64,000 nucleotides of DNA from Terriglobia bacterium (GTDB taxonomy: Bacteria > Acidobacteriota > Terriglobia > Bryobacterales > UBA6623). The position numbers were made by a program, and so were the translations under genes. Below are positions 1-64,000 of this stretch, piece by piece; within the stretch, counting starts at the first letter, position 1, and each line of letters opens with the position of its first letter. Below the pieces are notes generated by a model. The model was not told the DNA's origin, did no database searches, and saw only the letters and a program-made list of their open reading frames with translations. The stretch is taken from the NCBI GenBank assembly GCA_009841225.1, contig VXMF01000037.1, forward strand, positions 31,875 to 95,874, read 5' to 3'.

Positions 1-19
1 ATCATGTCCTGACGCAACA

Positions 20-1360
20 CTAGTCGCGCTCGTCCAGCAAATACGCCGAGCCCTTGCCGGTTCCCTGCCAGGCATAGAACAGCAGCAGGTCGTCCACGCT
101 CTGTCCGCCTGCGCCGCGCACGAACTTAACGCTCTGGTAGCGCAGTCCCGCCTTTGGCGTCAGGTCGCGGGCGCGCTTCCAGTGAGTGCCCGAAGCGTCT
201 GAGGCCCATTCCTCGACGCGGTCGCCCCAGCCGTAGCTGTTCATGAGCGTGTCCTCGTTGGTCTCGCCGTCGCCGGCGATCAAGAAGGCTTGGAAGGACC
301 CGTCCGGGCGCGCTACCAAGTGCGTCGAGTTGAACGGATGCCCGGTCCCCGTGAGGCGCGTCTTCTCCCACTTGCCTGCGCGCATGCGGACGAAATAGAA
401 CGTCGAAGCGTAGGGCGTCTCGCCCGATACCGGCAGCAGGAAGTTCGGCTCGCCGCCCGGCCCGAGTGCGATCGACGGGCCCACAGACGCACTGCCGCCT
501 TCTGTGTCTAGCACCAAGCAGTCGCGCTGGGCGCTTGCGAAGTTCACTGGCCTGGCGAGTTCCTTGCCGTGCGCGTTGAAGACCTTCCCGCTCGCGAGAT
601 CGGCCCGGACATAGTAGAGGTTGTGGCGCCGGGTGTAGTCATGCAGCACCGAGCCGTAGCGCTGGCTCGCGATGGGTTCCTCGACCTTCCAAATGAAGGC
701 GATGTGCAGCGCGCTGCCGTCTGCGCTCACCTGTGTCGTCTGGTACGAGCCGGCGTGGGACGCCAGCGGCGACTCGTGCGGAGGCGCGTCCATATCAATA
801 ACCGGGCTCTTCGGCTTCTCCCAGGTGCGGCCCCCGTCGGCGGAGGTGCGATAGGTCCAAAAGCCCAAGTGGCCGCTCTCGCGGAAGTAGACAAGCGTCC
901 TGCCATCAGCGAGATCGTGGACTTGCGGGTAGGACACCGAGTGCGAAATCTCGGCAAGCCGCTCCCATGCGTTCGTCGCGCCGGGCTGCTTCGTCGCTAG
1001 GTGGTATCCCGGAGTCCTATGGAAGCCGAAAGCGACGTGCAGGCGGCCGTCCGACTCGGCCCAGACAACCGGCGCATAGTGTTGGTCCCGCTCGAACCGC
1101 GCGGCATCGATTTTGATGCCAGTTCCGGTCAGCAGCATGCGTGGCTCGGAGAACTTGCGCTCAGCGAGGTCATAGGAGCGAATCCAAGGCAGACCCTTGT
1201 CGCCGCGCCAGACCATGTGCAGCTGACCCTGGCTCACAACCGCTTGAGGGTACATGCGGTTGTCATAGAGCATCTTCAGCGCTCCGTCTCCGGCGAAGCG
1301 CACAACCTGGGCTGCCAGTGGGCAGCTAGCCAGCAGCAATGTGAACAGGAGGGGCCTCAT
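20..1360 (-). CDS. Secreted BNR-4/Asp-box beta-propeller protein (sialidase/lyase-like fold)
   Basis: Signal peptide MRPLLFTLLLASCPLAAQ (start moved from ORF-track 1444 to ATG 1360); SYPQ motif; Asp-box YRTSADGGRTW; HxHH-like motif FGFHRT. Confidence 0.65.
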   Translation of the reverse strand: MRPLLFTLLLASCPLAAQVVRFAGDGALKMLYDNRMYPQAVVSQGQLHMVWRGDKGLPWIRSYDLAERKFSEPRMLLTGTGIKIDAARFERDQHYAPVVWAESDGRLHVAFGFHRTPGYHLATKQPGATNAWERLAEISHSVSYPQVHDLADGRTLVYFRESGHLGFWTYRTSADGGRTWEKPKSPVIDMDAPPHESPLASHAGSYQTTQVSADGSALHIAFIWKVEEPIASQRYGSVLHDYTRRHNLYYVRADLASGKVFNAHGKELARPVNFASAQRDCLVLDTEGGSASVGPSIALGPGGEPNFLLPVSGETPYASTFYFVRMRAGKWEKTRLTGTGHPFNSTHLVARPDGSFQAFLIAGDGETNEDTLMNSYGWGDRVEEWASDASGTHWKRARDLTPKAGLRYQSVKFVRGAGGQSVDDLLLFYAWQGTGKGSAYLLDERD

Positions 1361-1517
1361 GAGTGCGTCCAGCATAGCCCGGCACCGAGAACTGCGCAAA
1401 CGTGGCGGCGGGGTGGCCTGAATCCCTAGCGCATGCCTCGTCATGCTTCCTCCCGCGGCGTCGGACGCGGCAGCTGCGCGGGCACCGCTCCGCGTCCGGG
1501 TCTCTTCGCCAACGCTG

Positions 1518-1526
1518 TGCTAGACT
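1518..1526 (+). promoter_or_regulatory. Putative extended -10 element of the rpmH operon
   Basis: TGcTAGACT about 60 nt upstream of the rpmH ATG. Confidence 0.35.
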
Positions 1527-1586
1527 GATGTTTCAGGCTCTTCGGGACGTTGCAACCCAAGAGACACCCGACGGAAGGGGCAGCTG

Positions 1587-1751
1587 ATGCCGAAGAGAAC
1601 ATACCAGCCGAACCGGCGCAAGAGAGCGAAGACGCACGGGTTCCGCATTCGGATGAGGACAGCGGGAGGCCGACGTGTGCTCAAAGCTCGCCGCGCCAAG
1701 GGGCGCAAGCGCCTCACCGTCAGCGACGAGAAGCGCGGAATTCGCACCTGA
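1587..1751 (+). CDS. rpmH: 50S ribosomal protein L34 (missing from the ORF track)
   Basis: Translated by hand: [54 protein letters not shown]; purine-rich RBS GGAAGGGG upstream; first gene of the rpmH-rnpA-yidC cluster. Confidence 0.98.
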
Positions 1752-2112
1752 TCTGACCGTCGGCAGGGGGTTCCCGAGGCAACGACGCATCCTCAAGCGC
1801 GCCGAATTCCAAGCAGTCTATGATGGAGGTGTTCGGGTCGGGGCTCGGCTAGTCACGGTCTTTGCGATGGTAACCGGTACGGACCGTCCCGCCCGTGTCG
1901 GCCTGACAGTCACCCGCAAGGTCGGTAACTCCGTAGTCAGGAACCGCTGCAAGCGCTTGCTGCGCGAGGCCGTTCGCCAGCACTGGCGCTTGCTGCCAAC
2001 CGGCATGGACGTGGTGCTGCACGCCCGTTACGGGCTCGCCACGGCGCAGGCCCGAGAGGTGGAGAGAGAGATTGCCCGAATGCTGCCCAAGGCCGCGCAG
2101 AGGCTCAGCTGA
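1675..2112 (+). CDS. rnpA: Ribonuclease P protein component (start uncertain, homology begins about 1753)
   Basis: [33 protein letters not shown] (RNR motif); follows rpmH. Confidence 0.93.
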
Positions 2113-2374
2113 GCCACCGGGGCGGCGCCGGCGCAGTGTCCCGCAAGCCATCGCGTTGGCGATCCTGCGGGTCTACAAGGTGGCCGTATCGCCGTTGGTG
2201 CCGCCCGCATGCCGATTCCACCCGACCTGCTCGGACTATGCACACGAGGCCATCGAGCATCACGGGATTGCCCGCGGCGCTCTGTTGGCGGCCAAGCGGC
2301 TGATTCGCTGCCACCCGTTCTCGCCTGGCGGAATCGACCTAGTCCCAAAGGCCGTCCGGCGAGTGGATCACTAA
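2072..2374 (+). CDS. yidD: Membrane protein insertion efficiency factor YidD (start uncertain)
   Basis: [11 protein letters not shown]...[12 protein letters not shown] motif; position between rnpA and yidC. Confidence 0.93.
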
Positions 2375-2378
2375 GCCC

Positions 2379-4094
2379 GTGAACGACGAACAATTTATCC
2401 AACGCCGAATGCTCATGGCAGCGGTCCTTTCGGCCGTGGTGATGGGCCTGTATATCTATCTGGCTCCGCGCCCCGAACCTCCTCCGCAACCCACACAGGA
2501 CACGCGCGAGGAGACCATCGCGGAACCCGCCGAGTCGGGCGGCCAAGCCGAGCCGGAGCAGCGGCGAGCGACTGCTTCCGAGGAGGCCGACGACGCTGAT
2601 ATCGAAGCTCAGGCCGAGCAAACGGTGGTGGTCGAGAACGAGAACTACCGCGTGGAGTTCACCAACCGCGGGGCCGTGGTGACGAGTTGGCAACTCAAGC
2701 AATACAACGACTCGCTCGGCAATCCGCTCGACCTGGTCCACGCTGACGGGGCCAAGCGCTACGGCATGCCGTTCCGTCTGGTGCGGCCGGGCGGCGACCC
2801 GATCGAGGGCGCCGACGAGGTGCTGTTCACGGTCAACCCCGGTAGAAACGTGCGCAACGCGCCGGAGACCCTGACCTTCGAATACGCAAAGTCCGGCCTA
2901 CGAATTCTCAAGCGCTTCGCGTTCGAGGGCTCCGGCCACATCGTGCAGGTCGAGACCCAGGTCTTGGAAGCGGGCCGTCCGCAGCGCCACCTGCTGGCTT
3001 GGGGGGGCGGCTTCGGCGATACGGCCCAGGCGGGCAACTCCGTGCACAGCCAGACCTATTACTACACGGATGGCGATATCGAGTACGTACCCGCCGACGA
3101 TGCCGAGGACGAGCGCATTACCCATTCCGGCCCCTTCCCTTTCGTGGGCATAGCGGACCTGTTCTTCACCGCAGCCGCCATCCCCGAGCCCGGACAAGAC
3201 ATCCGGATCGAGACCAGCGCCATCGAAATCGTGCCGGCGGGGGCCGAGCCCGACGAGCAGCAGACCTACGTGGCCGGCACCTTTGGCGGCGCCACCGACA
3301 ATCGCTTCCGGCTTTACGTGGGCCCGAAGAGCCGCGCGGCCCTAGCGGAGGTCGGAGACGTCGGCAGCGCCTTCCGCGGCATCGTCGATTACGGCTTCTT
3401 CGCCTTCATCGCCGAGCCGCTCGTGTTCATGCTGCGCTGGGTGCACTCCAACATCGTCGCCAACTGGGGTTGGAGCATCGTCATCGTCACGATCATCATC
3501 AATACGATCCTGTTCCCGCTCAAGTTCAAGAGCACCAAGTCCATGCGCAGGATGCAGCAGCTGCAGCCGCTGGTCAAGGAGATCAACAACCGCTACAAGG
3601 GCGTGACGATGCGCGACCCGCGCAAGGCCAAGCAAAACGAGGAGCTGCAGGCCCTGTACAAGAAGCATAACGCCAATCCCATGGGCGGCTGCCTGCCGAT
3701 CCTGCTGCAGATGCCGTTCTTCTTCGCCTTCTACAAACTGCTCACGGTGGCGATCGAGATGCGCCAAGCAGAGTGGCTGTGGGTGTCCGACCTGTCCAAT
3801 CCCGAAACCCTGGCCATCCGCGTGCTGCCACTGGCCATGGTGGCCACCCAGTTCTGGTCTCAGTCGCTCACGCCCACTCCAACGGCGGACGCCATGCAGG
3901 CCCGCATGATGAAGTTCATGCCGCTAGTGTTCGGATTCATCTTCTACCAGTTCCAAGCCGGCCTAGTGCTATACTGGCTGACCAGCAATTGTGTGGGCAT
4001 AGCGCAGCAACTCGTGCTGAACCGGCTACCGCAGGAACAATTGGAACTGGACCGCAAGCCGCAGCGGGGCAAACGGAAAAAGCGCGGCAAGTAG
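2379..4094 (+). CDS. yidC: Membrane protein insertase YidC
   Basis: N-terminal TM, periplasmic domain with FTNRGA, NWGWSIV, NPMGGCLPILLQMP, GLVLYW. Confidence 0.97.
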   Translation: MNDEQFIQRRMLMAAVLSAVVMGLYIYLAPRPEPPPQPTQDTREETIAEPAESGGQAEPEQRRATASEEADDADIEAQAEQTVVVENENYRVEFTNRGAVVTSWQLKQYNDSLGNPLDLVHADGAKRYGMPFRLVRPGGDPIEGADEVLFTVNPGRNVRNAPETLTFEYAKSGLRILKRFAFEGSGHIVQVETQVLEAGRPQRHLLAWGGGFGDTAQAGNSVHSQTYYYTDGDIEYVPADDAEDERITHSGPFPFVGIADLFFTAAAIPEPGQDIRIETSAIEIVPAGAEPDEQQTYVAGTFGGATDNRFRLYVGPKSRAALAEVGDVGSAFRGIVDYGFFAFIAEPLVFMLRWVHSNIVANWGWSIVIVTIIINTILFPLKFKSTKSMRRMQQLQPLVKEINNRYKGVTMRDPRKAKQNEELQALYKKHNANPMGGCLPILLQMPFFFAFYKLLTVAIEMRQAEWLWVSDLSNPETLAIRVLPLAMVATQFWSQSLTPTPTADAMQARMMKFMPLVFGFIFYQFQAGLVLYWLTSNCVGIAQQLVLNRLPQEQLELDRKPQRGKRKKRGK

Positions 4095-4129
4095 TGCGCC
4101 GCAGTTCCCCAGCGGCGCGGCAAACGACC

Positions 4130-4636
4130 ATGGCAGACATCGAATGGACCGTTGAATCCCTCGGCCCGCTAATCGATGACTTTCTCAACCCCGTGCTGGA
4201 TGCGGCCGACCTCGACATCGACTACGACATATTCGAGGTGAAGGGCAAGCTCGCGGTGATCGGCCCTGAGCTGATGGTCGATTTCGAGGGAAACGACGCG
4301 CGCATGCTCCTGCACCGCCGGGCAGAGCTGCTTCTGGCCTTGGAGCAACTGACCCTCGAGGCCCTGCGCATCCCGCACCAAGACCGCTACCGGCTGATCT
4401 TCGATGTGAACGACTACCGCATGCACCGCATCGAAGAGCTGTGTTTGAAGGCCAAGGCCGCTGCGGAGCAAGTCAAGCAGACCGGCAAGCCGTACAGGTT
4501 TCGCCCGATGACTTCCCGCGAGCGGCGCATCGTACATGTCACGCTCAGCGACGACGATGCGATCGAGACCCTCTCCGAGGGCACCCCGCCCAACCGCTAC
4601 ACGGTGGTCGAGCCACGCGCCAGCGAAGACAGCTAG
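4130..4636 (+). CDS. jag: Jag/EloR (KhpB) RNA-binding protein, KH plus R3H domains
   Basis: DVNDYR; R3H motif PMTSRERRIVH; SEG; follows yidC; ATG 4130 chosen instead of 3773. Confidence 0.88.
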   Translation: MADIEWTVESLGPLIDDFLNPVLDAADLDIDYDIFEVKGKLAVIGPELMVDFEGNDARMLLHRRAELLLALEQLTLEALRIPHQDRYRLIFDVNDYRMHRIEELCLKAKAAAEQVKQTGKPYRFRPMTSRERRIVHVTLSDDDAIETLSEGTPPNRYTVVEPRASEDS

Positions 4637-4681
4637 CGGCGGCCAGCGATCGGCTGCCCCGGACAGCCCATTGAATCGGCC

Positions 4682-6052
4682 GTGCCCCCGCTTGACCCGC
4701 ATCTGTCCGCGCTGGCGGCGGATACCATCGTCGCGCCAGCCACGCCGGCCGGGCGCTCGGCCGTGGGACTGGTCAGGCTGTCGGGCAGCCAGGCGGTAGA
4801 GATCGCCAGCGGCCTATTGCGGCGACGGCAGTGGCGCCCGCGCGAGGCAGTCCTAGACCACCTAGTCGATGCCGAAGGGGCACTCGTCGACCAAGTATTG
4901 GTAACGCTGTTCCAAGCGCCCGCCAGCTACACGGGCGAGGACGTGGTCGAAATCTGCTGTCACGGCTCCCCCCCGGTATTGCGGCACGCCGTCGAGCGAG
5001 CTGCGGAGCTGGGCGCCCGCCTGGCCGAGCCGGGAGAATTCACGCGGCGAGCCTGGCGCAACGGCCGCATGGATCTGGTCCAGGCCGAGGCGGTACGCGA
5101 TCTGATCGATTCTGCCACGCTCTACCAAGCCCGCATCGCCGCGCGGCAGACGACCGGGGCGCTCTCCAAGCGGCTGCAGGCTGTCAAGCAGTCACTGCTA
5201 ACGCTGATCGCACGGCTGGAGGCGGGGATCGACTTTGCCGAAGACGACATCGAGGTGGAAGACAGCGCGGCGATCACGGCGGCCTTGGCGCCGCTGCAAC
5301 AGCAGATCGGCGCTTTGGCGGAAGGGTTCACTGTCGGCAAGGTAGTGCGCAGCGGCCTGCGACTCGCCATCGTGGGCCGCCCGAACGTCGGCAAGTCCAG
5401 TCTGTTCAACCGTCTCTTGGAGCGCGAGCGGGCGATCGTCAACGCCGCCGCGGGCACAACCCGGGATTCGATCAGCGAGACGGCGTCATTCAATGGGATA
5501 CCGGTGGACCTAGTGGACACCGCGGGCATCCGGGCGACCGGAGATGCAATCGAATCAGAGGGTGTCCAGCGGTCGTGGCAGAGCTTGCACGACGCCGATT
5601 GCGCCTTGGTCGTGGTGGATCTCTCGCAGCCCGACACGGCCGAAGACGACGAGCTTTGGCGGCGCGCGAGCTCGGCTTGCCCGGCGCTGCTGGTGGGCAA
5701 CAAGCTGGACCTGCCGCGCCGACGCGGCAAGTCCGAAGAGCTGATCGCCGTGTCGGCCAAGACCGGCGAGGGCATCGCGGACTTGCGCGGACGGATCCGC
5801 CAGCGCGCTCTGCCCGGATTGGACACTCTGCACGAGGGCTCGCTGGTCACCAACATCCGCCAAGAGCAACTGCTGCGCGAGGCGCTGCAGGCGCTCGAAA
5901 GGGCATCGGCCGGCGTCCGGGCGAAGGTCCCCCATGAAATGCTGTTGCTCGATCTGTACGAGGCCTTGGGACCTCTGGATGCGATCACGGGAGCGACTTC
6001 GCTGGAGGATATCTTGGACCAGATCTTTTCCACGTTTTGCATCGGCAAATAG
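4682..6052 (+). CDS. mnmE: tRNA modification GTPase MnmE
   Basis: DTIVAPAT, SYTGEDVVEICCHG, GRPNVGKSS, GTTRD, DTAG, NKLD, C-terminal FCIGK. Confidence 0.98.
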   Translation: MPPLDPHLSALAADTIVAPATPAGRSAVGLVRLSGSQAVEIASGLLRRRQWRPREAVLDHLVDAEGALVDQVLVTLFQAPASYTGEDVVEICCHGSPPVLRHAVERAAELGARLAEPGEFTRRAWRNGRMDLVQAEAVRDLIDSATLYQARIAARQTTGALSKRLQAVKQSLLTLIARLEAGIDFAEDDIEVEDSAAITAALAPLQQQIGALAEGFTVGKVVRSGLRLAIVGRPNVGKSSLFNRLLERERAIVNAAAGTTRDSISETASFNGIPVDLVDTAGIRATGDAIESEGVQRSWQSLHDADCALVVVDLSQPDTAEDDELWRRASSACPALLVGNKLDLPRRRGKSEELIAVSAKTGEGIADLRGRIRQRALPGLDTLHEGSLVTNIRQEQLLREALQALERASAGVRAKVPHEMLLLDLYEALGPLDAITGATSLEDILDQIFSTFCIGK

Positions 6053-6203
6053 ATCCCGCCGCGCGGCGCGCTGGTGGATCCCCGACTGCCAATGCCCGCC
6101 AGTAGAAGCGCGTGCGACATTCGCTTCGTGGCGGCGGATTCGAGCGCGGGAATCTCTTCGTTCTATCGGTCGGTGCGACCGCGCCGGGACTCGAGCAGCC
6201 AAA

Positions 6204-6209
6204 TATAAT
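6204..6209 (+). promoter_or_regulatory. Consensus -10 element just upstream of purS
   Basis: Perfect TATAAT, with 5 nt between it and the TTG start. Confidence 0.5.
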
Positions 6210-6214
6210 GGGAC

Positions 6215-6466
6215 TTGAAGGCCATCATCCAAGTCGCTCCCAAGAAGACCGTGCTGGACCCGCAGGGACGCGCCATCACCAAGGCGCTCCAAGGCCACGG
6301 ACACGAGGACATTGTCGACGTCCGGCAGGGCAAGTTCTTCGAGATTGAACTTGCGCAAGGGGACAGTCCCGAAGGAGTCCGGGAGCGCCTTGAGCGCCTA
6401 GCAGCGGAAGTGCTAGCCAACCCCGTGATCGAAGACTACGAAGTGACCCTGCTGGACGCGCCCTAG
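6215..6466 (+). CDS. purS: Phosphoribosylformylglycinamidine synthase subunit PurS
   Basis: VLDPQG, VRQGK, LANPVIEDY motifs; 83 aa. Confidence 0.95.
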   Translation: MKAIIQVAPKKTVLDPQGRAITKALQGHGHEDIVDVRQGKFFEIELAQGDSPEGVRERLERLAAEVLANPVIEDYEVTLLDAP

Positions 6467-6480
6467 CCCGGACAAGCGCT

Positions 6481-8337
6481 ATGGCCGGAATCGTCGGATA
6501 TACGGGGCGCAAGCAGGCGGCCTCGGTCATCCTCGACGGTCTCCGGAGGCTCGAATACGGTGGCTACGACTCGGCCGGGCTTGCCGTGGGATCCGCCAAG
6601 GGCGTGCAGTCCCGCCACACCACCGGCACGCTGCGCAACTTGGAGACCGCAGTCCGGCTCGAGCCGGTTCGCGGCACGTTCGGCGTGGGGCACACCAGTT
6701 GGATTGCGCGCCACCTCGCGCGACCATTGCCGGCGACAGCCGCCAGGCTGTCCAAGCGGGGCATTCTGGTCGCGGTTTCCGGCGAGCCCGGCAACCTCGA
6801 CGCTCTTTGGGAGCGGCTGCCGGATGGCAGCGCGCGGCGGGAATCCACCAGCACGCCCGAAGCTCTGGCGCTGCTGATTCGCAGCAACCGCAGGAAGGGC
6901 GACTCGCTCGAAGAGGCCGTCCGTCGCTCGATCGTCGACATCGAGGGCATCTGCGCCATCGCGGCGATTGCCAACGACGAGCCCGGCAAGGTCGTGGCGG
7001 CCCGCCTGGGCCAGCCGACACTGATCGGTCTGGGAAAGCACGAGAACTTCATCGCCTCCGACAAGCCCGCCATCCTGCACAGGACCCGCGACATGATTCA
7101 GCTCGAGGACGGCGATATCGCGGTCGTAACTTCCCGGGGCGTGCAGGTGATGGACTCCGATGGCCGTCGCCTGTCGCGCTCGGTGCATCACGTCCTGTGG
7201 GACCCGCTAATGGCCGAGAAGGGCGGCTACAAGCACTTCGTGCTGAAAGAGATCTTCGAGCAGCCGCGAGCCATCCGCGACACTGCCCTGGGCCGCTTGG
7301 ACGAAGAGACCGGCAACGTGGTGCTCGACGAGCTGGGCGTGACCCTGCGCGAATTGCGGGCGGTGCGCCACTTGAACGTGATCGGCTCGGGCAGCTCGTG
7401 GCACGCAGGGTTGATCGCCCAGAACATCGTCGAGCAACTGGCCCGCGTGCCCGTGAAGGTTGAGTTCGGCAGCGAATTCCGCTACAGCGACCCGGTCATC
7501 GACGACCGGGTGCTCTCGCTCGTCGTGAGCAAGTCGGGTGAGACCGCGGACACCTTGGCCGCCCAGCAGCTGGCGCACGAGCTGGGTTCAAAGACCATCG
7601 CGATCTGCAACTCCATCGATTCGACGATGGCCCATAACGCCCGCGGCGCGATCCACACGCACGCCGGCCCTGAACTGGCGGCGGTATCGACCAAGGCCTT
7701 CAGTGCACAGCTGACAGCGCTATACCTGTTCGCGATGTACCTGGGCCAAGCCCGCGACACGCTCTCCGGCGAAGCGTCGCGACAGTGCGCGCGCGACCTG
7801 CTGGAACTGCCCAGTAAGGTCGAGTCCGCTCTCGAGCTTGCCCCGGATTGCGAGCGGGTGGCGCGTCAGCTCGCGCACACAAACAAGGTCCTGTACCTCG
7901 GGCGCGGCATCCACTACCCGATCGCGCTGGAAGCAGCGCGCATGCTCAAGGAACTGTCACGCATTCAAGCCGATGCCTGCGCGGCTGGGGAAATGCGCCA
8001 CGGCCCCACGGCGCTCGTCGATTCCGACATGGTCGTGGTGGTGCTCGCCACGGTGGACCAGAGCTCTCCCTCCAGCCGCCTGCGCTACGAAAAGACGCTT
8101 TCCCAGGTGCGGGAAGTGACGGCGCGGCACGGGCGGGCGATCTGCATCGCGAACGAGCATGACGCCCGCATCGCCCAATACGCCCACGAAGTCATCCGCG
8201 TCCCGGTCATGCGCGAGCCGCTGCAGTCGGCGGTCTCGCACATCCCCCTGCAGTTGCTGGCTTATTACACGGCCGTGCTGCGGGGTTGCGACGTCGACCA
8301 ACCACGCGACCTAGGTCGCAGTATCACCGCCGACTGA
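6481..8337 (+). CDS. GlmS (glutamine-fructose-6-P amidotransferase) paralog with degenerate catalytic residues
   Basis: Full GlmS architecture (GYDSAG, KGGYKHF.LKEIFEQP, S.SGETADT, STKAF, GE..HGP), but Cys1 is Ala, HTRW is HTSW, HNG is VSG and AKSVTVE is GRSITAD. Confidence 0.85.
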   Translation: MAGIVGYTGRKQAASVILDGLRRLEYGGYDSAGLAVGSAKGVQSRHTTGTLRNLETAVRLEPVRGTFGVGHTSWIARHLARPLPATAARLSKRGILVAVSGEPGNLDALWERLPDGSARRESTSTPEALALLIRSNRRKGDSLEEAVRRSIVDIEGICAIAAIANDEPGKVVAARLGQPTLIGLGKHENFIASDKPAILHRTRDMIQLEDGDIAVVTSRGVQVMDSDGRRLSRSVHHVLWDPLMAEKGGYKHFVLKEIFEQPRAIRDTALGRLDEETGNVVLDELGVTLRELRAVRHLNVIGSGSSWHAGLIAQNIVEQLARVPVKVEFGSEFRYSDPVIDDRVLSLVVSKSGETADTLAAQQLAHELGSKTIAICNSIDSTMAHNARGAIHTHAGPELAAVSTKAFSAQLTALYLFAMYLGQARDTLSGEASRQCARDLLELPSKVESALELAPDCERVARQLAHTNKVLYLGRGIHYPIALEAARMLKELSRIQADACAAGEMRHGPTALVDSDMVVVVLATVDQSSPSSRLRYEKTLSQVREVTARHGRAICIANEHDARIAQYAHEVIRVPVMREPLQSAVSHIPLQLLAYYTAVLRGCDVDQPRDLGRSITAD

Positions 8338-8353
8338 GCGCAGGCTAGATCGC

Positions 8354-9376
8354 TCAGCGGCGTTTGAGCGTCGGGCGCTCGTCCTCTTCCTCTTCGGTCG
8401 ACTCCACATCGATGTCGTCCGTCGGGATCGTGCCGCCTGAACTGGTACGACGCAAGCGCGGCTTGTTGGGATCGTCCGAGGTCTCCTTGCGACGCAGCAC
8501 GAGCTGCTCGAGGCGGGCCTTGACCTGCAGGAATTCCGACGTGTTGACGACGTACTCGGACTTGCTCGGCAACAGCTGGTCAATGTTCTTCTGGGTCTTG
8601 CGGATGCGCGATCCGTGCGGCGGGTGACTGCGGAACAACTTCGACATCGTGCCGGGCCGACGCTTCTCGTCAGCCAGCATCTTCTCGAAGAAGTCGATGA
8701 ACGAGGTTGGATCGTAACCCGACTTGTACAAGTACTGCACGCCCAGGAAGTCGGCCTCCGACTCCATCCCCCTCGAGAACTTCAGGAACGTCATCGGGAT
8801 CAGGAAGCTGCTGGCTTGGTAGATGCCGTACCCCGTCCAGCCGCCGATGAACAGCAGAGGAATCGAGGCGATCTGGACCAGTTGGCCCTTGGTGGCCTGG
8901 CGCGTGCCGTGGCGCGCGGCCACGTGAGCGATCTCGTGCGCCATCACGCCAGCCAGCTCGGACTCGCTATCGGCCCGCAGCATCAGCCCGGAATTGACGA
9001 AGAAGAAGCCGCCCGGCAGGGCGAAGGCATTGACGTCGGCACTGTCAATGAGCTTGATCGTGAACGGCACCTTGGCGTCTGAGTTGCGAACCAGATTCTG
9101 GCCGACCCGGTTCACGTACTCGGCAATCACGGGGTCGTCGACGATCTTGGAGTGCCGCTCGACATCCTGGGCCATGCGCTTGCCCATCGCGATTTCCTTC
9201 TCGATCGAATAGAAATTGACGCCCTTGCCGACATCGCGCTCGCCGATCGCCTCGACATCCTTCTTTGCAGACTTCGGCCTCTGCTGCTTGTTGTTGGAGT
9301 TCCCCTGTTGGGCAAGCGCCACGCTACCAAAGAACAGCGCGAGCGTGAGCGTCAGGCATCGTTTCGTCCAAGTCAT
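8354..9376 (-). CDS. M48 family (BepA-like) zinc metallopeptidase, exported
   Basis: Signal peptide; NAFALPGG, HEIAH zinc motif, ESEAD, SHP; GGAGG RBS upstream of ATG 9376. Confidence 0.9.
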   Translation of the reverse strand: MTWTKRCLTLTLALFFGSVALAQQGNSNNKQQRPKSAKKDVEAIGERDVGKGVNFYSIEKEIAMGKRMAQDVERHSKIVDDPVIAEYVNRVGQNLVRNSDAKVPFTIKLIDSADVNAFALPGGFFFVNSGLMLRADSESELAGVMAHEIAHVAARHGTRQATKGQLVQIASIPLLFIGGWTGYGIYQASSFLIPMTFLKFSRGMESEADFLGVQYLYKSGYDPTSFIDFFEKMLADEKRRPGTMSKLFRSHPPHGSRIRKTQKNIDQLLPSKSEYVVNTSEFLQVKARLEQLVLRRKETSDDPNKPRLRRTSSGGTIPTDDIDVESTEEEEDERPTLKRR

Positions 9377-9519
9377 GGCTGACATCCCTCCATGAGGCCG
9401 GGCAGAACTTCGATCTGGCTGGGCACGTTCAGTATAGCCCTGTTTGAAATTCTGTGCCCGGTTACGCCTTACACTAAGCGGAATTAAGCCGGGCAGTGGG
9501 TCTGGCTGCGCCCCCACCC

Positions 9520-10638
9520 ATGGACACGGCGACCATTCGAGCGCATTTCCCCGTAACCGCGCGATACGCGTATTTCAACAACGCCGCCATCGGACCGCTG
9601 TCGAGGCCGGCCGCATTGGCAATGCAGGGACAGGTCGAATCTGCCCTAGCGCGCGGCGTCCACGGCTACGGCAGCTGGACCGAGGAATACGCCGGGGTGC
9701 GCGTTGAGACAGCTGCCATGCTCGGCTGCTCTCCGGACGAAGTGGCGATCACCAAGAACACCTCCGAGGGGCTTTGCGCGATCGCCAACGGGCTCGACTG
9801 GCGCACCGGCGACGTCGTGGTCGGGCTCGCCAGCGACTTCCCGGCCAACTACGTGCCTTGGCGGGAATTGCAGCAGAGGCGCGGGGTCCGCTTCCGCAGT
9901 TTGGAGCTGCGCTGCGGCCTCCTCGAGTTGGAAGACCTGGACCGAGCATGCAGCGGCGCTCGGCTGGCGGCTCTGAGCTACGTCCATTTCCTGACCGGCT
10001 TTCGGTGGGACCTGGCAGCGGTCGGCGAGATCTGCCGGCGCCGCGACTGCTTGCTCGCGCTGGACGCCGTGCAAGGCATGGGCGCGTTCCCGATCGATGT
10101 CAGGGCTTGCGGCGTTCATGCGCTAGCGGCATCCGCCCACAAATGGCTGGTCGGACCCGAGGGCTGCGGCGTGTTGTATGTCGACCGCGATCTCATGCCG
10201 CAGGTAGTCCCGGTCGAGTATGGCTGGGCAAGCTTGGAGGGTTTCGAGGAATACCGCCACGACGGCGGCCTGCATCCGGATGCTCGCAGGTACGAATGCG
10301 GCACGCTGAACTCGGCGGGCTGCGCCGGACTGCGCGCATCGATGGCGCTGCTGAATCGCATCGGCCCAGACTTCTCCTCGCGCCATATCCACGCGTTGGC
10401 CCAGCAGCTGCTCTCGGGCGCGCTGGGGAAGGGCTACGAGGCTGCTGCCGAACGCACCCACGACAACGGCTCGGGGATCGTGTCGTTGCGCAAGCGCGGC
10501 GTGGATCCGGCTGCGGCCGTTCAAACCCTGCTGGAGGATCGGGTGTCAGTGGCGGAGCGCATGGGCTGGATCCGCGTGGCGCCGCACGTCTACAACAGCG
10601 CAGAAGAGATTGACCGGCTGGTGCACCTGCTGCCGTAG
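9520..10638 (+). CDS. Class V PLP-dependent aminotransferase (cysteine desulfurase / selenocysteine lyase-like)
   Basis: YFNNAA, NTSEG, DAVQ, SAHKW (PLP Lys), E.GT, R.APHVYN. Confidence 0.88.
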   Translation: MDTATIRAHFPVTARYAYFNNAAIGPLSRPAALAMQGQVESALARGVHGYGSWTEEYAGVRVETAAMLGCSPDEVAITKNTSEGLCAIANGLDWRTGDVVVGLASDFPANYVPWRELQQRRGVRFRSLELRCGLLELEDLDRACSGARLAALSYVHFLTGFRWDLAAVGEICRRRDCLLALDAVQGMGAFPIDVRACGVHALAASAHKWLVGPEGCGVLYVDRDLMPQVVPVEYGWASLEGFEEYRHDGGLHPDARRYECGTLNSAGCAGLRASMALLNRIGPDFSSRHIHALAQQLLSGALGKGYEAAAERTHDNGSGIVSLRKRGVDPAAAVQTLLEDRVSVAERMGWIRVAPHVYNSAEEIDRLVHLLP

Positions 10639-10668
10639 CGAGGCAATCGCGGCCCGCAGCCGCTCGCT

Positions 10669-12204
10669 ATGATGCTTGTCGGAATGCGAACCCTCCACAC
10701 GTGCGTGGCAACTCTCTGCCTAGCAACCGCCGCTCTCGCCCAGACGGCCACCTACGACGAGCCCTACCGGCCCCAATTCCACTTCTCGCCCGCCGTCAAC
10801 TGGACCAACGATCCCAATGGCTTGGTCTACCACGCCGGCGAGTGGCATCTGTTCTACCAGTACAACCCCTTCGGCGATCTGTGGGGCCACATGAGCTGGG
10901 GCCACGCCGTGAGCCCGGACTTGTTCCACTGGAAGCACCTGCCGGTGGCTCTGCCGGAAGTTGGCGAGGTCATGATCTTCTCCGGCAGCGCTGTGGTGGA
11001 TCACGCCAACAGCTCCGGCTTCGGCAGCGCCGGCAAGCCGCCGATGGTGGCTATCTACACCAGCCGCACTGCAAGCGACCAAACCCAGTCCATCGCTTAC
11101 AGCACCGACAAGGGGCGGACGTGGACCGACTACGAGGGCAATCCGGTGATCGACATCGACGATCCGGCATTCCGCGACCCGAAGGTTTTCTGGCACGCCG
11201 AATCCAACCGCTGGATCATGGCTGTAGTGCTGGCCAACCAGCGCAAGGTCTGGCTGTTCGGATCGCCGGACTTGAAGAGCTGGAAGTTCCTCAGCGACTT
11301 CGGGCCCGAAGGGGCGCATCCCGTGCGCAACTGGGAGTGCCCGGACCTTTTCGAACTCCCGGTCGAGGGCGAGCCGGGCGAGAGCAAGTGGATCCTGCAG
11401 GTCGATTCCGGGATGGGGCATCCCTGGCTGGGCTCGGGCTGCCAGTATTTCGTGGGCGAGTTTGACGGCGAGAGGTTCATCAACGACAACCCGCCGGAGA
11501 CCGCTCTATGGCTGGACTGGGGGCGCGACTTCTACGCCGCCCAGTCCTATTCCGATGTCCCGCAGGAGGACGGACGGCGGCTCGTCATCGGCTGGATCAG
11601 CAACTGGATGTACGCGCGGGACAAGCCGACCTCCCCGTGGCGCGGCGCCCAATCCGTGGCCCGCGAGCTGCGACTGAAGCGCTTCGACAAGGGTCTCCGC
11701 CTCGTCCAGCAGCCCGCTCGTGAGATCGAGGATTTGCGCGGCAAGAGCCTGAGCCTGCGCGACCTGAGCGTCGGCGAGGCAAACCGCCAGATCGAGCGGG
11801 CGGGGTTCTCCGGCGATACGCTCGAGCTTCAACTCGTCGTGGCCTTGGACAGTGCCAAGGATGTCGGAATTGGCTTGCTGGAGGGTGGCGGCGAGGAGAC
11901 GCTGGTCGGATTCACGGCTGCTCCGGCAGAGGTCTACATCGACCGCAGCAAATCGGGGAGGGTCGATTTCCACGAATCCTTTGCGGGTCGGCACTCGGCA
12001 AGGTTGGAGCCGGCGCAGAGCCAGGTCCGCTTGCGGATCTTGGTAGACCGCTCGGTGGTGGAAGTGTTCGCGGGCGAGGGAGAGGTGGCCATCACGGACC
12101 GAGTCTTCCCGTCGCCGTCCAGCACGGGACTGTCGCTCTTCGAGGAGGGCGGCAGCGCACGCGTCGTGTCGCTCGACGCATGGCAACTCAAGTCGGTTTG
12201 GTAG
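10669..12204 (+). CDS. GH32 beta-fructosidase / levanase, exported
   Basis: WTNDPNG, WGHAVS, FSGSAVVD, RDPKV, WECPD catalytic motifs; C-terminal DRSVVEVF. Confidence 0.95.
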   Translation: MMLVGMRTLHTCVATLCLATAALAQTATYDEPYRPQFHFSPAVNWTNDPNGLVYHAGEWHLFYQYNPFGDLWGHMSWGHAVSPDLFHWKHLPVALPEVGEVMIFSGSAVVDHANSSGFGSAGKPPMVAIYTSRTASDQTQSIAYSTDKGRTWTDYEGNPVIDIDDPAFRDPKVFWHAESNRWIMAVVLANQRKVWLFGSPDLKSWKFLSDFGPEGAHPVRNWECPDLFELPVEGEPGESKWILQVDSGMGHPWLGSGCQYFVGEFDGERFINDNPPETALWLDWGRDFYAAQSYSDVPQEDGRRLVIGWISNWMYARDKPTSPWRGAQSVARELRLKRFDKGLRLVQQPAREIEDLRGKSLSLRDLSVGEANRQIERAGFSGDTLELQLVVALDSAKDVGIGLLEGGGEETLVGFTAAPAEVYIDRSKSGRVDFHESFAGRHSARLEPAQSQVRLRILVDRSVVEVFAGEGEVAITDRVFPSPSSTGLSLFEEGGSARVVSLDAWQLKSVW

Positions 12205-12398
12205 TGAGCTGCGAACAGCCTCGCTACTAATCTCGGACCGTCGGGCCGAAGCCAGTCAGCTGCATACGCTAGGGCTTGGAGCACGAAAAATGCCGACGGA
12301 CCGCATTCGCAGGAACGCCGCGCATTGACAGCCGCAGGTAGACGGACTCGGGCCGGTGACGCGTCCCGGAACGCAACCGACGCATCGCGCTACAGTCG

Positions 12399-13238
12399 GT
12401 GGATAGGGGGAAGAACACTCCGATGCCTATAGACAACGGCTCACTTCCGATGCGACTGTTCACGGCTACGCACGGACGCGCCTGGGACCCCGCCGATATT
12501 GACTTCTCGCAGGAGCAGTCTGATTGGCTGGCGCTCACGGACTACGAGGGCCAGCTACTGTTGCGTCTGGTCTCGGGCTTCCGGATCGGCGAGCGCGGCG
12601 TGGCCCACGAACTGGCCCCCTTGCAGCTTTGGTTCCGCCGCCACGGCTGGATCGAAGAGGAGCTCTTCGCCGCGGCACAGATGTACGAAGAGGCTCGGCA
12701 CGTCCAGTTCTTCGAGCGCTGGCTGATCGAGGCGCTGCCAGGCCGGTTCGGTGTTGACATCCCCTATCCGGACCTCCAAGGCGACATGTTCTCCGTCCGC
12801 TTGCCGCGGACCATGCAGGCGCTATTGAGAGACGACAGCCCTGAGGCCTTGTTGCGAGCCGTGATGCTGTACCACTTTTACGTCGAGGGCGTGGGCGCTG
12901 AAGCAGGTTATACCGTGTTCCACGCGATTTTCGAGCGGAGCGGCCGTTTCCCTGGCCTCCGGCAGGGCATCCGGCTCATCCAGCGCGACGAGACTCGGCA
13001 CATCTCCTTCGGCGTGCACGTCCTGCAGAAACTGCTGGGCGAGCATGGGCGCCTAGACGACCTGTTCGAGAACGAAGCCGCAGCCCTGCGCCCCCAAGCC
13101 GAAGAGGATTCCGAACAGATCCTGGCCGGGTTCGCAGCGGGGAGCATCCCATTCGGCGTGGACTCCGCTGCCTACCGCCAGTGCTACCTCGACAGGCTCG
13201 ACGAGATGCGGCGGCAAGTGGCTGGTGGTGAGCAGTAG
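12399..13238 (+). CDS. R2-like ligand-binding oxidase (R2lox, Mn/Fe ferritin-like)
   Basis: WDPADIDFSQE, GERGV, EEARH, YHFYVEG, DETRH metal-ligand pattern; no adjacent ribonucleotide reductase R1. Confidence 0.85.
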   Translation: MDRGKNTPMPIDNGSLPMRLFTATHGRAWDPADIDFSQEQSDWLALTDYEGQLLLRLVSGFRIGERGVAHELAPLQLWFRRHGWIEEELFAAAQMYEEARHVQFFERWLIEALPGRFGVDIPYPDLQGDMFSVRLPRTMQALLRDDSPEALLRAVMLYHFYVEGVGAEAGYTVFHAIFERSGRFPGLRQGIRLIQRDETRHISFGVHVLQKLLGEHGRLDDLFENEAAALRPQAEEDSEQILAGFAAGSIPFGVDSAAYRQCYLDRLDEMRRQVAGGEQ

Positions 13239-13313
13239 GTTTACATCGACGGCGAGCTTCGGGCTGGATCTGCAGTCGAGCGACGAACATTAGAGGGTCG
13301 GCCTTGATTCACG

Positions 13314-13341
13314 AGCATATTCACACACTTGCCGATATGCT
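13314..13341 (+). promoter_or_regulatory. Inverted repeat (AGCATAT-N14-ATATGCT) overlapping the -10 TATGCT of the antitoxin gene
   Basis: 7-bp inverted repeat; right arm contains TATGCT, 6 nt before the GTG start. Confidence 0.4.
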
Positions 13342-13347
13342 GATCGC

Positions 13348-13587
13348 GTGAGAACTACGGTCGATATCGATGACGCGTTGATGGTCGCAACCAAGTCCTT
13401 TGCAGAGCGTAACCAGAAAACCCTGAAGGCAGTGGTGGAGCAGGCTCTGCGCGAACTGTTGTCGAGCCCGTCGCGACAGGACTCGGACGCTCCGCCGATT
13501 CCGGTAATCAGCGGCAAAGGCGTGCAGCCTGGAGTGGACCTGACCGACAACTCAGCCACTGAGGACCTCATGGACGCAAGGTCCTGA
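13348..13587 (+). CDS. VapB-like ribbon-helix-helix antitoxin
   Basis: MRTTVDIDDAL...LKAVVEQALR; C-terminal G..PGVDL.D typical of VapB partners. Confidence 0.8.
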   Translation: MRTTVDIDDALMVATKSFAERNQKTLKAVVEQALRELLSSPSRQDSDAPPIPVISGKGVQPGVDLTDNSATEDLMDARS

Positions 13588-13700
13588 CGCTAACAGGCTG
13601 GAGAATGCGTGTCGGCGGGACGCGTTCCATCACGCCCACTGCTGCACATGGCCGGACGCCGCTGCTTCGTGTAGCGAACCGGCCGGGGCAAGAAGTGGCG
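13580..13700 (+). pseudogene. Relic N-terminus of a VapC PIN toxin
   Basis: Frame overlapping the antitoxin stop reads PDANRLENACRRDAFHHAHCCTWPDAAASCSEPAG, resembling VapC PDVNVLVYA.R.D..HH...W......EP.G; no start codon; truncated. Confidence 0.55.
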
Positions 13701-13737
13701 CAATAATATTCCGAAGCTGGTCCGCTCGCTAAGACCC

Positions 13738-15426
13738 ATGCAGATCATTCGCAAGGATCACGATATCTTCGACGCCGTCGTTGTCGGTTCCGGCGCGACG
13801 GGCGGCTGGGTCGCCAAGACGCTCGCCGAGGCGGGCATGCAGGTGGCCCTGCTGGAGGCCGGCCACCGCACCACCGAGGCCGAGTTCACCGAACACCTGC
13901 GTACCTACGACCTCAAGTACCGCGGTCAGTCCCCTGAAATCGCTCGAAATCGTCCGATCCAGAGCATGAAGTACGCCTGTCGCGAGTCGAACTTCAAGTG
14001 GTTCGTCGACGACATCCGCAATCCCTACACCTATCCGGCGGACAAGCCATTCCAGTGGACGCGCGGCCGCCAGCTTGGAGGGCGGTCCTTGACCTGGGCA
14101 CGCCAGAGCTACCGTCTGTCGCCGCTGGACTTCTCTGCGGCCAGCCATGACGGCTACGGCGAGAACTGGCCTATGACGTATGAGGAAATGGCCCCGTACT
14201 ACGAGACAGTCGAGCGCTACGTCGGCATCAGCGGCGAACCGCTCGGCCTCATGCAGTTCCCCGACAGCATCATGCAGCCGCCGATGGCGATGACCTGTGG
14301 CGAGAAGCACTTCGAGCAGAAGGTCAACGCCCGCTTCGATCGCAACGTCACCATCGGCCGCACCGCGATCCTGACCAGGCCGCTGAACGGCCGCCAGCCA
14401 TGCCACTACTGCGGCCCGTGCGAACACGGCTGCGTCACGCATTCGTACTTCTCCAGCGTTTGGACCACCGTTGCTGACGCCGAGAAGTCGGGCAACTGCA
14501 AGGTGCTAACGGACGCGGTTGTCTCCCACGTCACCACTGACAAAGACACCGGCCTCGCCGACGGCGTGGCCTACTACGATCGCCTGACTCGCGCGCCGAG
14601 GAAGCTCCGCGCCAAGGTCGTGGTCCTCTCGGCGTCGACCTTGGAATCGACCCGCATCCTGCTGAACTCAGGCGATGGCTTTTGCAACTCCTCGGGCGCG
14701 CTGGGCCACTACGTCATGGACCATATGTACGGAGGCGTCTCGGGCGTGCTGCCGGTCAAGGAAAGCAAGCGCTGGGCCGGCCCGCCTCAGCGCCCCAACG
14801 GGCTCTATCTGCCGCGCTATCTCAACGTCGAGCGCCCTCACACCAATGGCATGATCCGCGGCTTCGGCGCTCAGATGCGCAACAGCTCCAGTTACGGCTC
14901 GCCTAGAGCGATTGCGGCCATTCCCGGCTTCGGGAAAGGCTTCAAGCGCTCCGTGCTCGAATCCGAATCCTACTGGCGCTTCAGCTTGGGGACCTCGTCC
15001 GAGTGCCTGGCGCGCTACGAGAACTACGTCAAGCTCGATCCGTATGTCAAGGACGCCTGGGGCATCCCGGCTCTGCACATGAACGTGACCTGGAGCGACA
15101 ACGAGATGCGCCTGTTCAACTACTCCGCCGACGCCGGCGAGGAAATGTTGCTGGCTGCCGGGGCCGAAGACATTCGCAAGATCGCGACGCCGCGCTGGCC
15201 CGGCGGTGCCACGCACGAGGTGGGCACGGCGCGCATGGGCAACGATCCTCGCAAGTCAGTTCTCAACAAGTGGGGCCAAGCTCACGATGTCAAGAACCTG
15301 TTCGTCACTGATGGCGCCGCCTTCGTTACGATCGGTTGCGTCAACCCCACGCTCACCATGATGGCGCTTGCACGGCGAGCGTCCGAGTACTTGGTCGAGG
15401 CCGCCAAACGAGGCGAACTCGCATAG
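13738..15426 (+). CDS. GMC family FAD oxidoreductase (glycoside 3-dehydrogenase-like large subunit)
   Basis: VVGSGATGG FAD motif, LGGRSLTW, CHYCGPC..GC Fe-S motif, HEVGTARMG, NPTLT. Confidence 0.92.
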   Translation: MQIIRKDHDIFDAVVVGSGATGGWVAKTLAEAGMQVALLEAGHRTTEAEFTEHLRTYDLKYRGQSPEIARNRPIQSMKYACRESNFKWFVDDIRNPYTYPADKPFQWTRGRQLGGRSLTWARQSYRLSPLDFSAASHDGYGENWPMTYEEMAPYYETVERYVGISGEPLGLMQFPDSIMQPPMAMTCGEKHFEQKVNARFDRNVTIGRTAILTRPLNGRQPCHYCGPCEHGCVTHSYFSSVWTTVADAEKSGNCKVLTDAVVSHVTTDKDTGLADGVAYYDRLTRAPRKLRAKVVVLSASTLESTRILLNSGDGFCNSSGALGHYVMDHMYGGVSGVLPVKESKRWAGPPQRPNGLYLPRYLNVERPHTNGMIRGFGAQMRNSSSYGSPRAIAAIPGFGKGFKRSVLESESYWRFSLGTSSECLARYENYVKLDPYVKDAWGIPALHMNVTWSDNEMRLFNYSADAGEEMLLAAGAEDIRKIATPRWPGGATHEVGTARMGNDPRKSVLNKWGQAHDVKNLFVTDGAAFVTIGCVNPTLTMMALARRASEYLVEAAKRGELA

Positions 15427-15658
15427 GCCGCTGGTCGACGAGAGGATGTGGCTAGAGCGCTAGACGTACGCATCAAGAAAGTGTTAGAGTTCCCGTACTG
15501 ATCGTGTAGTTTCTCTGGGCCGGTCTTGGCGCGCCCGAGGCTTGGTGAGTGGAAATCCACAGTCAGCTATGCGAGCTTAGCGAAACGAGAGGCCGTGCTG
15601 GCTGCATACGCGTGGAGCGAGGTCTTGCAGGTATCTCGGAGTAAAGGAGAGCACTAAC

Positions 15659-15958
15659 ATGTATTTCGTAGTCTTCGCGACTCACAAGCAGGAAATGGGA
15701 TCGGAACGGCTCCGTTTGTCGGACGCGTTCACCGATTACGTCCACGATTCCACCCATCATCCTGACGTGACCCTACATCACGGTGGACCGACGCTTGGCG
15801 AAAATGACGAGACCGTTACTGGCTTGCTGTTGGTGCTCGAAGCCCCCTCGCTCGACGCCGCACGGGCGTTTCTCGCCGACAGCCCTTATGCCGAAGCGGG
15901 CATTTTCGCCCACTCCCACATCCGGGCATGGAACTGGTTGACGGGACGCCCCGGCTAG
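15659..15958 (+). CDS. YciI family protein
   Basis: GGP, G.LLVLEA.S...A..F...D.PY motifs; strong RBS AAGGAGA. Confidence 0.8.
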   Translation: MYFVVFATHKQEMGSERLRLSDAFTDYVHDSTHHPDVTLHHGGPTLGENDETVTGLLLVLEAPSLDAARAFLADSPYAEAGIFAHSHIRAWNWLTGRPG

Positions 15959-16215
15959 GCGCGTTGCGTGCCGCCGGCACTTCAGATTCTCAGCGGATTC
16001 CCCTAGGAGTCGTTCCGGGCGGAGGATGTCGAACAAGAGCTGAGATGGAGCGAGTACGGATACTTCTCCTGGGCTGCAGCTCCGGAGGTATGCAGGAAGT
16101 CGCGCACGAGCGGCGGGCCGGTCGTCCTCGGGACACGAATCCCTCCAGCGGGGAATCTGGACCTCTCTGGGCGTGACGATCAACGGGGCGTGCAGGGGCT
16201 AGCCTAGGGGGCCGC

Positions 16216-17976
16216 TTGAGCAACAGTTACAAGCAGCGCGCACCAGCCGTTCGCTACGAGCCCGACGAGAATCCCCCGGCGGCCCTGGCTCTGGGCTCGG
16301 GCCTGCAGCTCGTAGTTCTCGGCATAACCAGCATTATCCTGATCCCCACGATCGTCATCCGGGTCGCCGGCGGAACCGATGAGTACCTGTCCTGGGCCGT
16401 GTTCGGCGCGGTCACCGTCAGCGGCATCTGCACGGCGCTGCAAGCGGTTCGGCTGGGCCGGGTCGGAGCGGGATACGTGCTGTTCATGGGTCCTGCCGGA
16501 GCTTATATCGGGGTCTGCGTCAGCGCGCTCAGCGAGGGCGGGCCATCCCTGCTTGCGACTCTGGTTGTCGCGTCGTCGCTCGTCCCGATCGTGATATCGT
16601 TGCGGCTTGCCCTGTTCAGGCGGCTATTGACACCGACCATCGTTGGCACGGTGAACATGCTGGTACCGGCAACCGTCCTGCCGGTCGTATTCAGTCGCCT
16701 GGCCGATGCGCCGGACGACATGGCTCTGGCCGCGCCGCTCACTGCAGTGGCGACGATTCTGGTCATCAGCGGCATCTCCCTGACGGCCGGGAGAACCCTG
16801 CGTTTGTGGGCTCCGATCGTCGGGGTCGTTGCAGGTTCGGCAATTGGCGGGTCGTTAGGGCTCTATGATCTGGACCGAGTCGCCCGGGCTCCCTGGATCG
16901 GTCTGCCGCAGGGCGACTGGCCAGGGATTGGGCTCGACCTCGGACCGGCGTTCGTAGAGCTTCTTCCTGCCTTCGTCTTCGTGGCTCTCATCGGTGCTAT
17001 CCAGACGATTACTGCCGCGGTCACCATCCAGCGTGTGTCGTGGCGCCGGCCGCGGGCCGTGGACTACCGGGCGGTGGAGGGCGCTGCGACTGCAGACGGC
17101 TTAGGCAAGCTGCTGTCGGGTCTCACGGCAATCGTGCCCACACAGACCATCGCGGTCAGTGTTGCGATAGTCGAGCTCACGGGAGTCGCGGCGCGGCGCG
17201 CGGGAATCGCCGCCGGTGGCGTACTGATGGTGGTGGCGTTCCTGCCCAAGGCCCTGGCGCTGATCCTGGCGATTCCTAGCCCGGTCGTCGTCGCCTATCT
17301 AACCGTCGTGCTGGCGATGAGCTTCGTGCGCGGCATGACGGAGGTGGTGCAGGGAGGGATGGATCATCGCAAGGGGCTGATTTCCGGTGTCGCCTTCTGG
17401 GTAGGCGTCGGCTGCCAGAACGACCTGCTCTTCCCCGAGCTGCTTGCAGAATTCGCGGGCGGTCTCCTGCGGAACGGCATCACGGCCGGCAGTGTTGTGG
17501 TGATTCTCATGACCCTTTTCTTGGAGGCGACGGCACCGCGCCGCAGCCGGATCGAAGCGGAGCTCAATCCTTCCGTGCTGCCGAAGATCAGGGAGTTTGT
17601 CAGCAAGTTCGCGTCCCGCAGCGGCATGGGAGAGAAGATGGTTGACCGCCTCGACGCCGCCTCCGAGGAAACGTTGCTGACGCTGATCGCGCAGGATGAG
17701 AACCGCGAGAAGCCGGAGCGGCGGCGGTTGCTGCTAACGGCTCGCAAGGAAGCCGGCGGAGCCGTGCTCGAGTTCGTAACGGCGTCCGGCGAGGAAAACC
17801 TTCAGAATCGGATCGGATTGCTCGCCGACACGCCCGACGAGGTGCCGGTGGAGCGCGAGGTCTCGCTTCGGCTGCTGCGCCACATCGCGTCCTCTGTTCG
17901 CCACCAGCAGTTCCACGACCTCGACATTGTGACTGTCCACGTGGAACTCCCGGAGACGGGCGACGCGGGCGGCTAA
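16216..17976 (+). CDS. NCS2 (xanthine/uracil permease-like) transporter fused to a C-terminal degenerate HATPase/anti-sigma-like domain
   Basis: Y..DE.PP, SGICTALQ, GRVGAG, ADGLG, PK.....AIP.PV NCS2 motifs; soluble tail LPKIREFV..FA...RLDAASEETL...SLRLLRHIASSV. Confidence 0.75.
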   Translation: MSNSYKQRAPAVRYEPDENPPAALALGSGLQLVVLGITSIILIPTIVIRVAGGTDEYLSWAVFGAVTVSGICTALQAVRLGRVGAGYVLFMGPAGAYIGVCVSALSEGGPSLLATLVVASSLVPIVISLRLALFRRLLTPTIVGTVNMLVPATVLPVVFSRLADAPDDMALAAPLTAVATILVISGISLTAGRTLRLWAPIVGVVAGSAIGGSLGLYDLDRVARAPWIGLPQGDWPGIGLDLGPAFVELLPAFVFVALIGAIQTITAAVTIQRVSWRRPRAVDYRAVEGAATADGLGKLLSGLTAIVPTQTIAVSVAIVELTGVAARRAGIAAGGVLMVVAFLPKALALILAIPSPVVVAYLTVVLAMSFVRGMTEVVQGGMDHRKGLISGVAFWVGVGCQNDLLFPELLAEFAGGLLRNGITAGSVVVILMTLFLEATAPRRSRIEAELNPSVLPKIREFVSKFASRSGMGEKMVDRLDAASEETLLTLIAQDENREKPERRRLLLTARKEAGGAVLEFVTASGEENLQNRIGLLADTPDEVPVEREVSLRLLRHIASSVRHQQFHDLDIVTVHVELPETGDAGG

Positions 17977-17980
17977 ATCC

Positions 17981-19399
17981 GTGACCGGCCGCAGGGCATT
18001 CGTGTTGCGCGTGCTGGCCGGGCCAGCTGCGTTCGCCGTCGTCCGTGCCGCGCCCCTGGCCGGCCTTGCGCCGGAAGCGCACCTCGCCCTCGGCGTGTAC
18101 GCCTGGACCGTCGCGTGGTGGGTGACCACGCCAGTGCCGTGGGCGGTCACCAGCTTCCTGCCGTTCGTGATCCTCCCTCTCGCCGGGGTGATGCCCTTCT
18201 CCGACGTGGCCGACAGCTACGGGCACGTGATCCTGCCCTACTTGATGGGCGTCATGCTCTTCGGCCATGCATTTCAAAAGCACGGCCTAGCGAAGAGAAT
18301 CGCCCTCGCCGCGCTATGTGTGCCCGGCGTGGCGCGATCCGGCACCGGTTTGATCTTCACGATCCTAGTCGTGTCCGCGGTGATGTCCGCGGCGGTCAGT
18401 GACCTGGCGGTCATCGTGATGATGACGCCGGTCGCGCTGTCGCTCACGCGTTCGGTGGCAGCCGGCGCCACGCGCATGTCGGCGGCAGCGTGCCTAGCCG
18501 TTCTGTACGGCGCTGCGGCCGGAGGGCTGGCAACGCCCGCAGGCATCGTCTTCAATGCGCTGACCCTCTCGCTGCTGGAACAGCTCACGAGCTACAGCGT
18601 CAGCTTCGTACAGTGGACGTCGACCGGCGTCCTCTTGGCGGCGGCCCACTTCCCGGTCTGCTATCTGATCCTGAGACTGATGCTGCCACCCGAAGTGCGG
18701 GCCATCCCCGATGCGCGCAAGCGATTTCTGAAGGAACGCGAGCGGCTGGGACCGATGAGCCGAGGCGAAAGAAACGTCCTGTTCGTGCTGATTCTGATGC
18801 TGGTGCTGTGGACGCTACCCACAGTCGCAGAGATCGGGTTTCTCGACATCTGGTACGTGCCCCCGGTGGCCATGGTGCTGCTCTTCTTGTTGCCAGTCGA
18901 CGCGAAGCGCACCGCAATGACCTTGAGAGTCCGGGATTTTCAGGAAGGCGTCGCATGGAACATGCTGTACCTAGTGCTCGGCGGGATGGCACTAGCGGAC
19001 ATATTGACGACACTGGGCACGATCGAGTGGCTCGCCGGTCTGCTGACGGGCAGCGTTACCGCCGGGGCGTTGCCCTGGGTTGCGGGCCTGGCCACACCGC
19101 TGTTGACACAACTGACCAGCGGAACGGCAACGTCGATCATGGTTTCGACGATTCTCTTCCCGATCGCGGACGCTCTTGGCTACAACGCTGCGATTCTCGC
19201 CCGCATCATCGCCGGCACGGCCCAAGCGGTGGCGTTTCCTTGGTCCAGTCCAGCGTCGGCCGCGACATTCGCGTTTGGCGCCGTTGGATTCGGGACCATG
19301 TTCAGAGTCGGCCTCGTCGCCACCGTGCTGACGTCGATCATCGTGATCGCGCTGAGCATGACCCTAGTGCCGGCCCTACAAGCGTTCTCGATGGGGTGA
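17981..19399 (+). CDS. SLC13/DASS family anion permease
   Basis: WWVT.PVPW.VTS.LP, HGLAKRIAL, GGLATP.G...N; multiple TM helices; 4 nt after the NCS2 gene. Confidence 0.82.
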   Translation: MTGRRAFVLRVLAGPAAFAVVRAAPLAGLAPEAHLALGVYAWTVAWWVTTPVPWAVTSFLPFVILPLAGVMPFSDVADSYGHVILPYLMGVMLFGHAFQKHGLAKRIALAALCVPGVARSGTGLIFTILVVSAVMSAAVSDLAVIVMMTPVALSLTRSVAAGATRMSAAACLAVLYGAAAGGLATPAGIVFNALTLSLLEQLTSYSVSFVQWTSTGVLLAAAHFPVCYLILRLMLPPEVRAIPDARKRFLKERERLGPMSRGERNVLFVLILMLVLWTLPTVAEIGFLDIWYVPPVAMVLLFLLPVDAKRTAMTLRVRDFQEGVAWNMLYLVLGGMALADILTTLGTIEWLAGLLTGSVTAGALPWVAGLATPLLTQLTSGTATSIMVSTILFPIADALGYNAAILARIIAGTAQAVAFPWSSPASAATFAFGAVGFGTMFRVGLVATVLTSIIVIALSMTLVPALQAFSMG

Positions 19400-19577
19400 C
19401 GAACAGCAGCAGACCGCTCCAGCCCGGACACATGTCCGAGGCTCCGACAACGTACTCCTGTGGAATGATACGCTCATGCTGGTGGTCGGTCGCCCAGCAA
19501 ATTAAGGCCGACGATTTCGAGACTACCCGGCGTCTGGAGAAGCTGGGACGTCCGAACGACCGCCCAGAGAGAACATC

Positions 19578-20369
19578 GTGAGATCCGAACGATGCAACTC
19601 TGGGATCGGGGAAAATGCCCTTGGTGGAGAACCTAGTCAATACGAGCGACAGGACGCACCAAGCTTCGAGAAATCCGGCGAAGCGGACGGCTCCGACTCT
19701 TGCGGTGAGGCGACCAAACCGGTCAACGAATTGAATCACGAAGAGGAGTTCGAGAAGGCCTGGGCCGACCCACGCAACACCCGAGTCGAGCTGCCTCCGG
19801 TTGACATCAACCTAGTGCTCGCCAAGTACTACCGCACGAACGAACCGCTCACGTTCACGCGGACCATGCTTTGGGACATGGAGGTGAAAAAGGCGTATCG
19901 GCCCGACCTATATATCCCTTCCGTTGTGTTAGAAGGCAGTGCCCGCTATTGGCAGCAGCGGGCGGCGGCCAACGGAGCCGAGTCCTTCGTTCGATCCTCG
20001 CAGCAGCGCCTCTGGCTTGAGCCGCGAGAGCGCGGGTCGGTCCTAGAACAGGTCTTCCTCAACCCGGCGCAGCAGCGTGCCACTTTCATCGGAGCAGCGG
20101 AACTTCTCGATGAGGACGGGAACGCGCTTCGAGCCGGCAACAGACAGCCTCTCTTTCACGTTGAGCACTCGGTAGACGGAGACGAATCGCGCCCCCTGAA
20201 CCGGTGGCGGATCGTTTACCTAACGGGCAGGCCCGAGCAGAAGCTGATCGAGCGGTTCAATCTTGCAAGGCAGGTGTGGCTCCGTGAGTTCATCGAAATC
20301 TATATCCGACAGGACTTGGGGATCGATCTCACCCGGAGGCCATCTTCTGACGCGAAACCAGTGTGCTAG
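19578..20369 (+). CDS. Hypothetical protein, possibly AtaL/SRPBCC (START)-like; start probably about 19730
   Basis: FTRTMLWDMEVKKAYRPDLYIP resembles the AtaL/DUF1857 N-terminal LTR.QLW.GL..KA..P..F.P; N-terminal part of the ORF is low complexity. Confidence 0.45.
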   Translation: MRSERCNSGIGENALGGEPSQYERQDAPSFEKSGEADGSDSCGEATKPVNELNHEEEFEKAWADPRNTRVELPPVDINLVLAKYYRTNEPLTFTRTMLWDMEVKKAYRPDLYIPSVVLEGSARYWQQRAAANGAESFVRSSQQRLWLEPRERGSVLEQVFLNPAQQRATFIGAAELLDEDGNALRAGNRQPLFHVEHSVDGDESRPLNRWRIVYLTGRPEQKLIERFNLARQVWLREFIEIYIRQDLGIDLTRRPSSDAKPVC

Positions 20370-20524
20370 CGTTAGGAGCGAATTCACGGCCGAATCCAGC
20401 CCGGAAAGCACGAGCACAATACCGAAGCGTTGAAGTCTCTGGTCATTCCGTCGCACAACTATGCGATTCGAATGACCTTGAAGGGTCCAGAATCGTCGTG
20501 ACCGACAAGCCTGAGAGCGCTCAG

Positions 20525-21439
20525 ATGAAGATTCGGGACATTCGCCACGTCGGGCTGCTGTCGCCAGCGATCGCGGCCCACGCCAAGTTCTATCTCGAGG
20601 ATTGGGGGCTCCAATCGGCCGGAGAAGACCAACACGCACGATATTTCCGCGGATCGTCGGCCGAGCACCACATTCTAAGCCTGCATCCGGCTGACAGGCG
20701 CGGGCTCCACCACCTAGCCTTTAGCCTCGACGGACGCGCAGCGGTCGACGCGGCGGCAACCGAATTGGAGCGGCAGGGAACTGCGGTCGTGGCGCGGCCA
20801 AACGAACTGGACAGACCCGGTGGCGGATACGGACTACGGTTTCTGGACCCGGAGAACCGCTGCATCGAACTATCTGCCGGCGTGACCGAACACTCCAATG
20901 GCTGGTCGGCCAAGGGAGCCGGGCCCCGCCGGCTCTGCCACGTGGTCTTGAACACTGCGCGGTTCGATCAGGTTGTGAAGTTCTACACCGCCGTGCTTGG
21001 GTTCCGAGTCTCGGACTGGAATGAGAACCAGATGGCGTTCTTGCGATGCAGCCGGAAACATCACGTAATCGCCTTCAATCGCTTAGATCACGCGTCGGTC
21101 AACCATGTTGCGTACGTGATGGCGAACGTGGACGGCGTGATGAGGGGTCTGAGCAACCTTCGTGCCCGAGGCCAGGAACCCGACTGGGGACCTGGACGAC
21201 ATGGCCCGGGCAACAACATCTTCTGCTACTACAAGGATCCGGCCGGTTACGTGTCCGAGTTCTCCAGCGACATGGAGCACATCGAAGACGAAGCAGCGCA
21301 CGAACCCGCAGTCTGGAGACGCGTGCCGGAACAGATCGACCAATGGGGTACGGCCGGGCCGCCCAGCGACGATGTCCGGAAGGCAATGGCCGGCGACCCC
21401 GACCCGGGCTGGGACGTGAAGGACGTCCCTGCGGATTGA
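20525..21439 (+). CDS. VOC family extradiol (catechol 2,3-type) dioxygenase
   Basis: Two-domain VOC; HVVLN, FLRC...HH, NHVAY, GPGRHGPGNNIFCYYKDPAG..SE. Confidence 0.85.
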   Translation: MKIRDIRHVGLLSPAIAAHAKFYLEDWGLQSAGEDQHARYFRGSSAEHHILSLHPADRRGLHHLAFSLDGRAAVDAAATELERQGTAVVARPNELDRPGGGYGLRFLDPENRCIELSAGVTEHSNGWSAKGAGPRRLCHVVLNTARFDQVVKFYTAVLGFRVSDWNENQMAFLRCSRKHHVIAFNRLDHASVNHVAYVMANVDGVMRGLSNLRARGQEPDWGPGRHGPGNNIFCYYKDPAGYVSEFSSDMEHIEDEAAHEPAVWRRVPEQIDQWGTAGPPSDDVRKAMAGDPDPGWDVKDVPAD

Positions 21440-21464
21440 TCCTCGCCAGTGCCGAGGCTCTGGC

Positions 21465-22136
21465 TCAGTTCTCGGCAGGCGGCTGTTCCTCGGCCTCCTC
21501 GGCCTGTTCGGGTTCTTCGGGTTCTTCGGGCGCCTTCCAGCCGAGATCGACGTGGCAGTCTGGCAGGGCCTGACGCAGCTTCTCAGCTCCTTCCGGAGTC
21601 ACTTGCGTTTGCCACAAGTACAGGCTCTTCAGGTTCTTGAGCCCCTCCAAGTGAGCGAGTCCGGCGTCAGTCACGCCCGTCAGGTAGAGATTCAGATACG
21701 TCAGGCTCTCCAAGCCGGCAAGATGCTCCAAGCCCGCGTCAGACACCTTTGTCTTTTCTAGGTGAAGGCGCTTGAGCGCTGTCAGCCCGGCCAGGTGTAC
21801 GAGGCCCTCGTCAGTGACATCAGTCCCTCCCAGATGGAGCGACACCAAGCGTCCGAGGTCTTTCAGAATCCCGAGCTCGCCGTCCAAGGCGGGCGACTCC
21901 GGACCTTCGGAATCCGTGGCGTCGACCTGGCGAAGGCCGTCCTGGCTCCGTCCGAGGTGGAAGGCGATCTCCACCGCGGGATCGTCCGCGGCAACCCGCA
22001 TGACCCGCCCACCCAGCTCCTGGATCTTCTCCACTAGGGCGGGATCGGGCCCATCCTCTGAGCTGCCCTCTTGCTGGGCGGCTCCGTTCCAAGTCACTCC
22101 TAAGAGCAACAGAATCGCAATCGTGGCACTCCTCAC
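21465..22136 (-). CDS. Exported leucine-rich repeat protein
   Basis: Signal peptide; four 24-aa repeats such as VTDEGLVHLAGLTALKRLHLEKTK; RBS AAGGAGG. Confidence 0.85.
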   Translation of the reverse strand: MRSATIAILLLLGVTWNGAAQQEGSSEDGPDPALVEKIQELGGRVMRVAADDPAVEIAFHLGRSQDGLRQVDATDSEGPESPALDGELGILKDLGRLVSLHLGGTDVTDEGLVHLAGLTALKRLHLEKTKVSDAGLEHLAGLESLTYLNLYLTGVTDAGLAHLEGLKNLKSLYLWQTQVTPEGAEKLRQALPDCHVDLGWKAPEEPEEPEQAEEAEEQPPAEN

Positions 22137-22532
22137 GGGAACCTCCTTTGCTCAACCAAGATCGGATTGTTCGCTTGCAATGACTCTTCGGAGGATGCGC
22201 CGCCGTGTGCCGTAGGGCATTGACCGCACTCAGCCTCCGACTGTGTCCAGCACCGTCAACTCGACCGGCTGCCCCGGCGGGCGGCACCGACATCCTGCTG
22301 GAATGAGTGCCGGACCACCACCGCCCCGGAACACCAGGCAGAAGGAACGCGGCTGGAACTGCCGTCATTCTAATATCGTGATGCGGGCGTTGAAAACCTC
22401 AAGCGAGTTCCGGCCACGTCCCGAAACTCCGCGACGCACGGATCCCTCGAACTCTTGCATACCGGACATTGGTTCGGTCACGCGACCAAGGTCTTGCAGG
22501 CTCGGCCTTTACGCGGCCGGAAGGCCTGCGCC

Positions 22533-23951
22533 ATGCTATTGGGCATGCGACGGGCCTTGCTGGCAATCCTGATGTGCGGGGCCTGCTCCGGGCCCGATGC
22601 GAGTCTCGCCCCGGCCGGGGAGCCACAGCCGCCGAACTTCGTGGTCATCCTGGCGGACGATCTGGGATACGCCGATGTCGGGTTCCAAGGGCTGCGAGAC
22701 TTTGCAACACCTAACATCGATCGCCTTGCCGCCAGGGGCGTCCGCTTCACCAACGCCTACGTGAGCCACCCCTACTGCAGCCCGTCACGGGCCGGGCTGC
22801 TCACCGGGCGCTACCAGCACCGGTTCGGCCACGTCCACAATCCAAAATTCCGCGCCGGGGAAGGCCTGCCGCTGAGCGAGACGCTGCTGCCTCAAGCCCT
22901 CGCCGAGGCCGGCTACGTGAGCGGCATCGTCGGCAAGTGGCATCTGGGGGATGCGCCCCGATTCCACCCGTTGGAGCGCGGGTTCGACGAGTTCTTCGGC
23001 TTGCTTGGCGGCGGTCACGATTACTTCAAGTCGGCTGGCAGCGACGCTGGGGAGTACTTGATCCCGCTCGAAGCGCACGGCGAGCCGATCCCCGTGGAAG
23101 GCTACCTGACCGAACAGCTCACACAGGCGGCCGTCGACTTCGTCCGGCGCCATGCAGAAGATCCGTTCTTCCTGTACCTGGCCTACAACGCTCCCCACGG
23201 TCCCTTGCAGGCGCCGCCGGAGTTGCTGGACCGGGTCAGCTCTATCGGCGACCCGCGGCGCCAGACCTATGCCGCGATGGTGACTTCGCTGGATGACGGC
23301 GTGGGAGAGGTGCTCGCTCTGCTCGAGGATCTCGGGATCGGCGACAGCACGATGGTCTATTTCTTGAGCGACAATGGCGGCCCCACACCCGCCAATGCCT
23401 CCGACAATGCTCCGCTGCGGGCGACCAAGGGCACGGTCTACGAGGGCGGGGTACGCGTGCCCTTCGTGCTGGCCTGGCCCGGCCGGCTGCCGGCTGGGAG
23501 CATCTATGACGCGCCGGTCAGCGCGCTGGACATCTTTCCCACGGCCGTCGCGACGGCTGGGATCGAGGCGCCAAGAAACCTCGACGGCGTCAACCTAATG
23601 CCCTACCTGCTCGGCGCTGAGAGCGCACCGCCGCACGAGCAACTGTTCTGGCACTCCGACGAGGGCGGGCAATTCGCCACGCGCACCGCTGAGCACAAGC
23701 TGGTGCGCGTCCTCAACCGTGAACCTGAACTGTACGCAATTGGCGAAGATATCTCCGAGAGCAATCCGGTCAGCGAAGACGACGGCCTGATCCAGGAACT
23801 CTCCGGATCGCTAGAGTCGTGGCATGCCCCCCATCCGCCTCCAGCTTGGCCCGGTACGCGAGGCGAGCGTCCGGTGCATCCGAACACGGCCAAAGGCTTG
23901 GGCGCGGACCAAGCCGAGCTCGACGCCTGGATGGCGCGACGGGGCAAGTGA
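22533..23951 (+). CDS. Arylsulfatase-family sulfatase (possible lipoprotein)
   Basis: PNFVVILADDLG, CSPSRAGLLTGR formylglycine motif, GKWHLG, SDNGG. Confidence 0.93.
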   Translation: MLLGMRRALLAILMCGACSGPDASLAPAGEPQPPNFVVILADDLGYADVGFQGLRDFATPNIDRLAARGVRFTNAYVSHPYCSPSRAGLLTGRYQHRFGHVHNPKFRAGEGLPLSETLLPQALAEAGYVSGIVGKWHLGDAPRFHPLERGFDEFFGLLGGGHDYFKSAGSDAGEYLIPLEAHGEPIPVEGYLTEQLTQAAVDFVRRHAEDPFFLYLAYNAPHGPLQAPPELLDRVSSIGDPRRQTYAAMVTSLDDGVGEVLALLEDLGIGDSTMVYFLSDNGGPTPANASDNAPLRATKGTVYEGGVRVPFVLAWPGRLPAGSIYDAPVSALDIFPTAVATAGIEAPRNLDGVNLMPYLLGAESAPPHEQLFWHSDEGGQFATRTAEHKLVRVLNREPELYAIGEDISESNPVSEDDGLIQELSGSLESWHAPHPPPAWPGTRGERPVHPNTAKGLGADQAELDAWMARRGK

Positions 23952-24015
23952 CCGCTAATCACTCGTCCTGACCCGAGACGCTCGGACCTGAGCTGCCCGG
24001 GGATTCTCCACCGGT

Positions 24016-27000
24016 TCAGAACTGCACTCTGAGTCCCACCTGCGCGCGTCGAGTGTCACCCAGCCCGCTTCGCAACGACCCATCGAAGTTGAAGAGGAGC
24101 GAGCCAACCGCAGGATCGACGAAATTGTCCGCGTTAGTCAGGTTGAACACCTCGAAGACCGGCTCGAAGAAGGCGCGATCGCGGATCGAGAAACGCCTTG
24201 ACAGGCGCAGGTCCCATGTGAGGAAGTCGTTCTCGCGCCGCAGCGTATTGCGTCGCAGGATCGAGCCGTCCGCGCAGATCCTGTCCGACGGCTGCGCGGC
24301 CCTCGCCCCCGGATCTGAACATCGCTCGGACACAGGAGAGGGAGACAGGTAGCGGAAGATGTGGCTCAGCTGGATCCCCCAGCCGAGAGTGGTCAGAACG
24401 TATCCGCTGACTTGGTGGCGCCGATCCCGATCGGACCAGCCGAACTCTGGCTCGAGATTGCCGGCGTGGGCATAGCGAAACACGAACGGGTCGCGCTCGT
24501 TGTCGTCGTCGGAGCGATCGAAGGCCAGCGTGTAGTGCACCTCGAATGCCAACGGGCGCCCCCTGAGGTTGCCGCGCCCGCGCAGGCCGGCGACCAGGGC
24601 GTGGTAGCGAGATCGCGCGCTGCTCTCGGCGACGGTGAGCGTGTTGATGCCGCCTCCCGACGGATGCGTGCCGATGCCGAACGGTGTCCCGAACGCTGCA
24701 TCGTTGCGGTTGACGAAGCGGAACAAGTGGTCCGTGCGGGCGTGGATGTATCCCAAGTTGGCGGCAATCCCCTGCCCGAGGTCGCGCTCAAGGCCGACCT
24801 TAGAGGACCAGGTCCGAGGCAGCTCCAAGTCGCGGTCGGCGACGTGGATATCGGGCAGGAACGGGGCTGCCTCGGAGGCATCGAGCTGGCGGTCGATGGC
24901 GGGAACAGGACCGAGCCCTGATGCCGCGCTGCTGCGGAAGAGCGTTTGCTGAAACGCGCCGTTGGTGGAGCGGTGCTGGGCAAACACCAGCATCGGAATC
25001 CTTGCTACGTACGAACCGGCGTTGGCGCGCAGCACGGTTCGTCCGTCGCCAGAGAGGTCCCACGCCAGGCCGAGGCGCGGCTGGAGATTGTCGAGGTCGT
25101 CCGGAATCCGGCCGTCCGAGGGGAACCTGGGATCGTCGAGGTACGGCGCAAAGAACGCGTCGGTGGGTTCAATGAATACGTCCGGGTGCCACGTTCCGTC
25201 CCAGCGCAAGCCGAGATCCAACGTGACGCGCTTGTGCGGCTGCCACGAATCCTGCACGAACAGGCCCGTCTCGTGGACCGGGAACGACTGATGCCCGAGG
25301 CGCTCGGCGGGGACTCCGGAAACCGTCGCCGACTGCAGGTAGAGCAGGACGGGACCGCTGACCGCGGAGCCGGGCGGGCAAGCCCCGGCAGCACTGGCGG
25401 ATCCGTCGCTGCAGGTGACATAGCTATCGCCGTGCGTGACGAAGCCGACGAAGCCCGGGACCGAATCAAACACGTAGCGGCTGTTCGCGAATCCGACGAA
25501 CTGCTGCTCGACGGAAGTCCGGTTGTACTCCGCCCCGGCCTTTACGAGATGGCTCCCCGTTGCGAATGAGACGTTGTCAACCACCTGCAGGCGCGTGTCG
25601 AACGCCGGCTTGATCGGAAGGAAGAACGGCAGCCCGATACGGAATCCGTCCGCGAAGTCCATCGCGATGTCCGGAAACGGTCGCCCGCCAAGTTCGGCGA
25701 ACTGAGGCGGTCCCGGCAACCGAGCCCCGGGAATCAGCGGTCCCTGATACCAGCGCGGACGGTCTTCTCGCGCCACCTGCACGCGGAATTCGTTGGACAG
25801 GGCGTTGGTCAGCAGCGAGCGCAGACTTCCATTGACCGCGTGCGAGAGGTCTCCTTCGATTCCGTTTGCCGATGCGCCCCACGAATCGACGTCGAACGTC
25901 CCGTTCACTTGCTCCGACCAGGTGTAGTTGTACTTGACCGAGGCTTGGTGCCGATCATCGATATTGAGGTCCAGCTTGGCCAGCAGCGCTCGCGCGCTGT
26001 CGGTGCGGCGGATCGGCCCGAACTCCCCGTCGAACAGGCCCGGCCAGCGCCTCTGCAGGAAGTCCTCCAGCATCCGCAGGTTCTCGGGATTGGCAACGCG
26101 GCGGTTCGTCTGCTTGGTCTCGGCGCCTGCCTGCTGGTCATAGGCCAGGAAGTAGAAAACCCGGTCCCGCGCGACGGGACCGCCCAAGGTCGCGCCAACC
26201 TGATTCCGGTAGAACTCCGGCCGGCCGCCCCCGCGCATCGCGGGGAAGGGGGCGGCAATCTCATCCCACTGCCCGAAGTAGTGGGCCGTGCCGTTGACCT
26301 GGTTGGTCCCCGACTTGGTGATCACGTTGACGAAGCCTCCCGAGGAGCGGCCGAACTCTGCAGTGGCACCCTGATTGACCACCACCAGCTCCTCGATGGC
26401 GTCCTGATTGAACGTAAAAGCCGGCCGCTGGCCGCCGCGCTGCTCCCCGAAGAACGGGTTGTTGAAGTCCGCGCCGTCGACGATGAAGTTGTTGAAAATG
26501 CCCCGCTGGCCGCTGATATTCAGCTCGTCGCCGTCCGGCCCCTGCGAGATCGCCGTGCCCGGGGTAAGCAGGGTCATGTTCATGAAATTGCGGCCGTTGC
26601 TCGGCAGTCCGTAGACAACGTCCTCCCGCATCCGCTGCGAACTGGTCACGTCCGCAGTGTCAAGCGTGGCAGGCAGCTCACTGACCACCGTGACGGTCTC
26701 TGTCGTCACGAGCCGGAGGTCGACCGTCAGGTCGAGCGTTTCCCCGACCCGCAACGTGACTCCCTCGATGCGCTCGGTGCTGAATCCGTCGGTCGGGGCC
26801 GCTACGGTGAGATCGTAGGTGCCGGGCGGCAGCAGGGGCCGCACGAAAGTCCCGGAAGCGGAGGTTTCCACGCGGGTCAGCAGATCAGTCTCCCGGTGCT
26901 GCGCAGTGACGACGGCGCCGCGGAGCGGATCGCCCGCCGGATCGCGGACCGTGCCGCGAATGACCCCGGTCGTCGCTCCCGCCTGGGCCGCTAGCCGCGA

Positions 27001-27093
27001 CGCACCCAAGTGGAACAGCGCCGCTCCTAGCAACGCTAAGGCTAGCCCGCGGACGACACGGGAGCGGAGGCAGGAGGCGATGCCCGTCCGCAT
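24016..27093 (-). CDS. TonB-dependent receptor, Oar-like with carboxypeptidase-regulatory-like N-domain
   Basis: GVIRGTVRD, LPSNGRNF, AEFGRSSGG..NVITKSGTN, C-terminal QVGLRVQF; start set at ATG 27093. Confidence 0.92.
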   Translation of the reverse strand: MRTGIASCLRSRVVRGLALALLGAALFHLGASRLAAQAGATTGVIRGTVRDPAGDPLRGAVVTAQHRETDLLTRVETSASGTFVRPLLPPGTYDLTVAAPTDGFSTERIEGVTLRVGETLDLTVDLRLVTTETVTVVSELPATLDTADVTSSQRMREDVVYGLPSNGRNFMNMTLLTPGTAISQGPDGDELNISGQRGIFNNFIVDGADFNNPFFGEQRGGQRPAFTFNQDAIEELVVVNQGATAEFGRSSGGFVNVITKSGTNQVNGTAHYFGQWDEIAAPFPAMRGGGRPEFYRNQVGATLGGPVARDRVFYFLAYDQQAGAETKQTNRRVANPENLRMLEDFLQRRWPGLFDGEFGPIRRTDSARALLAKLDLNIDDRHQASVKYNYTWSEQVNGTFDVDSWGASANGIEGDLSHAVNGSLRSLLTNALSNEFRVQVAREDRPRWYQGPLIPGARLPGPPQFAELGGRPFPDIAMDFADGFRIGLPFFLPIKPAFDTRLQVVDNVSFATGSHLVKAGAEYNRTSVEQQFVGFANSRYVFDSVPGFVGFVTHGDSYVTCSDGSASAAGACPPGSAVSGPVLLYLQSATVSGVPAERLGHQSFPVHETGLFVQDSWQPHKRVTLDLGLRWDGTWHPDVFIEPTDAFFAPYLDDPRFPSDGRIPDDLDNLQPRLGLAWDLSGDGRTVLRANAGSYVARIPMLVFAQHRSTNGAFQQTLFRSSAASGLGPVPAIDRQLDASEAAPFLPDIHVADRDLELPRTWSSKVGLERDLGQGIAANLGYIHARTDHLFRFVNRNDAAFGTPFGIGTHPSGGGINTLTVAESSARSRYHALVAGLRGRGNLRGRPLAFEVHYTLAFDRSDDDNERDPFVFRYAHAGNLEPEFGWSDRDRRHQVSGYVLTTLGWGIQLSHIFRYLSPSPVSERCSDPGARAAQPSDRICADGSILRRNTLRRENDFLTWDLRLSRRFSIRDRAFFEPVFEVFNLTNADNFVDPAVGSLLFNFDGSLRSGLGDTRRAQVGLRVQF

Positions 27094-27177
27094 GCATCGG
27101 CCTCGCCGGGGGGACAAGGAGAGCCGGGGACCCGGAGGCCACTGTCTGAGACCCGCGGACACCGGATTCAAAGCGGA

Positions 27178-27275
27178 ATTATACACGTTGGCGTCCAAGA
27201 GCGTCCCGTCCAGCGCCATGCCATGGTGGGATGTCGCTTCGCCGCGTGATTCCCGATCGAGCAACTCGTTATACT
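27178..27275. promoter_or_regulatory. Divergent -10 elements for the TonB receptor (minus) and PSD1 gene (plus)
   Basis: TATAAT on the minus strand at 27178-27183; TATACT on the plus strand at 27270-27275. Confidence 0.45.
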
Positions 27276-27299
27276 GTCGCCGTAGGGGAACACGGCGGA

Positions 27300-29673
27300 A
27301 TGGGGCATCCCAGCCAGTTCGCCGACCGTCAGAGCAAGGGGCACATCGGCTCGTTCAAACTGTCGGCGGGCCGAATCGCGAGCTACGCATTCGGCACGGT
27401 CGTCTTGTCGTTGCCCTCGCTTCCGGCAACTGCACCTAACGACTTGGCCGAAGCGGCCACGTCCATCATCAAGACCCATTGCACGGCCTGCCACGGGCAG
27501 GCGCGCATGTCCGGGCTCGACCTTCGCAGCGCGGCAAGCGCGCTCGCGGGCGGCACGCGGGGGCCCGCCGTCATCGCTGGAGACGCCGCGACAAGCTTGT
27601 TGGTGCGTGCGGTGAGGGGAACTGCGGAGCTTTCCATGCCGCCCGGGGACTCTAAGCTGTCTGACCAACAGATTGATGCACTCGCGGATTGGATCAACGC
27701 CGGTGCTCCCTGGCCAGAAACGGACGCAGGAGACGAAACTCACACTTGGTGGTCGTTCAAGCGTCCCGTCCGTCCGGCGCTGCCGGATCTAGTCGGCGAT
27801 GACTGGGTGCGGAACCCGATCGACGCATTCGTGCTGGCCAAGCTGAACGAGCAGGGCCTGCGTCCGGCCGAGCCCGCTGCTCGCAGCGTCCTCGCCCGCC
27901 GCGCCTACTTTGACCTGCACGGCCTGCCACCGACCCCGGAAGCGGTTCGGGAGTTTGTCGAAGACCAGTCCCCGGACGCCTACGAGAAGTTGATCGACCG
28001 GCTGCTGGAGTCGGAGCGCTACGGGGAGCGCTGGGGCCGCTACTGGCTCGATCTGGTGCGCTACGCAGACACGTCCGGGTTCGAGACAGACCACTTCTAC
28101 ACCACTGCATGGCGCTACCGGGATTACGTGATCGAGTCCTTCAATCGCGACAAGCCCTTTACCACGTTCGTGCGCGAGCAGATCGCCGCCGACGAGCTGT
28201 GGCCGACCGACATGGACTTGGAAGGAACGCTCGAACTGCCGGAGGAGAAGCGCCGAAACGTCCACCGCCGGATCGGCACCAGCTTGTTCACGCTGGGAGC
28301 CTTTCCCGTCGAATACACCTACTACGGGGACTTGTACCGCGCCGAGTGGCGCGCCGAGGCCATCGATGCGATCGGGTCTGCGTTTCTCGGACTTACCCTA
28401 GAATGCGCCCGCTGCCACGACCACAAGTCCGATCCGATCAGCCAGCGGGAGTATTACGGCCTAACGGCGTTCTTCGCAGGGAGCGCGGAAACGCAAGTCC
28501 CGCTGGTCAGCTTGTTCGACTTGCAGACAAACACACGCGCGTTCCCGCTGCTCGAGCAGGCTCGTGTTCTCAAGCGCATGGCCAAGGCGACCCAGAGGGA
28601 CTTGAGCCCTCAGCAGCGCAACGAGATGCTGCAGCGCCTCGGCGAGGCCTACCTGAACGCTCCGGAACCCTACGCGAGCGCCAAGGTCCTGGGCCACGAG
28701 GAAACCGTGCCCGAAACCTACGTGCTGGCTCACGGGGATTTCCGGCAGCAAGGCGAATTGGTGAAGCCCGGCTTCCCCGCGGCCTTGCCAGATGGCCCGC
28801 CGCTCGACGAGCCGGAGGGAGTCCGGTTCGTGCCGCGCCGCCGTGCCGCCCTCGCCGAGTGGCTGACCTCGGATCAGCAGCCGCTGCTGGGTCGCGTGAT
28901 GGTGAACCGGATGTGGCAACACCACTTCGGGCGGGGCTTGGTGCGCACTCCCAACGAGTTCGGCCGCCACGGCGAGGCCCCGACCCATCCGGAGTTGCTG
29001 GACTGGCTCGCGCTGGAGTTCGAGGGCAGCGACTGGAGCATCAAGGCGATGCACCGCCAGATAATGCTCTCCAGCACGTACCGCTCGGCCAGCGTGGCGA
29101 GCGAGCGGAGCATCGCCCGGGACCCGGACAACCGCTTGCTGGGGCGCATGAACAGGCGCCGACTGGATGCGGACGCCATCCGCGATTCGATCCTCGCGGT
29201 CGCCGGGACCCTGAACCTGAAGATGGGCGGTGTGGGCGTGATCCCGCCCCTTACCAGCGAGGAAATCCTGGCTGCGCGCACGCCGCGCATGTGGCCTGCC
29301 AACCCCGACCCGTCCGAGCACGTCCGCCGGAGCGTCTACCTGCAGGTCAAGCGCTCCATGGCCGTTCCCATGCTGCAGATCTTTGACGCGCCCGACACTG
29401 CGCGCAGCTGCGCCCGCCGGGAGACCTCGACGGTCGCCCCGCAGGCGCTGGCCATGATGAACAGCTCATTCGTGCTGGAGCAGGCCGACCATTTCGCGGC
29501 CCGGCTGCGAGACCTAGGCGGGGACGAGCTCGGCAGCCAGGTCGACGCAGGCTGGGCCCTTGCCTTGGGCCGGGGTCCCACGGATGCCGAGCGCCAGACC
29601 GCCCTCGACTTCCTCGAGCGGAACTCGCTGCCGCAACTGTGCCTGATGCTGTTCAATATGAACGAGTTCGTGT

Positions 29674-29684
<11 letters not shown>
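27300..29684 (+). CDS. PSD1 / planctomycete cytochrome c domain protein (DUF1549/DUF1553)
   Basis: CTACH and CARCHDHK heme motifs, NPIDAFV, YGERWGRYWLD, PTHPELLDWLA, RR..STVAPQAL. Confidence 0.92.
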
Positions 29685-31101
<1,417 letters not shown>

Positions 31102-31142
31102 CCAAGTCTGGTAAGCTTGCGTCCGCAGCGCAGGTCTCGCCA

Positions 31143-32810
31143 GTGTCGATTCGATGCGTGGTTCTAATGCTGATCGCAACGTCGTGCATTGCCGCGGCTG
31201 ACGTCCGCCCCATCCCAACTGCCGGAAGATCTGCCGTAGCGGCGCGCAACGGGATGGTGGCGGCCAGCCAGCCGCTGGCCTCGCAAGTGGGCTTGCGGAT
31301 TCTGCAGGAAGGCGGCAACGCCGTCGATGCGGCTATCGCCACTGCGGCAACACTCGCCTTGGTGGCACCCATGATGACCGGGCCCGGCGGCGATATGTTC
31401 GCCTTGGTCTACATGGCCGAGACAGGCCAATTGGCCGGCCTGAACGGCAGCGGTTTTTCGCCCGCGGCCGCGAACGTCGATTTCTTCAAGCGCCGCAAGC
31501 TCGACCACATTCCCGCCAAGGGACCGTTCTCGGTCACAGTGCCGGGCGCGGTTGATGGCTGGATCACGCTGCTGGAGCGGTTCGGCACGATGTCATTGGA
31601 GCAGGTCCTAGAGCCCGCAATTCAATACGGCGAGCAGGGCTTCCCGGTGTCGGAGATCTTCGCCGAGAACTGGGCCAGCAACAGTTCGTCGTACAAGGAT
31701 GACCCGGAGTTCGTCAAGGCGTACTACACCGATGGCAACCCCCCGAAGCATGGCGACGTGTTCGTCAACAAACCGTTGGCTTGGACGTACCGGCAGATCG
31801 CTCGTGGCGGGCGCGACGCCTTCTACAAGGGCGAGATCGCCCGCAGGATCGTCCAGCGCCTCAACGGCCTCGACTGGCCCATGACCGAGGCGGATCTGGC
31901 GTACCAGCACTCGGACTGGGTCGAACCGATCAGCACGACCTACAAAGGACACCGCATCTACGAGCTGCCGCCCAACGGACAGGGCATGGCCGCGTTGGAG
32001 ATGTTGAACATCCTGGAGGGCTTCGATCTCCAGGCCGCCGGCCACAACACGGCCGACTACCTGCATCTGTTTGTCGAGGCCAAGCGGCTGGCATTCGCCG
32101 ACCTTGGCGCTTGGCTGGCCGACCCGGCCAGGGCCCGGCTGCCGGTCCAGACCCTGATCTCCAAAGACTACGCGCGGCGCCAGCGGGAGCGGATCGATCC
32201 CGCCCACGCCGCCGAGAGCGTGGATTCGGGAGTCAAGGGCCCGGTGCACTGGCTCGACGGCAGCGGCGATACGGTCTACTTCAGTGTCGTGGACAAAGAC
32301 CGCAATGCCGTCTCCTTCATCAACAGCCTGTTCCAAGGCTTCGGCTCTGGCGTGGTCGTGCCGGGCACGGGGCTGCTGCTGCAAGATCGAGGCGCGCTCT
32401 TCTCGCTGGATCCACAGCACCCGAACCGGATCGAGGGGCGCAAGCGCCCCTACCACACCATCATTCCGGCGATGGCCTTCAAGGGCGGCAAGCCGTGGCT
32501 GTCATTCGGGGTCATGGGCGGTGACTTGCAGCCGCAGGGCCACGTCCAAGTCCTGCTCAACATGATCGAGTTCGGGATGAACGTGCAGGAAGCGGGCGAA
32601 GCCCCGCGCGCCAGCCACAGCGACGGCGGCGGAGTCGGGCTGGAGAAGGGGATCTCGCCCCAAGTGGCGGCGGAGCTGATGCGCAAGGGACACTCGGTCA
32701 AGACCTCGGGTCCCATGGGCGGCTACCAAGCAGTTCACATCGACTGGGAACGCGGCGTGCTGTTCGGCGGAACCGATCCTCGCAAAGACGGCACCGTGGC
32801 CGCCTGGTAG
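31143..32810 (+). CDS. ggt: Gamma-glutamyltransferase family protein, exported
   Basis: GGNAVDAA, VPG.V.GW, PPNGQG, autocleavage DT(V), KRPYHTIIP, GVMGG, DPRKDG. Confidence 0.93.
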   Translation: MSIRCVVLMLIATSCIAAADVRPIPTAGRSAVAARNGMVAASQPLASQVGLRILQEGGNAVDAAIATAATLALVAPMMTGPGGDMFALVYMAETGQLAGLNGSGFSPAAANVDFFKRRKLDHIPAKGPFSVTVPGAVDGWITLLERFGTMSLEQVLEPAIQYGEQGFPVSEIFAENWASNSSSYKDDPEFVKAYYTDGNPPKHGDVFVNKPLAWTYRQIARGGRDAFYKGEIARRIVQRLNGLDWPMTEADLAYQHSDWVEPISTTYKGHRIYELPPNGQGMAALEMLNILEGFDLQAAGHNTADYLHLFVEAKRLAFADLGAWLADPARARLPVQTLISKDYARRQRERIDPAHAAESVDSGVKGPVHWLDGSGDTVYFSVVDKDRNAVSFINSLFQGFGSGVVVPGTGLLLQDRGALFSLDPQHPNRIEGRKRPYHTIIPAMAFKGGKPWLSFGVMGGDLQPQGHVQVLLNMIEFGMNVQEAGEAPRASHSDGGGVGLEKGISPQVAAELMRKGHSVKTSGPMGGYQAVHIDWERGVLFGGTDPRKDGTVAAW

Positions 32811-32886
32811 CAAGCGGGCGAGCCGGCCCGCCAATGCGGCCGTGTCCCGCGGTTTCCGCAGCAGAGGCGAACGGGCCGCCGTGCGC

Positions 32887-33834
32887 CTATCGCGGGCGGA
32901 ACTTTTGCACGCGCTGGTTCTTGATCTCGCTGACGAAGACGTTGCCCTCCGCGTCGACGGCGATATGGTGGCCGAAGTTCAGATCCCCTGGCATGCGGCC
33001 GTTCCGGCCGAAGGCTCCAAGCACCTGGCCGTCCAGGCTCAGCTTCACGACCCGGTCGTTGTGGCCGTCAGCCATCATCAGCGTTCCGTCGGGGTGAAAG
33101 TCAAGACCCCACGGCGAGCCAACGTGGTCCCATTGGGTCAGGAACTTACCGTCGGCATCGAATACTTGCACACGGTAGTTCTCGCGATCGCCCACATAGA
33201 CGCGGCCCTGCTGGTCCACTACGACCGCGTGCGGCAGATCGAATTCGCCCTCGCCCTTGCCGGGCTTGCCCCAGGCCGTGATGTAGCGCCCCTCCTTGGA
33301 GAACTTCACCACTCGCGAATTGCCATAGCCGTCGGTGACGTATATCTCGCCGGTCGGGCCGAAGGCCACATCGGTGGGGCGGTTGAACAATTCATCGGAT
33401 TCCCCGCTCTGCCCGCGGCGACCGAAAACCATCCGCACGCGCCCGCTCGGATCCATCTTCAGCACTTGATGCGTGTCGTTGTCCACGGTCCAGATGTTGC
33501 CTTCAGGGTCAATGCGGATAGCATGCGCCCGGATGAACATGTCGTCGCCCCACGACCGGACCATCCGACCATCGGGCGCGAACTCCATAATCGGGTGCAC
33601 GCCGCGATGAAACACGTACACGTGCCCATTGCCGTCCACGGCCACGCCTGGCGTCTCGCCGAAACTCCAGCCGGGCGGAAGGCTCGGCCACTCCGCATCG
33701 GCCGCGTACTGGATGGCGGGAAAGTCGTCCGCAGGCAAGACTGGTGTCAACGCCCCGGCAAGTGCGACTGAGAGAACGGTTAGCCACGTGGGCAAGCTTA
33801 GATTTCGCATGACGGACCTCGACTTCAGCGACAT
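32887..33834 (-). CDS. NHL-repeat beta-propeller (peptidyl-alpha-hydroxyglycine lyase-like)
   Basis: FNRPTDVAF, DGYGNSRV, FDLPH, DRENYRVQVF repeats; signal peptide. Confidence 0.88.
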   Translation of the reverse strand: MSLKSRSVMRNLSLPTWLTVLSVALAGALTPVLPADDFPAIQYAADAEWPSLPPGWSFGETPGVAVDGNGHVYVFHRGVHPIMEFAPDGRMVRSWGDDMFIRAHAIRIDPEGNIWTVDNDTHQVLKMDPSGRVRMVFGRRGQSGESDELFNRPTDVAFGPTGEIYVTDGYGNSRVVKFSKEGRYITAWGKPGKGEGEFDLPHAVVVDQQGRVYVGDRENYRVQVFDADGKFLTQWDHVGSPWGLDFHPDGTLMMADGHNDRVVKLSLDGQVLGAFGRNGRMPGDLNFGHHIAVDAEGNVFVSEIKNQRVQKFRPR

Positions 33835-33836
33835 AT

Positions 33837-33863
33837 CCGCGAATCGAGAGTCTCGATTCGCGG
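33837..33863. repeat. Perfect 27-bp palindrome upstream of the NHL gene
   Basis: CCGCGAATCGAGA-G-TCTCGATTCGCGG (13-bp arms). Confidence 0.8.
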
Positions 33864-34204
33864 CAGATCAGAATTCGGCGAACAGCATAGCCGATTCGCC
33901 CGGGCCCCGCCACTGGACCGGCCAAAGCGGACTGGCCGGAGCCCAGCGTCCGGCCGACCGGATTAGCCTCAACAGCCCCCGGCCATTCCGGTAGCGGAGC
34001 TTGTCCCGCCTCGGCCGAGCCAGCAGCAGAGCAGTCGATGCGATCGTGGTGCGGACCGAGCGGATTCGATTGCGGCGGTCCGCATCCGAAAGACCTGGGA
34101 AGAATGTCTCCGAGGCACCCCGAAAGCTCCCAAGGCAATGCTTGGTCGCGCGTTCACATGGGATAAGATGATGCGTCCAGCCTGAATTGGATCACGGGAA
34201 CCAC

Positions 34205-34864
34205 GTGAAGCAAACCTTCCAGCAGCTTGTCGCAACGTTGCTCGTTGTCGGTATCCCCGCCTTCTCCCAGCCCAACCGGCTCACCGAAGTCGAGCGGGAC
34301 GAGGGCTACGTTCTGCTCTTCGACGGGCGTAGCCTCGATGGCTGGGACGGCGACCCCGACCTGTGGTCTGTCCGGGACGGCTCGATTGTAGGTTCGAGCG
34401 ACAGCCATCCGGTCGACACCAACACGTTCCTGATTTACCAGAAATCGTTCGACGACTTCGTCCTGAGGCTCGAAGTCCGGTTGCGGAACGGCAATAGCGG
34501 CATCCAGTTTCGGAGCGAGCACCTGCCGGGTCCCGGCTGGATCGTCCGTGGCTACCAAGCAGATCTCTCGGATGCCGGAGCACGTTCGGCTTGGGGCAAC
34601 TTCTACGAAGAAAGAGGTCGCGGCCGCAGTCTGATGGCCACGTTCGACGAGGGCTGGCTGCGGGCGAAGGATGTCGTGCTCCCCCGGGAATGGAACCATT
34701 ACGAGATCCGCGCCGAAGGCGATCGCGTGCGACTGACGCTCAATGGCAAAGTGACCTTCGAAGGCACCGACGACAGGACCAAGGCCGGCATCGTCGCGAT
34801 CCAGCTGCACTCGGGGCCCGGCATGCAGGTCGAATGTCGCAGCATCCGGATCAAGCCGCTATAG
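34205..34864 (+). CDS. DUF1080 / 3-keto-disaccharide hydrolase family protein
   Basis: LFDG.SLDGW, DF.LRLE, NSGIQFRS, GYQAD, WNHYEI, G..A.QLH. Confidence 0.9.
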   Translation: MKQTFQQLVATLLVVGIPAFSQPNRLTEVERDEGYVLLFDGRSLDGWDGDPDLWSVRDGSIVGSSDSHPVDTNTFLIYQKSFDDFVLRLEVRLRNGNSGIQFRSEHLPGPGWIVRGYQADLSDAGARSAWGNFYEERGRGRSLMATFDEGWLRAKDVVLPREWNHYEIRAEGDRVRLTLNGKVTFEGTDDRTKAGIVAIQLHSGPGMQVECRSIRIKPL

Positions 34865-35140
34865 GCGGCGGCCTAGACAGGCTTCCGTGCGCCTTGGGGG
34901 CCACTGTTGGCCCAACAAGCCCCCGATCACTAGCCCAGAGGCGACTGTCGGCGTGCCGCCGGCAGAGCCCGAAGCAAAGTCCCACCACTAGGCCGCAGTG
35001 GCTTGATTCAACCAATACCGTCTCGGGCTGCCCCCGCGCGCTTCACCCAAGTGCACGACGGCAACGCGAGCATTCCGGCACCAATGGGAGGTTCCGATCC
35101 TGACGACCCTACGGTCGGCGGGATTAGAGTTCGGAGTCGA

Positions 35141-35350
35141 CTAGGCGAGCGCGACGTTCTCGGCGCGGGGTCCCTTCGGGCCCTCGCCGACCGTAAACGT
35201 CACGTTATCGCCTTCGCGCATGGAATTGAATGGCGTGTCCGTGCATGCGGAGTGGTGGAAGAAGTACTCGGTGCCGTCGGATGCCGCGATGAAGCCGAAG
35301 CCCCTATCCGTGATCCGCTTGATCGTGCCGGTGCCGGTGGTGGGTGTCAT
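35141..35350 (-). CDS. Cold-shock domain protein
   Basis: GTIK....RGFGFI, FFHHS, KGPRAENV; RBS AAGGA. Confidence 0.95.
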   Translation of the reverse strand: MTPTTGTGTIKRITDRGFGFIAASDGTEYFFHHSACTDTPFNSMREGDNVTFTVGEGPKGPRAENVALA

Positions 35351-35520
35351 GTGTGAGTCCTTTGACTATGGTCTGCAGGAATAGACCGTGAACGCACCGA
35401 GGCATTGTCAGGTTGATGATGACAGTGCGCTCAGTGTCCTGATGAGGCCGCGCGGCCTACTGTAACTGCTTTGGTGAGGATTGGAGAGCCAGCGCCAAGT
35501 CTCAAGAAAGTAGTCACTTG

Positions 35521-35550
35521 AGCATACCACCCTTCCACCGCCTTGACCAA
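35521..35550 (-). promoter_or_regulatory. Putative sigma70 promoter of the csp gene (long 5' UTR)
   Basis: Minus strand TTGGTC-N18-TATGCT with extended TG; about 165 nt upstream of the ATG. Confidence 0.5.
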
Positions 35551-35695
35551 AGATAGAAGCCCGCTTTGTCACAGTTGTCTAGAAGTGAGCCCTTTTCCCG
35601 TCGTTTAGGAACGAGCCTTCTAGGGTGTCTTGGGGAGGGGCGAAGCTGGTGTGTAGACCGGGCGGATAGGTGGCACGACTGTAGCCACGACTCGG

Positions 35696-37192
35696 TTGCA
35701 GTCGTCCACTGGTAGAATCGATACCCGCATGATGCCCCTTTTCTTGCACCTTCGAACCGGGCGCGTGGCCGCTTTCTCAGTTCTCGTGCTCAGCGTCATT
35801 GGATGCGCCGCTCCCGAGCAACCGGCCGATCCCCGCCCCAACTTCGTGCTGGTCATGGCCGACGACATGGGGTGGGGCCAAACCGGCTACTACAACCACC
35901 CCGTCCTGAAGACTCCGCAGCTTGACGCCATGGCTGCGGCCGGATTGCGGTTCGACCGGTTCTACGCCGGCGCGCCGAACTGCTCGCCCACGCGCGCCAC
36001 CGTGATGACGGGCCGGACACACGATCGCACAGGTGTCGTGGACCACGGCTTTGCGCTGCGGCGGCAAGAGCGGACGATCGCCCGCGCCTTGGACGAGGCA
36101 GGCTATGCCACCGGACACTTCGGCAAGTGGCACCTCAACGGGCTGCGGGGCCCGGGCGTGCCGATTCTGGCAGAGGACGCGCACAACCCCGGGGTGTTCG
36201 GGTTCGATACGTGGCTTTCGGTAACGAACTTTTTCGAGCGCGACCCCCTCATGAGCCGCGAAGGCCTGTTCGTCCAGCACCAAGGAGATTCGTCTGAGGT
36301 GATCGTCGCTGAAGCGCTGAGCTTCATGCGGCGACAGGTCGAGCAGTCCAACCCGTTCTTCGCGGTGATCTGGTACGGCACCCCCCACTCCCCGTGGATC
36401 GCTTCCGAGGAGGACAGGGCGGCTTTCGCCAACTTGGACGAAAACTCCCAGCATCACTACGGTGAGTTGGTCGCCATGGACCGCAGCATTGGCGCGCTGC
36501 GCGCTGGCTTGCGAGAGCTGCAGGTCGAGCGCAACACCGTGCTTTGGTTTACCAGCGACAACGGCGGCCTGCCTCGGATCGAACCGGGAACGGTCGGCGG
36601 CTTGCGTGGATTTAAGGGCAGCCTATACGAGGGCGGCATCCGAGTGCCCGCGATTATCGAGTGGCCGGACGGTATCCAGCAAGCCCGTGTCACCGAGTTC
36701 CCGGCAGTCACGATGGATATCTTCCCCACCGTCTCGGCTATAGCGGGCCTGCCCCCGACGGCGGCGCTACAGCCCCAGGACGGAATCGACTTGCAGCCCC
36801 TGTTCGCGAGCGAGGAGGGGACGCGCGACACACCGATCGGATTCCGTCACCTTGGGAAGATCGCCTTGATCGACAACGACCTCAAGATCGTCAGGAACGA
36901 CGCAGATAGCGAATCTTACGAGGTCTTCGAACTGGCCGCCGACCCGAATGAAACCACCGACATCTCGGCGGAGCGGCCGGACGAGGCGGCCCGGCTGCGC
37001 GAAGCCTTGGAGACATGGAATGCATCAGTGGAAGCCAGCGCCAACGGTGCGGACTATCCCGATGGGGACTTCGAGAGCAAGGAGTCGGAGCGTCACTGGT
37101 GGATGACGCAGGACGGGTACGCGCCCTATATCGACGAGTGGCGAGGCCGGCCGGAATACGTGCAGTACATCGAGCGCGCACTCGGTCCGTGA
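35696..37192 (+). CDS. Sulfatase (possible lipoprotein; start about 35729)
   Basis: PNFVLVMADDMG, CSPTRATVMTGR, GKWHL, SDNGG, YEGG.RVP. Confidence 0.92.
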   Translation: MQSSTGRIDTRMMPLFLHLRTGRVAAFSVLVLSVIGCAAPEQPADPRPNFVLVMADDMGWGQTGYYNHPVLKTPQLDAMAAAGLRFDRFYAGAPNCSPTRATVMTGRTHDRTGVVDHGFALRRQERTIARALDEAGYATGHFGKWHLNGLRGPGVPILAEDAHNPGVFGFDTWLSVTNFFERDPLMSREGLFVQHQGDSSEVIVAEALSFMRRQVEQSNPFFAVIWYGTPHSPWIASEEDRAAFANLDENSQHHYGELVAMDRSIGALRAGLRELQVERNTVLWFTSDNGGLPRIEPGTVGGLRGFKGSLYEGGIRVPAIIEWPDGIQQARVTEFPAVTMDIFPTVSAIAGLPPTAALQPQDGIDLQPLFASEEGTRDTPIGFRHLGKIALIDNDLKIVRNDADSESYEVFELAADPNETTDISAERPDEAARLREALETWNASVEASANGADYPDGDFESKESERHWWMTQDGYAPYIDEWRGRPEYVQYIERALGP

Positions 37193-37360
37193 AACTAGCA
37201 AGACCGCCGTCTGCGGCGCCCGCGGTGGTGAATGCGCAATGATCTCGCCCGGCGTGTCAGGAGCCGGTCTCACGAACGGGCGGAGGCCAACACCACTGCC
37301 GCTGCGCGCCGGGCCGCCGGGCACGGGGAGCTATGCGACATGTACGGTGGGAGTGCGCAG

Positions 37361-37801
37361 ATGCGGAACCGCCGCAACGCGGTGATCGCCTGCCTCGCCG
37401 GAGTTGCGGCTGCGCTATTGATCGTAGGTGCGGTAAGCGGAACCTTCATTCGCCACGTCGTCCAGATCGTGCCAGTTGCCGTTGCGCTCGTCGCCGTGAG
37501 GGAACGGCCTGCGTGGGGATCGCACGCCGCGCTGCCAATTTTCGCTTGGTGGCTGTTCATGATGGTGCTGGTCTGGCTGTATCTCGCGGGTGTGCCGATG
37601 TTCTTCGACGGAGACTTCACGCTCACCGAAATCGTGCTGACGGTCCTAGTCTCCCTGTTCTGCGTGCTGGGACTGCTTGCCTGCATGCGCCTAAAGTCGA
37701 CGTCGAGCATCGCCAACCGCCTGCTGGCGGTTGCCGTTTTCGGCGCTTTCCAGTTCGCCATGATGTGGGCGAGTTTTCTGCGGCCGTTCGTCAACCGGTG
37801 A
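37361..37801 (+). CDS. Hypothetical integral membrane protein
   Basis: About 5 hydrophobic segments; GC3-biased codons. Confidence 0.6.
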   Translation: MRNRRNAVIACLAGVAAALLIVGAVSGTFIRHVVQIVPVAVALVAVRERPAWGSHAALPIFAWWLFMMVLVWLYLAGVPMFFDGDFTLTEIVLTVLVSLFCVLGLLACMRLKSTSSIANRLLAVAVFGAFQFAMMWASFLRPFVNR

Positions 37802-38343
37802 CCCTTCGCAGACGCCGCGGTCCGATTGGGATGCCGTGTCCAACGGCGTCGAACGCGAGGCCACGCACGGGAGCCCTGGGTCCGCGAGTAGGCAGAGCAG
37901 CGGACAATCGGCGACGCCGGCCCGGGCCGCCCGAGCCGAATCGGTCCGTGGAAGGCGTGCGAGATCAAACCATACTGGCGGTGACGACTAGCGACTCGCA
38001 CTGGAACCCGTCCACATGGAGGTCCCCTGTCCGGTTTCGAAGGCCAGCTGCACGTCGCTGCAATCCCCGTGGGCGGGTTTTCGTTCGAGCGGCAACTCCC
38101 CGGACCGCAAACTCACGTCAATGGGCCCAGCACCCAGCCATTTTCGATCTGATCGCTGCCAGCGGGTCGGAGAGCTCACGGAAGGCGGAGCACTCCAGAG
38201 TCTCCGCGCACCCCGCCTCCAGCTCGGCCGAGCCGTCCCCGGCGGAAGCCGGGGACAAGGCGGGAATTCCCATGTGGCAGAATAGGGCGGCCTCGCCCGA
38301 CGGTGTCGTGAGGTGTGTCAGCTAGGGGCCAGGAGGACTCCAA

Positions 38344-39039
38344 GTGAGCAACGATCCCGAAGGAACTGGCGATGCGGCACCGGGGGGCGACGCCGGCTCG
38401 CAGGCTCCCGCCGGCAACGTGCTGAACGAGGCCGAGAAGGAGAGAATCCGGTCCGAGGAGATCCACTCCGCTGAAGCGCGGAGGTATCGCGAGGATGTTC
38501 GTCGCGAGATCCGGCGGGAAGCGAGGGGAAGTGCGACGTGGGCTCGGGTCGTCGCGATGCTGCAGCTCGAACCCGGGATTTCGGATGAGATCGCATCGGA
38601 TCCGAACAGCACGAACCAGGGCCTCGTTGTCGTGGCCGTCGCAAACGCCGTCGCTTACCTGCTGCTCTTGCCGATTGTCCTGGTCACAATCCCGGTTTCG
38701 ATCGTCTTCGTCGCGATCAACGCGGGACTCTATAGCTTGCTCTCGCGCCTCTTCGTGAGCGAAGTGCCGGAGTATTCCCATTGGTTTCGCGCGCTCCTGT
38801 ATGCTACGGCTCCTTCAGCCTTGGGGATCGTCCCGATCATCGGTTCCCTCGTGGGGGGCATCTACGTGGTCGTGCTGAATGTCATCGTGATCCGGGATCT
38901 GGCCCGGATCACAACGGGCGCGGCGATCGTCGTCTGGCTTATTGTGCTGCTCTTGGCATTGATCCTGATCGCGGCCGCAGGTCTGTGGTTGGGTCTGGCC
39001 GCATTCCTCCAGCACGTGCCAGCTGTCTTCAGTTTCTAA
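38344..39039 (+). CDS. YIP1 family membrane protein
   Basis: RBS AGGAGG; RALLYATAP.ALGIVPIIG motif; 5 TM helices. Confidence 0.7.
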   Translation: MSNDPEGTGDAAPGGDAGSQAPAGNVLNEAEKERIRSEEIHSAEARRYREDVRREIRREARGSATWARVVAMLQLEPGISDEIASDPNSTNQGLVVVAVANAVAYLLLLPIVLVTIPVSIVFVAINAGLYSLLSRLFVSEVPEYSHWFRALLYATAPSALGIVPIIGSLVGGIYVVVLNVIVIRDLARITTGAAIVVWLIVLLLALILIAAAGLWLGLAAFLQHVPAVFSF

Positions 39040-39263
39040 CGGTAGGACCAGTGCCGTGGCTCGCGGCTCCAGTGCGCCAGCCTCCACGTCCCCAAGGACT
39101 CTCTGCCTTCCGCGAGTCGGCCGTCACCTCGTCGTTTTCCTCGGCCAACACGTCCGCGCGGCCTCACGACACCCATGGTCACAGAGCCACGGATGCACCT
39201 CTTCATGCTCCTGCGCTACGCTGCGAGACGACGTTCCCACCCGTATTACCCTCGGTACAAGCC

Positions 39264-40160
39264 ATGTCCATTGCAATCGGCAACGCACCCTGCTCATGGG
39301 GCGTCGAGTTTCCCGACGCCCCGTCGAATCCACCGTGGCAGCAGGTGCTTGACGAAGCCAGCCAAGCCGGGTATTCCGGAATCGAGCTCGGACCGGTCGG
39401 CTACGTTCCTGAAGACCCCTCCCTGCTAGCGGACAATCTGGCCGAACGCGGTCTCGTGCTGACGGCCGGAGTGGTGTTCCGCCCGTTCCACCAAGCTGAT
39501 GTCTGGGAGGAAGTGCAGCAGGCTGTACATCGCACCTGCCGCATGCTCGAGCCCTTGGGCGCCCAGCAGGTGGTCTTCATCGACAGCCTGTCGCCCGTGC
39601 GCTCGAACTACGCGGGAGATCCCGCCCGAGCGCCGCGCCTCGAGCCGATCGAGCTCTCCGGTCTTCACGAACGCATTCGCACATCTGCCCGCGTTGTCCG
39701 CGAAGAATACGGATTGACTGCGTGCATGCACGCCCATGCGGGAGGCTGCGTGGAATTCGCGGACGAACTGGAGCAGGTCATGGACGCGATCGACGAGCGG
39801 CTACTCGCCCTGTGCCTCGATACGGGCCACTCGCTGTACGCCGGTTTCGATCCCGTCGCCACCTTCCGGCGCTATGCCGCCCGCACCAGCTACATCCATA
39901 TCAAGGATCTCGACATTGGCATCCTGCAACAGTGTGTCGAACGCCGAATCGGATTCTACGAGGCCTGCAACCGGGGCGTGTTCTGCCAACTGGGACGTGG
40001 CGATGTGGACTTCGCGGCGCTCAAACTCGCCATGGAAGAGGCCGGCTACGAAGGATGGGGCACCGTCGAGCAGGATCGCGGCCCTGACACGAAGACTACC
40101 GCGCTCGAGGATGCCCAGGCCAACATCGCGTTCCTGCGGTCCGTCAAGCTGGCCGCCTAG
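39264..40160 (+). CDS. iolE: IolE-like myo-inosose-2 dehydratase (AP endonuclease-2 TIM barrel)
   Basis: IGNAPCSWGVEF, GIELGP, H.HAG, CLDTGH, HIKD, VEQD; adjacent to iolD. Confidence 0.75.
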   Translation: MSIAIGNAPCSWGVEFPDAPSNPPWQQVLDEASQAGYSGIELGPVGYVPEDPSLLADNLAERGLVLTAGVVFRPFHQADVWEEVQQAVHRTCRMLEPLGAQQVVFIDSLSPVRSNYAGDPARAPRLEPIELSGLHERIRTSARVVREEYGLTACMHAHAGGCVEFADELEQVMDAIDERLLALCLDTGHSLYAGFDPVATFRRYAARTSYIHIKDLDIGILQQCVERRIGFYEACNRGVFCQLGRGDVDFAALKLAMEEAGYEGWGTVEQDRGPDTKTTALEDAQANIAFLRSVKLAA

Positions 40161-40166
40161 CCGCGC

Positions 40167-41789
40167 TCACTGCGCTAGCAGGACATAGCACGCGATCGTG
40201 GCGAAGCAAACGAACCCGCCCATGGCCTTGGCATGCCTCCAGGGTGTCATGTTGACTCGGGCCGCAGCCAGCTCTTGGTGGCGGCTCTGCGCTGGCCGGA
40301 ATCGGCTGGCGGCGAGCATGAAGGCAACGACCACGACGAAGACAAGGCCGAGAAAGTGGAGGAAGTGGATCTCGTCGCCGATGCCGAACAGGCCTTGCAA
40401 GAACGCTTGTACCGGGCCGTCGAACGTGAAGACGAGCAGGAAAAACAGAACCGGTCCGCCCACTAGGCTCGCCTTGGCGGAAAACGCGGACACCTTGGGG
40501 TACAGCATCCCTAGCAGGATGACCGCCAGCATCGGGCCGAAGACGGTCGCGTTGATCCGCTGGAGGTAGTTGTACAGGCTACCGGAAGTGTCGAGCATTG
40601 GCGCGATGAGCATGGCGCCTATGGCCAGCACGACACTGCATGTGCGTCCGGCCACCACGAACTGGCGCTGCGACGCGTCGGGCCGGATGATTGCGCCGTA
40701 GATATCGCGGCAGAAAAGCGTTGCCGACGAGTTCAGGACGCTGTTGAAGGTGCTTAGCACGGCGCCCACCATTACGGCGGCGAAGAACCCAGCCAGCCAG
40801 TCTGGCAGGACCGCCTTCACCAGCGTCGGGTACGCCAGCATGTAATCCTCTGGACCCAGCGTGTCCTTAAACATGTGATACGCGATCACCCCAGGCAACA
40901 CGATCACCAGCGGGCCGAGAAGCTTGAAGCAGGCCGCGATCAGCATGCCCTTCTGGCCTTCCTTGAGATTCTTCGCGCCGAGCCCGCGCTGCAGGATCTG
41001 CTGCCCAGCGCACCAGAAGAAGATCTGGTTGACAACCATTCCTGTGAACAGGACGCCGAACGGCAGGAAAGAGCCCGGCTCATCGCCGGTGATGTCAAAC
41101 TTCGGCTGTTCCGCCACATACACCGTCGCCAGGCCACTCAAGGGGTTGCCTTCGCCGATCTGGATCAGCGCCAGCAATGGGACCAGCAGGCCCGCGATCA
41201 AGAAGCCGACCCCGTTGACGGTGTCGGATATGGCAACCGCCTTGAGGCCGCCGAAGATCGCGTACAGCGATCCAAGCGTGCCCACACCCCACACCACGAG
41301 CCAGGTGACCTGTGCCTGGCTGAGCCCGAAGGTCTCCTGCAGGCCGAACAGGCTGTCGATACCGCTGGCCCCGAACAGCAACACGACGGGAAGGATCGCC
41401 AGCACGTACGAGAACAGGAACAGAGACGCCGCGATGACCCCGGTACCGCGGTCGTAGCGGGAGGCCAGGTACTCGGGGATGGTGGACAGCCCCATGCGCA
41501 GAAAGCGCGGCAGGAAGTACAGGGCCGTGCCCACCATTGCCAGGGCTGCGGTGGTCTCCCAAGCCGTGACCGCGATGGTGTGGTTGAAAGCGTCGCCGTT
41601 GAGGCCGATGAGATGCTCGGTAGACAGGTTGGTCAGCATCAGCGAGCCGGCGATGACCCATCCGGTCAGGCTGCGACCACCCAGGAAGTACGCATCCCAA
41701 GTGATCATGCGATCGTGCCGCGTCCGAGCGTACGAGATCGCCGCGACCAGCAGCGTGAATCCCAAGAAGGAGGTGATCGTCACTAACAC
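40167..41789 (-). CDS. Solute:sodium symporter (SSS, YidK-like; possible inositol transporter)
   Basis: YFLGGRSL, SLMLTNLSTEH, GGLKAVAISD, LSTFNSVLNS. Confidence 0.9.
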   Translation of the reverse strand: MLVTITSFLGFTLLVAAISYARTRHDRMITWDAYFLGGRSLTGWVIAGSLMLTNLSTEHLIGLNGDAFNHTIAVTAWETTAALAMVGTALYFLPRFLRMGLSTIPEYLASRYDRGTGVIAASLFLFSYVLAILPVVLLFGASGIDSLFGLQETFGLSQAQVTWLVVWGVGTLGSLYAIFGGLKAVAISDTVNGVGFLIAGLLVPLLALIQIGEGNPLSGLATVYVAEQPKFDITGDEPGSFLPFGVLFTGMVVNQIFFWCAGQQILQRGLGAKNLKEGQKGMLIAACFKLLGPLVIVLPGVIAYHMFKDTLGPEDYMLAYPTLVKAVLPDWLAGFFAAVMVGAVLSTFNSVLNSSATLFCRDIYGAIIRPDASQRQFVVAGRTCSVVLAIGAMLIAPMLDTSGSLYNYLQRINATVFGPMLAVILLGMLYPKVSAFSAKASLVGGPVLFFLLVFTFDGPVQAFLQGLFGIGDEIHFLHFLGLVFVVVVAFMLAASRFRPAQSRHQELAAARVNMTPWRHAKAMGGFVCFATIACYVLLAQ

Positions 41790-41842
41790 CGACAGAAATC
41801 CCCGGACGTTTCCAACTATGGCCTAGCCATGCGAGGCCGGCG

Positions 41843-43696
41843 CTACAGGTAGTCCCGCTCTTTGTTGCGGCCGGCCAGCCATTGGTCGCGGGCGTCGCTC
41901 ACGGCGGACACCTCGGAGACCTCGGCGATCGGCACGTCCCACCACGACTCATAGGCGGGCACGCGCACATTGCGGTCCGTTTGGACCACCACTACGCTGG
42001 TGCGGTCATGGCCTTCCATGGCCCTTAGCGCGTCTTTGAGTTCCGCAGTGGTGTTGGCTCGGCAGGCGACCGCCCCCAGGCTACGCGCGTTCTCGACGAA
42101 GTCGACGCCTACGAGCTGGCCGCTGAGATCGCCGTTGTTGCGCACGCGGTAGTGCGTGCCGAAGCCCTCGTTGCCGCAGGCCTCGCTCAAGCTGCCGATG
42201 CTGGCGAAGCCGTGGTTGTCGACGACCACGATGCGCAATTGCTCGCCCTCTTGGATCGACGTGGCGATCTCTTGGGCCATCATCAGGTACGAGCCATCGC
42301 CGACCATGACGTAAACCTGCCGGTCTGGCTCGGCCATCTTGATGCCCAGGCCGGCGGCAACTTCATAGCCCATCGTGGAGTAGCCGTACTCCATGTGATA
42401 GGTGTTTGGGCTCTTGGTCCGCCACAGCTTGTGCATGTCGCCCGGCATGCTGCCCGCCGCGCATACGACGACGTCGCGCTCGCCGGCGACCTCGTTGACC
42501 GCCCCAATCACCTCGCCCTGGCTCAGCAGCGGACTGTGGCCCAGTCCGTAGATACGATCCACTTCCTGCTCCCAAAACTCGCGGTACTCGCGAATCCGGG
42601 CGGCGTAGCCGGAAGGCACCCCGTAGTCCGAGACCAGAATGGCCAATTCCTCCAAGGCAGACTTCGCGTCGGCCACCAGCGGGAGGGCGGCGTGCTTGAA
42701 GGCGTCGAACTCGGCCACGTTGATGTTCAGAAAGCGCACCTCGGGGTTTTGGAAGGCTGTCTTGGACGCGCTTGTGAAATCGGTGTAGCGGGTTCCGACG
42801 CCGATGACCAGATCGGCCTCGCGGGCCAGGATGTTCGCGCCGGGAGTCCCGCTCACGCCCATCGCGCCGAGCGCCTGTCCGTGGTCGAAGCGCAGCGCTC
42901 CCTTGCCTGACTGGGTCTCGGCCACGGGTATCCCGGTGGTCGCCGCGAAGTCGGCCAACGTGGCGCAGGCATCGCTGTACAGCACGCCGCCGCCGGCGAT
43001 GATCAGGGGAGCCCGAGCGGCGCGAATCCAGCGCGCGGCCTCGTCCATCAGCTTGGCGTCGCCGCGTTGTCTGGAGATCTGCCAGACCCGTTCGCGGAAC
43101 AGCGCTTCCGGGTAATCGAAGGCTTCCGCCTGCACGTCCTGGGGCATGCCGAGCGTCACCGCGCCGGTCTCGGCGGGAGAGGTCAGCACGCGCATCGCCT
43201 CGGGCAGCGCGCTCACGATCTGCTCGGGCCGCTGGATGCGATCCCAATAGCGCGAGACGGGGCGGAAAGAGTCGTTCACCGACACATCCTGCGTCTGCGG
43301 CGACTCGACCTGCTGCAGAACCGGGGCAACGTTGCGCCTAGCGAAGATGTCGCCCGGCAGTAGCAGCACTGGCAGCCGATTGACCGTGGCGGCGGCAGCG
43401 CCGGTGACCATATTGGTAGCACCCGGTCCGATGGAGGTGGTGCAAGCCAGAGCGCGCAGGCGGTTGGAAACCTTGGCATAGCCTGCGGCGGTGTGCACCA
43501 TTGCCTGCTCGTTGCGGCACAGGAAATACGGGAACGACTTGTCTTGGTGCAGGGCCTGTCCCAGTCCGGCCACGTTGCCGTGGCCGAAGATGCCGAAGCA
43601 GCCCCCGAAAAAGCGGTGGCGCTGGCCATCGCGCTCCACGTACTGCTGCTTGAGAAACTCGATCGTGGCCTGTGCCATCGTCAAGCGTCGCGTCAT
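41843..43696 (-). CDS. iolD: 3D-(3,5/4)-trihydroxycyclohexane-1,2-dione acylhydrolase
   Basis: RLTMAQA, IFGHGNV, RNEQAM, SIGPGATN, EYGYS.MGYE, GDGS ThDP motif, WWDVP. Confidence 0.95.
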   Translation of the reverse strand: MTRRLTMAQATIEFLKQQYVERDGQRHRFFGGCFGIFGHGNVAGLGQALHQDKSFPYFLCRNEQAMVHTAAGYAKVSNRLRALACTTSIGPGATNMVTGAAAATVNRLPVLLLPGDIFARRNVAPVLQQVESPQTQDVSVNDSFRPVSRYWDRIQRPEQIVSALPEAMRVLTSPAETGAVTLGMPQDVQAEAFDYPEALFRERVWQISRQRGDAKLMDEAARWIRAARAPLIIAGGGVLYSDACATLADFAATTGIPVAETQSGKGALRFDHGQALGAMGVSGTPGANILAREADLVIGVGTRYTDFTSASKTAFQNPEVRFLNINVAEFDAFKHAALPLVADAKSALEELAILVSDYGVPSGYAARIREYREFWEQEVDRIYGLGHSPLLSQGEVIGAVNEVAGERDVVVCAAGSMPGDMHKLWRTKSPNTYHMEYGYSTMGYEVAAGLGIKMAEPDRQVYVMVGDGSYLMMAQEIATSIQEGEQLRIVVVDNHGFASIGSLSEACGNEGFGTHYRVRNNGDLSGQLVGVDFVENARSLGAVACRANTTAELKDALRAMEGHDRTSVVVVQTDRNVRVPAYESWWDVPIAEVSEVSAVSDARDQWLAGRNKERDYL

Positions 43697-43772
43697 TGAT
43701 AGCCTCCTCGGTCGCAAGCAGGCGGCAATCCGCTCGAGACCGTCACCTGCATCATCGTACAGCCTCGCCGCG

Positions 43773-45617
43773 CTACTGATCCGCCAGCTTCTCCAGCAAG
43801 GCCACCCAGTCTTGGCCGGGATGGCTCGGCGGCGACAGCTGGACCCGGCCATCGCTTCTCATCAGCATCTCGCCGACCTCGACGGTGGGGCTCCTGCCCA
43901 CCTGCAGGTCGCCACCGTTGCGCGGGTCGTACCACCGCAGGCGGTACTTGCCCGGAGCGACGTTGATCTGGGTGCGACCGGAAGCTTCAGGAAGATATAC
44001 GGCGTAGATCTGGCCTTCCTTGGCGAACACAAAGGCCTTCTCGCCGACCACCAGGTCGTTCGCCGGCCACATCTCCCAAAACGGCAGGTGCTCTTGGAAG
44101 AACTCGAGGGCGTAGCGGGTCTGGTCCCACATCGTGTCCCGGGAGCGCCAATCCTCGCAGTTGAGATCCATGTGCGCGTACTGATAGCCGAAGTACCACT
44201 CCACGCCCGAGCCGCCGCCCATCAAGTTGCCCCACAAGGCGTGCTTGCGCGGCTTGTCGTGCTGGGGGTCGTCGGCGTCCGGCATCACCCCCACGGAGGC
44301 CGGGGTCTGCTCGTCGTGGAAGATCGCCCAGGGAGCGCCGGCCGCCGCCGAGCGCATGCGCAGCATGACCGTCTCGTGGTTCGAGTCCTCCATGCGGCCT
44401 TGGATCGAAGTCGCGGAGAACAGGCTCGAGCCGATCAGGCTCGTGTAGGTGCGCAGGCTGCGCGTGTTGTGGGTATGGACCGTGATGGCGTGGTTGTTGG
44501 GGTCGACGCTGCGGATGTAGCCCGCGATCGCGAGACGGTCGCGATGGGGCGTGTCGTTTTCCTCGCCAAGGTTCCAGACGATGGCGAGATGGTGGCCGAA
44601 GCGCGCCGCCAGTTCCCTCAAATAGAGCTTGCGAATGTCGTGCAAGGCAGGGCTGCCGCCCAGCTCTTCGTCATTCTCGGTCTCTTGGATGACCAGATGC
44701 ATGGCGATGCCGAGTCGCTCCATATGCGCGAACACGATGTCCCACTGGGCCAGCTTCGAGACATCGAACCGGTCCCGGACTTCGGGGCCGGTCCAGACCC
44801 AGGTGTCCTTGCCATCGCCGCCATCGAGGTTGTAGGTCATGAAGTAGACGCTGTTCATGCCCTTGGAAGCGAGATAGTTCAACGCTCCGATGATGTTCTT
44901 GCCCTTGCCGCCCTGCCACGTGGGGTCGCCTTGATTCCAGTCCCGCGCGTGAGGCTCGTAGCGATGCAGGAAGGAACCGGTGTCGGTCGAGACGCCGCCG
45001 TGGGCCGCCGTGTCGGCCGTGCCGTCGAACTCGAAGTAGCCGAGGAAGTTTTCCGGCGAGTCTGCCCCGCCCTTGAGGAAGCGGTCTCCGTTGCCGAACC
45101 TGAGATAGTGCCCGTCGGAGGGCGTAAGGAATCCCTTGGCTGCGAAACCCGGGGCGTCTGCGGGCGCGGCACCGACGCTGACCGCGCCAGAGTCTCCGTC
45201 GAAGGCGGTCGACTCACCGGTAGCGTCGCTGATCGCCACTCCCGGTCCGGATCGAAACTCCGCCCTCCAGACCCATTCGCCGGCGAGCGGAGGCGTGAAG
45301 CGAACTCGCCACTTGTTGCCCGCCGTAGCCGAGGATTCCGCAGCGTCCCCATCCGCTGCGAAGAATCCCTGGACAACCCGGCTCTCTCCAGACGCCTGAT
45401 GCGAGAAGGAGACACTCAGGCGGTAGTCGAGAAAGGGGTTTGGCGTGGCGTCCTCGGAAGATTCCGGGCCATCGAACGTCAGCGTCAGCGGCTGCCAGCG
45501 GACCGGGCTCTCGGGAGCGATCTCAACCGCTGCGGCAAGCGTCACAGCACAGAGCAGCGATACAGTCATGCTGGGGACGAGCCGGACGGCGATAGTTCTA
45601 AGGAAGTGGTTGCGCAT
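43773..45617 (-). CDS. Exported DUF5060 / glycoside hydrolase-like protein with collagen-binding-like C-terminus
   Basis: Signal peptide; NPFLDY, GFFAADG, KWRVRF.P, WNLGEEN; C-terminal WYDPR.G and P.....DWVAL. Confidence 0.75.
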   Translation of the reverse strand: MRNHFLRTIAVRLVPSMTVSLLCAVTLAAAVEIAPESPVRWQPLTLTFDGPESSEDATPNPFLDYRLSVSFSHQASGESRVVQGFFAADGDAAESSATAGNKWRVRFTPPLAGEWVWRAEFRSGPGVAISDATGESTAFDGDSGAVSVGAAPADAPGFAAKGFLTPSDGHYLRFGNGDRFLKGGADSPENFLGYFEFDGTADTAAHGGVSTDTGSFLHRYEPHARDWNQGDPTWQGGKGKNIIGALNYLASKGMNSVYFMTYNLDGGDGKDTWVWTGPEVRDRFDVSKLAQWDIVFAHMERLGIAMHLVIQETENDEELGGSPALHDIRKLYLRELAARFGHHLAIVWNLGEENDTPHRDRLAIAGYIRSVDPNNHAITVHTHNTRSLRTYTSLIGSSLFSATSIQGRMEDSNHETVMLRMRSAAAGAPWAIFHDEQTPASVGVMPDADDPQHDKPRKHALWGNLMGGGSGVEWYFGYQYAHMDLNCEDWRSRDTMWDQTRYALEFFQEHLPFWEMWPANDLVVGEKAFVFAKEGQIYAVYLPEASGRTQINVAPGKYRLRWYDPRNGGDLQVGRSPTVEVGEMLMRSDGRVQLSPPSHPGQDWVALLEKLADQ

Positions 45618-45803
45618 GGTTTCCTCCGAGCCGGACTAGGTGCGGCCCGCCGGACACAACGCGAGGGCGGCCGAGTCCGTAATCCACGGTAGCAACAATC
45701 TATCGGCGCAAAGGGTCTATGCCTCGACCGTGGGATGGCGGCTTGGCTTGCGATCAGCGCCCGCCGCACCTGAGTCAGCGACCGCGGCGGTAGGCTAAGT
45801 AGG

Positions 45804-47231
45804 ATGCGATCGGATGGCCAGCAGTCGTTGATGATCAGAACCGCCCTGGCGCTCGCGGCCATCACCTTGGCATGCAGCGTCGAACCCGCCACCGCGCAAA
45901 TCGAGCGGCCGAACCTCGTCCTTATCCTTGCGGACGACCTAGGCTGGAACGATGTCGGCTTCAATGGCGACGAGTTCTATGAGACGCCTCATCTAGACCG
46001 CCTAGCGCGCGAGGGGATGACCTTCGCCAACGCGTACAGCAGCGGCCCAAATTGCGCCCCGACCCGGGCTAGCTTGATCTCCGGCATGTACCCGCCGCGC
46101 CATATGATCTACACACCGGGCGGCAAGTCCAAGATTGACCCCCGCAAAATGAGGCTCCGGGTCCCGGTGCAGCAGCGCTTCTGGGAGCGGACTGGTGTCA
46201 CCGATCCAATACCGGATGCCTTCGAGGTCCGGCAGGCTTTGGACCCGAGTGTGGTCAGCATCGCCGAAGTGCTCAAACAGGGCGGCTACGCGACTGCCAG
46301 GTTTGGGAAGTGGCATGTCGGGCCCGACACTCAGGGCTTCGATTTGAGCAGCAGCGACGGCAAACGCGGTACCGAGAAGACCCACTACAACGATCCCAAC
46401 GTAACGTTTGACCTGACCGACGTGAGCATTGATTTCATCAAGGAAAACCGCCACCAGCCATTCTTCCTGTACCTCTCGCACTGGGATGTCCACGGTCCGC
46501 TTGTTGCCCGCCGTAATCTGGTCGCGAAGTACGAAAAGAAGCTCGCGTCGTGGACAAAGAACAAGAATCCGTACAATCCGACCTACGCGGCCATGGTCGA
46601 GGCAGTCGACACCAGTGTTGGCGGCATCCTCAAGACCCTGGAGGAACTCAGCCTCGCTGAAAAGACTCTGGTCATCTTCTCGTCGGACAACGGCGGCACC
46701 AGGGTTTCGATCAACCAGCCTCTACGCGGGGTCAAGGGCTCGCTCTACGAAGGAGGGGTCCGCGTGCCGACCTGCATGAGGTGGCCCGGCGTGATCGCAG
46801 CGGGGACCAGGTCGCTAACCCCAATTACGAGTGTCGACTTCCTGCCGACATTCGCCGAGCTGGCGGGCGTTTCTTTGCCTGCGGGCCAGCCGGTCGATGG
46901 CGAGAGCTTCGCACCGCTGATCAAGGGCCGCCCCGCGCTCGACGATCGTGCGATTTTCTGGCACTATCCGCTGTACCTGGCGGGTCGTGCGACACCCGCG
47001 AGCGCCATCCGCAAAGGCGACTGGAAGCTGATTGAGTTCTTTGAAGACGGGCGCGTGGAGTTGTACAACGTTGCAACCGACACGAGCGAATCCAGAAACA
47101 TGGCGGATGCTGTGCCCGCGAAGGCCAAAGAACTGCACCAAGAGCTCATCGCTTGGCGAAAAGCTACGAATGCAGTCGAACCGCGAGAACCGAACCCGTA
47201 CTACAACAAGACGCGGGACCCTCCGCGATAG
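45804..47231 (+). CDS. Sulfatase
   Basis: PNLVLILADDLG, CAPTRASLISG, GKWH, SDNGG, HYP. Confidence 0.93.
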   Translation: MRSDGQQSLMIRTALALAAITLACSVEPATAQIERPNLVLILADDLGWNDVGFNGDEFYETPHLDRLAREGMTFANAYSSGPNCAPTRASLISGMYPPRHMIYTPGGKSKIDPRKMRLRVPVQQRFWERTGVTDPIPDAFEVRQALDPSVVSIAEVLKQGGYATARFGKWHVGPDTQGFDLSSSDGKRGTEKTHYNDPNVTFDLTDVSIDFIKENRHQPFFLYLSHWDVHGPLVARRNLVAKYEKKLASWTKNKNPYNPTYAAMVEAVDTSVGGILKTLEELSLAEKTLVIFSSDNGGTRVSINQPLRGVKGSLYEGGVRVPTCMRWPGVIAAGTRSLTPITSVDFLPTFAELAGVSLPAGQPVDGESFAPLIKGRPALDDRAIFWHYPLYLAGRATPASAIRKGDWKLIEFFEDGRVELYNVATDTSESRNMADAVPAKAKELHQELIAWRKATNAVEPREPNPYYNKTRDPPR

Positions 47232-47397
47232 AGCTCACCATCAACCGGTTCTCGTTTCTTGCGCGGGCTCGCCATGAGCCTCGCATGAGCCTAGACGGAT
47301 TCCCATCATGCTGCCAAGCTACATCGGACGCCGCCCTCCACTACGGAGGGATCCCATTGATTCCGATTGGTGACCTGAGTCGAAGCGGACGGCTATC

Positions 47398-47418
47398 GAA
47401 TAGAATAGTATTCTATTC
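47398..47418 (+). promoter_or_regulatory. Palindromic operator/promoter of the TA operon
   Basis: GAATAGAATA-G-TATTCTATTC perfect inverted repeat, 3 nt before the ATG; AT-rich island with -10-like hexamers. Confidence 0.7.
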
Positions 47419-47421
47419 AAT

Positions 47422-47676
47422 ATGACTACTACAGTCCACCTTCCTGCGGACCTGCTGGAATCGGTCGACCATCAAGCGAAGGAACTGGGCATGAGCCGGA
47501 ATCGCTACGTCATTCGGGCTCTGAAGGCTGCGCTCGATTCAGAGACTCGGTGGAGTCCCAGATTCGTCGGCGAGTTGGAGGCTGCGCGATTGGACGAAGA
47601 AGGGAGAGAGGCTCTTGCGGAGATGAGGGCAGTACTTGCTAAGAGCCGAACGCGAAAGGATCCTCCCGAACTGTGA
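47422..47676 (+). CDS. CopG/RHH antitoxin
   Basis: TTVHLP..LL..VD..A.ELGMSRN.YV..AL; GTGA overlap with the PIN gene. Confidence 0.85.
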   Translation: MTTTVHLPADLLESVDHQAKELGMSRNRYVIRALKAALDSETRWSPRFVGELEAARLDEEGREALAEMRAVLAKSRTRKDPPEL

Positions 47677-48092
47677 AGTACGTCCTAGACACCAACGCGC
47701 TTTCCCATGCGATGGCTGGAGAGCCCTCTGTCTGCGGACAACTGCTGTCGCGTTCTCGCACCGATGTCCTGCTGCCACAACCTGTCGTTGCCGAGATCGC
47801 TTACGGGCTCGCACGGCTTCCAAGGTCGAAGAGGCGAGAGCGCCTCCTCGACCGCTTTCGACTGTTCCTTGATCAGCTTCCGAGGGTCCCTTGGACAGAT
47901 GAGGTCAGTCGCAAGTTCGGAGAAGCCAAGGCGGACCTGGAGCGCCGGGGGATTCGGATCGAGGACTTTGACGTGGCCGTAGCCGCCCACGCACTGACTG
48001 TGGGAGCGACCCTTGTGAGCAGCGACCTTAAGCACATGACCAGGATCGCGGGACTGCTGGTCGAAGACTGGCACGTTCGGCCTGCTCGTTAG
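47673..48092 (+). CDS. VapC PIN-domain toxin
   Basis: YVLDTN, VVAEI.YG, D...AAHA, LVS.D.KH..RI.GL..EDW. Confidence 0.92.
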   Translation: MKYVLDTNALSHAMAGEPSVCGQLLSRSRTDVLLPQPVVAEIAYGLARLPRSKRRERLLDRFRLFLDQLPRVPWTDEVSRKFGEAKADLERRGIRIEDFDVAVAAHALTVGATLVSSDLKHMTRIAGLLVEDWHVRPAR

Positions 48093-48377
48093 TCCCAAGC
48101 CGAAGCCTGACCGGGTGCGATCCAATCGCAAGCAGGAGCCCAGGGCGGCGCAAGGCCCATCGCACTGCCATGGGCCCAAGATTCTCGGCAGTCCAGCACT
48201 GTGAGATCGGTTCGACGCACATCGAGCGGGGCTACGTCGCCCTGGAACGAGGGGAGGCGGAAGCGTGCGGCGCTGCTGATTGCGAGATGCGCCGTCGTGC
48301 CGTGGATGGAGGAGGCCATCCATGCCAGCCGGCAACGCTTGGGGGTTCGCGTTGCCAGCACGCATGACTGGACATGC

Positions 48378-50228
48378 TTACTGCGGCATTGGGACGGCAT
48401 CCGCTAACGACTGCAGCTTGTGCAGGCGGGCATAGACTCCATCCCGCGCGAGCAGCTCGTCGTGCCCGCCATGTTCGATGACCCGGCCGCGGTGCAGGAC
48501 GACGATATTGTCCGCGCGGCGAATGGTAGACAGCCGGTGGGCGATCACGATGGACGTCCTTCCGACGAACAGCTTGGAGAGCGTGTCGCGAATCTTGCGC
48601 TCGGTGTCGGGGTCCACGCTCGATGTGGCCTCGTCCAGCACCAGGAAGGGGCGCTCGTGAACCAACGCGCGGGCGAACGAAACCAATTGCTTCTGCCCGA
48701 CTGACAGCCCGGCGCCGCGTTCCAGCACCGGCTCCTCATAGGCGTCGGGCAGCGACTCGATGTGGTCCGCCAAGTGGGCGTTCTCGGCCGCGCCCCGGAT
48801 GGCCTCAGGCGGCGCTTCGGGATCGCCGAGACCGATGTTCTCTCCGATCGTGCCCGAGAACAGGAACGAGTCCTGCAAGACCACGCTGAAGTGCGCGCGG
48901 AGCGCCTCGGGAGTCCACTCGCGGATATCCCGCCCGCCGACCAAGATCGTGCCGTGCTGGATTTCGTAGAAGCGCAGCAGCAGGCTGACAAGGGTGCTCT
49001 TGCCTGCCCCGGTGTGCCCGACCACCGCCACCATACCGCCGGGCGGAACCTTGAAGCTGACATCTTCCAGCACCCACTCCTCGCCCTTGTAGGCAAACCA
49101 GACATTGCGGAACTCGACGCTGGGCTGTTCGAGCTCTACCTGTCCAGCAGCCGCCTGAATCTCGTCCGGATCGGTGTCCAACAGCTCGAAGATCCGCTCA
49201 GCGCCCGCCATGGCTGCCTGCAAGACGTTGTACTTCTCCGCGAGGTCTTGGATCGGCCGGAAGACCCTGGTTCCGTACTGCAGGAACGCCATCAGGACGC
49301 CTAGCGAAACGGTGCCGGCTACGACCCACGCGCCGCCGAAGACGACCAGCAGCACCACCCCCAGCAAGCTGATCCACTCGATCACCGGAAAGAACACGGC
49401 ATGCGCCCGCACGGAACGGTAGTTGGCCGCGCGGTGCTCGTCGTTGATGGCCGCGAAGTCGCCCAGGGCGCGCTGCTCGTGGTTGAACGCCTGGATCTCC
49501 GAAATGCCCGTGAAGCACTCTTGCAGGAACGAGGCAAGCTTCGCGACCGCCTTGCGGACGTCGCGAAAGCTGCTTCGTGCGCGTCGACGGAAGATGACGC
49601 TGACGATCCACACCAGCGGGCCGATGCCGAGATAGACCAGAGTCAGCCGCGGGCTCAGGTAGAGCATCGCCCCGAACGCGCAGAACAGCGTGAGCACGTC
49701 GCCTGCGACGGCCACCAGGCCCGAAGTGAACAGTTCGTTCAGCACGTCGACGTCGGTAGTGGCCCGCGTTACCAAGCGCCCGCTCGGCGTGCGATCGAAG
49801 TAAGCGACGGGCAGGCGCTGCAGGTGTCCGAACACTTCGCGGCGCATGTCGCGCATCACTCGCTGTCCGGTCCAGTTCATCGTGTGGATCTGCGCCGCCC
49901 GAGTGAGCACCCCGAGCAGCAGCGAAACCAAAGATAGAGTCACCAGCCACCAAATGCCCTGCATCGGATCCGAGGGAAGCCACGGATCGAGCACAGAGTC
50001 CGCCGTCGGATCGGGCATCAGGTAACGGTCAACCGCGACCTGGGTGAGCAACGGCCAGATCACTCCCAGGGCCGAGTTCAGCATCAGCAGCACCAGTGAG
50101 GCGGTCGCGAATACGGAGTACGGCCGCAAGTATCGCCACAGGCGCTTGAGAATGGCTGCGTCGTACAGCGCAGCGTCAGGGAGGGTCTCCCGAGCTGCGT
50201 CCAAGCCGATGCTGCGTCCGGTGCTCAT
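48378..50228 (-). CDS. ABC exporter (TMD-NBD), heterodimer half
   Basis: GHTGAGKS, LSVGQKQ, LDEATS, IAHRLST. Confidence 0.93.
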   Translation of the reverse strand: MSTGRSIGLDAARETLPDAALYDAAILKRLWRYLRPYSVFATASLVLLMLNSALGVIWPLLTQVAVDRYLMPDPTADSVLDPWLPSDPMQGIWWLVTLSLVSLLLGVLTRAAQIHTMNWTGQRVMRDMRREVFGHLQRLPVAYFDRTPSGRLVTRATTDVDVLNELFTSGLVAVAGDVLTLFCAFGAMLYLSPRLTLVYLGIGPLVWIVSVIFRRRARSSFRDVRKAVAKLASFLQECFTGISEIQAFNHEQRALGDFAAINDEHRAANYRSVRAHAVFFPVIEWISLLGVVLLVVFGGAWVVAGTVSLGVLMAFLQYGTRVFRPIQDLAEKYNVLQAAMAGAERIFELLDTDPDEIQAAAGQVELEQPSVEFRNVWFAYKGEEWVLEDVSFKVPPGGMVAVVGHTGAGKSTLVSLLLRFYEIQHGTILVGGRDIREWTPEALRAHFSVVLQDSFLFSGTIGENIGLGDPEAPPEAIRGAAENAHLADHIESLPDAYEEPVLERGAGLSVGQKQLVSFARALVHERPFLVLDEATSSVDPDTERKIRDTLSKLFVGRTSIVIAHRLSTIRRADNIVVLHRGRVIEHGGHDELLARDGVYARLHKLQSLADAVPMPQ

Positions 50229-51970
50229 GGCTTGGCCAGCTCCTCCTCGATGCGCTGCCGCTCGTGGATGCGAGCGTACAAGCCGCCGCCTGCCAGCAGA
50301 CTCTCATGCGAACCGGTGTCAACGACCCGGCCCGCATCCATCACCGCGATGCGGTCCGCCAACCTGGCCGAGGAGACGCGGTGCGTCACGATCAGCAGCG
50401 TGCGGTCGCAGGTTGCCGGGCGAATGCGTTCCAGCAGCTCGTGCTCGGTCTCGGCATCCAGACTGGAAGTGGAGTCGTCGAGCACCACGATTGCGGGATC
50501 CCGCAGCAAGGCCCTAGCTAGGGCAACGCGCTGCTTCTGGCCGCCCGAAAGGGTGATTCCGCGCTCGCCGACGAGCGTGTCCAGTCCATCCGGGAAGTTG
50601 TCCTCGTACGTGTCCAGCAGCGACAGCCACGCAGCCTCTTCGACCTCTTCCATGCTCGCGTCGGGCCGCCCCAAGCGGATGTTGTCGGCAATCGAGCGGC
50701 TGAACAAGAACGTTTCCTGCGGTACGTACCCGACGCGCTTGCGCAGCGCCTGTAGCGGCAGCCGCCGGACATCGACATCGTCGATCACCACCGCGCCGTG
50801 GGTTGGGTCGTACAGCCTGGGAACGAGGCTAGCTAGAGTAGACTTGCCGCTGCCGACCGGACCGATGATTGCCAGCGACATGCCGTGCAGAACCGACAGG
50901 CTCACGTCGCGGACCGCATAGCCGCTGGCTCTGGGGTACTGGACGCTGACGGACTGCCACTTGATCGAGCCTCGAATTTGGTCTTTGGATCTCAACACCC
51001 CGGGCGCGTCGGCAATCCGCGGTCTGTGGTTCAGCAGCTCGTTCAGGCGCCCTAGCGACGCCACGCCGCGCTGGGTGATGTTTACGACCACGCCCATGCC
51101 GATCATGGGCCACGCCAGCATGGCCAGGAAGTAGATAAACATCGTGAACGTGCCGACGGTCATCGCGCCCTGCAACACCCGCCAGCTTCCGAATCCGAGC
51201 AGGCTGATGCCGGTCAGCCCGACCAAGAGCTCTAGCAGGGGATAGAAGCTGCGCCAAATGCGGACCAACCCGAGGCTAGCCTCGACATAGTCGGCATTGG
51301 CAGCAGCGAACCTGCCGACCTCGGCAGGGCCCTGGTTGTTGGCCCGCAGCATTCGCAGGCCGGCCAAGTGCTCTTGCACCCGGACGCTGATCCCGGAGAA
51401 GCGCTTCTGCACGGCCTGGAACTGCTCGTGCGTGCGGCGGCCGAAGTGCCCGACTGCCAGCGAGATCAGCGGCATGGGCGCGAAGATCACCAGCGTGAGC
51501 AGCCAGTCGGTCCAGGCCATGATGGAGAGCACCGTTGCGATCACGACGCCGATCTCGGCCGTGTACATCAGCCCCGGCCCCAGCAGGGAGCGCACCTGGG
51601 CAAGATCGTTGGTCACCCGGGCCATCAGGTCACCGGTGCGGTAGCGCTCGTAAAACGTCCGATCCAGCGTGACCAAGTGGGCGCTTATGTCATTGCGCAA
51701 GTCATACTCGATGTCGCGCGAGATCGTGATCAGAATCCAGCGCATCGCATATTGCGCGATTCCCTTGCAGGCCGCGACGCCGAGCGCCAGCAACATGGTA
51801 TTCACGGCCGCCTCTTGCTCGCCCGCGGCAAGCTGGTCCACCGCCCGTCCGATCAGCAACGGCACACCGGCCGCCAACACGCCGCGAAACAGCAGCGCGG
51901 TCAAGCCTCCCCCGTAACGCCAGCGATAGCGGAGCAGGTAAGGAAACAGCGTGCGCAGCGTTGCCAGCAA
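50225..51970 (-). CDS. ABC exporter (TMD-NBD), heterodimer half with degenerate Walker B
   Basis: GPVGSGKS, LSGGQKQR, LDDSTS, THR; ATGA overlap with its partner. Confidence 0.93.
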   Translation of the reverse strand: MLATLRTLFPYLLRYRWRYGGGLTALLFRGVLAAGVPLLIGRAVDQLAAGEQEAAVNTMLLALGVAACKGIAQYAMRWILITISRDIEYDLRNDISAHLVTLDRTFYERYRTGDLMARVTNDLAQVRSLLGPGLMYTAEIGVVIATVLSIMAWTDWLLTLVIFAPMPLISLAVGHFGRRTHEQFQAVQKRFSGISVRVQEHLAGLRMLRANNQGPAEVGRFAAANADYVEASLGLVRIWRSFYPLLELLVGLTGISLLGFGSWRVLQGAMTVGTFTMFIYFLAMLAWPMIGMGVVVNITQRGVASLGRLNELLNHRPRIADAPGVLRSKDQIRGSIKWQSVSVQYPRASGYAVRDVSLSVLHGMSLAIIGPVGSGKSTLASLVPRLYDPTHGAVVIDDVDVRRLPLQALRKRVGYVPQETFLFSRSIADNIRLGRPDASMEEVEEAAWLSLLDTYEDNFPDGLDTLVGERGITLSGGQKQRVALARALLRDPAIVVLDDSTSSLDAETEHELLERIRPATCDRTLLIVTHRVSSARLADRIAVMDAGRVVDTGSHESLLAGGGLYARIHERQRIEEELAKP

Positions 51971-51977
51971 AGTCGAC

Positions 51978-52391
51978 CTACCCGTGGTAGAGCATCAAAT
52001 AGATTGCCACGCCGGTCAGCGACACGTACATCCAGAGCGGCCATGTCCACCGGGCGATGGCGCGGTGGCGGCCATAGTCGCCGCGCCATGCGCGCAGCAG
52101 CGTGGTCGCGGCCAGCGGCAGGATCACGATCGCCAGCACGATGTGGCTGATCAAGATGGAGAAATAGACGGGCCGGACCCAGCCCTGGCCCGTGAACGGC
52201 ACCGAGCCCACCTGCCAGTGGTAGACCAGATAACTGGCGAGGAACGCCACCGAGGCCCCACAGGCGCAGAGCATGCAAGCCCTGTGCCGCTGCACATCCC
52301 CGCGACGGATGAACACGTATCCGAGCGTCAGCAAGATCGCCGCGACTGAGTTCAGGCTGGCGTTGAGCGCGGGCAGGTCGGTGAAATCCAT
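51978..52391 (-). CDS. DUF420 membrane protein
   Basis: LP.LNA.LN, HRACM, FL.SYL.YH, L.SH..LA, H..IARWT.PLW.YVS.TG. Confidence 0.9.
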   Translation of the reverse strand: MDFTDLPALNASLNSVAAILLTLGYVFIRRGDVQRHRACMLCACGASVAFLASYLVYHWQVGSVPFTGQGWVRPVYFSILISHIVLAIVILPLAATTLLRAWRGDYGRHRAIARWTWPLWMYVSLTGVAIYLMLYHG

Positions 52392-52419
52392 TCGGTCGGT
52401 TGGCGCCGCGTGCCGAGAA

Positions 52420-53256
52420 TCAGGACAGGTGCGCCGCCTCAGACCGCGCCGCCTTGCGCCACGCGGCGAGCAGCATAACAGCGCCGAAGCCCGCGAGCAC
52501 CAGCCACGACAACTCAGCGGCCGGCACCGTGCCGGCTCCGGGCGCGTCCAGGAGCCTGCGCAATTCGGCTACGCCGTAGGCCAAGGGGTTGACCGTGGTA
52601 AGCCAGCGCAGCCAGGCCGACGAGCCGTCCAAGGGAAAGACCCCGCCGGAGACGAGCCACATGGGCATCAGCACGAGGTTCATGATCGAGTGGAAGCCCT
52701 GCACCGAGTTCAGCCACCAAGCACAGAAGAACCCCAAGCAGGTCACCCCGAATGCCATCAGCAACAGCACCGCGAATACCAGCGGCAGCTTGGCGAGATC
52801 GAGCGAAAGGCCCGCCAACGGCGCCAATGGCAGCAGGAGAGCCCCTTGAATGGCCCCCAATGTGGTGGCCCCGCACACTTTTCCCAACACCAGCGCGAGG
52901 CGCGACACGGGAGCTACCAGCACGCCTAGCAGGAATCCCTCGCGGCGATCCTCGATCAGCGAGATATTGGCAAAGATCGACGTGAACAGGACGCTCAGCG
53001 CCAGCATCCCGGGAAAGAAGAACTGTGCGTATCCGCCCTCGGAGGCCAGCAGCGAAGAGCCGAAGCCGGACCCTAGCACGAGCCAGAACAGCAGCGGCGT
53101 GGACAGCGTGCCGACGACTCGGCTGCGCTGGCGGTAGAAGCCGCGCAGTTCGCGCCGCCACAGCGTCGCCGCGCACAGCCAGAAGCTGGCGCTGCTAGCA
53201 GGTTGGTCGCCCGCCACAGGCAGCGCGACAACTGCCCCTTCGGGCGCATCGGACAT
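52420..53256 (-). CDS. ABC-2 type permease
   Basis: FFPGM, DRREGFL...LVAP.SR..LVLGK, SG..FP, NPL.Y. Confidence 0.88.
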   Translation of the reverse strand: MSDAPEGAVVALPVAGDQPASSASFWLCAATLWRRELRGFYRQRSRVVGTLSTPLLFWLVLGSGFGSSLLASEGGYAQFFFPGMLALSVLFTSIFANISLIEDRREGFLLGVLVAPVSRLALVLGKVCGATTLGAIQGALLLPLAPLAGLSLDLAKLPLVFAVLLLMAFGVTCLGFFCAWWLNSVQGFHSIMNLVLMPMWLVSGGVFPLDGSSAWLRWLTTVNPLAYGVAELRRLLDAPGAGTVPAAELSWLVLAGFGAVMLLAAWRKAARSEAAHLS

Positions 53257-53326
53257 CGGGTGGGTCAGCGGCGGGATAGTGAGACAAGCAACCGCACGTT
53301 TATTTTAGCGCGCGGCGCCGCCGCAC

Positions 53327-53920
53327 TCACAGCTCGAGCAGGTAGCCCGGCTTGCCGACATTCGCCGCCAGCGTCGCGCCCAGCCGCACGGTCCGGCCAG
53401 AACCCTCGTGGATGTGCCCGCAGAAGCAGTACTCCGGCTGGTGCTCGTCGATGTAGTCGCGGACAGCCTTGGAGCCGAAGTGCAGGCCCGGACCGGCCTC
53501 GTCCAGAGGCGTGTTCAACGGCGGGGCATGGCAAACCAAGACCTGGGGGAACCGGCCGGCGAAACATGACAGCTTGGCGGCCAGATCCTCCTCCGAGTAT
53601 TCTCCGGGCGTGTCGAAGGGCGTGGGGTTGGAATAGCCCAAGCCGGCGAAGTGCACGCCGGCCACCTCGCGGACATCCTCGTGAAAGCTGCGAAAGCCGT
53701 GGCGCTCGCAGAACTCGCGCACCTGCTCGGCTGTCTCGTTATTGCCCGGCATGACCCAAAGGCGCTCGCCCAAGGGCGCGAGAACCTCCGCGCACGGGTC
53801 GAGCGGGGCAGGGTGGGTCACCAGGTCTCCGGCAGCGATGAAAACGTCGGCTTCGACTGCGACGGCCTGCCGCAGGCTGGCGAAGTCGCCGTGGATGTCG
53901 GAAAAGATCTGGAATCTCAT
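53327..53920 (-). CDS. Metallophosphoesterase (calcineurin-like, Icc-related)
   Basis: SDIHG, GDL, GNNE, H.PP, CGHIHE. Confidence 0.88.
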   Translation of the reverse strand: MRFQIFSDIHGDFASLRQAVAVEADVFIAAGDLVTHPAPLDPCAEVLAPLGERLWVMPGNNETAEQVREFCERHGFRSFHEDVREVAGVHFAGLGYSNPTPFDTPGEYSEEDLAAKLSCFAGRFPQVLVCHAPPLNTPLDEAGPGLHFGSKAVRDYIDEHQPEYCFCGHIHEGSGRTVRLGATLAANVGKPGYLLEL

Positions 53921-53932
53921 CAGGAACCTGGG

Positions 53933-54157
53933 TCAGCCCCTAGGGTGACGCCGCGTGGCACCCAGCCTCTCGGAAGCCCTCTCGATCACCTTGCCCTCAG
54001 CCTGCTCCCTTCCCGCCGCCCTGGCCCGGGCGATGTTGGCGCCTGGAGAGACGTTGTCCGCCTTGGCGTGCCAAGTCTCGCCTATGCGGTAGGACGTGAT
54101 GCGCACCGGCCAGCCTGCCAGTTCGAGCTCGGTGACGCTGAAGCTCTCGGCCTTCAT
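53933..54157 (-). CDS. Small hypothetical protein coupled to the sulfurtransferase
   Basis: ATG overlaps the sulfurtransferase TGA (ATGA); 74 aa MKAESFSV...; GC3-biased. Confidence 0.7.
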   Translation of the reverse strand: MKAESFSVTELELAGWPVRITSYRIGETWHAKADNVSPGANIARARAAGREQAEGKVIERASERLGATRRHPRG

Positions 54158-54999
54158 GCGCCGCGCTCGACGGGTGCGCCGACGAGGTTGCCCCACTCGG
54201 TCCACGACCCGTCATAGTTGCTCACGCCTTCGTAGCCCAGCAGGTACTTGAGCACGAACCAAGAATGGCTGGAACGCTCGCCGATGCGGCAGTACGCGAC
54301 GATCGGCTTGTCGCCGACGATGCCCTCGGCGGCGTAGAGTTCGCGCAAGGCGCCGGCACTCTTGAACGTGCCGTCCTGGGCGCAGGCCTTGCCCCACGGA
54401 ATGTTCCGCGCGCCCGGAACGTGCCCGCCGCGCTGGCACGTCTCGGGCAGGCCGGGAGGGGCGAGGATCTCGCCGCTGAACTCGGCTGGGCTCCGCACGT
54501 CGACGAGGTCGGCCGCGCTGGAGCCCGACGCCTCTCTGACCTGGCCCAGGAACGCCCGGATCGAAAGGTCCGGTTCAGAGGCGGAATAGTCCGTTGGCGC
54601 GAACTCCGGCGACTCCAATGAGAGTTCGCGCCCCTCGGCCAGCCACTTCACGCGTCCGCCGTTCATCAGCCTGACATCCGGGTGGCCGTAGATCTTCAGC
54701 TGCCAGAACGCCCAAGCGGCGAACCAGTTGTTGTTGTCGCCGTAGAGCACGACGGTCGTATCCCTGCCGATACCACTGTCGCCCAGCAATCTCTCGAAGC
54801 GGTCCTTGGGCAGGATGTCGCGCACGACCGTGTCACACAGCTGGCTGTCCCACGCCCAGCCGATCGCACCTGGCACGTGACCCTCGTCATAGGAGCCCGT
54901 GTCCACATCGACCTCCACGACTCGGACGCCGCCGCTGCGGCTGTGTTGGTCGACCCAATCGGTCGTAACCAGTACTTCTGGATGCGCGTAGCCTGACAT
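54154..54999 (-). CDS. Two-domain thiosulfate sulfurtransferase (CysA/SseA-like rhodanese)
   Basis: YAHPEVLVTTDW, GHVPGA, DVRSP.EF.G, active site YCRIGERS, NYDGSWTEWG; -10 TATAAT at 55060-55065 (minus). Confidence 0.93.
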   Translation of the reverse strand: MSGYAHPEVLVTTDWVDQHSRSGGVRVVEVDVDTGSYDEGHVPGAIGWAWDSQLCDTVVRDILPKDRFERLLGDSGIGRDTTVVLYGDNNNWFAAWAFWQLKIYGHPDVRLMNGGRVKWLAEGRELSLESPEFAPTDYSASEPDLSIRAFLGQVREASGSSAADLVDVRSPAEFSGEILAPPGLPETCQRGGHVPGARNIPWGKACAQDGTFKSAGALRELYAAEGIVGDKPIVAYCRIGERSSHSWFVLKYLLGYEGVSNYDGSWTEWGNLVGAPVERGA

Positions 55000-55337
55000 G
55001 ATTTGCTCCTCTGCTCTGCCGCTAGGCTTTCGTTTCAGGGCCGCCGGATTGACCAAACGATTATAGGTCAGGCGCGGCCGCGGAGACCGGCCCACGGCGG
55101 CGAGGCCGCTGATCCGGCCGGCCCGCGAGAGGGCGCCAGTTCCGCCTTCGCTGCGGAACGTGAAAAGCGCCCCAAGCGCCTCCGCGCGCCCGCGTCTGGG
55201 CACCAAGACATCGCACTCGCTGTTTACAACCATTTGACGAACGGCAAGTGACCCCTCTACAGCGCCTTGCGCCTATAAGAACAAGGCCGCCTGGCGGCGT
55301 CGCACCGCGCCGCTGCGACCCAAAGCACCTATCCACG

Positions 55338-56132
55338 ATGTCCTCCAGCAGCGCAAGTGCTTTCGCAGACCAAGTTCACGACCACCTTGCCGATTTCGCG
55401 ACGGTGCCGCTGGAAGCGCTCGGACCGCAGGCCTCGCAAGACCGCTGCGACACGAAGTTCTTGCTGCCACAAGGCCAGCTGCTGGCGCTGCTCGGCGCCC
55501 TGCGGCGCGACTACCGAGTCCTGGAAGTCGGCGAGATGCGCATCCATCGCTACCGCACGCTCTACTTCGACACCGCGGGATTCGACCTGTACCGAAGACA
55601 CCAACGCTCCTCGCGCGGCGCCCTCAAGGTCCGCAGCCGCCAGTATGTCGACTCGCGGCGCTCGTTCTTCGAACTCAAGCGCAAGATCGGGCCGCGCCGC
55701 ACGGTCAAGGAGCGGACCGAGACCCCGGACATCGTCACGGAGCTGACCGAGGCCGAAGGCGCCTTCATCGCAGCCCATGCGCACATTGACACCGAGTGTC
55801 TCCAGCCAACGATATGGAATCGATTCGAGCGGATCACGCTCGTGAGCAAGACGAGTCCAGAGCGAGTTACGCTCGACGTTGGCGTGCACTTCAAGATCCA
55901 GACTGGCGCGATTCGGATTCCGGGCGTTGTGGTCGGGGAACTGAAGCAGCAGCGTCTCGACCGAACATCCACATTCTTCGGCCACATGCGCTCGCTCGGA
56001 TCCCGGCCCACCGGATTCAGCAAGTACTGCGTCGGGGCGGTTCTGCTCTACCCGCAGTTGAAGCGCAGCCAAGCGCGACCCAAGCTCCGCATGCTAGCCA
56101 AGCTGGCCCGGGGAGACCGCCATGCAGCCTGA
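55338..56132 (+). CDS. VTC-domain polyphosphate polymerase (CYTH/TTM fold)
   Basis: R.DTKF, TLYFDT, KVRSRQY, FFELKRK, R.TL, ERVTLD, ELKQ, FSKYC. Confidence 0.88.
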   Translation: MSSSSASAFADQVHDHLADFATVPLEALGPQASQDRCDTKFLLPQGQLLALLGALRRDYRVLEVGEMRIHRYRTLYFDTAGFDLYRRHQRSSRGALKVRSRQYVDSRRSFFELKRKIGPRRTVKERTETPDIVTELTEAEGAFIAAHAHIDTECLQPTIWNRFERITLVSKTSPERVTLDVGVHFKIQTGAIRIPGVVVGELKQQRLDRTSTFFGHMRSLGSRPTGFSKYCVGAVLLYPQLKRSQARPKLRMLAKLARGDRHAA

Positions 56133-56742
56133 TTTGCTCGCCCACCTCGCCGGAGCCGGATTCAACCTTGCGGTGGCGCTGCTGATCGTCCGGCTGATCT
56201 ACTACCCCACTACGCAGGACAAGCAGTACGTGCTGACGTTCGTGACGTTCAGCACAGTGACCTATTTCGTGCTGGGCCTGCTGACCAGCGTTGACTTGAG
56301 CATCGGCGTGGGTTTCGGCCTGTTCGCGATCTTTTCCGTGCTGCGCTACCGCACGGACACGATCTCGGCGCGCGAGATGACCTACCTGTTCGTGCTGATC
56401 GCGCTGGCGGTGATGAATTCGGTGCTGGCGACGCAATCCGACTACGCCCGCATGCTGGCATCCAACGCAGTGGTGGTCTTGGTGATGTTCGTGCTGGAAC
56501 GCGAATGGGGCTTTCACTTCGAGGCGAGCAAGCAGATCCACTACGACAAGGTCGAACTGGTAGTGCCGTCGCGCAAGGAAGAGCTGCTCGCCGACCTGCG
56601 CGCACGGACCGGGCTGCCGGTTCGGCATGTTGCCGTGGGACGCATCGACATGGTTCGCGACACGGCGGAGCTCACGCTCTTCTTCGACGATCGGGAACAG
56701 CAAGCAGCGGCTCGTGCCAACGGGACGAAGGAAACATCATGA
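56122..56742 (+). CDS. DUF4956 membrane protein
   Basis: GVGFGLFAIFSVLRYRT, EMTYLF, Y...EL......L..DL..RTGL; overlaps the VTC stop. Confidence 0.9.
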   Translation: MQPDLLAHLAGAGFNLAVALLIVRLIYYPTTQDKQYVLTFVTFSTVTYFVLGLLTSVDLSIGVGFGLFAIFSVLRYRTDTISAREMTYLFVLIALAVMNSVLATQSDYARMLASNAVVVLVMFVLEREWGFHFEASKQIHYDKVELVVPSRKEELLADLRARTGLPVRHVAVGRIDMVRDTAELTLFFDDREQQAAARANGTKETS

Positions 56743-59552
56743 ATTCCCTATGCAAGGCAATCAGCTTGGCCGTCTTCGCAGCAACCTTAGCAGTGCTGCT
56801 CGCGCAGGGTCCGCCCGGCATCTCGAGGGTGCTGCCGGTTATGGCCGCACTCGATGCGGACGCGGACAACACGTTGTCTGAGGAAGAAATCGGCGCCGCT
56901 CCGGACGCGCTGCTCACTCTGGACACCGATGGCAGCGGCAGCCTCACTCGAGACGAGCTCATGCCGCGATTCGGCGGCAATGCTGGCGGAGGCCGCGGCA
57001 CTGGGCGCGAGGCTCGGCCCGGGGATCCGGGCACGGGCCCAAGACCGGGCAGGGGCGGCCCTGTGGGCGTTCCGGGCATCCCACTGATAGCAGCCCTCGA
57101 TCCGGACCGTGACGGGGAAATCAGGCCGGAAGAGATCCGACGGGCGACAGCGTCGCTGGCGACCCTGGATGCCGATGGTAGCGGCACCTTGACCGGTGAC
57201 GAACTACTGCCTCGATTCGGCGGGCGCGGCGGCCCGGGCAGGGGCCAGGGCCGGCCTCCGATTGCGCTGCCCGTCGTGGATGTGCTCGACGCCAATGCTG
57301 ATCGTGAGATCTCGGCTGCGGAGCTAGCGGCAGCCAGTTCGGCCCTGCGTTCACTGGACTCAAACGCCGACGGCCAGGTTAGCGAGAGCGAAATGCTGCC
57401 CCAAGGCGGCACCTTCGGCGGACGCCAGCGCGGGGGCCCACGAGGCCCCGGCGCCATGCTGGGCACACTCCCGCTTGTCGACGCGCTCGACAGCGACGGC
57501 AGCGGAGCGCTCGAACGGGCCGAGATCGACAATGCGAGCGCAGCGCTGGCAACCCTCGACAGTGACGGGAGCGGCGCGCTCTCCGCAAGCGAATTCCTCC
57601 CAAGCCGCGGCGGCCGAGGGGGCGGCGGGCGCGGTTTCCGGGGCGGCCCGGGCGGTTTCGGAGAAGTCGCGGCGGAGCGCAAGCAGCCCCACGAGCTGAC
57701 GCCTGACGAGGGAGCGGCCACGATTCCAGACCGGGCAACGTTCGAGAAATTCTCCTACCAAGGCGAGCAGGTCATGATCGATTCCGGACTCCGCGGCCTC
57801 GAATTCGTCAAGTTCGTGATCACCGAAGCCATCTCCGACGAGCCGCAGATGTACTTCATGAACACCGAGAACTTCCGCGCCCACCCGCAATTCATGCGCT
57901 CGGTCGGCCTCGGTTTCAGCGGGCGCGGCGGCCAGTCCGGCACGATGCGCGGCGTATTGGTGTTCCGCCCGCTGCTCACCGCGCCCAACGGCGACGCCGG
58001 GCTGTACACGTTCGAGTTCGAACCGAGGGACTCGTACCCGTTCGAGATGATCCGGCTCTCCCACGACCTCCTCACCGAGCACGCTCCGATCGTTGCCGGC
58101 CGGCTGGCGTACTACCCGCTACCTGCCGCTGTCGCTCGCTACGAGCAAGAGCGCGGGCAATATGAAGCCGCCGGCCTAGCGGTCTTCCGGGAGGAGGATC
58201 TGTTCGGGGACATCGCCTATCTCCCGCTCAACGCAGCCGAGGGCTTCGGCTACTTGCGGCTGATGTCGCCCGAGGACCGCCCGCGGGTGCGAGACGTGGT
58301 GCTCTACGAGAGCCTCCCCAACGAGATGCCGCGCGTGGCCGGGATCATCACAAGCGTCCGGCAGACGCCGCTCTCTCACGTGAATCTGCGGGCCGTACAG
58401 GATGGCGTGCCGAACGCGTATATCAAGGGGGCATCTGAAAACCCGGAGATCGTTGGCTTGATCGGCAAGTACGTCCGCTACAGCGTCACTCCCGATGGCT
58501 ACCAACTCCGCGAGGCAACCGTTCAGGAAGTTGAGGGCCACTTCGCCAAGCTGCGCCCGAGCCAAGCGCTCGTTCCAGAGCGCGACCTCGGCGTCAAGGA
58601 GATCCGCCCGCTGAGCGAGCTCGGCTTTGACGACGCTGCCAGCGTGGGCGTGAAGGCGGCCAATGTCGCCACCCTGGGCAGCCTGGGCTTCCCGGCAGGC
58701 GTAGTGCCGGAAGGATTCGCGATACCGTTCTCCTTCTACGACGGCTTCATGCGCCACAACGGTCTATACGAGCAGGCTGCGGCGATGTTCGCCGCGCCCG
58801 GCTTCGCAACCGACACCGGCGTTCGCGAAGAGGCGCTGCGGCAGTTCCGCAAGGCGGTCCGCGCCGGGGAAACGCCCGGCTGGATGCTGGCCGAGCTGCA
58901 GTCCATGCACGCGTGGTTCCCGGAGGGCCGCGCGATCCGCCTGCGCTCCAGCACCAACAACGAGGACCTGCCAGGCTTCAGCGGCGCCGGTTTGTACGAC
59001 TCGTTCACGCATCACCCGGAGGAGGGCCACGTTTCCAAGTCCGTCAAGCAGGTCTACGCCAGCCTCTGGAATTTCCGCGCCTATGAAGAACGCGCATTCT
59101 TCCGCATCGATCACATGGCGGCCGCGATGGGCGTATTGGTCCACCCGAACTATGCGGGCGAGCGCGCCAACGGAGTCGCGGTCACCGAGGACATCGTGTA
59201 CCAGACCGGCGGGGACGGCCGGCCGCGAATGTACTATGTCAACACCCAAGTCGGCGAGGACCTGGTCACGAACCCGGAAGGCGAGTCGATCCCGGAAGAA
59301 TTGCTGCTCAGCACCCGCGGGGCCCGGGACGACCGATTCATTCGCAGTTCCAACCGAACCGCTGACGGGGGCGTGATCCTCAACGACGAGCACCGCAACG
59401 AGCTGCGCGCCTACCTGCGCACTGTGCAGGGCAGGTTCCGCGATCTGTACGAAGTGTCCGCCAATGAGCGGTTCGCCATGGAGATCGAGTTCAAGATCAC
59501 TTCCGACGGGCGGCTGGCTGTCAAGCAAGCGCGTCCGTGGGTCTTTCACTGA
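56739..59552 (+). CDS. Exported EF-hand-repeat / phospho-His swivel / PPDK-type ATP-grasp (dikinase-like) protein, 937 aa
   Basis: ATGA overlap with DUF4956; signal peptide; 8 DxDxDG/DxDxS loops; AGIITSVRQTPLSHVNLRA; VGVKAAN, VPEGFAIP, RSSTNNED, SGAGLYDS, ASLWN, EIEF...KQARP. Confidence 0.8.
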   Translation: MNSLCKAISLAVFAATLAVLLAQGPPGISRVLPVMAALDADADNTLSEEEIGAAPDALLTLDTDGSGSLTRDELMPRFGGNAGGGRGTGREARPGDPGTGPRPGRGGPVGVPGIPLIAALDPDRDGEIRPEEIRRATASLATLDADGSGTLTGDELLPRFGGRGGPGRGQGRPPIALPVVDVLDANADREISAAELAAASSALRSLDSNADGQVSESEMLPQGGTFGGRQRGGPRGPGAMLGTLPLVDALDSDGSGALERAEIDNASAALATLDSDGSGALSASEFLPSRGGRGGGGRGFRGGPGGFGEVAAERKQPHELTPDEGAATIPDRATFEKFSYQGEQVMIDSGLRGLEFVKFVITEAISDEPQMYFMNTENFRAHPQFMRSVGLGFSGRGGQSGTMRGVLVFRPLLTAPNGDAGLYTFEFEPRDSYPFEMIRLSHDLLTEHAPIVAGRLAYYPLPAAVARYEQERGQYEAAGLAVFREEDLFGDIAYLPLNAAEGFGYLRLMSPEDRPRVRDVVLYESLPNEMPRVAGIITSVRQTPLSHVNLRAVQDGVPNAYIKGASENPEIVGLIGKYVRYSVTPDGYQLREATVQEVEGHFAKLRPSQALVPERDLGVKEIRPLSELGFDDAASVGVKAANVATLGSLGFPAGVVPEGFAIPFSFYDGFMRHNGLYEQAAAMFAAPGFATDTGVREEALRQFRKAVRAGETPGWMLAELQSMHAWFPEGRAIRLRSSTNNEDLPGFSGAGLYDSFTHHPEEGHVSKSVKQVYASLWNFRAYEERAFFRIDHMAAAMGVLVHPNYAGERANGVAVTEDIVYQTGGDGRPRMYYVNTQVGEDLVTNPEGESIPEELLLSTRGARDDRFIRSSNRTADGGVILNDEHRNELRAYLRTVQGRFRDLYEVSANERFAMEIEFKITSDGRLAVKQARPWVFH
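56841..57660 (+). repeat. Four tandem EF-hand-pair modules with Gly/Arg/Pro-rich linkers
   Basis: Module P(V/L)..ALD.D.D..I...EI..A...L..LD.DG.G.L...ELLP repeated 4 times. Confidence 0.85.
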
Positions 59553-59573
59553 CGCCTGTGCGCAGGCGAGAGC

Positions 59574-60209
59574 CTACTCCGCCAGGCAAGCATCGATGTC
59601 GGCGGCGGCGATGCCACCCTGCTTGATCAGGCGCCACTGCAACGCCGTGATATCGATGGTGGTCGACGCCGGTCCCTCGATGATCCCGCCATCGACGATC
59701 AAGCTGATGCGACCGTCCATGGTTCCGAGCACCTCAAAGCCGCCGCGACACGTGGGCTTGCCTGACACGTTTGCGCTAGTGGCGATCAGAGGCGTGCCGA
59801 ATTCAGCCACTAGCCGCTTCGCCAGCGCAGATGCCGGGCGGCGAAGGGCCAGCCGGCCCGTGTTGCCGGTGACGCGCAGCGGCACCTTGGAAGACGCTGG
59901 CACGATCACAGTCAGCAGCCCCGGCCAGAAGCGCCGCGCCAGCAGGTAGAAGCTCGACGGCAATTCGCCGGCGTACTCCACGGCCATCGCGACCGAGTCG
60001 ACAAGCAGCGGTAGCGAGCGATGGGCCTCGCGTCCCTTCGCCTCAAATACCTTCGCCACGGCGTTGAGATTCAGCGGATCGGCCACCAGCACGTACAGCG
60101 CGTCGCTCGGAATCGCGATCACTTCCCCGTAGCGGACCGCACTGACCGCCGCTTCCACCACGGCATCGTCCGGATCCTCGGCCGAGGTTTCAATCAAGTG
60201 GGTAGTCAA
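59574..60209 (-). CDS. tsaC: L-threonylcarbamoyladenylate synthase (TsaC/Sua5/YrdC family)
   Basis: P.D.LY, K.R, FWPG.LT, TSANVSG, STTID. Confidence 0.85.
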   Translation of the reverse strand: MTTHLIETSAEDPDDAVVEAAVSAVRYGEVIAIPSDALYVLVADPLNLNAVAKVFEAKGREAHRSLPLLVDSVAMAVEYAGELPSSFYLLARRFWPGLLTVIVPASSKVPLRVTGNTGRLALRRPASALAKRLVAEFGTPLIATSANVSGKPTCRGGFEVLGTMDGRISLIVDGGIIEGPASTTIDITALQWRLIKQGGIAAADIDACLAE

Positions 60210-60573
60210 TCGAAAGTCTCACCCCGTCTGCGAGCGCGGCCGCGAACAGAGCCCGACCGCTTCGGGGTCTGTGGCAACGCCGTACCCTCCACGACACCGA
60301 CGCCACTTTCTGATTTAAGCAAACAGTGGATCGATTTGGTGATGAATTGCGTATTGGTAGCTGGGTTGGGGACACTCGTCGCGGCGATCAGGGACTTGTA
60401 AGAGTGAGGTTGGCGAGAATACTGTCAGCGTTCATTCACAAACCCATCTCGTTCACCTACGATGAGTACCTAATCGCGTACGGGGTTGGATTCCGCTCAC
60501 CGCGATGGACTATGGGGTTCGTCCGATGTAACTGTCGTGATGCGATCCCGGCAACAGCAAAGGGGGACTCAAA

Positions 60574-63500
60574 ATGCGCTTGGCGTCGATTCTTCTGACA
60601 AGCATTCTGTTGGTCTGCACCGGGGCATTCGCCCAGCAAGACCAAGGCAACATCACCGGCACGATCACCGATTCCACGGGAGCGGTGATCCCCGGGGCAA
60701 GCATCACGGCGCGCGAGATCAGCACCAACGTGACGCTGATGTCGTCGTCGAACGAGGGCGGCGTCTACGTGGTCGGGCCGCTCAAGATCGGCACCTACGA
60801 AATCTCGGTCGAGTCGGACGGCTTCAAGAGGTCCGTGCGTGCGGGAGTGGAGATTCACGCCGGCGACCGCATCGGCCTCAACTTCGAGCTGGAAGTCGGC
60901 GATCTGGTGGAAGTGGTCACGGTCGAGGGCACCACGCCGGTGCTCAAGACCGAGAACGCCACGCTGGACTACACGGTCGAGCGCAAGCAGCTGGAGGACT
61001 TCCCGCTCAACGGCCGCAGCTACCAATCGCTCGGACTGCTCAGCGCGGGCGTCGCCCCGGAAATCGGCGGCCGCGACCGCGGGCCGCTGGGCACGTCATC
61101 GTTCGGCAACGGGCTGAGCGTGAACGGCCAGCCGGCCCTGCAGAACAACTATCTGATCGACGGCGTTGACAACAACTCGACCGTGATGGGCCTGCAGGAC
61201 CGCAAGTCCCAAGCAGTCATTCCCTCGCTCGACGCCGTGCAGGAGATGAAGGTCCAGACCTCGAACTACTCCGCCGAGTATGGGCGCAACGCCGGAGGCG
61301 TGATCATGGTCTCGATTCGCGGCGGCACCAACGAGTTCCACGGTAGCGCGTACGAGTTCATCCGCAACGACGTCTTCGACGCGCGGCCGGCGTTCGGGCG
61401 TAACGACCGCGACGGCGATGGCAAGGCCGATCCGGCCGTGCTGCGCCAGAACCAGTGGGGCGGCACCTTCGGCGGCCCGATCGTCAAGAACAAGGCATTC
61501 TTCTTCGGCAGCGTGGAGACTTGGAACGTCAGGCGCGCGCAGAGCGACCTAGTGGTCGTGCCGACGGCGCTGGAGCGCGCAGGCGACTTCAGCCAGACGG
61601 CGGGGCTGGCCAGGCTGCTCGACCCCAACACCTCCTCCGTGCCGGCAGAGCGGGGAGAATTCCCGAACAAGACGATTCCCGCCAACTTCGCCATGCGCGA
61701 CCCGGTCGGCGTCGCCTTGGCGGATCTTTACCCGGCGCCAAACCTGTCCGACCCCGCCACTCGCAACAACTTCACCAGCGGCGAGCCGTGGATGACCGAC
61801 CGCGTGCAGTACGACTTCCGCTACGACCAGACCGCCTCGGCGAAGGACAGTCTCTTCGTGCGCTACAGCATGTACACGTTCGACCAGAATCGCGGCGCGC
61901 CGCTGCCGGGCATCGCGCGCGGCGGGGTGGGCAACGACCGCGCCCGCGACGACAACGGAGGCTCGCACTTGGTGATCTCGGAAACGCATGTGTTCAATCC
62001 CTTCGTCATCAACGAATTCCGCTTCGGGCGCAAATTCTTGGGCGTGAACAAGGACATCGATTCCAACGTGCCGCTGGCCGACCTCGCCCAGCAGTACGGG
62101 CTGCGCGGCGTGGACACGTCTGACAACATCAACGGACTGCCCCGCTTCGCGATGGCCGGGAACTTGCCCTTCATCGGCTTGGGAGGCTCGGGCTTCCAGC
62201 CCAACATCAAGGACACCTGGACCTATCAGTGGATGAACAACCTCACCGTGATCCGAGGCAACCACAGCATCAAGTTCGGAGCGGACATTCGCTATGACCG
62301 CACGAACATCGAGGGCTCGCAGAACGCTCGCGGCATCTTTAACTTCAACGGCAAGTTCAGCGGCATCAGCATGGCCGACTTCCTGCTGGGCTGGATCAAC
62401 AACGCCACCAAGAGCACCCAGGTGCTCAGTGACCAGCTCTTCCGCAGCTACATGTTCTTCGTCCAAGACGATTGGAAGGTCACGCCGAGCCTGACGTTGA
62501 ACTTGGGAGTGCGCTACGAATTGACCTCGCCGTGGTTCGCTGAAGACAACCGCATGAACAAGCTGTCGATCGATCCCGACACCTACGGCCAGACGATCAC
62601 GGCGGGTGAGTTCGGCGACAGCTGGTCCCACCGCGCTTTGGTCAACACCGACGCCAACAACTGGGCTCCGCGGGTCGGGTTCGCGTGGCAGCCTGCCCAG
62701 CGCTGGACTTTCCGCGGCGGGGCGGGGGTGTTCTACGGCGGCCAGCAAGGGCTGGGAGCGTCCGGGCGCATGCTAGCGAACTTCCCGTTCGTCGCGCAGG
62801 TTCAGCGCACCTCGGGCCGGGCGGCACCGGCATTCTTGCTACGCGATGGTTTCCCGGCGGACTTCCTAGGAGACCTAAGCGATGCCGACAATCGGCCGCG
62901 CAACCTCAGTTTGCAGCACTGGTCGACGCATTTTCCCATGCCGACGACCTACCAGTGGAACTTCAGCGTCCAGCGGCAACTCGCGAACAACCTCGGCCTG
63001 ACCGTTGCCTATGTCGGCTCGTCGTCGAATTTCCTGCTGAGCGCCTATAACGAGAACGCGGCGACACGCGGGGACCCGGGCACCGAGGCCTCGCGGCGCA
63101 AGCACTTCGAGGATGTCGGCAATCTGGTCTACAGGACCCCGTACGGCTCGGCGAATTACAACGGCCTCAACACCACCCTCGCCAAGCGCTTCTCCGGGGG
63201 CAACTTGTGGACCATCGCCTACACCTGGGCGCACGGCATCGGCAACACTCCGGAACAGTTCGTGGGCGGCGAGACCGGCGTGCAGGATCCGACCTGCTTC
63301 TCGTGCCAGCGCGGCTCGAACTCCAGCGACGTGCGGCAGCGCCTCGCCACAAGCTACGTGGTGGAACTGCCCTTCGGCCGGGGCAAGCGGCTGCTGGACA
63401 GGGGCGGAGCGGTCAACGCGATCTTCGGCGGCTGGCAGCTGACCGGCCTGCTACAGGCGCAAACCGGCCAGTACTACAACGTCACCCTGCCGAACGCCTT

Positions 63501-63882
63501 TAGCAACCTAGGTACTCGCGTGGGCACCTGGAGGCCGGACGTGATCGGCGAGCACCGCGTGTCGAACCCCGGGCCGGACAAGTGGTATGAGCGCACCGCC
63601 TTCGAGATTCCGCGGGACGCGAACGGCGTGCCGGACTTCGGCAACGTGGGCCGCAACACCATGCAAGAGGACGGCATCTTCAACTGGGACATCGGGCTGC
63701 AGAAATCCTTCTACCCGACCGAGGGTACCGAGGTGCAGTTCCGCTACGAGGTGTTCAACCTGACCAACCACCCGAGCTTCGCAGTGCCGAACCGAAACGT
63801 CCGCTCGCCGGCCGGCGGCACGATCCGCAACACGAATACGACACCGCGACAGATGCAGTTCAGTCTGCGCATCGTCTTCTAA
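60574..63882 (+). CDS. TonB-dependent receptor, Oar-like
   Basis: Signal peptide; ITGTITDSTGAVIPGA, PLNGR, YSAEYGR..GG, GTNEFHG, PRQMQFSLRIVF; RBS AGGGGG. Confidence 0.94.
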   Translation: MRLASILLTSILLVCTGAFAQQDQGNITGTITDSTGAVIPGASITAREISTNVTLMSSSNEGGVYVVGPLKIGTYEISVESDGFKRSVRAGVEIHAGDRIGLNFELEVGDLVEVVTVEGTTPVLKTENATLDYTVERKQLEDFPLNGRSYQSLGLLSAGVAPEIGGRDRGPLGTSSFGNGLSVNGQPALQNNYLIDGVDNNSTVMGLQDRKSQAVIPSLDAVQEMKVQTSNYSAEYGRNAGGVIMVSIRGGTNEFHGSAYEFIRNDVFDARPAFGRNDRDGDGKADPAVLRQNQWGGTFGGPIVKNKAFFFGSVETWNVRRAQSDLVVVPTALERAGDFSQTAGLARLLDPNTSSVPAERGEFPNKTIPANFAMRDPVGVALADLYPAPNLSDPATRNNFTSGEPWMTDRVQYDFRYDQTASAKDSLFVRYSMYTFDQNRGAPLPGIARGGVGNDRARDDNGGSHLVISETHVFNPFVINEFRFGRKFLGVNKDIDSNVPLADLAQQYGLRGVDTSDNINGLPRFAMAGNLPFIGLGGSGFQPNIKDTWTYQWMNNLTVIRGNHSIKFGADIRYDRTNIEGSQNARGIFNFNGKFSGISMADFLLGWINNATKSTQVLSDQLFRSYMFFVQDDWKVTPSLTLNLGVRYELTSPWFAEDNRMNKLSIDPDTYGQTITAGEFGDSWSHRALVNTDANNWAPRVGFAWQPAQRWTFRGGAGVFYGGQQGLGASGRMLANFPFVAQVQRTSGRAAPAFLLRDGFPADFLGDLSDADNRPRNLSLQHWSTHFPMPTTYQWNFSVQRQLANNLGLTVAYVGSSSNFLLSAYNENAATRGDPGTEASRRKHFEDVGNLVYRTPYGSANYNGLNTTLAKRFSGGNLWTIAYTWAHGIGNTPEQFVGGETGVQDPTCFSCQRGSNSSDVRQRLATSYVVELPFGRGKRLLDRGGAVNAIFGGWQLTGLLQAQTGQYYNVTLPNAFSNLGTRVGTWRPDVIGEHRVSNPGPDKWYERTAFEIPRDANGVPDFGNVGRNTMQEDGIFNWDIGLQKSFYPTEGTEVQFRYEVFNLTNHPSFAVPNRNVRSPAGGTIRNTNTTPRQMQFSLRIVF

Positions 63883-63900
63883 CGTCGCGAGGCAGCCTAC

Positions 63901-63929
63901 GCGGGCGGGCCGCGCAACGGCCCGCCCGC
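63901..63929 (+). terminator. GC-rich hairpin after the TonB receptor
   Basis: GCGGGCGGGCCG-CGCAA-CGGCCCGCCCGC 12-bp stem; no clear U tract. Confidence 0.55.
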
Positions 63930-64000
63930 CAATTCCCACTCCGAGGCAGAGCGGAAGGTTCCGCACCTTGAACCAGTCACGCATGCAGCAGGCGTGCGTT

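What the first reader, a model, noticed from the sequence alone, without database searches (positions are those of the whole stretch)
55338..59552. Candidate new system: VTC polyphosphate polymerase + DUF4956 + exported Ca-binding dikinase-like protein
Seen: three overlapping, translationally coupled genes (11-nt and ATGA overlaps) encoding a cytoplasmic VTC/TTM enzyme, a multi-TM DUF4956 protein, and a 937-aa signal-peptide protein with 8 EF-hands plus phospho-His and PPDK-type ATP-grasp domains. Established: yeast Vtc4 polymerises polyP from ATP and threads it through a membrane channel; bacterial VTC-DUF4956 pairs are uncharacterised and commonly sit beside exported CotH-family kinases; ATP is scarce outside the cytoplasm. 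Inference: VTC plus DUF4956 synthesise and translocate polyP (or another phosphoryl donor) to the periplasm, where an unrelated phosphotransferase fold replaces CotH and uses it in a Ca2+-dependent way. Possible outputs are phosphorylation of surface glycans or proteins, or Ca-polyphosphate deposition. Interchangeable kinase folds in this slot would indicate a general extracytoplasmic phosphorylation system.
Basis: partly seen in the sequence, partly recalled or inferred. Interest (0 to 1): 0.9.

Follow-up and report, generated by a model that had tools for sequence, protein, structure and literature searches.

The report
Polyphosphate-polymerase operon with exported dikinase-like partner
A sponge-associated bacterium couples a yeast-type polyphosphate polymerase and its membrane partner to an exported, calcium-binding enzyme of the dikinase type that sits where a CotH kinase normally sits, which hints at a way to supply phosphoryl groups outside the cytoplasm.

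Summary
Three overlapping genes encode a soluble VTC/Vtc4-like enzyme, a five-helix DUF4956 membrane protein, and a 937-aa protein with a signal peptide, four EF-hand pairs and a C-terminal PPDK_N ATP-grasp. Its phospho-His domain is probable, not Pfam-certified.

The third gene belongs to a large exported family: 480 loci in species-representative genomes. Most members stand alone. VTC and DUF4956 lie directly beside it in 21 of 80 loci examined, in three different gene orders. These fall in three separate clades of the VTC tree.

Of 55 unlinked genomes, 53 carry DUF4956 elsewhere at E<=0.001 (52 over cut-off). Background is 3% in Gammaproteobacteria, 13% in Acidobacteriota and 23% in Planctomycetota.

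The usual neighbour of DUF4956 is CotH (43 of 77 sampled loci; this family 0 of 77). The window's genome and 16 related genomes have no CotH. So the dikinase-like protein occupies the CotH slot here.

Polyphosphate export and its use as donor remain inference.

Verdict: a real new variant of a noted but uncharacterised gene cluster, and interesting.

The parts
55338..56132 (+). Gene 1: soluble VTC/Vtc4-like triphosphate-tunnel enzyme, 264 aa, candidate polyphosphate polymerase
   Evidence: Pfam VTC 76.8 bits. A profile of 15 homologs matches the yeast Vtc4 catalytic domain 3g3q end to end at E=5.9e-24, and the inactive Vtc2/Vtc3 less well. Invariant tunnel residues are K40, K97, R99, R101, E112, K114, R165, R176, E201, K203, with S228-K229-Y230 in at least 90% of rows. 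No hydrophobic segment.
56122..56742 (+). Gene 2: DUF4956 membrane protein, 206 aa, with five hydrophobic segments and an 80-aa soluble C-terminal tail
   Evidence: Pfam DUF4956 182.4 bits. Hydropathy. Invariant R75 and R77 (RYR/RFR) at the end of the third segment in 14 diverse homologs. It overlaps gene 1 by 11 nt.
56739..59552 (+). Gene 3: exported EF-hand / His-domain / ATP-grasp dikinase-like protein, 937 aa
   Evidence: ATGA overlap with gene 2. Pfam EF-hand families and PPDK_N. More than 4708 relatives. 480 loci in species-representative genomes.
56739..56804 (+). Predicted Sec signal peptide (residues 1-22, with ...VLLA/QG as a possible cleavage site)
   Evidence: It is the only hydrophobic segment of the protein (KD19 2.24). 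A like leader occurs in 68 of 72 assessable family members. The cleavage site is my reading, not a tool result.
56805..57920 (+). Four units, each an EF-hand pair followed by an Arg/Gly-rich linker (residues 23-394)
   Evidence: EF loops at 62, 121, 144, 207, 251 and 274 by pattern, and at 39 and 184 by eye. The linkers hold 3-6 Arg and 7-14 Gly each. In the family, 62 of 72 have an RG-rich stretch before the module and 59 of 72 have at least one EF loop.
57921..58250 (+). Conserved domain of unknown fold at the start of the catalytic module (residues 395-504); candidate acceptor-binding part
   Evidence: Conserved across phyla in alignment A1. No Pfam match at E<=10.
58251..58598 (+). Probable swivelling phospho-His domain; His547 is the codon at 58377-58379
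   Evidence: TPLSHVNLRA is invariant in 18 of 18 sequences. hhalign against 29 PEP-utilizers domains gives P=1.8e-4 with the His residues aligned. Weak GWD1_pHisD match at 58332-58523. No Pfam hit.
58641..59537 (+). PPDK_N-type ATP-grasp nucleotide-binding domain (residues 635-933)
   Evidence: Pfam PPDK_N 1.3e-21. The profile matches the ATP-grasp of PEP synthase 2ols (3.3e-15) and of chains deposited as 'Phosphoenolpyruvate synthase' (5hv1, 5fbs), which I recall to be rifampicin phosphotransferases. The motifs GxK..N, RSS..ED and E.E...Q.RP are conserved.

Best explanation
This is a self-contained three-gene operon. A cytoplasmic Vtc4-like enzyme (gene 1) and its DUF4956 membrane partner (gene 2) serve an exported phosphotransferase (gene 3). 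In most bacteria the exported partner of the VTC-DUF4956 pair is a CotH-type kinase. In this Bryobacterales lineage the partner is a different fold. It consists of a signal peptide, four EF-hand pairs with Arg/Gly-rich linkers, a swivelling His domain, and a C-terminal ATP-grasp. That is the domain order of plant glucan,water dikinases.

Shown here:
- the gene structure and the domains;
- the repeated, independent linkage of this family with VTC-DUF4956;
- its occupation of the CotH slot in genomes without CotH.

Inferred, by analogy with the yeast VTC complex:
- gene 1 makes polyphosphate from cytoplasmic ATP;
- a DUF4956 oligomer passes the chain across the inner membrane;
- the exported enzyme, held on Ca-polyphosphate by its acidic EF loops and basic RG linkers, takes phosphoryl groups from it through His547 and passes them to an unknown envelope acceptor.
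For: Operon structure. The genes overlap by 11 nt and 4 nt and are bounded by a divergent and a convergent gene. The same overlaps occur in relatives whose flanking genes differ.

Linkage. VTC and DUF4956 lie next to the gene-3 homolog in 21 of 80 loci, and in 3 of 9 further Planctomycetota genomes. The orders are VTC>DUF4956>G3, DUF4956>VTC>G3 and G3>VTC>DUF4956. On a VTC tree the G3-linked rows form three starred clades among CotH-linked ones, and starred branches force at least 3 changes. On the G3 tree the linked state needs at least 5 changes.

Genome-level co-occurrence. DUF4956 is present in 5 of 5 and 48 of 50 genomes with an unlinked homolog. Background is 8 of 299 Gammaproteobacteria, 33 of 250 Acidobacteriota, and 55 of 241 G3-negative Planctomycetota. 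Within the Planctomycetota sample the figures are 6 of 9 against 55 of 241, Fisher p=0.008.

Slot. CotH lies within 6 kb of DUF4956 in 43 of 77 sampled loci. CotH over cut-off is found in 0 of 1 (own genome) and 0 of 16 related triad genomes.

Shared N-terminal design. Four distinct CotH proteins next to DUF4956 (L096, L097, L202, L206) also start with a leader, an EF loop and an RG/G-rich linker.

VTC. The Vtc4 match is full length, and the Lys that aligns with Vtc4 K200 is conserved.

Export. A leader is present in 68 of 72 assessable family members.

Literature. cotH, a polyP polymerase gene and DUF4956 are noted together beside Gram-positive pel clusters (PMC7112168, passages). Deleting the DUF4956 and CotH genes lowered Pel and aggregation in S. 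intermedius, with the mechanism left open (PMC12345266, passages).

Expression hint. In one sponge metatranscriptome library a 2,915-nt contig about 90% identical spans the end of gene 1, all of gene 2 and most of gene 3. This is weak, because DNA can be present in such libraries.
Against: - No activity was tested. TTM tunnel residues are shared by triphosphatases, so conservation does not prove polymerase activity.
- DUF4956 shows no sequence relation to the yeast VTC channel domain, has no solved relative, and no fold could be predicted.
- Most family members (59 of 80 loci) are not adjacent to VTC/DUF4956.
- 26 of the 55 co-occurrence genomes are Poribacteria, so the counts are not independent.
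- 53 of those 55 genomes also have CotH, so co-occurrence with DUF4956 could run through CotH or a shared lifestyle.
- Some G3 genomes lack DUF4956 by Pfam: G039 and G843. G939 and G969 have only sub-cut-off matches.
- The ATP-grasp keeps its nucleotide-site motifs. That fits an adenine nucleotide better than bare polyphosphate.
- The His domain rests on weak profile evidence.
Confidence: 0.5

Rival explanations
1. The link is real, but the exported enzyme acts on exported polyphosphate rather than using it to phosphorylate a third molecule. Run in the reverse dikinase direction, it could make ATP (or ADP) from AMP plus polyphosphate outside the cytoplasm. That would feed exported ATP-dependent enzymes such as CotH kinases. 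Alternatively it could cap, trim or anchor the chain.
For: The ATP-grasp nucleotide motifs are intact. 53 of 55 genomes with an unlinked homolog also carry CotH, often in many copies. Dikinases of this superfamily are reversible; that is established knowledge of PPDK, recalled.
Against: In the window's lineage there is no CotH to feed. No acceptor or nucleotide source outside the cell is known. Nothing was tested.
Confidence: 0.15
2. The exported enzyme is a glucan,water-dikinase-like glycan kinase that uses ATP from another source. VTC-DUF4956 only supplies polyphosphate for cation or phosphate handling at the envelope. The genes are co-regulated, and no phosphoryl hand-off takes place.
For: The domain order (His domain before a C-terminal PPDK_N) is that of GWD/PWD (PMC11986951 passages; one search lists GWD1_pHisD on 15% of one related cluster). 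The pel-cluster link of the CotH triads points to polysaccharides (PMC7112168, PMC12345266). The EF hands fit a calcium-rich outside.
Against: No carbohydrate-binding module was found. No ATP source is known in the periplasm. Three independent recruitments next to VTC-DUF4956, with translational coupling, argue for more than shared regulation.
Confidence: 0.15
3. The VTC-like protein is a triphosphatase or a signalling TTM enzyme. DUF4956 has been described elsewhere as an MgtC-like membrane domain with an ACT-like tail. Together they form a regulatory pair that controls secretion or activity of exported kinases, and no polyphosphate is exported.
For: The TTM superfamily includes hydrolases and cyclases (recalled). 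The homolog SIR_1592 is described as MgtC-like plus ACT (PMC12345266 passages). The SPX and Vtc1-type channel domains of the yeast complex are absent.
Against: The profile matches catalytic Vtc4 far better than inactive Vtc2/3, and no other TTM in the PDB at E<=1. The Lys aligned with Vtc4 K200 is invariant. One VTC-MFS transporter fusion exists, which points to transport.
Confidence: 0.1
4. The adjacency is inherited synteny within one clade and has no functional meaning.
For: The first, insensitive screen found the triad only in Bryobacterales (16 of 80). From the DUF4956 side the partner is never this family in 77 sampled loci.
Against: There are three gene orders in three VTC clades across at least two phyla. 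The flanks differ around a constant triad. Genome-level co-occurrence is far above background.
Confidence: 0.03

Closest known systems
cotH / polyP-polymerase (VTC) / DUF4956 accessory gene set beside Gram-positive pel clusters (Whitfield et al. 2020, PMC7112168; S. intermedius SIR_1592-1594, PMC12345266)
   Same: It has the same two core genes, a VTC domain protein and DUF4956, tightly linked to a gene for an exported ATP-type phosphotransferase. The window's VTC nests in a starred clade that also holds CotH-linked VTCs. Some CotH partners share the leader + EF loop + RG-linker N-terminus.
   Different: The exported partner is a His-domain/ATP-grasp protein, not a CotH kinase fold. There is no CotH anywhere in the genome and no pel genes in the flanks examined. 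The published clusters have no known mechanism either.
Yeast VTC complex (Vtc4/Vtc3/Vtc1), polyphosphate synthesis coupled to membrane translocation (PMC9911596 and bioRxiv 2023.01.27.525886, abstracts in the search listing)
   Same: The catalytic tunnel domain is homologous over its full length (E=5.9e-24 to 3g3q) and keeps the basic and acidic tunnel residues. It is paired with a multi-helix membrane protein.
   Different: There is no SPX domain and no Vtc1-type (DUF202) membrane domain. The membrane partner is a separate DUF4956 protein with no detectable relation to it. The target compartment is the periplasm or exterior, not a vacuole. The activity is untested.
Plant and algal glucan,water dikinase and phosphoglucan,water dikinase (GWD/PWD)
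   Same: A C-terminal PPDK_N ATP-grasp is preceded by a catalytic-His domain, and there is no PEP/pyruvate TIM barrel (PMC11986951 passages). A related Atlas cluster carries GWD1_pHisD on 15% of its members.
   Different: There is no CBM45 or CBM20. The GWD1_pHisD score is far below cut-off (11.3 against 27 bits). The protein is exported with EF hands. Its substrate is unknown.
PEP synthase / pyruvate phosphate dikinase / rifampicin phosphotransferase
   Same: The ATP-grasp domain is homologous (2ols 3.3e-15; 5hv1 and 5fbs about 4e-9). A His domain is probably related to the PEP-utilizers mobile domain.
   Different: The domain order is reversed: the His domain comes before the ATP-grasp. There is no PEP-utilizers_C domain. 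All NCBIfam equivalogs score far below their cut-offs (for example 67.8 against 598 bits). The genome has its own canonical 930-aa PPDK-type enzyme elsewhere.

Membership tests
VTC / Vtc4-type polyphosphate polymerase | VTC (triphosphate tunnel) catalytic domain | tested here: met
   PF09359 76.8 bits, cut-off 23. The profile matches Vtc4 3g3q at E=5.9e-24 over profile positions 4-223.
VTC / Vtc4-type polyphosphate polymerase | Conserved tunnel residues, including the Lys equivalent to Vtc4 K200 | tested here: met
   K40 is invariant in 15 of 15 sequences and aligns with the K of Vtc4 'TTKYW' (residue 200 by the numbering of chain 8i6v_E). K97/R99/R101, E112/K114, R165, R176 and E201/K203 are invariant, and S228-K229-Y230 is in at least 90% of rows. 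That K200 is essential is recalled, not from a call.
VTC / Vtc4-type polyphosphate polymerase | Polyphosphate synthesis from ATP | not testable with these tools
   This needs an enzyme assay.
VTC / Vtc4-type polyphosphate polymerase | Vtc1-type (DUF202) transmembrane channel and SPX sensor domain | tested here: not met
   Gene 1 matches no family other than VTC. The only long forms found were one VTC-MFS fusion and one fungal SPX-DUF202-VTC protein.
DUF4956 | Match to PF16316 over its full length | tested here: met
   182.4 bits, profile positions 1-169 of 169.
VTC-DUF4956-CotH gene triad | VTC and DUF4956 genes adjacent | tested here: met
   11-nt overlap. Each is the only copy in the genome.
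VTC-DUF4956-CotH gene triad | An adjacent CotH (PF08757) gene | tested here: not met
   There is no CotH in the 98.55%-complete genome, and 0 of 16 related triad genomes have one over cut-off.
PEP-utilising dikinases (PPS/PPDK) | PPDK_N ATP-grasp domain | tested here: met
   PF01326 77.7 bits, cut-off 27; PDB profile hits.
PEP-utilising dikinases (PPS/PPDK) | PEP-utilizers mobile His domain (PF00391) | tested here: inconclusive
   No Pfam hit at E<=10. hhalign gives P=1.8e-4, probability 23%, with the catalytic His aligned. Paralogs give PF00391 at E=0.04-0.13 in the same position.
PEP-utilising dikinases (PPS/PPDK) | PEP/pyruvate-binding TIM barrel (PF02896) and the order ATP-grasp > His > barrel | tested here: not met
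   There is no PF02896. The His motif at 547 lies before the ATP-grasp at 635-933. NCBIfam equivalogs score far below their cut-offs.
Glucan,water dikinase (GWD/PWD) | GWD1_pHisD domain followed by a C-terminal PPDK_N | tested here: inconclusive
   The order fits. PF22973 scores only 11.3 bits (cut-off 27), although its single match in the genome falls on the His motif.
Glucan,water dikinase (GWD/PWD) | N-terminal starch-binding modules (CBM45 or CBM20) | tested here: not met
   Only EF-hand families match the N-terminal 394 residues. The precomputed Pfam lists of the 120 listed relatives show EF-hand families, PPDK_N and, on one protein, PF23657, which I did not look up.
EF-hand calcium-binding proteins | Paired 12-residue Ca-binding loops | tested here: met
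   EF-hand_1/5/6/7 score above their cut-offs. Six loops match a strict pattern and two are degenerate; they lie in pairs 23 residues apart. Ca binding itself is not testable here.

The most novel reading that the evidence does not exclude
VTC-DUF4956 is a widespread bacterial machine that makes polyphosphate from cytoplasmic ATP and threads it across the inner membrane as the phosphoryl or energy currency of the ATP-free extracytoplasmic space. Exported enzymes of at least two unrelated ATP-type folds plug into it: CotH kinases and this GWD-like His/ATP-grasp family. They do so through a shared leader + EF-hand + Arg/Gly-rich module that docks on Ca-polyphosphate. The dikinase-like family would then be the first polyphosphate-driven, or polyphosphate-to-ATP converting, His-swivel enzyme outside the cell.
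Probability: 0.25. Interest if true: 0.9.

Novelty: new variant of a known kind. Interest (0 to 1): 0.72.

Why it matters
Secreted bacterial kinases pose an old puzzle: they need a phosphoryl donor where there is no ATP. The cotH / VTC / DUF4956 cluster has been noticed beside pel loci and affects Pel-dependent aggregation, but it has no mechanism.

Here a second, unrelated ATP-type phosphotransferase family was recruited to the same VTC-DUF4956 pair at least three times. In one lineage it stands there alone, without any CotH. This moves attention from the particular kinase to the pair itself as the common supplier.

It also gives a clean three-gene system to test. The tests are polyphosphate export, His547 phosphorylation by polyphosphate against ATP, and Ca2+ dependence.

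The family is abundant in sponge symbionts and in marine Planctomycetota, Verrucomicrobiota and SAR86-like bacteria. A role in extracellular phosphorus chemistry would therefore have ecological weight.

I found no paper that links PPDK_N-type exported proteins to VTC or DUF4956. The searches were 'DUF4956'; 'CotH' with 'polyphosphate'; VTC-domain phrases; 'PPDK_N/PF01326/GWD1_pHisD/PF22973'; and 'CotH' with kinase, secreted and polysaccharide.

Tried and rejected
First neighbour screen. A tblastn screen with the window's own VTC and DUF4956 (E<=1e-5) found the triad in only 16 of 80 loci, all Bryobacterales or Terriglobia. It was too insensitive. Iterated HMMs raised the count to 21 of 80. My provisional reading of a 'clade-specific adjacency' was dropped.

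Other conserved neighbours. Clustering of flanking ORFs found no neighbour shared across phyla in unlinked loci. Pfam on ten such neighbours gave housekeeping or lectin-like proteins and no hint of a substrate.

Single-sequence PDB searches with VTC and DUF4956 found nothing meaningful. The DUF4956 profile also found nothing.

His domain. The first hhalign attempt used a shallow query against a single PPDK sequence. It aligned only 10 columns at the start of the ATP-grasp, with probability 0.3%. It was replaced. Pfam on residues 395-640 gave nothing.

Acidobacteriota sample. It held no true ortholog, only distant exported paralogs scoring 217-283 bits against 1165 for the window's own gene. 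Eight of those 19 genomes have DUF4956. That sample could therefore not serve as a 2x2 table for the ortholog.

Order of G003. 0 of 120 other genomes have the family and 9 of 120 have DUF4956, 8 of them over cut-off. DUF4956 does not predict gene 3.

Fusion search. The search for long VTC fusions returned only 2 proteins, and its candidate filter makes a blank weak.

Reads. The RNA-library run X20 gave no cover over 55200-55493, and run X16 covered only parts. I draw nothing from the uncovered parts. All laid runs are contigs, so no transcript ends, strand or expression level can be read.

Literature. The first paper search was swamped by unrelated 'VTC' meanings. ProFaNA (PMC10364804) mentions PPDK_N only next to SelO.

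Selection of loci. For the DUF4956-centred survey I fetched all 39 hits of the Acidobacteriota sample. From the gamma class sample I fetched 9 of 10 listed hits, all but the centre G003. From the order sample I fetched 9 of 11, without G003 and the sub-cut-off G608. From the Planctomycetota sample I fetched only the 20 best-scoring of 81 listed hits, and that subset left out the three G3-adjacent ones, which I had fetched before. Two extra loci (L202, L203) are not in the total of 77. Some loci are cut by contig ends, so 'none' is a ceiling. Six of the 80 G3 loci are shorter than 9 kb.

Full report
**What is there**

The window is GC-rich (about 65%). Between a divergent rhodanese gene (54154-55233, minus strand) and a convergent Sua5/YrdC gene (59574-60209, minus strand) lie three plus-strand genes.
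- Gene 1: 55338-56132.
- Gene 2: 56122-56742. It starts 11 nt before the stop of gene 1.
- Gene 3: 56739-59552. Its ATG shares ATGA with the stop of gene 2.

Pfam assigns them to VTC, DUF4956, and EF-hand plus PPDK_N. No NCBIfam equivalog comes near its cut-off for gene 3. The VTC protein has no hydrophobic segment. DUF4956 has five, followed by an 80-residue soluble tail. Gene 3 has only an N-terminal leader.

**Gene 3 in detail**

After the leader come four units, each an EF-hand pair followed by an Arg/Gly-rich linker of the type LxPRFGGRGGxGRG.

Residues 395-937 form a module that is about 60% identical across phyla. It ends in an ATP-grasp homologous to that of PEP synthase and of chains I recall to be rifampicin phosphotransferases. 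The GxK, RSS..ED and E.E...Q.RP motifs are kept.

Before the ATP-grasp lies an invariant TPLSHVNLRA motif (His547).
- No Pfam model recognises this region.
- A profile-profile comparison with 29 PEP-utilizers mobile domains aligns His547 with the catalytic His (P=1.8e-4, probability 23%). An earlier shallow attempt failed.
- The only GWD1_pHisD match in the whole genome, although far below cut-off, falls on the same spot.
- Distant paralogs give weak PEP-utilizers hits at the same relative place.

A His domain followed by a C-terminal PPDK_N, with no PEP/pyruvate barrel, is the layout of glucan,water dikinases (PMC11986951, passages). It is not the layout of PPS/PPDK. I call the His domain probable.

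**The family**

More than 4708 proteins match the module. 480 loci in one-genome-per-species contigs encode it. They come from Bryobacterales, Poribacteria, Planctomycetota, Verrucomicrobiota, SAR86-like Gammaproteobacteria and others.

Of the 120 listed relatives, 72 have an assessable N-terminus. Of those 72:
- 68 have a leader-like hydrophobic stretch;
- 62 have an RG-rich stretch before the module;
- 59 have at least one EF loop.

It is thus a conserved exported family with no characterised member that I could find.

**Is the linkage to VTC-DUF4956 real?**

A first tblastn screen saw the triad only in 16 of 80 loci, all close to the window's lineage. Iterated HMMs found five more:
- two Acidobacteriota (L032, L041) and a Pirellulaceae (L060), with the order DUF4956>VTC>G3;
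- a Planctomycetota (L028) and an uncultured bacterium (L038), with the order G3>VTC>DUF4956.

Three more Planctomycetota genomes from an even sample show DUF4956>VTC>G3.

On a maximum-likelihood tree of 74 VTC domains, the G3-linked ones form three starred clades that match the three gene orders. The window's clade nests among CotH-linked VTCs, and starred branches force at least three changes. On the G3 tree the linked state needs at least five changes. Repeated assembly of the same neighbourhood in different orders is strong evidence of a functional tie.

**Genome-level co-occurrence**

Among genomes whose G3 homolog is not adjacent to the pair:
- DUF4956 is present elsewhere in 5 of 5 and in 48 of 50, 47 of them over cut-off;
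- VTC is present in 4 of 5.

Two of the apparent misses (G019, G027) turned out to have divergent or split DUF4956-like ORFs plus VTC directly upstream of G3. This rests on my own HMM.

Background frequencies of DUF4956:
- 8 of 299 in a Gammaproteobacteria sample;
- 9 of 120 in the order of G003, where G3 was found in 0 of 120;
- 33 of 250 in Acidobacteriota;
- 55 of 241 among G3-negative Planctomycetota, against 6 of 9 G3-positive ones (Fisher p=0.008).

Caveats: 26 of the 55 genomes are Poribacteria, relatives are not independent, and G039, G843, G939 and G969 lack a match over cut-off.

**The CotH slot**

In four of five genomes looked at closely, the VTC/DUF4956 genes sit beside CotH genes.

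I made a DUF4956-centred survey of 77 loci from the samples:
- VTC and CotH both within 6 kb: 33;
- CotH only: 10;
- VTC only: 11;
- neither: 23;
- this family: 0.

An earlier, narrower window had miscounted triads of the order DUF4956>CotH>VTC.

So CotH is the usual partner and the G3 partnership is a minority variant. The window's genome (98.55% complete) has one VTC, one DUF4956, one G3 and no CotH. None of 16 related triad genomes has CotH over cut-off. Conversely, 53 of 55 genomes with an unlinked G3 do have CotH. The two folds mostly coexist, and G3 stands alone only in this lineage.

Four distinct CotH proteins next to DUF4956, from four groups, begin with the same leader + EF loop + RG/G-rich linker design as G3. 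This looks like a shared docking module.

**The core pair**

A profile of 15 bacterial VTC domains matches the catalytic domain of yeast Vtc4 over its full length (E=5.9e-24). It matches the inactive Vtc2/Vtc3 less well, and no other TTM protein at E<=1. The Lys aligned with Vtc4 K200 and the basic and acidic tunnel residues are invariant.

DUF4956 keeps two invariant arginines (RYR/RFR) after its third hydrophobic segment. It has no solved relative. A published homolog is described as an MgtC-like membrane domain with an ACT-like tail. Deleting it or the neighbouring CotH lowered Pel and aggregation in S. intermedius (PMC12345266, passages). The gene set was first noted beside Gram-positive pel clusters (PMC7112168, passages). 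One VTC-MFS transporter fusion exists.

**How it most likely works**

Shown: the gene structure, the domains, the export signal, the repeated linkage, and the occupation of the CotH slot.

Inferred by analogy with the yeast VTC complex (abstracts of PMC9911596 and bioRxiv 2023.01.27.525886 in the listing):
- The VTC protein polymerises phosphate from cytoplasmic ATP.
- DUF4956 conducts the chain outward.
- The exported enzyme uses it through His547.
- Acidic EF loops and basic RG linkers suit binding to Ca-polyphosphate.

The intact nucleotide site leaves room for a reverse reaction, AMP plus polyphosphate to ATP. This is rival 1. So was the store of earlier findings.

**Habitat and expression**

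The stretch, or close relatives of it, occurs in contigs of sponge and marine metagenome runs from 11 studies. An 8.9-kb contig of run X3 covers 56262-59600 with 20 differences.

In one sponge metatranscriptome library a 2,915-nt contig about 90% identical spans 55941-58846, across both gene junctions. This is only a hint of expression, since DNA can be present in such libraries and a contig is not a transcript.

**Verdict**

The finding is real and more than chance. It is a new variant of a gene cluster that is known but not understood. Interest 0.72.

Noticed in passing
Protein P0124 (843 aa): A single protein fuses a VTC domain to an MFS-type transporter (PF07690/PF00083/PF06609). It is a possible independent case of a VTC enzyme wired to membrane transport.
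   Followed up: no
L108-L115 (genomes G504, G419, G586, G371, G405, G515, G444, G492): These are a second, distant family of exported proteins of 633-684 aa with a leader, a TPLSH-type His motif and PPDK_N (217-283 bits to the G3 profile). The family is present in 19 of 250 sampled Acidobacteriota, and 8 of those genomes also hold a lone DUF4956-like gene of about 310 aa with no VTC or CotH nearby.
   Followed up: partly
L032:5954-6668 and L041:5284-6644: In two Acidobacteriota genomes the DUF4956 reading frame upstream of VTC-G3 is split into two ORFs that carry the N- and C-terminal halves of the profile. This could be a frameshift, a real split or an assembly error.
   Followed up: no
L186, L189, L197, L199, L147, L213, L218, L219: A recurrent triad order DUF4956 > CotH (about 850-940 aa) > VTC forms its own starred VTC clade. 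That clade is sister to the DUF4956>VTC>G3 clade.
   Followed up: partly
L096:8515-10986, L097:5728-7215, L206:1106-3220, L202:8442-9929: CotH proteins next to DUF4956 start with a leader, one or two EF loops of the type (K/R)FDxNGDGxL..E and an Arg/Gly-rich linker. This is the same N-terminal design as the G3 family.
   Followed up: partly
L096 (G004, Poribacteria): Here DUF4956 and an EF-hand/CotH/lamin-tail protein lie downstream of an ABC permease gene. No VTC domain was found in that genome by Pfam.
   Followed up: no
L026 (contig labelled uncultured Bifidobacteriaceae): Its G3 homolog is 64% identical to the window's and groups with Terriglobia and Gammaproteobacteria copies. The label may reflect a binning error or a transfer.
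   Followed up: no
G014:C4:155070-157904 and G014:C17:607205-610039: Two DUF4956-CotH loci have equal scores and lengths in one SAR86-like genome. This is either a duplicated cassette or the same region assembled twice.
   Followed up: no
window 48378-53920 and 60574-63882: The flanks hold two ABC exporter genes, DUF420, an ABC-2 permease, a metallophosphoesterase and a 1102-aa TonB-dependent-receptor-like outer-membrane protein. They are shared only with the closest relatives and so are not part of the unit.
   Followed up: partly

Follow-up and report, generated by a model that had tools for sequence, protein, structure and literature searches.

A gene of a sponge-associated Terriglobia bacterium encodes a dikinase-like protein that is predicted to be exported, and its catalytic domains follow the order of the plant glucan, water dikinases (GWD). 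The most probable explanation, in our judgment, is that it is an exported His-swivel dikinase-type phosphotransferase with a GWD-order core, for which a VTC-domain protein and a DUF4956 membrane protein, encoded immediately upstream, would supply the energy. The shared operon points to an undescribed route of extracellular phosphorylation. The window, which is the whole stretch of 64,000 nucleotides analysed, contains the following features:

55338..56132, + strand, VTC-domain (triphosphate-tunnel, polyphosphate-polymerase-like) gene, PF09359
56122..56742, + strand, DUF4956 membrane-protein gene, PF16316 (E 7.3e-54)
56739..59552, + strand, EF-hand / N-domain / phospho-His / ATP-grasp dikinase-like gene, predicted exported product, open reading frame of 937 aa
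56739..56807, + strand, signal-peptide-like N-terminus, aa 1-23, MNSLCKAISLAVFAATLAVLLAQ, a hydrophobic window after a Lys
56826..57695, + strand, eight EF-hand Ca-binding loops in four pairs, Pfam EF-hand_1/5/6/7 (E 5e-17 to 1.6e-13)
57696..58190, + strand, N-domain, aa 320-484, a 165-aa alpha/beta domain seen as a block in the AF2 model (pLDDT mostly 89-97)
58191..58568, + strand, phosphohistidine swivel-type domain, aa 485-610, from Foldseek, with PF22973 at E 0.21
58377..58379, + strand, codon of His547, the presumed phospho-carrier His, from motif and conservation
58641..59549, + strand, PPDK_N-type ATP-grasp nucleotide-binding domain, aa 635-937, PF01326

From the N- to the C-terminus, the 937-aa protein is arranged as a signal-peptide-like segment, eight EF-hand loops, the 165-aa N-domain, the His swivel-type domain and PPDK_N, with a catalytic core of 618 aa (aa 320-937) that was modelled by AF2 at pLDDT 91 and pTM 0.85. 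Three observations place the start of the reading frame at 56739 and not at 56505: it agrees with how 16 close relatives begin (MNS...), an AAGGA box stands 8 nt before it, and an ATGA overlap joins it to the DUF4956 stop. PF01326 covers aa 635-933 (E 1.3e-21, 77.7 bits versus a cut-off of 27) and the protein ends 4 residues past it, so that the nucleotide-binding domain reaches the C-terminus, as the first-pass annotation had stated. The motif string read there as a swivel consensus, AGIITSVRQTPLSHVNLRAVQDGVPN, was found, and its His codon at 58377-58379 is that of His547. The same annotation had noted the absence of a PEP/pyruvate TIM barrel, and Pfam returned no match to the PEP-utilizers_C barrel in the 937-aa protein. 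Its proposed order of substrate, His and nucleotide-binding domains is the one described for potato GWD1 in PMC13553574, unlike the orders of PPDK/PEP synthase and of RPH. Its conclusion that the protein is not a PEP synthase agrees with the lack of a barrel and of a PF00391 match and with NCBIfam scores far under their cut-offs.

His547 (H228 in core numbering), the presumed carrier His, was invariant in 40/40 aligned relatives. All 271 family proteins retrieved also have it, as judged by the strict motif in 254, by a relaxed motif in 5 and by BLAST alignment in the other 12, which bears out the conservation expected of it beforehand. Q223, P225, L226, N230, L231 and A233 (core numbering) were also invariant in the 40 aligned relatives, and with seven invariant residues the motif is not a chance match. 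Since Foldseek with the whole core was dominated by the ATP domain, the N-terminal half was folded separately (AF2, pLDDT 94). Its top PDB matches were RPH chains (5hv2, 5fbt, 5hv1 and 5fbu; 105-115 columns, rmsd 2.6-6.7 Å), together with N-domains of Enzyme I and, from PPDK, the phosphoryl carrier 2fm4; these matches are weak, with a best E of 5.3e-3, 0 at E<=1e-3, and aligned query residues not given in the output. The segment that had been proposed as a swivel domain thus adopts a beta/beta/alpha swivelling fold in the model, with phosphohistidine domains as its best, weak-E matches. The sole Pfam lead for it was GWD1_pHisD (PF22973; 11.6 bits, E 0.21, under the cut-off of 27), which also appeared at E<=1 in 16 of the 40 relatives (best E 0.0018), the cut-off being reached by none as far as shown. 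PF00391, the PEP-utilizers mobile domain, gave no match at E<=10 on the His segment and none in the 40 relatives. A PDB sequence search with the core returned ATP domains only and nothing for aa 320-620, and in the ESM Atlas aa 485-937 matched bacterial PPDK_N clusters, one of them with PF22973 in 15% of its members. By analogy with other His-swivel enzymes, His547 would carry the phospho-His intermediate.

The ATP-grasp domain is related by sequence to PEP synthase/RPH-type chains in the PDB (phmmer matches 2ols, 9dae and 5hv1), and Foldseek with the core matched PEP synthase (2ols, 4.3e-15) and RPH (5hv3, 6e-15). In core numbering, G318, K320, R415, R417, S418, S419, E423 and the AGLY motif are invariant, and E596, E598, K600, Q611 and R613 are nearly invariant, so the nucleotide and Mg residues of the family are all invariant or nearly so.

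The N-domain is presumed to be the acceptor-binding site. An earlier reading had proposed a domain of ~180 aa at about 57700-58230, and the AF2 model places there a confidently folded alpha/beta domain (aa 320-484) of about seven strands and five helices. His382 is invariant in a 37-row alignment and nearly invariant in a second one, and K358, N375 and F385 are nearly invariant. The domain had no Pfam match at E<=10, no sequence match in the PDB and no assignable Foldseek match, the aligned query residues not being given in that output. The ESM Atlas matches of aa 320-490 scored low (0.80 and 0.76) and can serve at best as leads; the 0.76 match is a Chlorophyta cluster with PF22973 in 65% of its members.

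The dikinase-like protein is a predicted exported, calcium-binding protein. Its N-terminus contains a 12-aa hydrophobic window with a Kyte-Doolittle mean of 2.74, in a segment conserved in close relatives; the signal-peptide call is our own crude hydrophobicity rule and not SignalP, and was passed by 176 of 254 family proteins. The EF-hand pairs are joined by Gly/Pro/Arg-rich linkers and form a lineage-specific accessory region, which is absent from many relatives. According to Pfam, the 40 relatives include five with Por_Secre_tail and one with CHU_C; cadherin, fn3, PKD or Ig domains were found in 6/6 long family members, and 24 further long members carried fn3 (14), IG_AIR9 (11) and cadherin (5). 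Of the 55 domain families in these 24 members, the 25 that were listed include no cytoplasmic enzyme domain. Family members are often fused to fn3, cadherin, LRR or Ig modules. The T9SS tails and the fn3, cadherin and Ig stalks argue that the family as a whole is exported and, together with the signal-peptide-like N-terminus, favor the export that the first-pass annotation had claimed.

Judged by its sequences, the family that shares the 618-aa core is very large and has no name. It comprised 1089 clusters (50% identity) at E<=1e-30, with core identities of 45-60% across Acidobacteriota, Planctomycetota, Poribacteria, Verrucomicrobiota, Gammaproteobacteria, Chloroflexota, Actinomycetota and Bacteroidota. 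Within its own lineage the gene is patchy, being present in 12/30 genomes of the same genus, 1/6 of other genera of the family and 0/24 of other families of the order. Poribacteria and other MAGs are the source of many relatives, and the stretch is present in runs labelled sponge metagenome (20 rows, 11 studies); relatives also occur in records without a sponge label, including Stieleria marina, Roseibacillus, Fuerstiella and Limisphaerales MAGs. One RNA-library run (X20) contained a single 2915-nt contig, about 90% identical, that covers 55941-58846, which records presence in an RNA library only, with DNA carry-over possible, is no proof of a single transcript and says nothing about the parts that it leaves uncovered. 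Our literature searches, which did not extend to supplementary files, found no paper on the 618-aa-core family. Those on prokaryotic water-dikinase homologs returned plant or algal papers only, those on PF01326 returned none relevant by title or abstract, and nothing was found on PF22973 or joining the terms GWD-type, bacterial, phosphohistidine and extracellular.

The VTC-domain and DUF4956 genes overlap by 11 nt, and the latter shares 4 nt (ATGA) with the start of the dikinase-like gene; the three genes, of which the first-pass annotation had mentioned only the last, are predicted to form one translationally coupled operon. The VTC-domain gene, whose start is uncertain (ATG 55338 or GTG 55248), matched PF09359 with E 3.5e-21 (76.3 bits versus a cut-off of 23), lacks a signal peptide and is the sole VTC gene in the genome; nineteen tunnel-type K/R/E/D/Y columns were invariant in 16 homologues. 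VTC and DUF4956 genes adjoin the dikinase-like gene on the same strand in 14/80 loci, which come from five phyla and show three gene orders. Plain phmmer had detected 7 VTC and 8 DUF4956 partners in these 80 loci and iterated HMMs 14 of each, and Pfam confirmed the five divergent partners submitted. The dikinase and VTC genes lie 2-3.5 kb apart on the same strand in 12/30 same-genus genomes, the three genes form a unit in all 12 dikinase-positive ones, and neither the dikinase nor the VTC gene was found in the remaining 18; these genomes are related, and the co-occurrence may reflect few gain or loss events. The link is not general to the family, as 66/80 loci have neither VTC nor DUF4956 within about 6 kb and two of five other family-bearing genomes (a Poribacteria and a Dehalococcoidia) have no VTC gene. 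Clustering of the flanking ORFs gave no partner common to the whole family and only lineage-specific synteny (Laminin_G_3, DUF5916, sulfatase, DUF1501 and PQQ propeller). For the predicted complex of VTC and DUF4956 both scores were 0.00, the mark being 0.32, which bears on binding neither way. Literature searches on DUF4956 returned no paper on this dikinase-like enzyme and none joining DUF4956 and VTC.

We propose a mechanism by analogy with PPDK, RPH and GWD. The analysis shows the domain architecture, its conservation, the exported setting and the linkage of the genes, whereas donor and acceptor, the phospho-His step and the part played by VTC-DUF4956 are inferred. The ATP-grasp domain would bind a nucleotide phosphodonor, and His547, exposed on a short helix, would take the beta-phosphoryl group. 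The charged His domain would then pivot to the 165-aa N-domain, where the invariant His382 may assist, and the phosphate would be passed to an extracytoplasmic acceptor, for which a surface or matrix polymer is the likeliest candidate. Neither the periplasm nor the surroundings of the cell are expected to contain ATP, which makes the phosphate donor a problem. The cytoplasmic VTC-type tunnel enzyme and DUF4956 may solve it by supplying phosphoanhydride energy, as polyphosphate or nucleotide, across the inner membrane, and the same supply would serve the CotH kinases that the pair accompanies elsewhere. A more specific proposal, which we regard as speculative and rather doubtful, is that in VTC-DUF4956 bacteria have their own counterpart of the eukaryotic VTC machine. 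The pair would make polyphosphate from cytoplasmic ATP and thread it across the inner membrane. The exported dikinase, like CotH kinases in other cassettes, would then use this polymer, either as such or by way of a bound nucleotide, for the phosphorylation of surface or host polymers.

Other explanations differ in the donor or in the target. The exported enzyme might use polyphosphate or pyrophosphate from VTC-DUF4956 in place of free ATP, with bound AMP/ADP as a cofactor and PPDK-like partial reactions run in reverse, and so either charge His547 or regenerate an external nucleotide triphosphate. This would account for the missing external ATP and would fit the coupling to the only VTC gene of the genome, the strict co-presence within the genus and the partial reactions of PPDK, which are reversible and use Pi/PPi. 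However, we know of no ATP-grasp dikinase that uses polyphosphate, export by VTC-DUF4956 is only putative, most loci (66/80) lack a VTC neighbor and two family-bearing genomes lack any VTC gene, so we consider this reading unlikely. Quite unlikely, too, is a host-facing enzyme of sponge symbionts that acts as a sink for host extracellular ATP or phosphorylates host matrix glycans or proteins, with the EF-hand, cadherin and fn3 parts serving in targeting or adhesion. The sponge-metagenome runs, the many Poribacteria and other MAG relatives, the common fn3, cadherin, LRR and Ig fusions and the patchy spread all favor it, but relatives are found without a sponge label and the VTC coupling suggests supply from the cell itself.

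A non-catalytic module that keeps the fold without phosphate transfer, be it an adhesin head or a domain that binds or senses nucleotide or phosphate, would suit an extracytoplasmic site with no obvious ATP supply and a core set among adhesin-like stalks. Pseudoenzymes usually lose catalytic residues, whereas K320, R415/R417, E423, E596/E598, Q611/R613 and His547 are invariant or nearly so across many phyla, which makes this explanation very improbable. That the protein is an ordinary cytoplasmic PEP synthase/PPDK or an RPH-like small-molecule phosphotransferase is hardly credible at all. One relative is named 'Phosphoenolpyruvate synthase' by its source, and NCBIfam PEP synthase and RPH models do match the ATP domain, but these matches are confined to aa 621-843 at 29-68 bits versus cut-offs of 598-1700, and the RPH equivalog NF041857 reaches 53.8 bits versus 999, on the ATP domain only. 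The missing barrel and PF00391, the reversed order and the exported context argue against it as well, as does a further PPDK_N gene of canonical type that the genome has on contig C34, with an open frame of 952 aa.

The exported phosphotransferase that we favor would widen the setting in which this machinery operates. To our knowledge, His-swivel dikinases (PPDK, PEP synthase, RPH and GWD) are known only as intracellular enzymes, and here this machinery, none of its catalytic residues lost, appears to be exported in a multi-phylum family that often has adhesin-like stalks and turns up frequently in runs labelled sponge metagenome. An active enzyme would mean that bacteria use an ATP-grasp protein for phosphorylation beyond the cytoplasm, and its source of energy would call for an explanation. 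The repeated tight coupling to VTC-DUF4956, a pair also coupled with exported CotH kinases, makes this energy puzzle experimentally approachable; the polyphosphate route, if true, would be an energy supply for extracytoplasmic phosphorylation without external ATP. The answer to the energy question would bear on surface-polymer chemistry, on the interaction of sponge symbionts with their hosts and on possible enzymatic phosphorylation of polysaccharides.

Compared with known dikinases, the protein combines features of several groups. It shares with PPDK and PEP synthase a homologous ATP-grasp domain and the swivelling phospho-His carrier fold, but their order is ATP domain, His domain and barrel, whereas here the His domain precedes the ATP domain, and barrel and PF00391 are lacking. 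The best structural matches for both domains were RPH, the phenolic phosphate synthetase BsPPS and the HpeI/AcvAB-type phenol dikinases (5hv1-3 and 9goj for the ATP domain; 5hv2, 5fbt, 5hv1 and 5fbu for the His domain). RPH differs in its order of ATP, substrate and His domains, and the RPH/BsPPS/AcvAB-type enzymes are cytoplasmic with small-molecule acceptors, whereas the dikinase-like family is predicted to be exported. In these enzymes a second set of catalytic residues lies in the acceptor domain, as described in PMC13553574.

The closest likeness in order is to the plant and algal GWD/PWD (EC 2.7.9.4 / 2.7.9.5), which share the arrangement of acceptor-side domain, His domain and C-terminal PPDK_N and have the catalytic His exposed on a short helix, as here; GWD1_pHisD is the sole Pfam lead for the His segment, but under its gathering score. 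The same paper gives this order for GWD1, with a C-terminal ATP domain and a pivoting His domain, and describes the central domain (aa 483-926, 444 aa) as all-alpha with 20 helices (PMC13553574). The N-domain here is a 165-aa alpha/beta domain and not all-alpha, so the likeness to GWD lies in the domain order and in the His and ATP domains and not in substrate handling, and gives no pointer to a glucan acceptor. Pfam found no CBM45 or CBM20, which GWD/PWD carry, in this protein, nor in the 40 relatives among the 25 families listed of 32. GWD is a plant enzyme that acts on plastid starch, whereas the dikinase-like protein is bacterial and predicted to be exported.

The gene neighborhood resembles the CotH cassettes, in which a VTC gene and a DUF4956-type membrane gene also stand beside an exported ATP-using phosphotransferase; the exported partner there has the CotH protein-kinase fold, whereas here it is His-swivel dikinase-like. 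A set of CotH, polyphosphate polymerase and DUF4956 is described in reports on Gram-positive pel loci (PMC7112168) and, as a CotH/VTC/DUF4956 accessory set, on C. perfringens NELoc-2 (PMC2879425), and more cassette variants are possible in S4 and S5 Figs of PMC7112168. Three of four other VTC-DUF4956 pairs examined abut CotH genes, and no CotH gene was found in the dikinase-bearing genome, which is 98.55% complete. In the eukaryotic VTC complex the membrane partner is the VTC transmembrane domain, whereas here it is DUF4956, and no SPX domain was found by Pfam. Basic and acidic tunnel columns are conserved here as in the eukaryotic VTC tunnel domain, and just as that domain (Vtc4) is coupled to a membrane channel, the tunnel gene here adjoins a membrane-protein gene.

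The three reading frames at 55248-59552 all lie on one strand, and the genes on either side of them lie on the opposite strand, so that the VTC, DUF4956 and dikinase genes constitute a three-gene operon:

54154-55233, minus strand, operon-flanking gene, by eye resembling a two-domain rhodanese sulfurtransferase
55248/55338-56132, plus strand, VTC-domain gene (PF09359, E 3.5e-21)
56122-56742, plus strand, DUF4956 membrane-protein gene (PF16316, E 7.3e-54)
56739-59552, plus strand, dikinase gene, the long third frame of the trio, with a credible ATG start at 56739
59574-60209, minus strand, operon-flanking gene, by eye resembling a Sua5/YciO/YrdC-type protein

The VTC and DUF4956 genes overlap by 11 nt, an ATGA overlap joins the DUF4956 and dikinase genes, and an AAGGA box is located 8 nt upstream of the dikinase ATG at 56739. 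A 1015-aa frame starting at 56505 was rejected as the gene, because 16 close relatives share the same signal-like N-terminus (MNS...), which fits 56739. Beyond the operon, an 1102-aa ORF with a signal-like N-terminus (60574-63882, plus strand) resembles by eye a CarboxypepD_reg/TonB-dependent-receptor-type outer-membrane protein. The 4.3-kb operon stretch was present in 20 runs among the matches listed, from 11 studies and mostly labelled sponge metagenome, one of which may be the source of the window's DNA; three independent DNA runs covered the stretch. A run labelled sponge metatranscriptome yielded a 2915-nt contig, about 90% identical, over 55941-58846; it takes in the end of the VTC gene, DUF4956 and part of the dikinase gene. 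This denotes presence in an RNA library only.

The codon of the swivel-motif histidine, His547, was located at 58377-58379, where the first-pass annotation had placed it. That annotation had also described a nucleotide-binding domain reaching the C-terminus and the lack of a PEP/pyruvate barrel, and both hold in Pfam searches: PPDK_N covers aa 635-933 of 937, and no barrel was matched. PF00391 had no Pfam match in the dikinase. NCBIfam models of PEP synthase, rifampin phosphotransferase (RPH) and related enzymes touched aa 621-843 only, at 29-68 bits against cut-offs of 598-1700, which bears out the claim that the protein is not a PEP synthase; PDB sequence matches were confined to the ATP domain. 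In an alignment of the core (aa 320-937) of 40 relatives, 43-71% identical, Q223, P225, L226, H228 (His547), N230, L231 and A233 were invariant in core numbering. His547 was present in all 271 family proteins fetched, placed by a strict PLSH[VIL] motif in 254, by a relaxed motif in 5 and by BLAST alignment in 12. The motif is not a chance occurrence and the original observation is confirmed; its interpretation is supported in silico. The window's genome also carries a canonical PPDK_N gene (G000:C34:212263-213279, a 952-aa open frame), so that the putatively exported dikinase shares the cell with at least one other member of its superfamily.

The AlphaFold2 model of the 618-aa core, built with 40 sequences (pLDDT 91.0, pTM 0.85), comprised three units: an alpha/beta domain (core 1-165), a beta-rich domain (core about 166-290) in which a short helix starts at the His, and the ATP-grasp domain. 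Foldseek searches with the whole core retrieved PEP synthase 2ols (4.3e-15), RPH 5hv1-3, HpeI 9goj and PPDKs, with matches spanning the ~350 columns of the ATP domain. When the N-terminal half, that is the N-domain and His domain, was modelled alone (pLDDT 94.0), the top match was RPH 5hv2 (E 5.3e-3, probability 1.00), accompanied by RPH 5fbt, 5hv1 and 5fbu (105-110 columns, rmsd 2.6-3.3 A), Enzyme I N-terminal domains (5t12, 1zym, 5woy, 2wqd) and the isolated PPDK phosphoryl carrier domain 2fm4 (TM 0.49 on target). MccF, aconitase X and PA domains, which have the same swivelling beta/beta/alpha fold in SCOP, were also matched. The matches were weak, with none at E<=1e-3, yet mutually consistent, and by leading to phospho-His domains they support, at the level of the model, the proposed swivel fold around the LSH motif. 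The only Pfam lead for the His segment was GWD1_pHisD (PF22973), at E 0.21 in the dikinase and in 16 of 40 relatives at E<=1 (best E 0.0018), against 0 of 40 for PF00391. The 165-aa N-domain gave no Pfam match, no PDB sequence match and no assignable Foldseek fold match. Its His382 is invariant in a 37-row alignment and nearly invariant in the 40-sequence one, and K358, N375 and F385 are nearly invariant.

The family proved large. A word-indexed search gave 4260 matches at E<=0.001 among 7999 candidates, the best 120 of which had 90-100% core coverage and 56-95% identity. When all 50%-identity representatives were searched exhaustively, 4905 matched at E<=0.001 and 1089 of them reached E<=1e-30; many of the matches are 1000-3769-aa proteins with the core as an embedded module. 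Some giant relatives, such as P0124 (3227 aa) and P0125 (2025 aa), have two matched and two PPDK_N stretches and therefore may carry two dikinase modules. Among matches listed, the closest records (94-95% identical core) were titled Terriglobia and Bryobacterales MAGs, and source names were 'hypothetical protein', 'PEP/pyruvate-binding domain-containing protein' and, once, 'Phosphoenolpyruvate synthase'. At least 571 relatives are encoded in species-representative genomes (from 600 candidate stretches), and the 80 loci kept span Acidobacteriota, Planctomycetota, Poribacteria, Verrucomicrobiota, Gammaproteobacteria, Chloroflexota, Acidimicrobiales, Bacteroidales and one Deferribacteres-labelled MAG. 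Within the window's order the gene is patchy, being found in 12 of 30 other genomes of the genus, in 1 of 6 from other genera of the family (a partial match) and in 0 of 24 from the order's other two families. The partial match (G036:C1:472007-473179, a 582-aa open frame) covers only core residues 6-393, at 45% identity, and could be a relative that has been truncated or has diverged; the genome that carries it gave no VTC match.

Export, also proposed earlier, is supported by the signal-peptide-like N-terminus together with secretion tails and stalk modules in relatives. By a crude heuristic of our own, not SignalP, 176 of 254 family proteins starting with M passed as signal-bearing. The T9SS Por_Secre_tail occurred in 5 of 40 relatives and CHU_C in 1 of 40. 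Cadherin, fn3, PKD or Ig domains were found in 6 of 6 long members, and the next 24 carried fn3 (14), IG_AIR9 (11), SCAB-Ig (10) and cadherin (5), with no cytoplasmic enzyme domain among the 25 listed of 55 families. The eight EF-hand loops of the dikinase would fit a calcium-rich extracytoplasmic place. Long stalk-borne members share about 100 further conserved residues just N-terminal to the core, ending in an acidic, Cys-containing D-x-D-G-D-type loop (consensus ...DPADVDGDCIDDITEL...); the window's dikinase lacks this stretch and has the EF-hands there instead. The core stays highly identical across phyla while the stalk modules vary greatly, a pattern that suggests one conserved chemistry directed to differing targets.

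We surveyed neighbours at the 80 loci using HMMs iterated from confirmed matches. At 14 loci both a VTC and a DUF4956 gene adjoined the dikinase gene in the same orientation, in three orders (VTC-DUF4956-dikinase, DUF4956-VTC-dikinase and dikinase-VTC-DUF4956). Five of these loci are from Acidobacteriota, six from Planctomycetota and one each from a Proteobacteria, a Deferribacteres-labelled and a Bacteroidales MAG. The association does not extend to the whole family: at 66 of 80 loci neither gene lay within about 6 kb, and two of five other family-carrying genomes, a Poribacteria and a Dehalococcoidia, had no VTC match. Within the genus, the 12 dikinase genomes are exactly the 12 VTC genomes of 30, a co-occurrence that may reflect few events because the genomes are kin; the VTC gene is always 2-3.5 kb from the dikinase on the same contig and strand, and searches of the remaining 18 genomes turned up neither. 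The window's genome (98.55% complete) has one VTC gene, that of the dikinase operon, and no CotH was found in it. In the three of those five other family-carrying genomes that have VTC elsewhere, all four VTC genes were paired with DUF4956; three pairs adjoin genes for CotH kinases that bear LTD or Fn3_assoc modules, and the fourth adjoins an HlyD-type gene. At L089 (G003:C1:5707000-5723000), one VTC-DUF4956 pair is followed by an HlyD-type adaptor gene and a FIST-domain gene in place of CotH, with a pyruvate kinase gene upstream on the other strand. A CotH/polyphosphate polymerase/DUF4956 set has been described beside Gram-positive pel loci, with no function given in that description (PMC7112168), and is also listed in the C. 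perfringens NELoc-2 gene table (PMC2879425). Among 14 named control genomes, VTC matches occurred in Bacteroides thetaiotaomicron, Corynebacterium glutamicum and Methanosarcina acetivorans, and CotH matches in these three and in Bacillus subtilis, an independent if small sign that VTC and CotH co-occur. Across 16 VTC sequences, 17-75% identical, 19 K/R/E/D/Y/T columns are invariant, as would be expected of an active tunnel enzyme.

If the protein acts as PPDK, RPH and GWD do, its ATP-grasp domain would bind the donor, His547 would become charged, and the His domain would pivot to the N-domain, where phosphate would be handed to the acceptor. VTC-DUF4956 may move phosphoanhydride energy across the membrane for exported phosphotransferases, because the pair accompanies two unrelated, apparently exported ATP-using types, CotH and the dikinase, and because the single such pair in the window's genome travels with the dikinase. 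Candidate donors are ATP, a bound nucleotide with polyphosphate, or host ATP.

Potato GWD1 is described as two CBM45 domains, an all-alpha central domain (aa 483-926), a His domain (931-1050, with His992) and an ATP domain (1069-1387), an order unlike that of PPDK and RPH, with the fold of the His and ATP domains common to all (PMC13553574). The stems 'bacteri' and 'prokaryot' are absent from the text of this 2026 JBC paper (PMC13553574). Like GWD1, the dikinase has the same order of the last two domains and a GWD-type lead for its His domain; unlike GWD1, it has no CBM, and a small alpha/beta domain takes the place of the 444-aa helical domain. The protein thus appears to function in the manner of GWD-order dikinases, but the domain tests run do not place it in the GWD family. 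It would be a variant His-swivel dikinase of a known kind, in which the domains follow the GWD order, the presumed acceptor-side domain is new, export is predicted and VTC-DUF4956 is a putative supply module.
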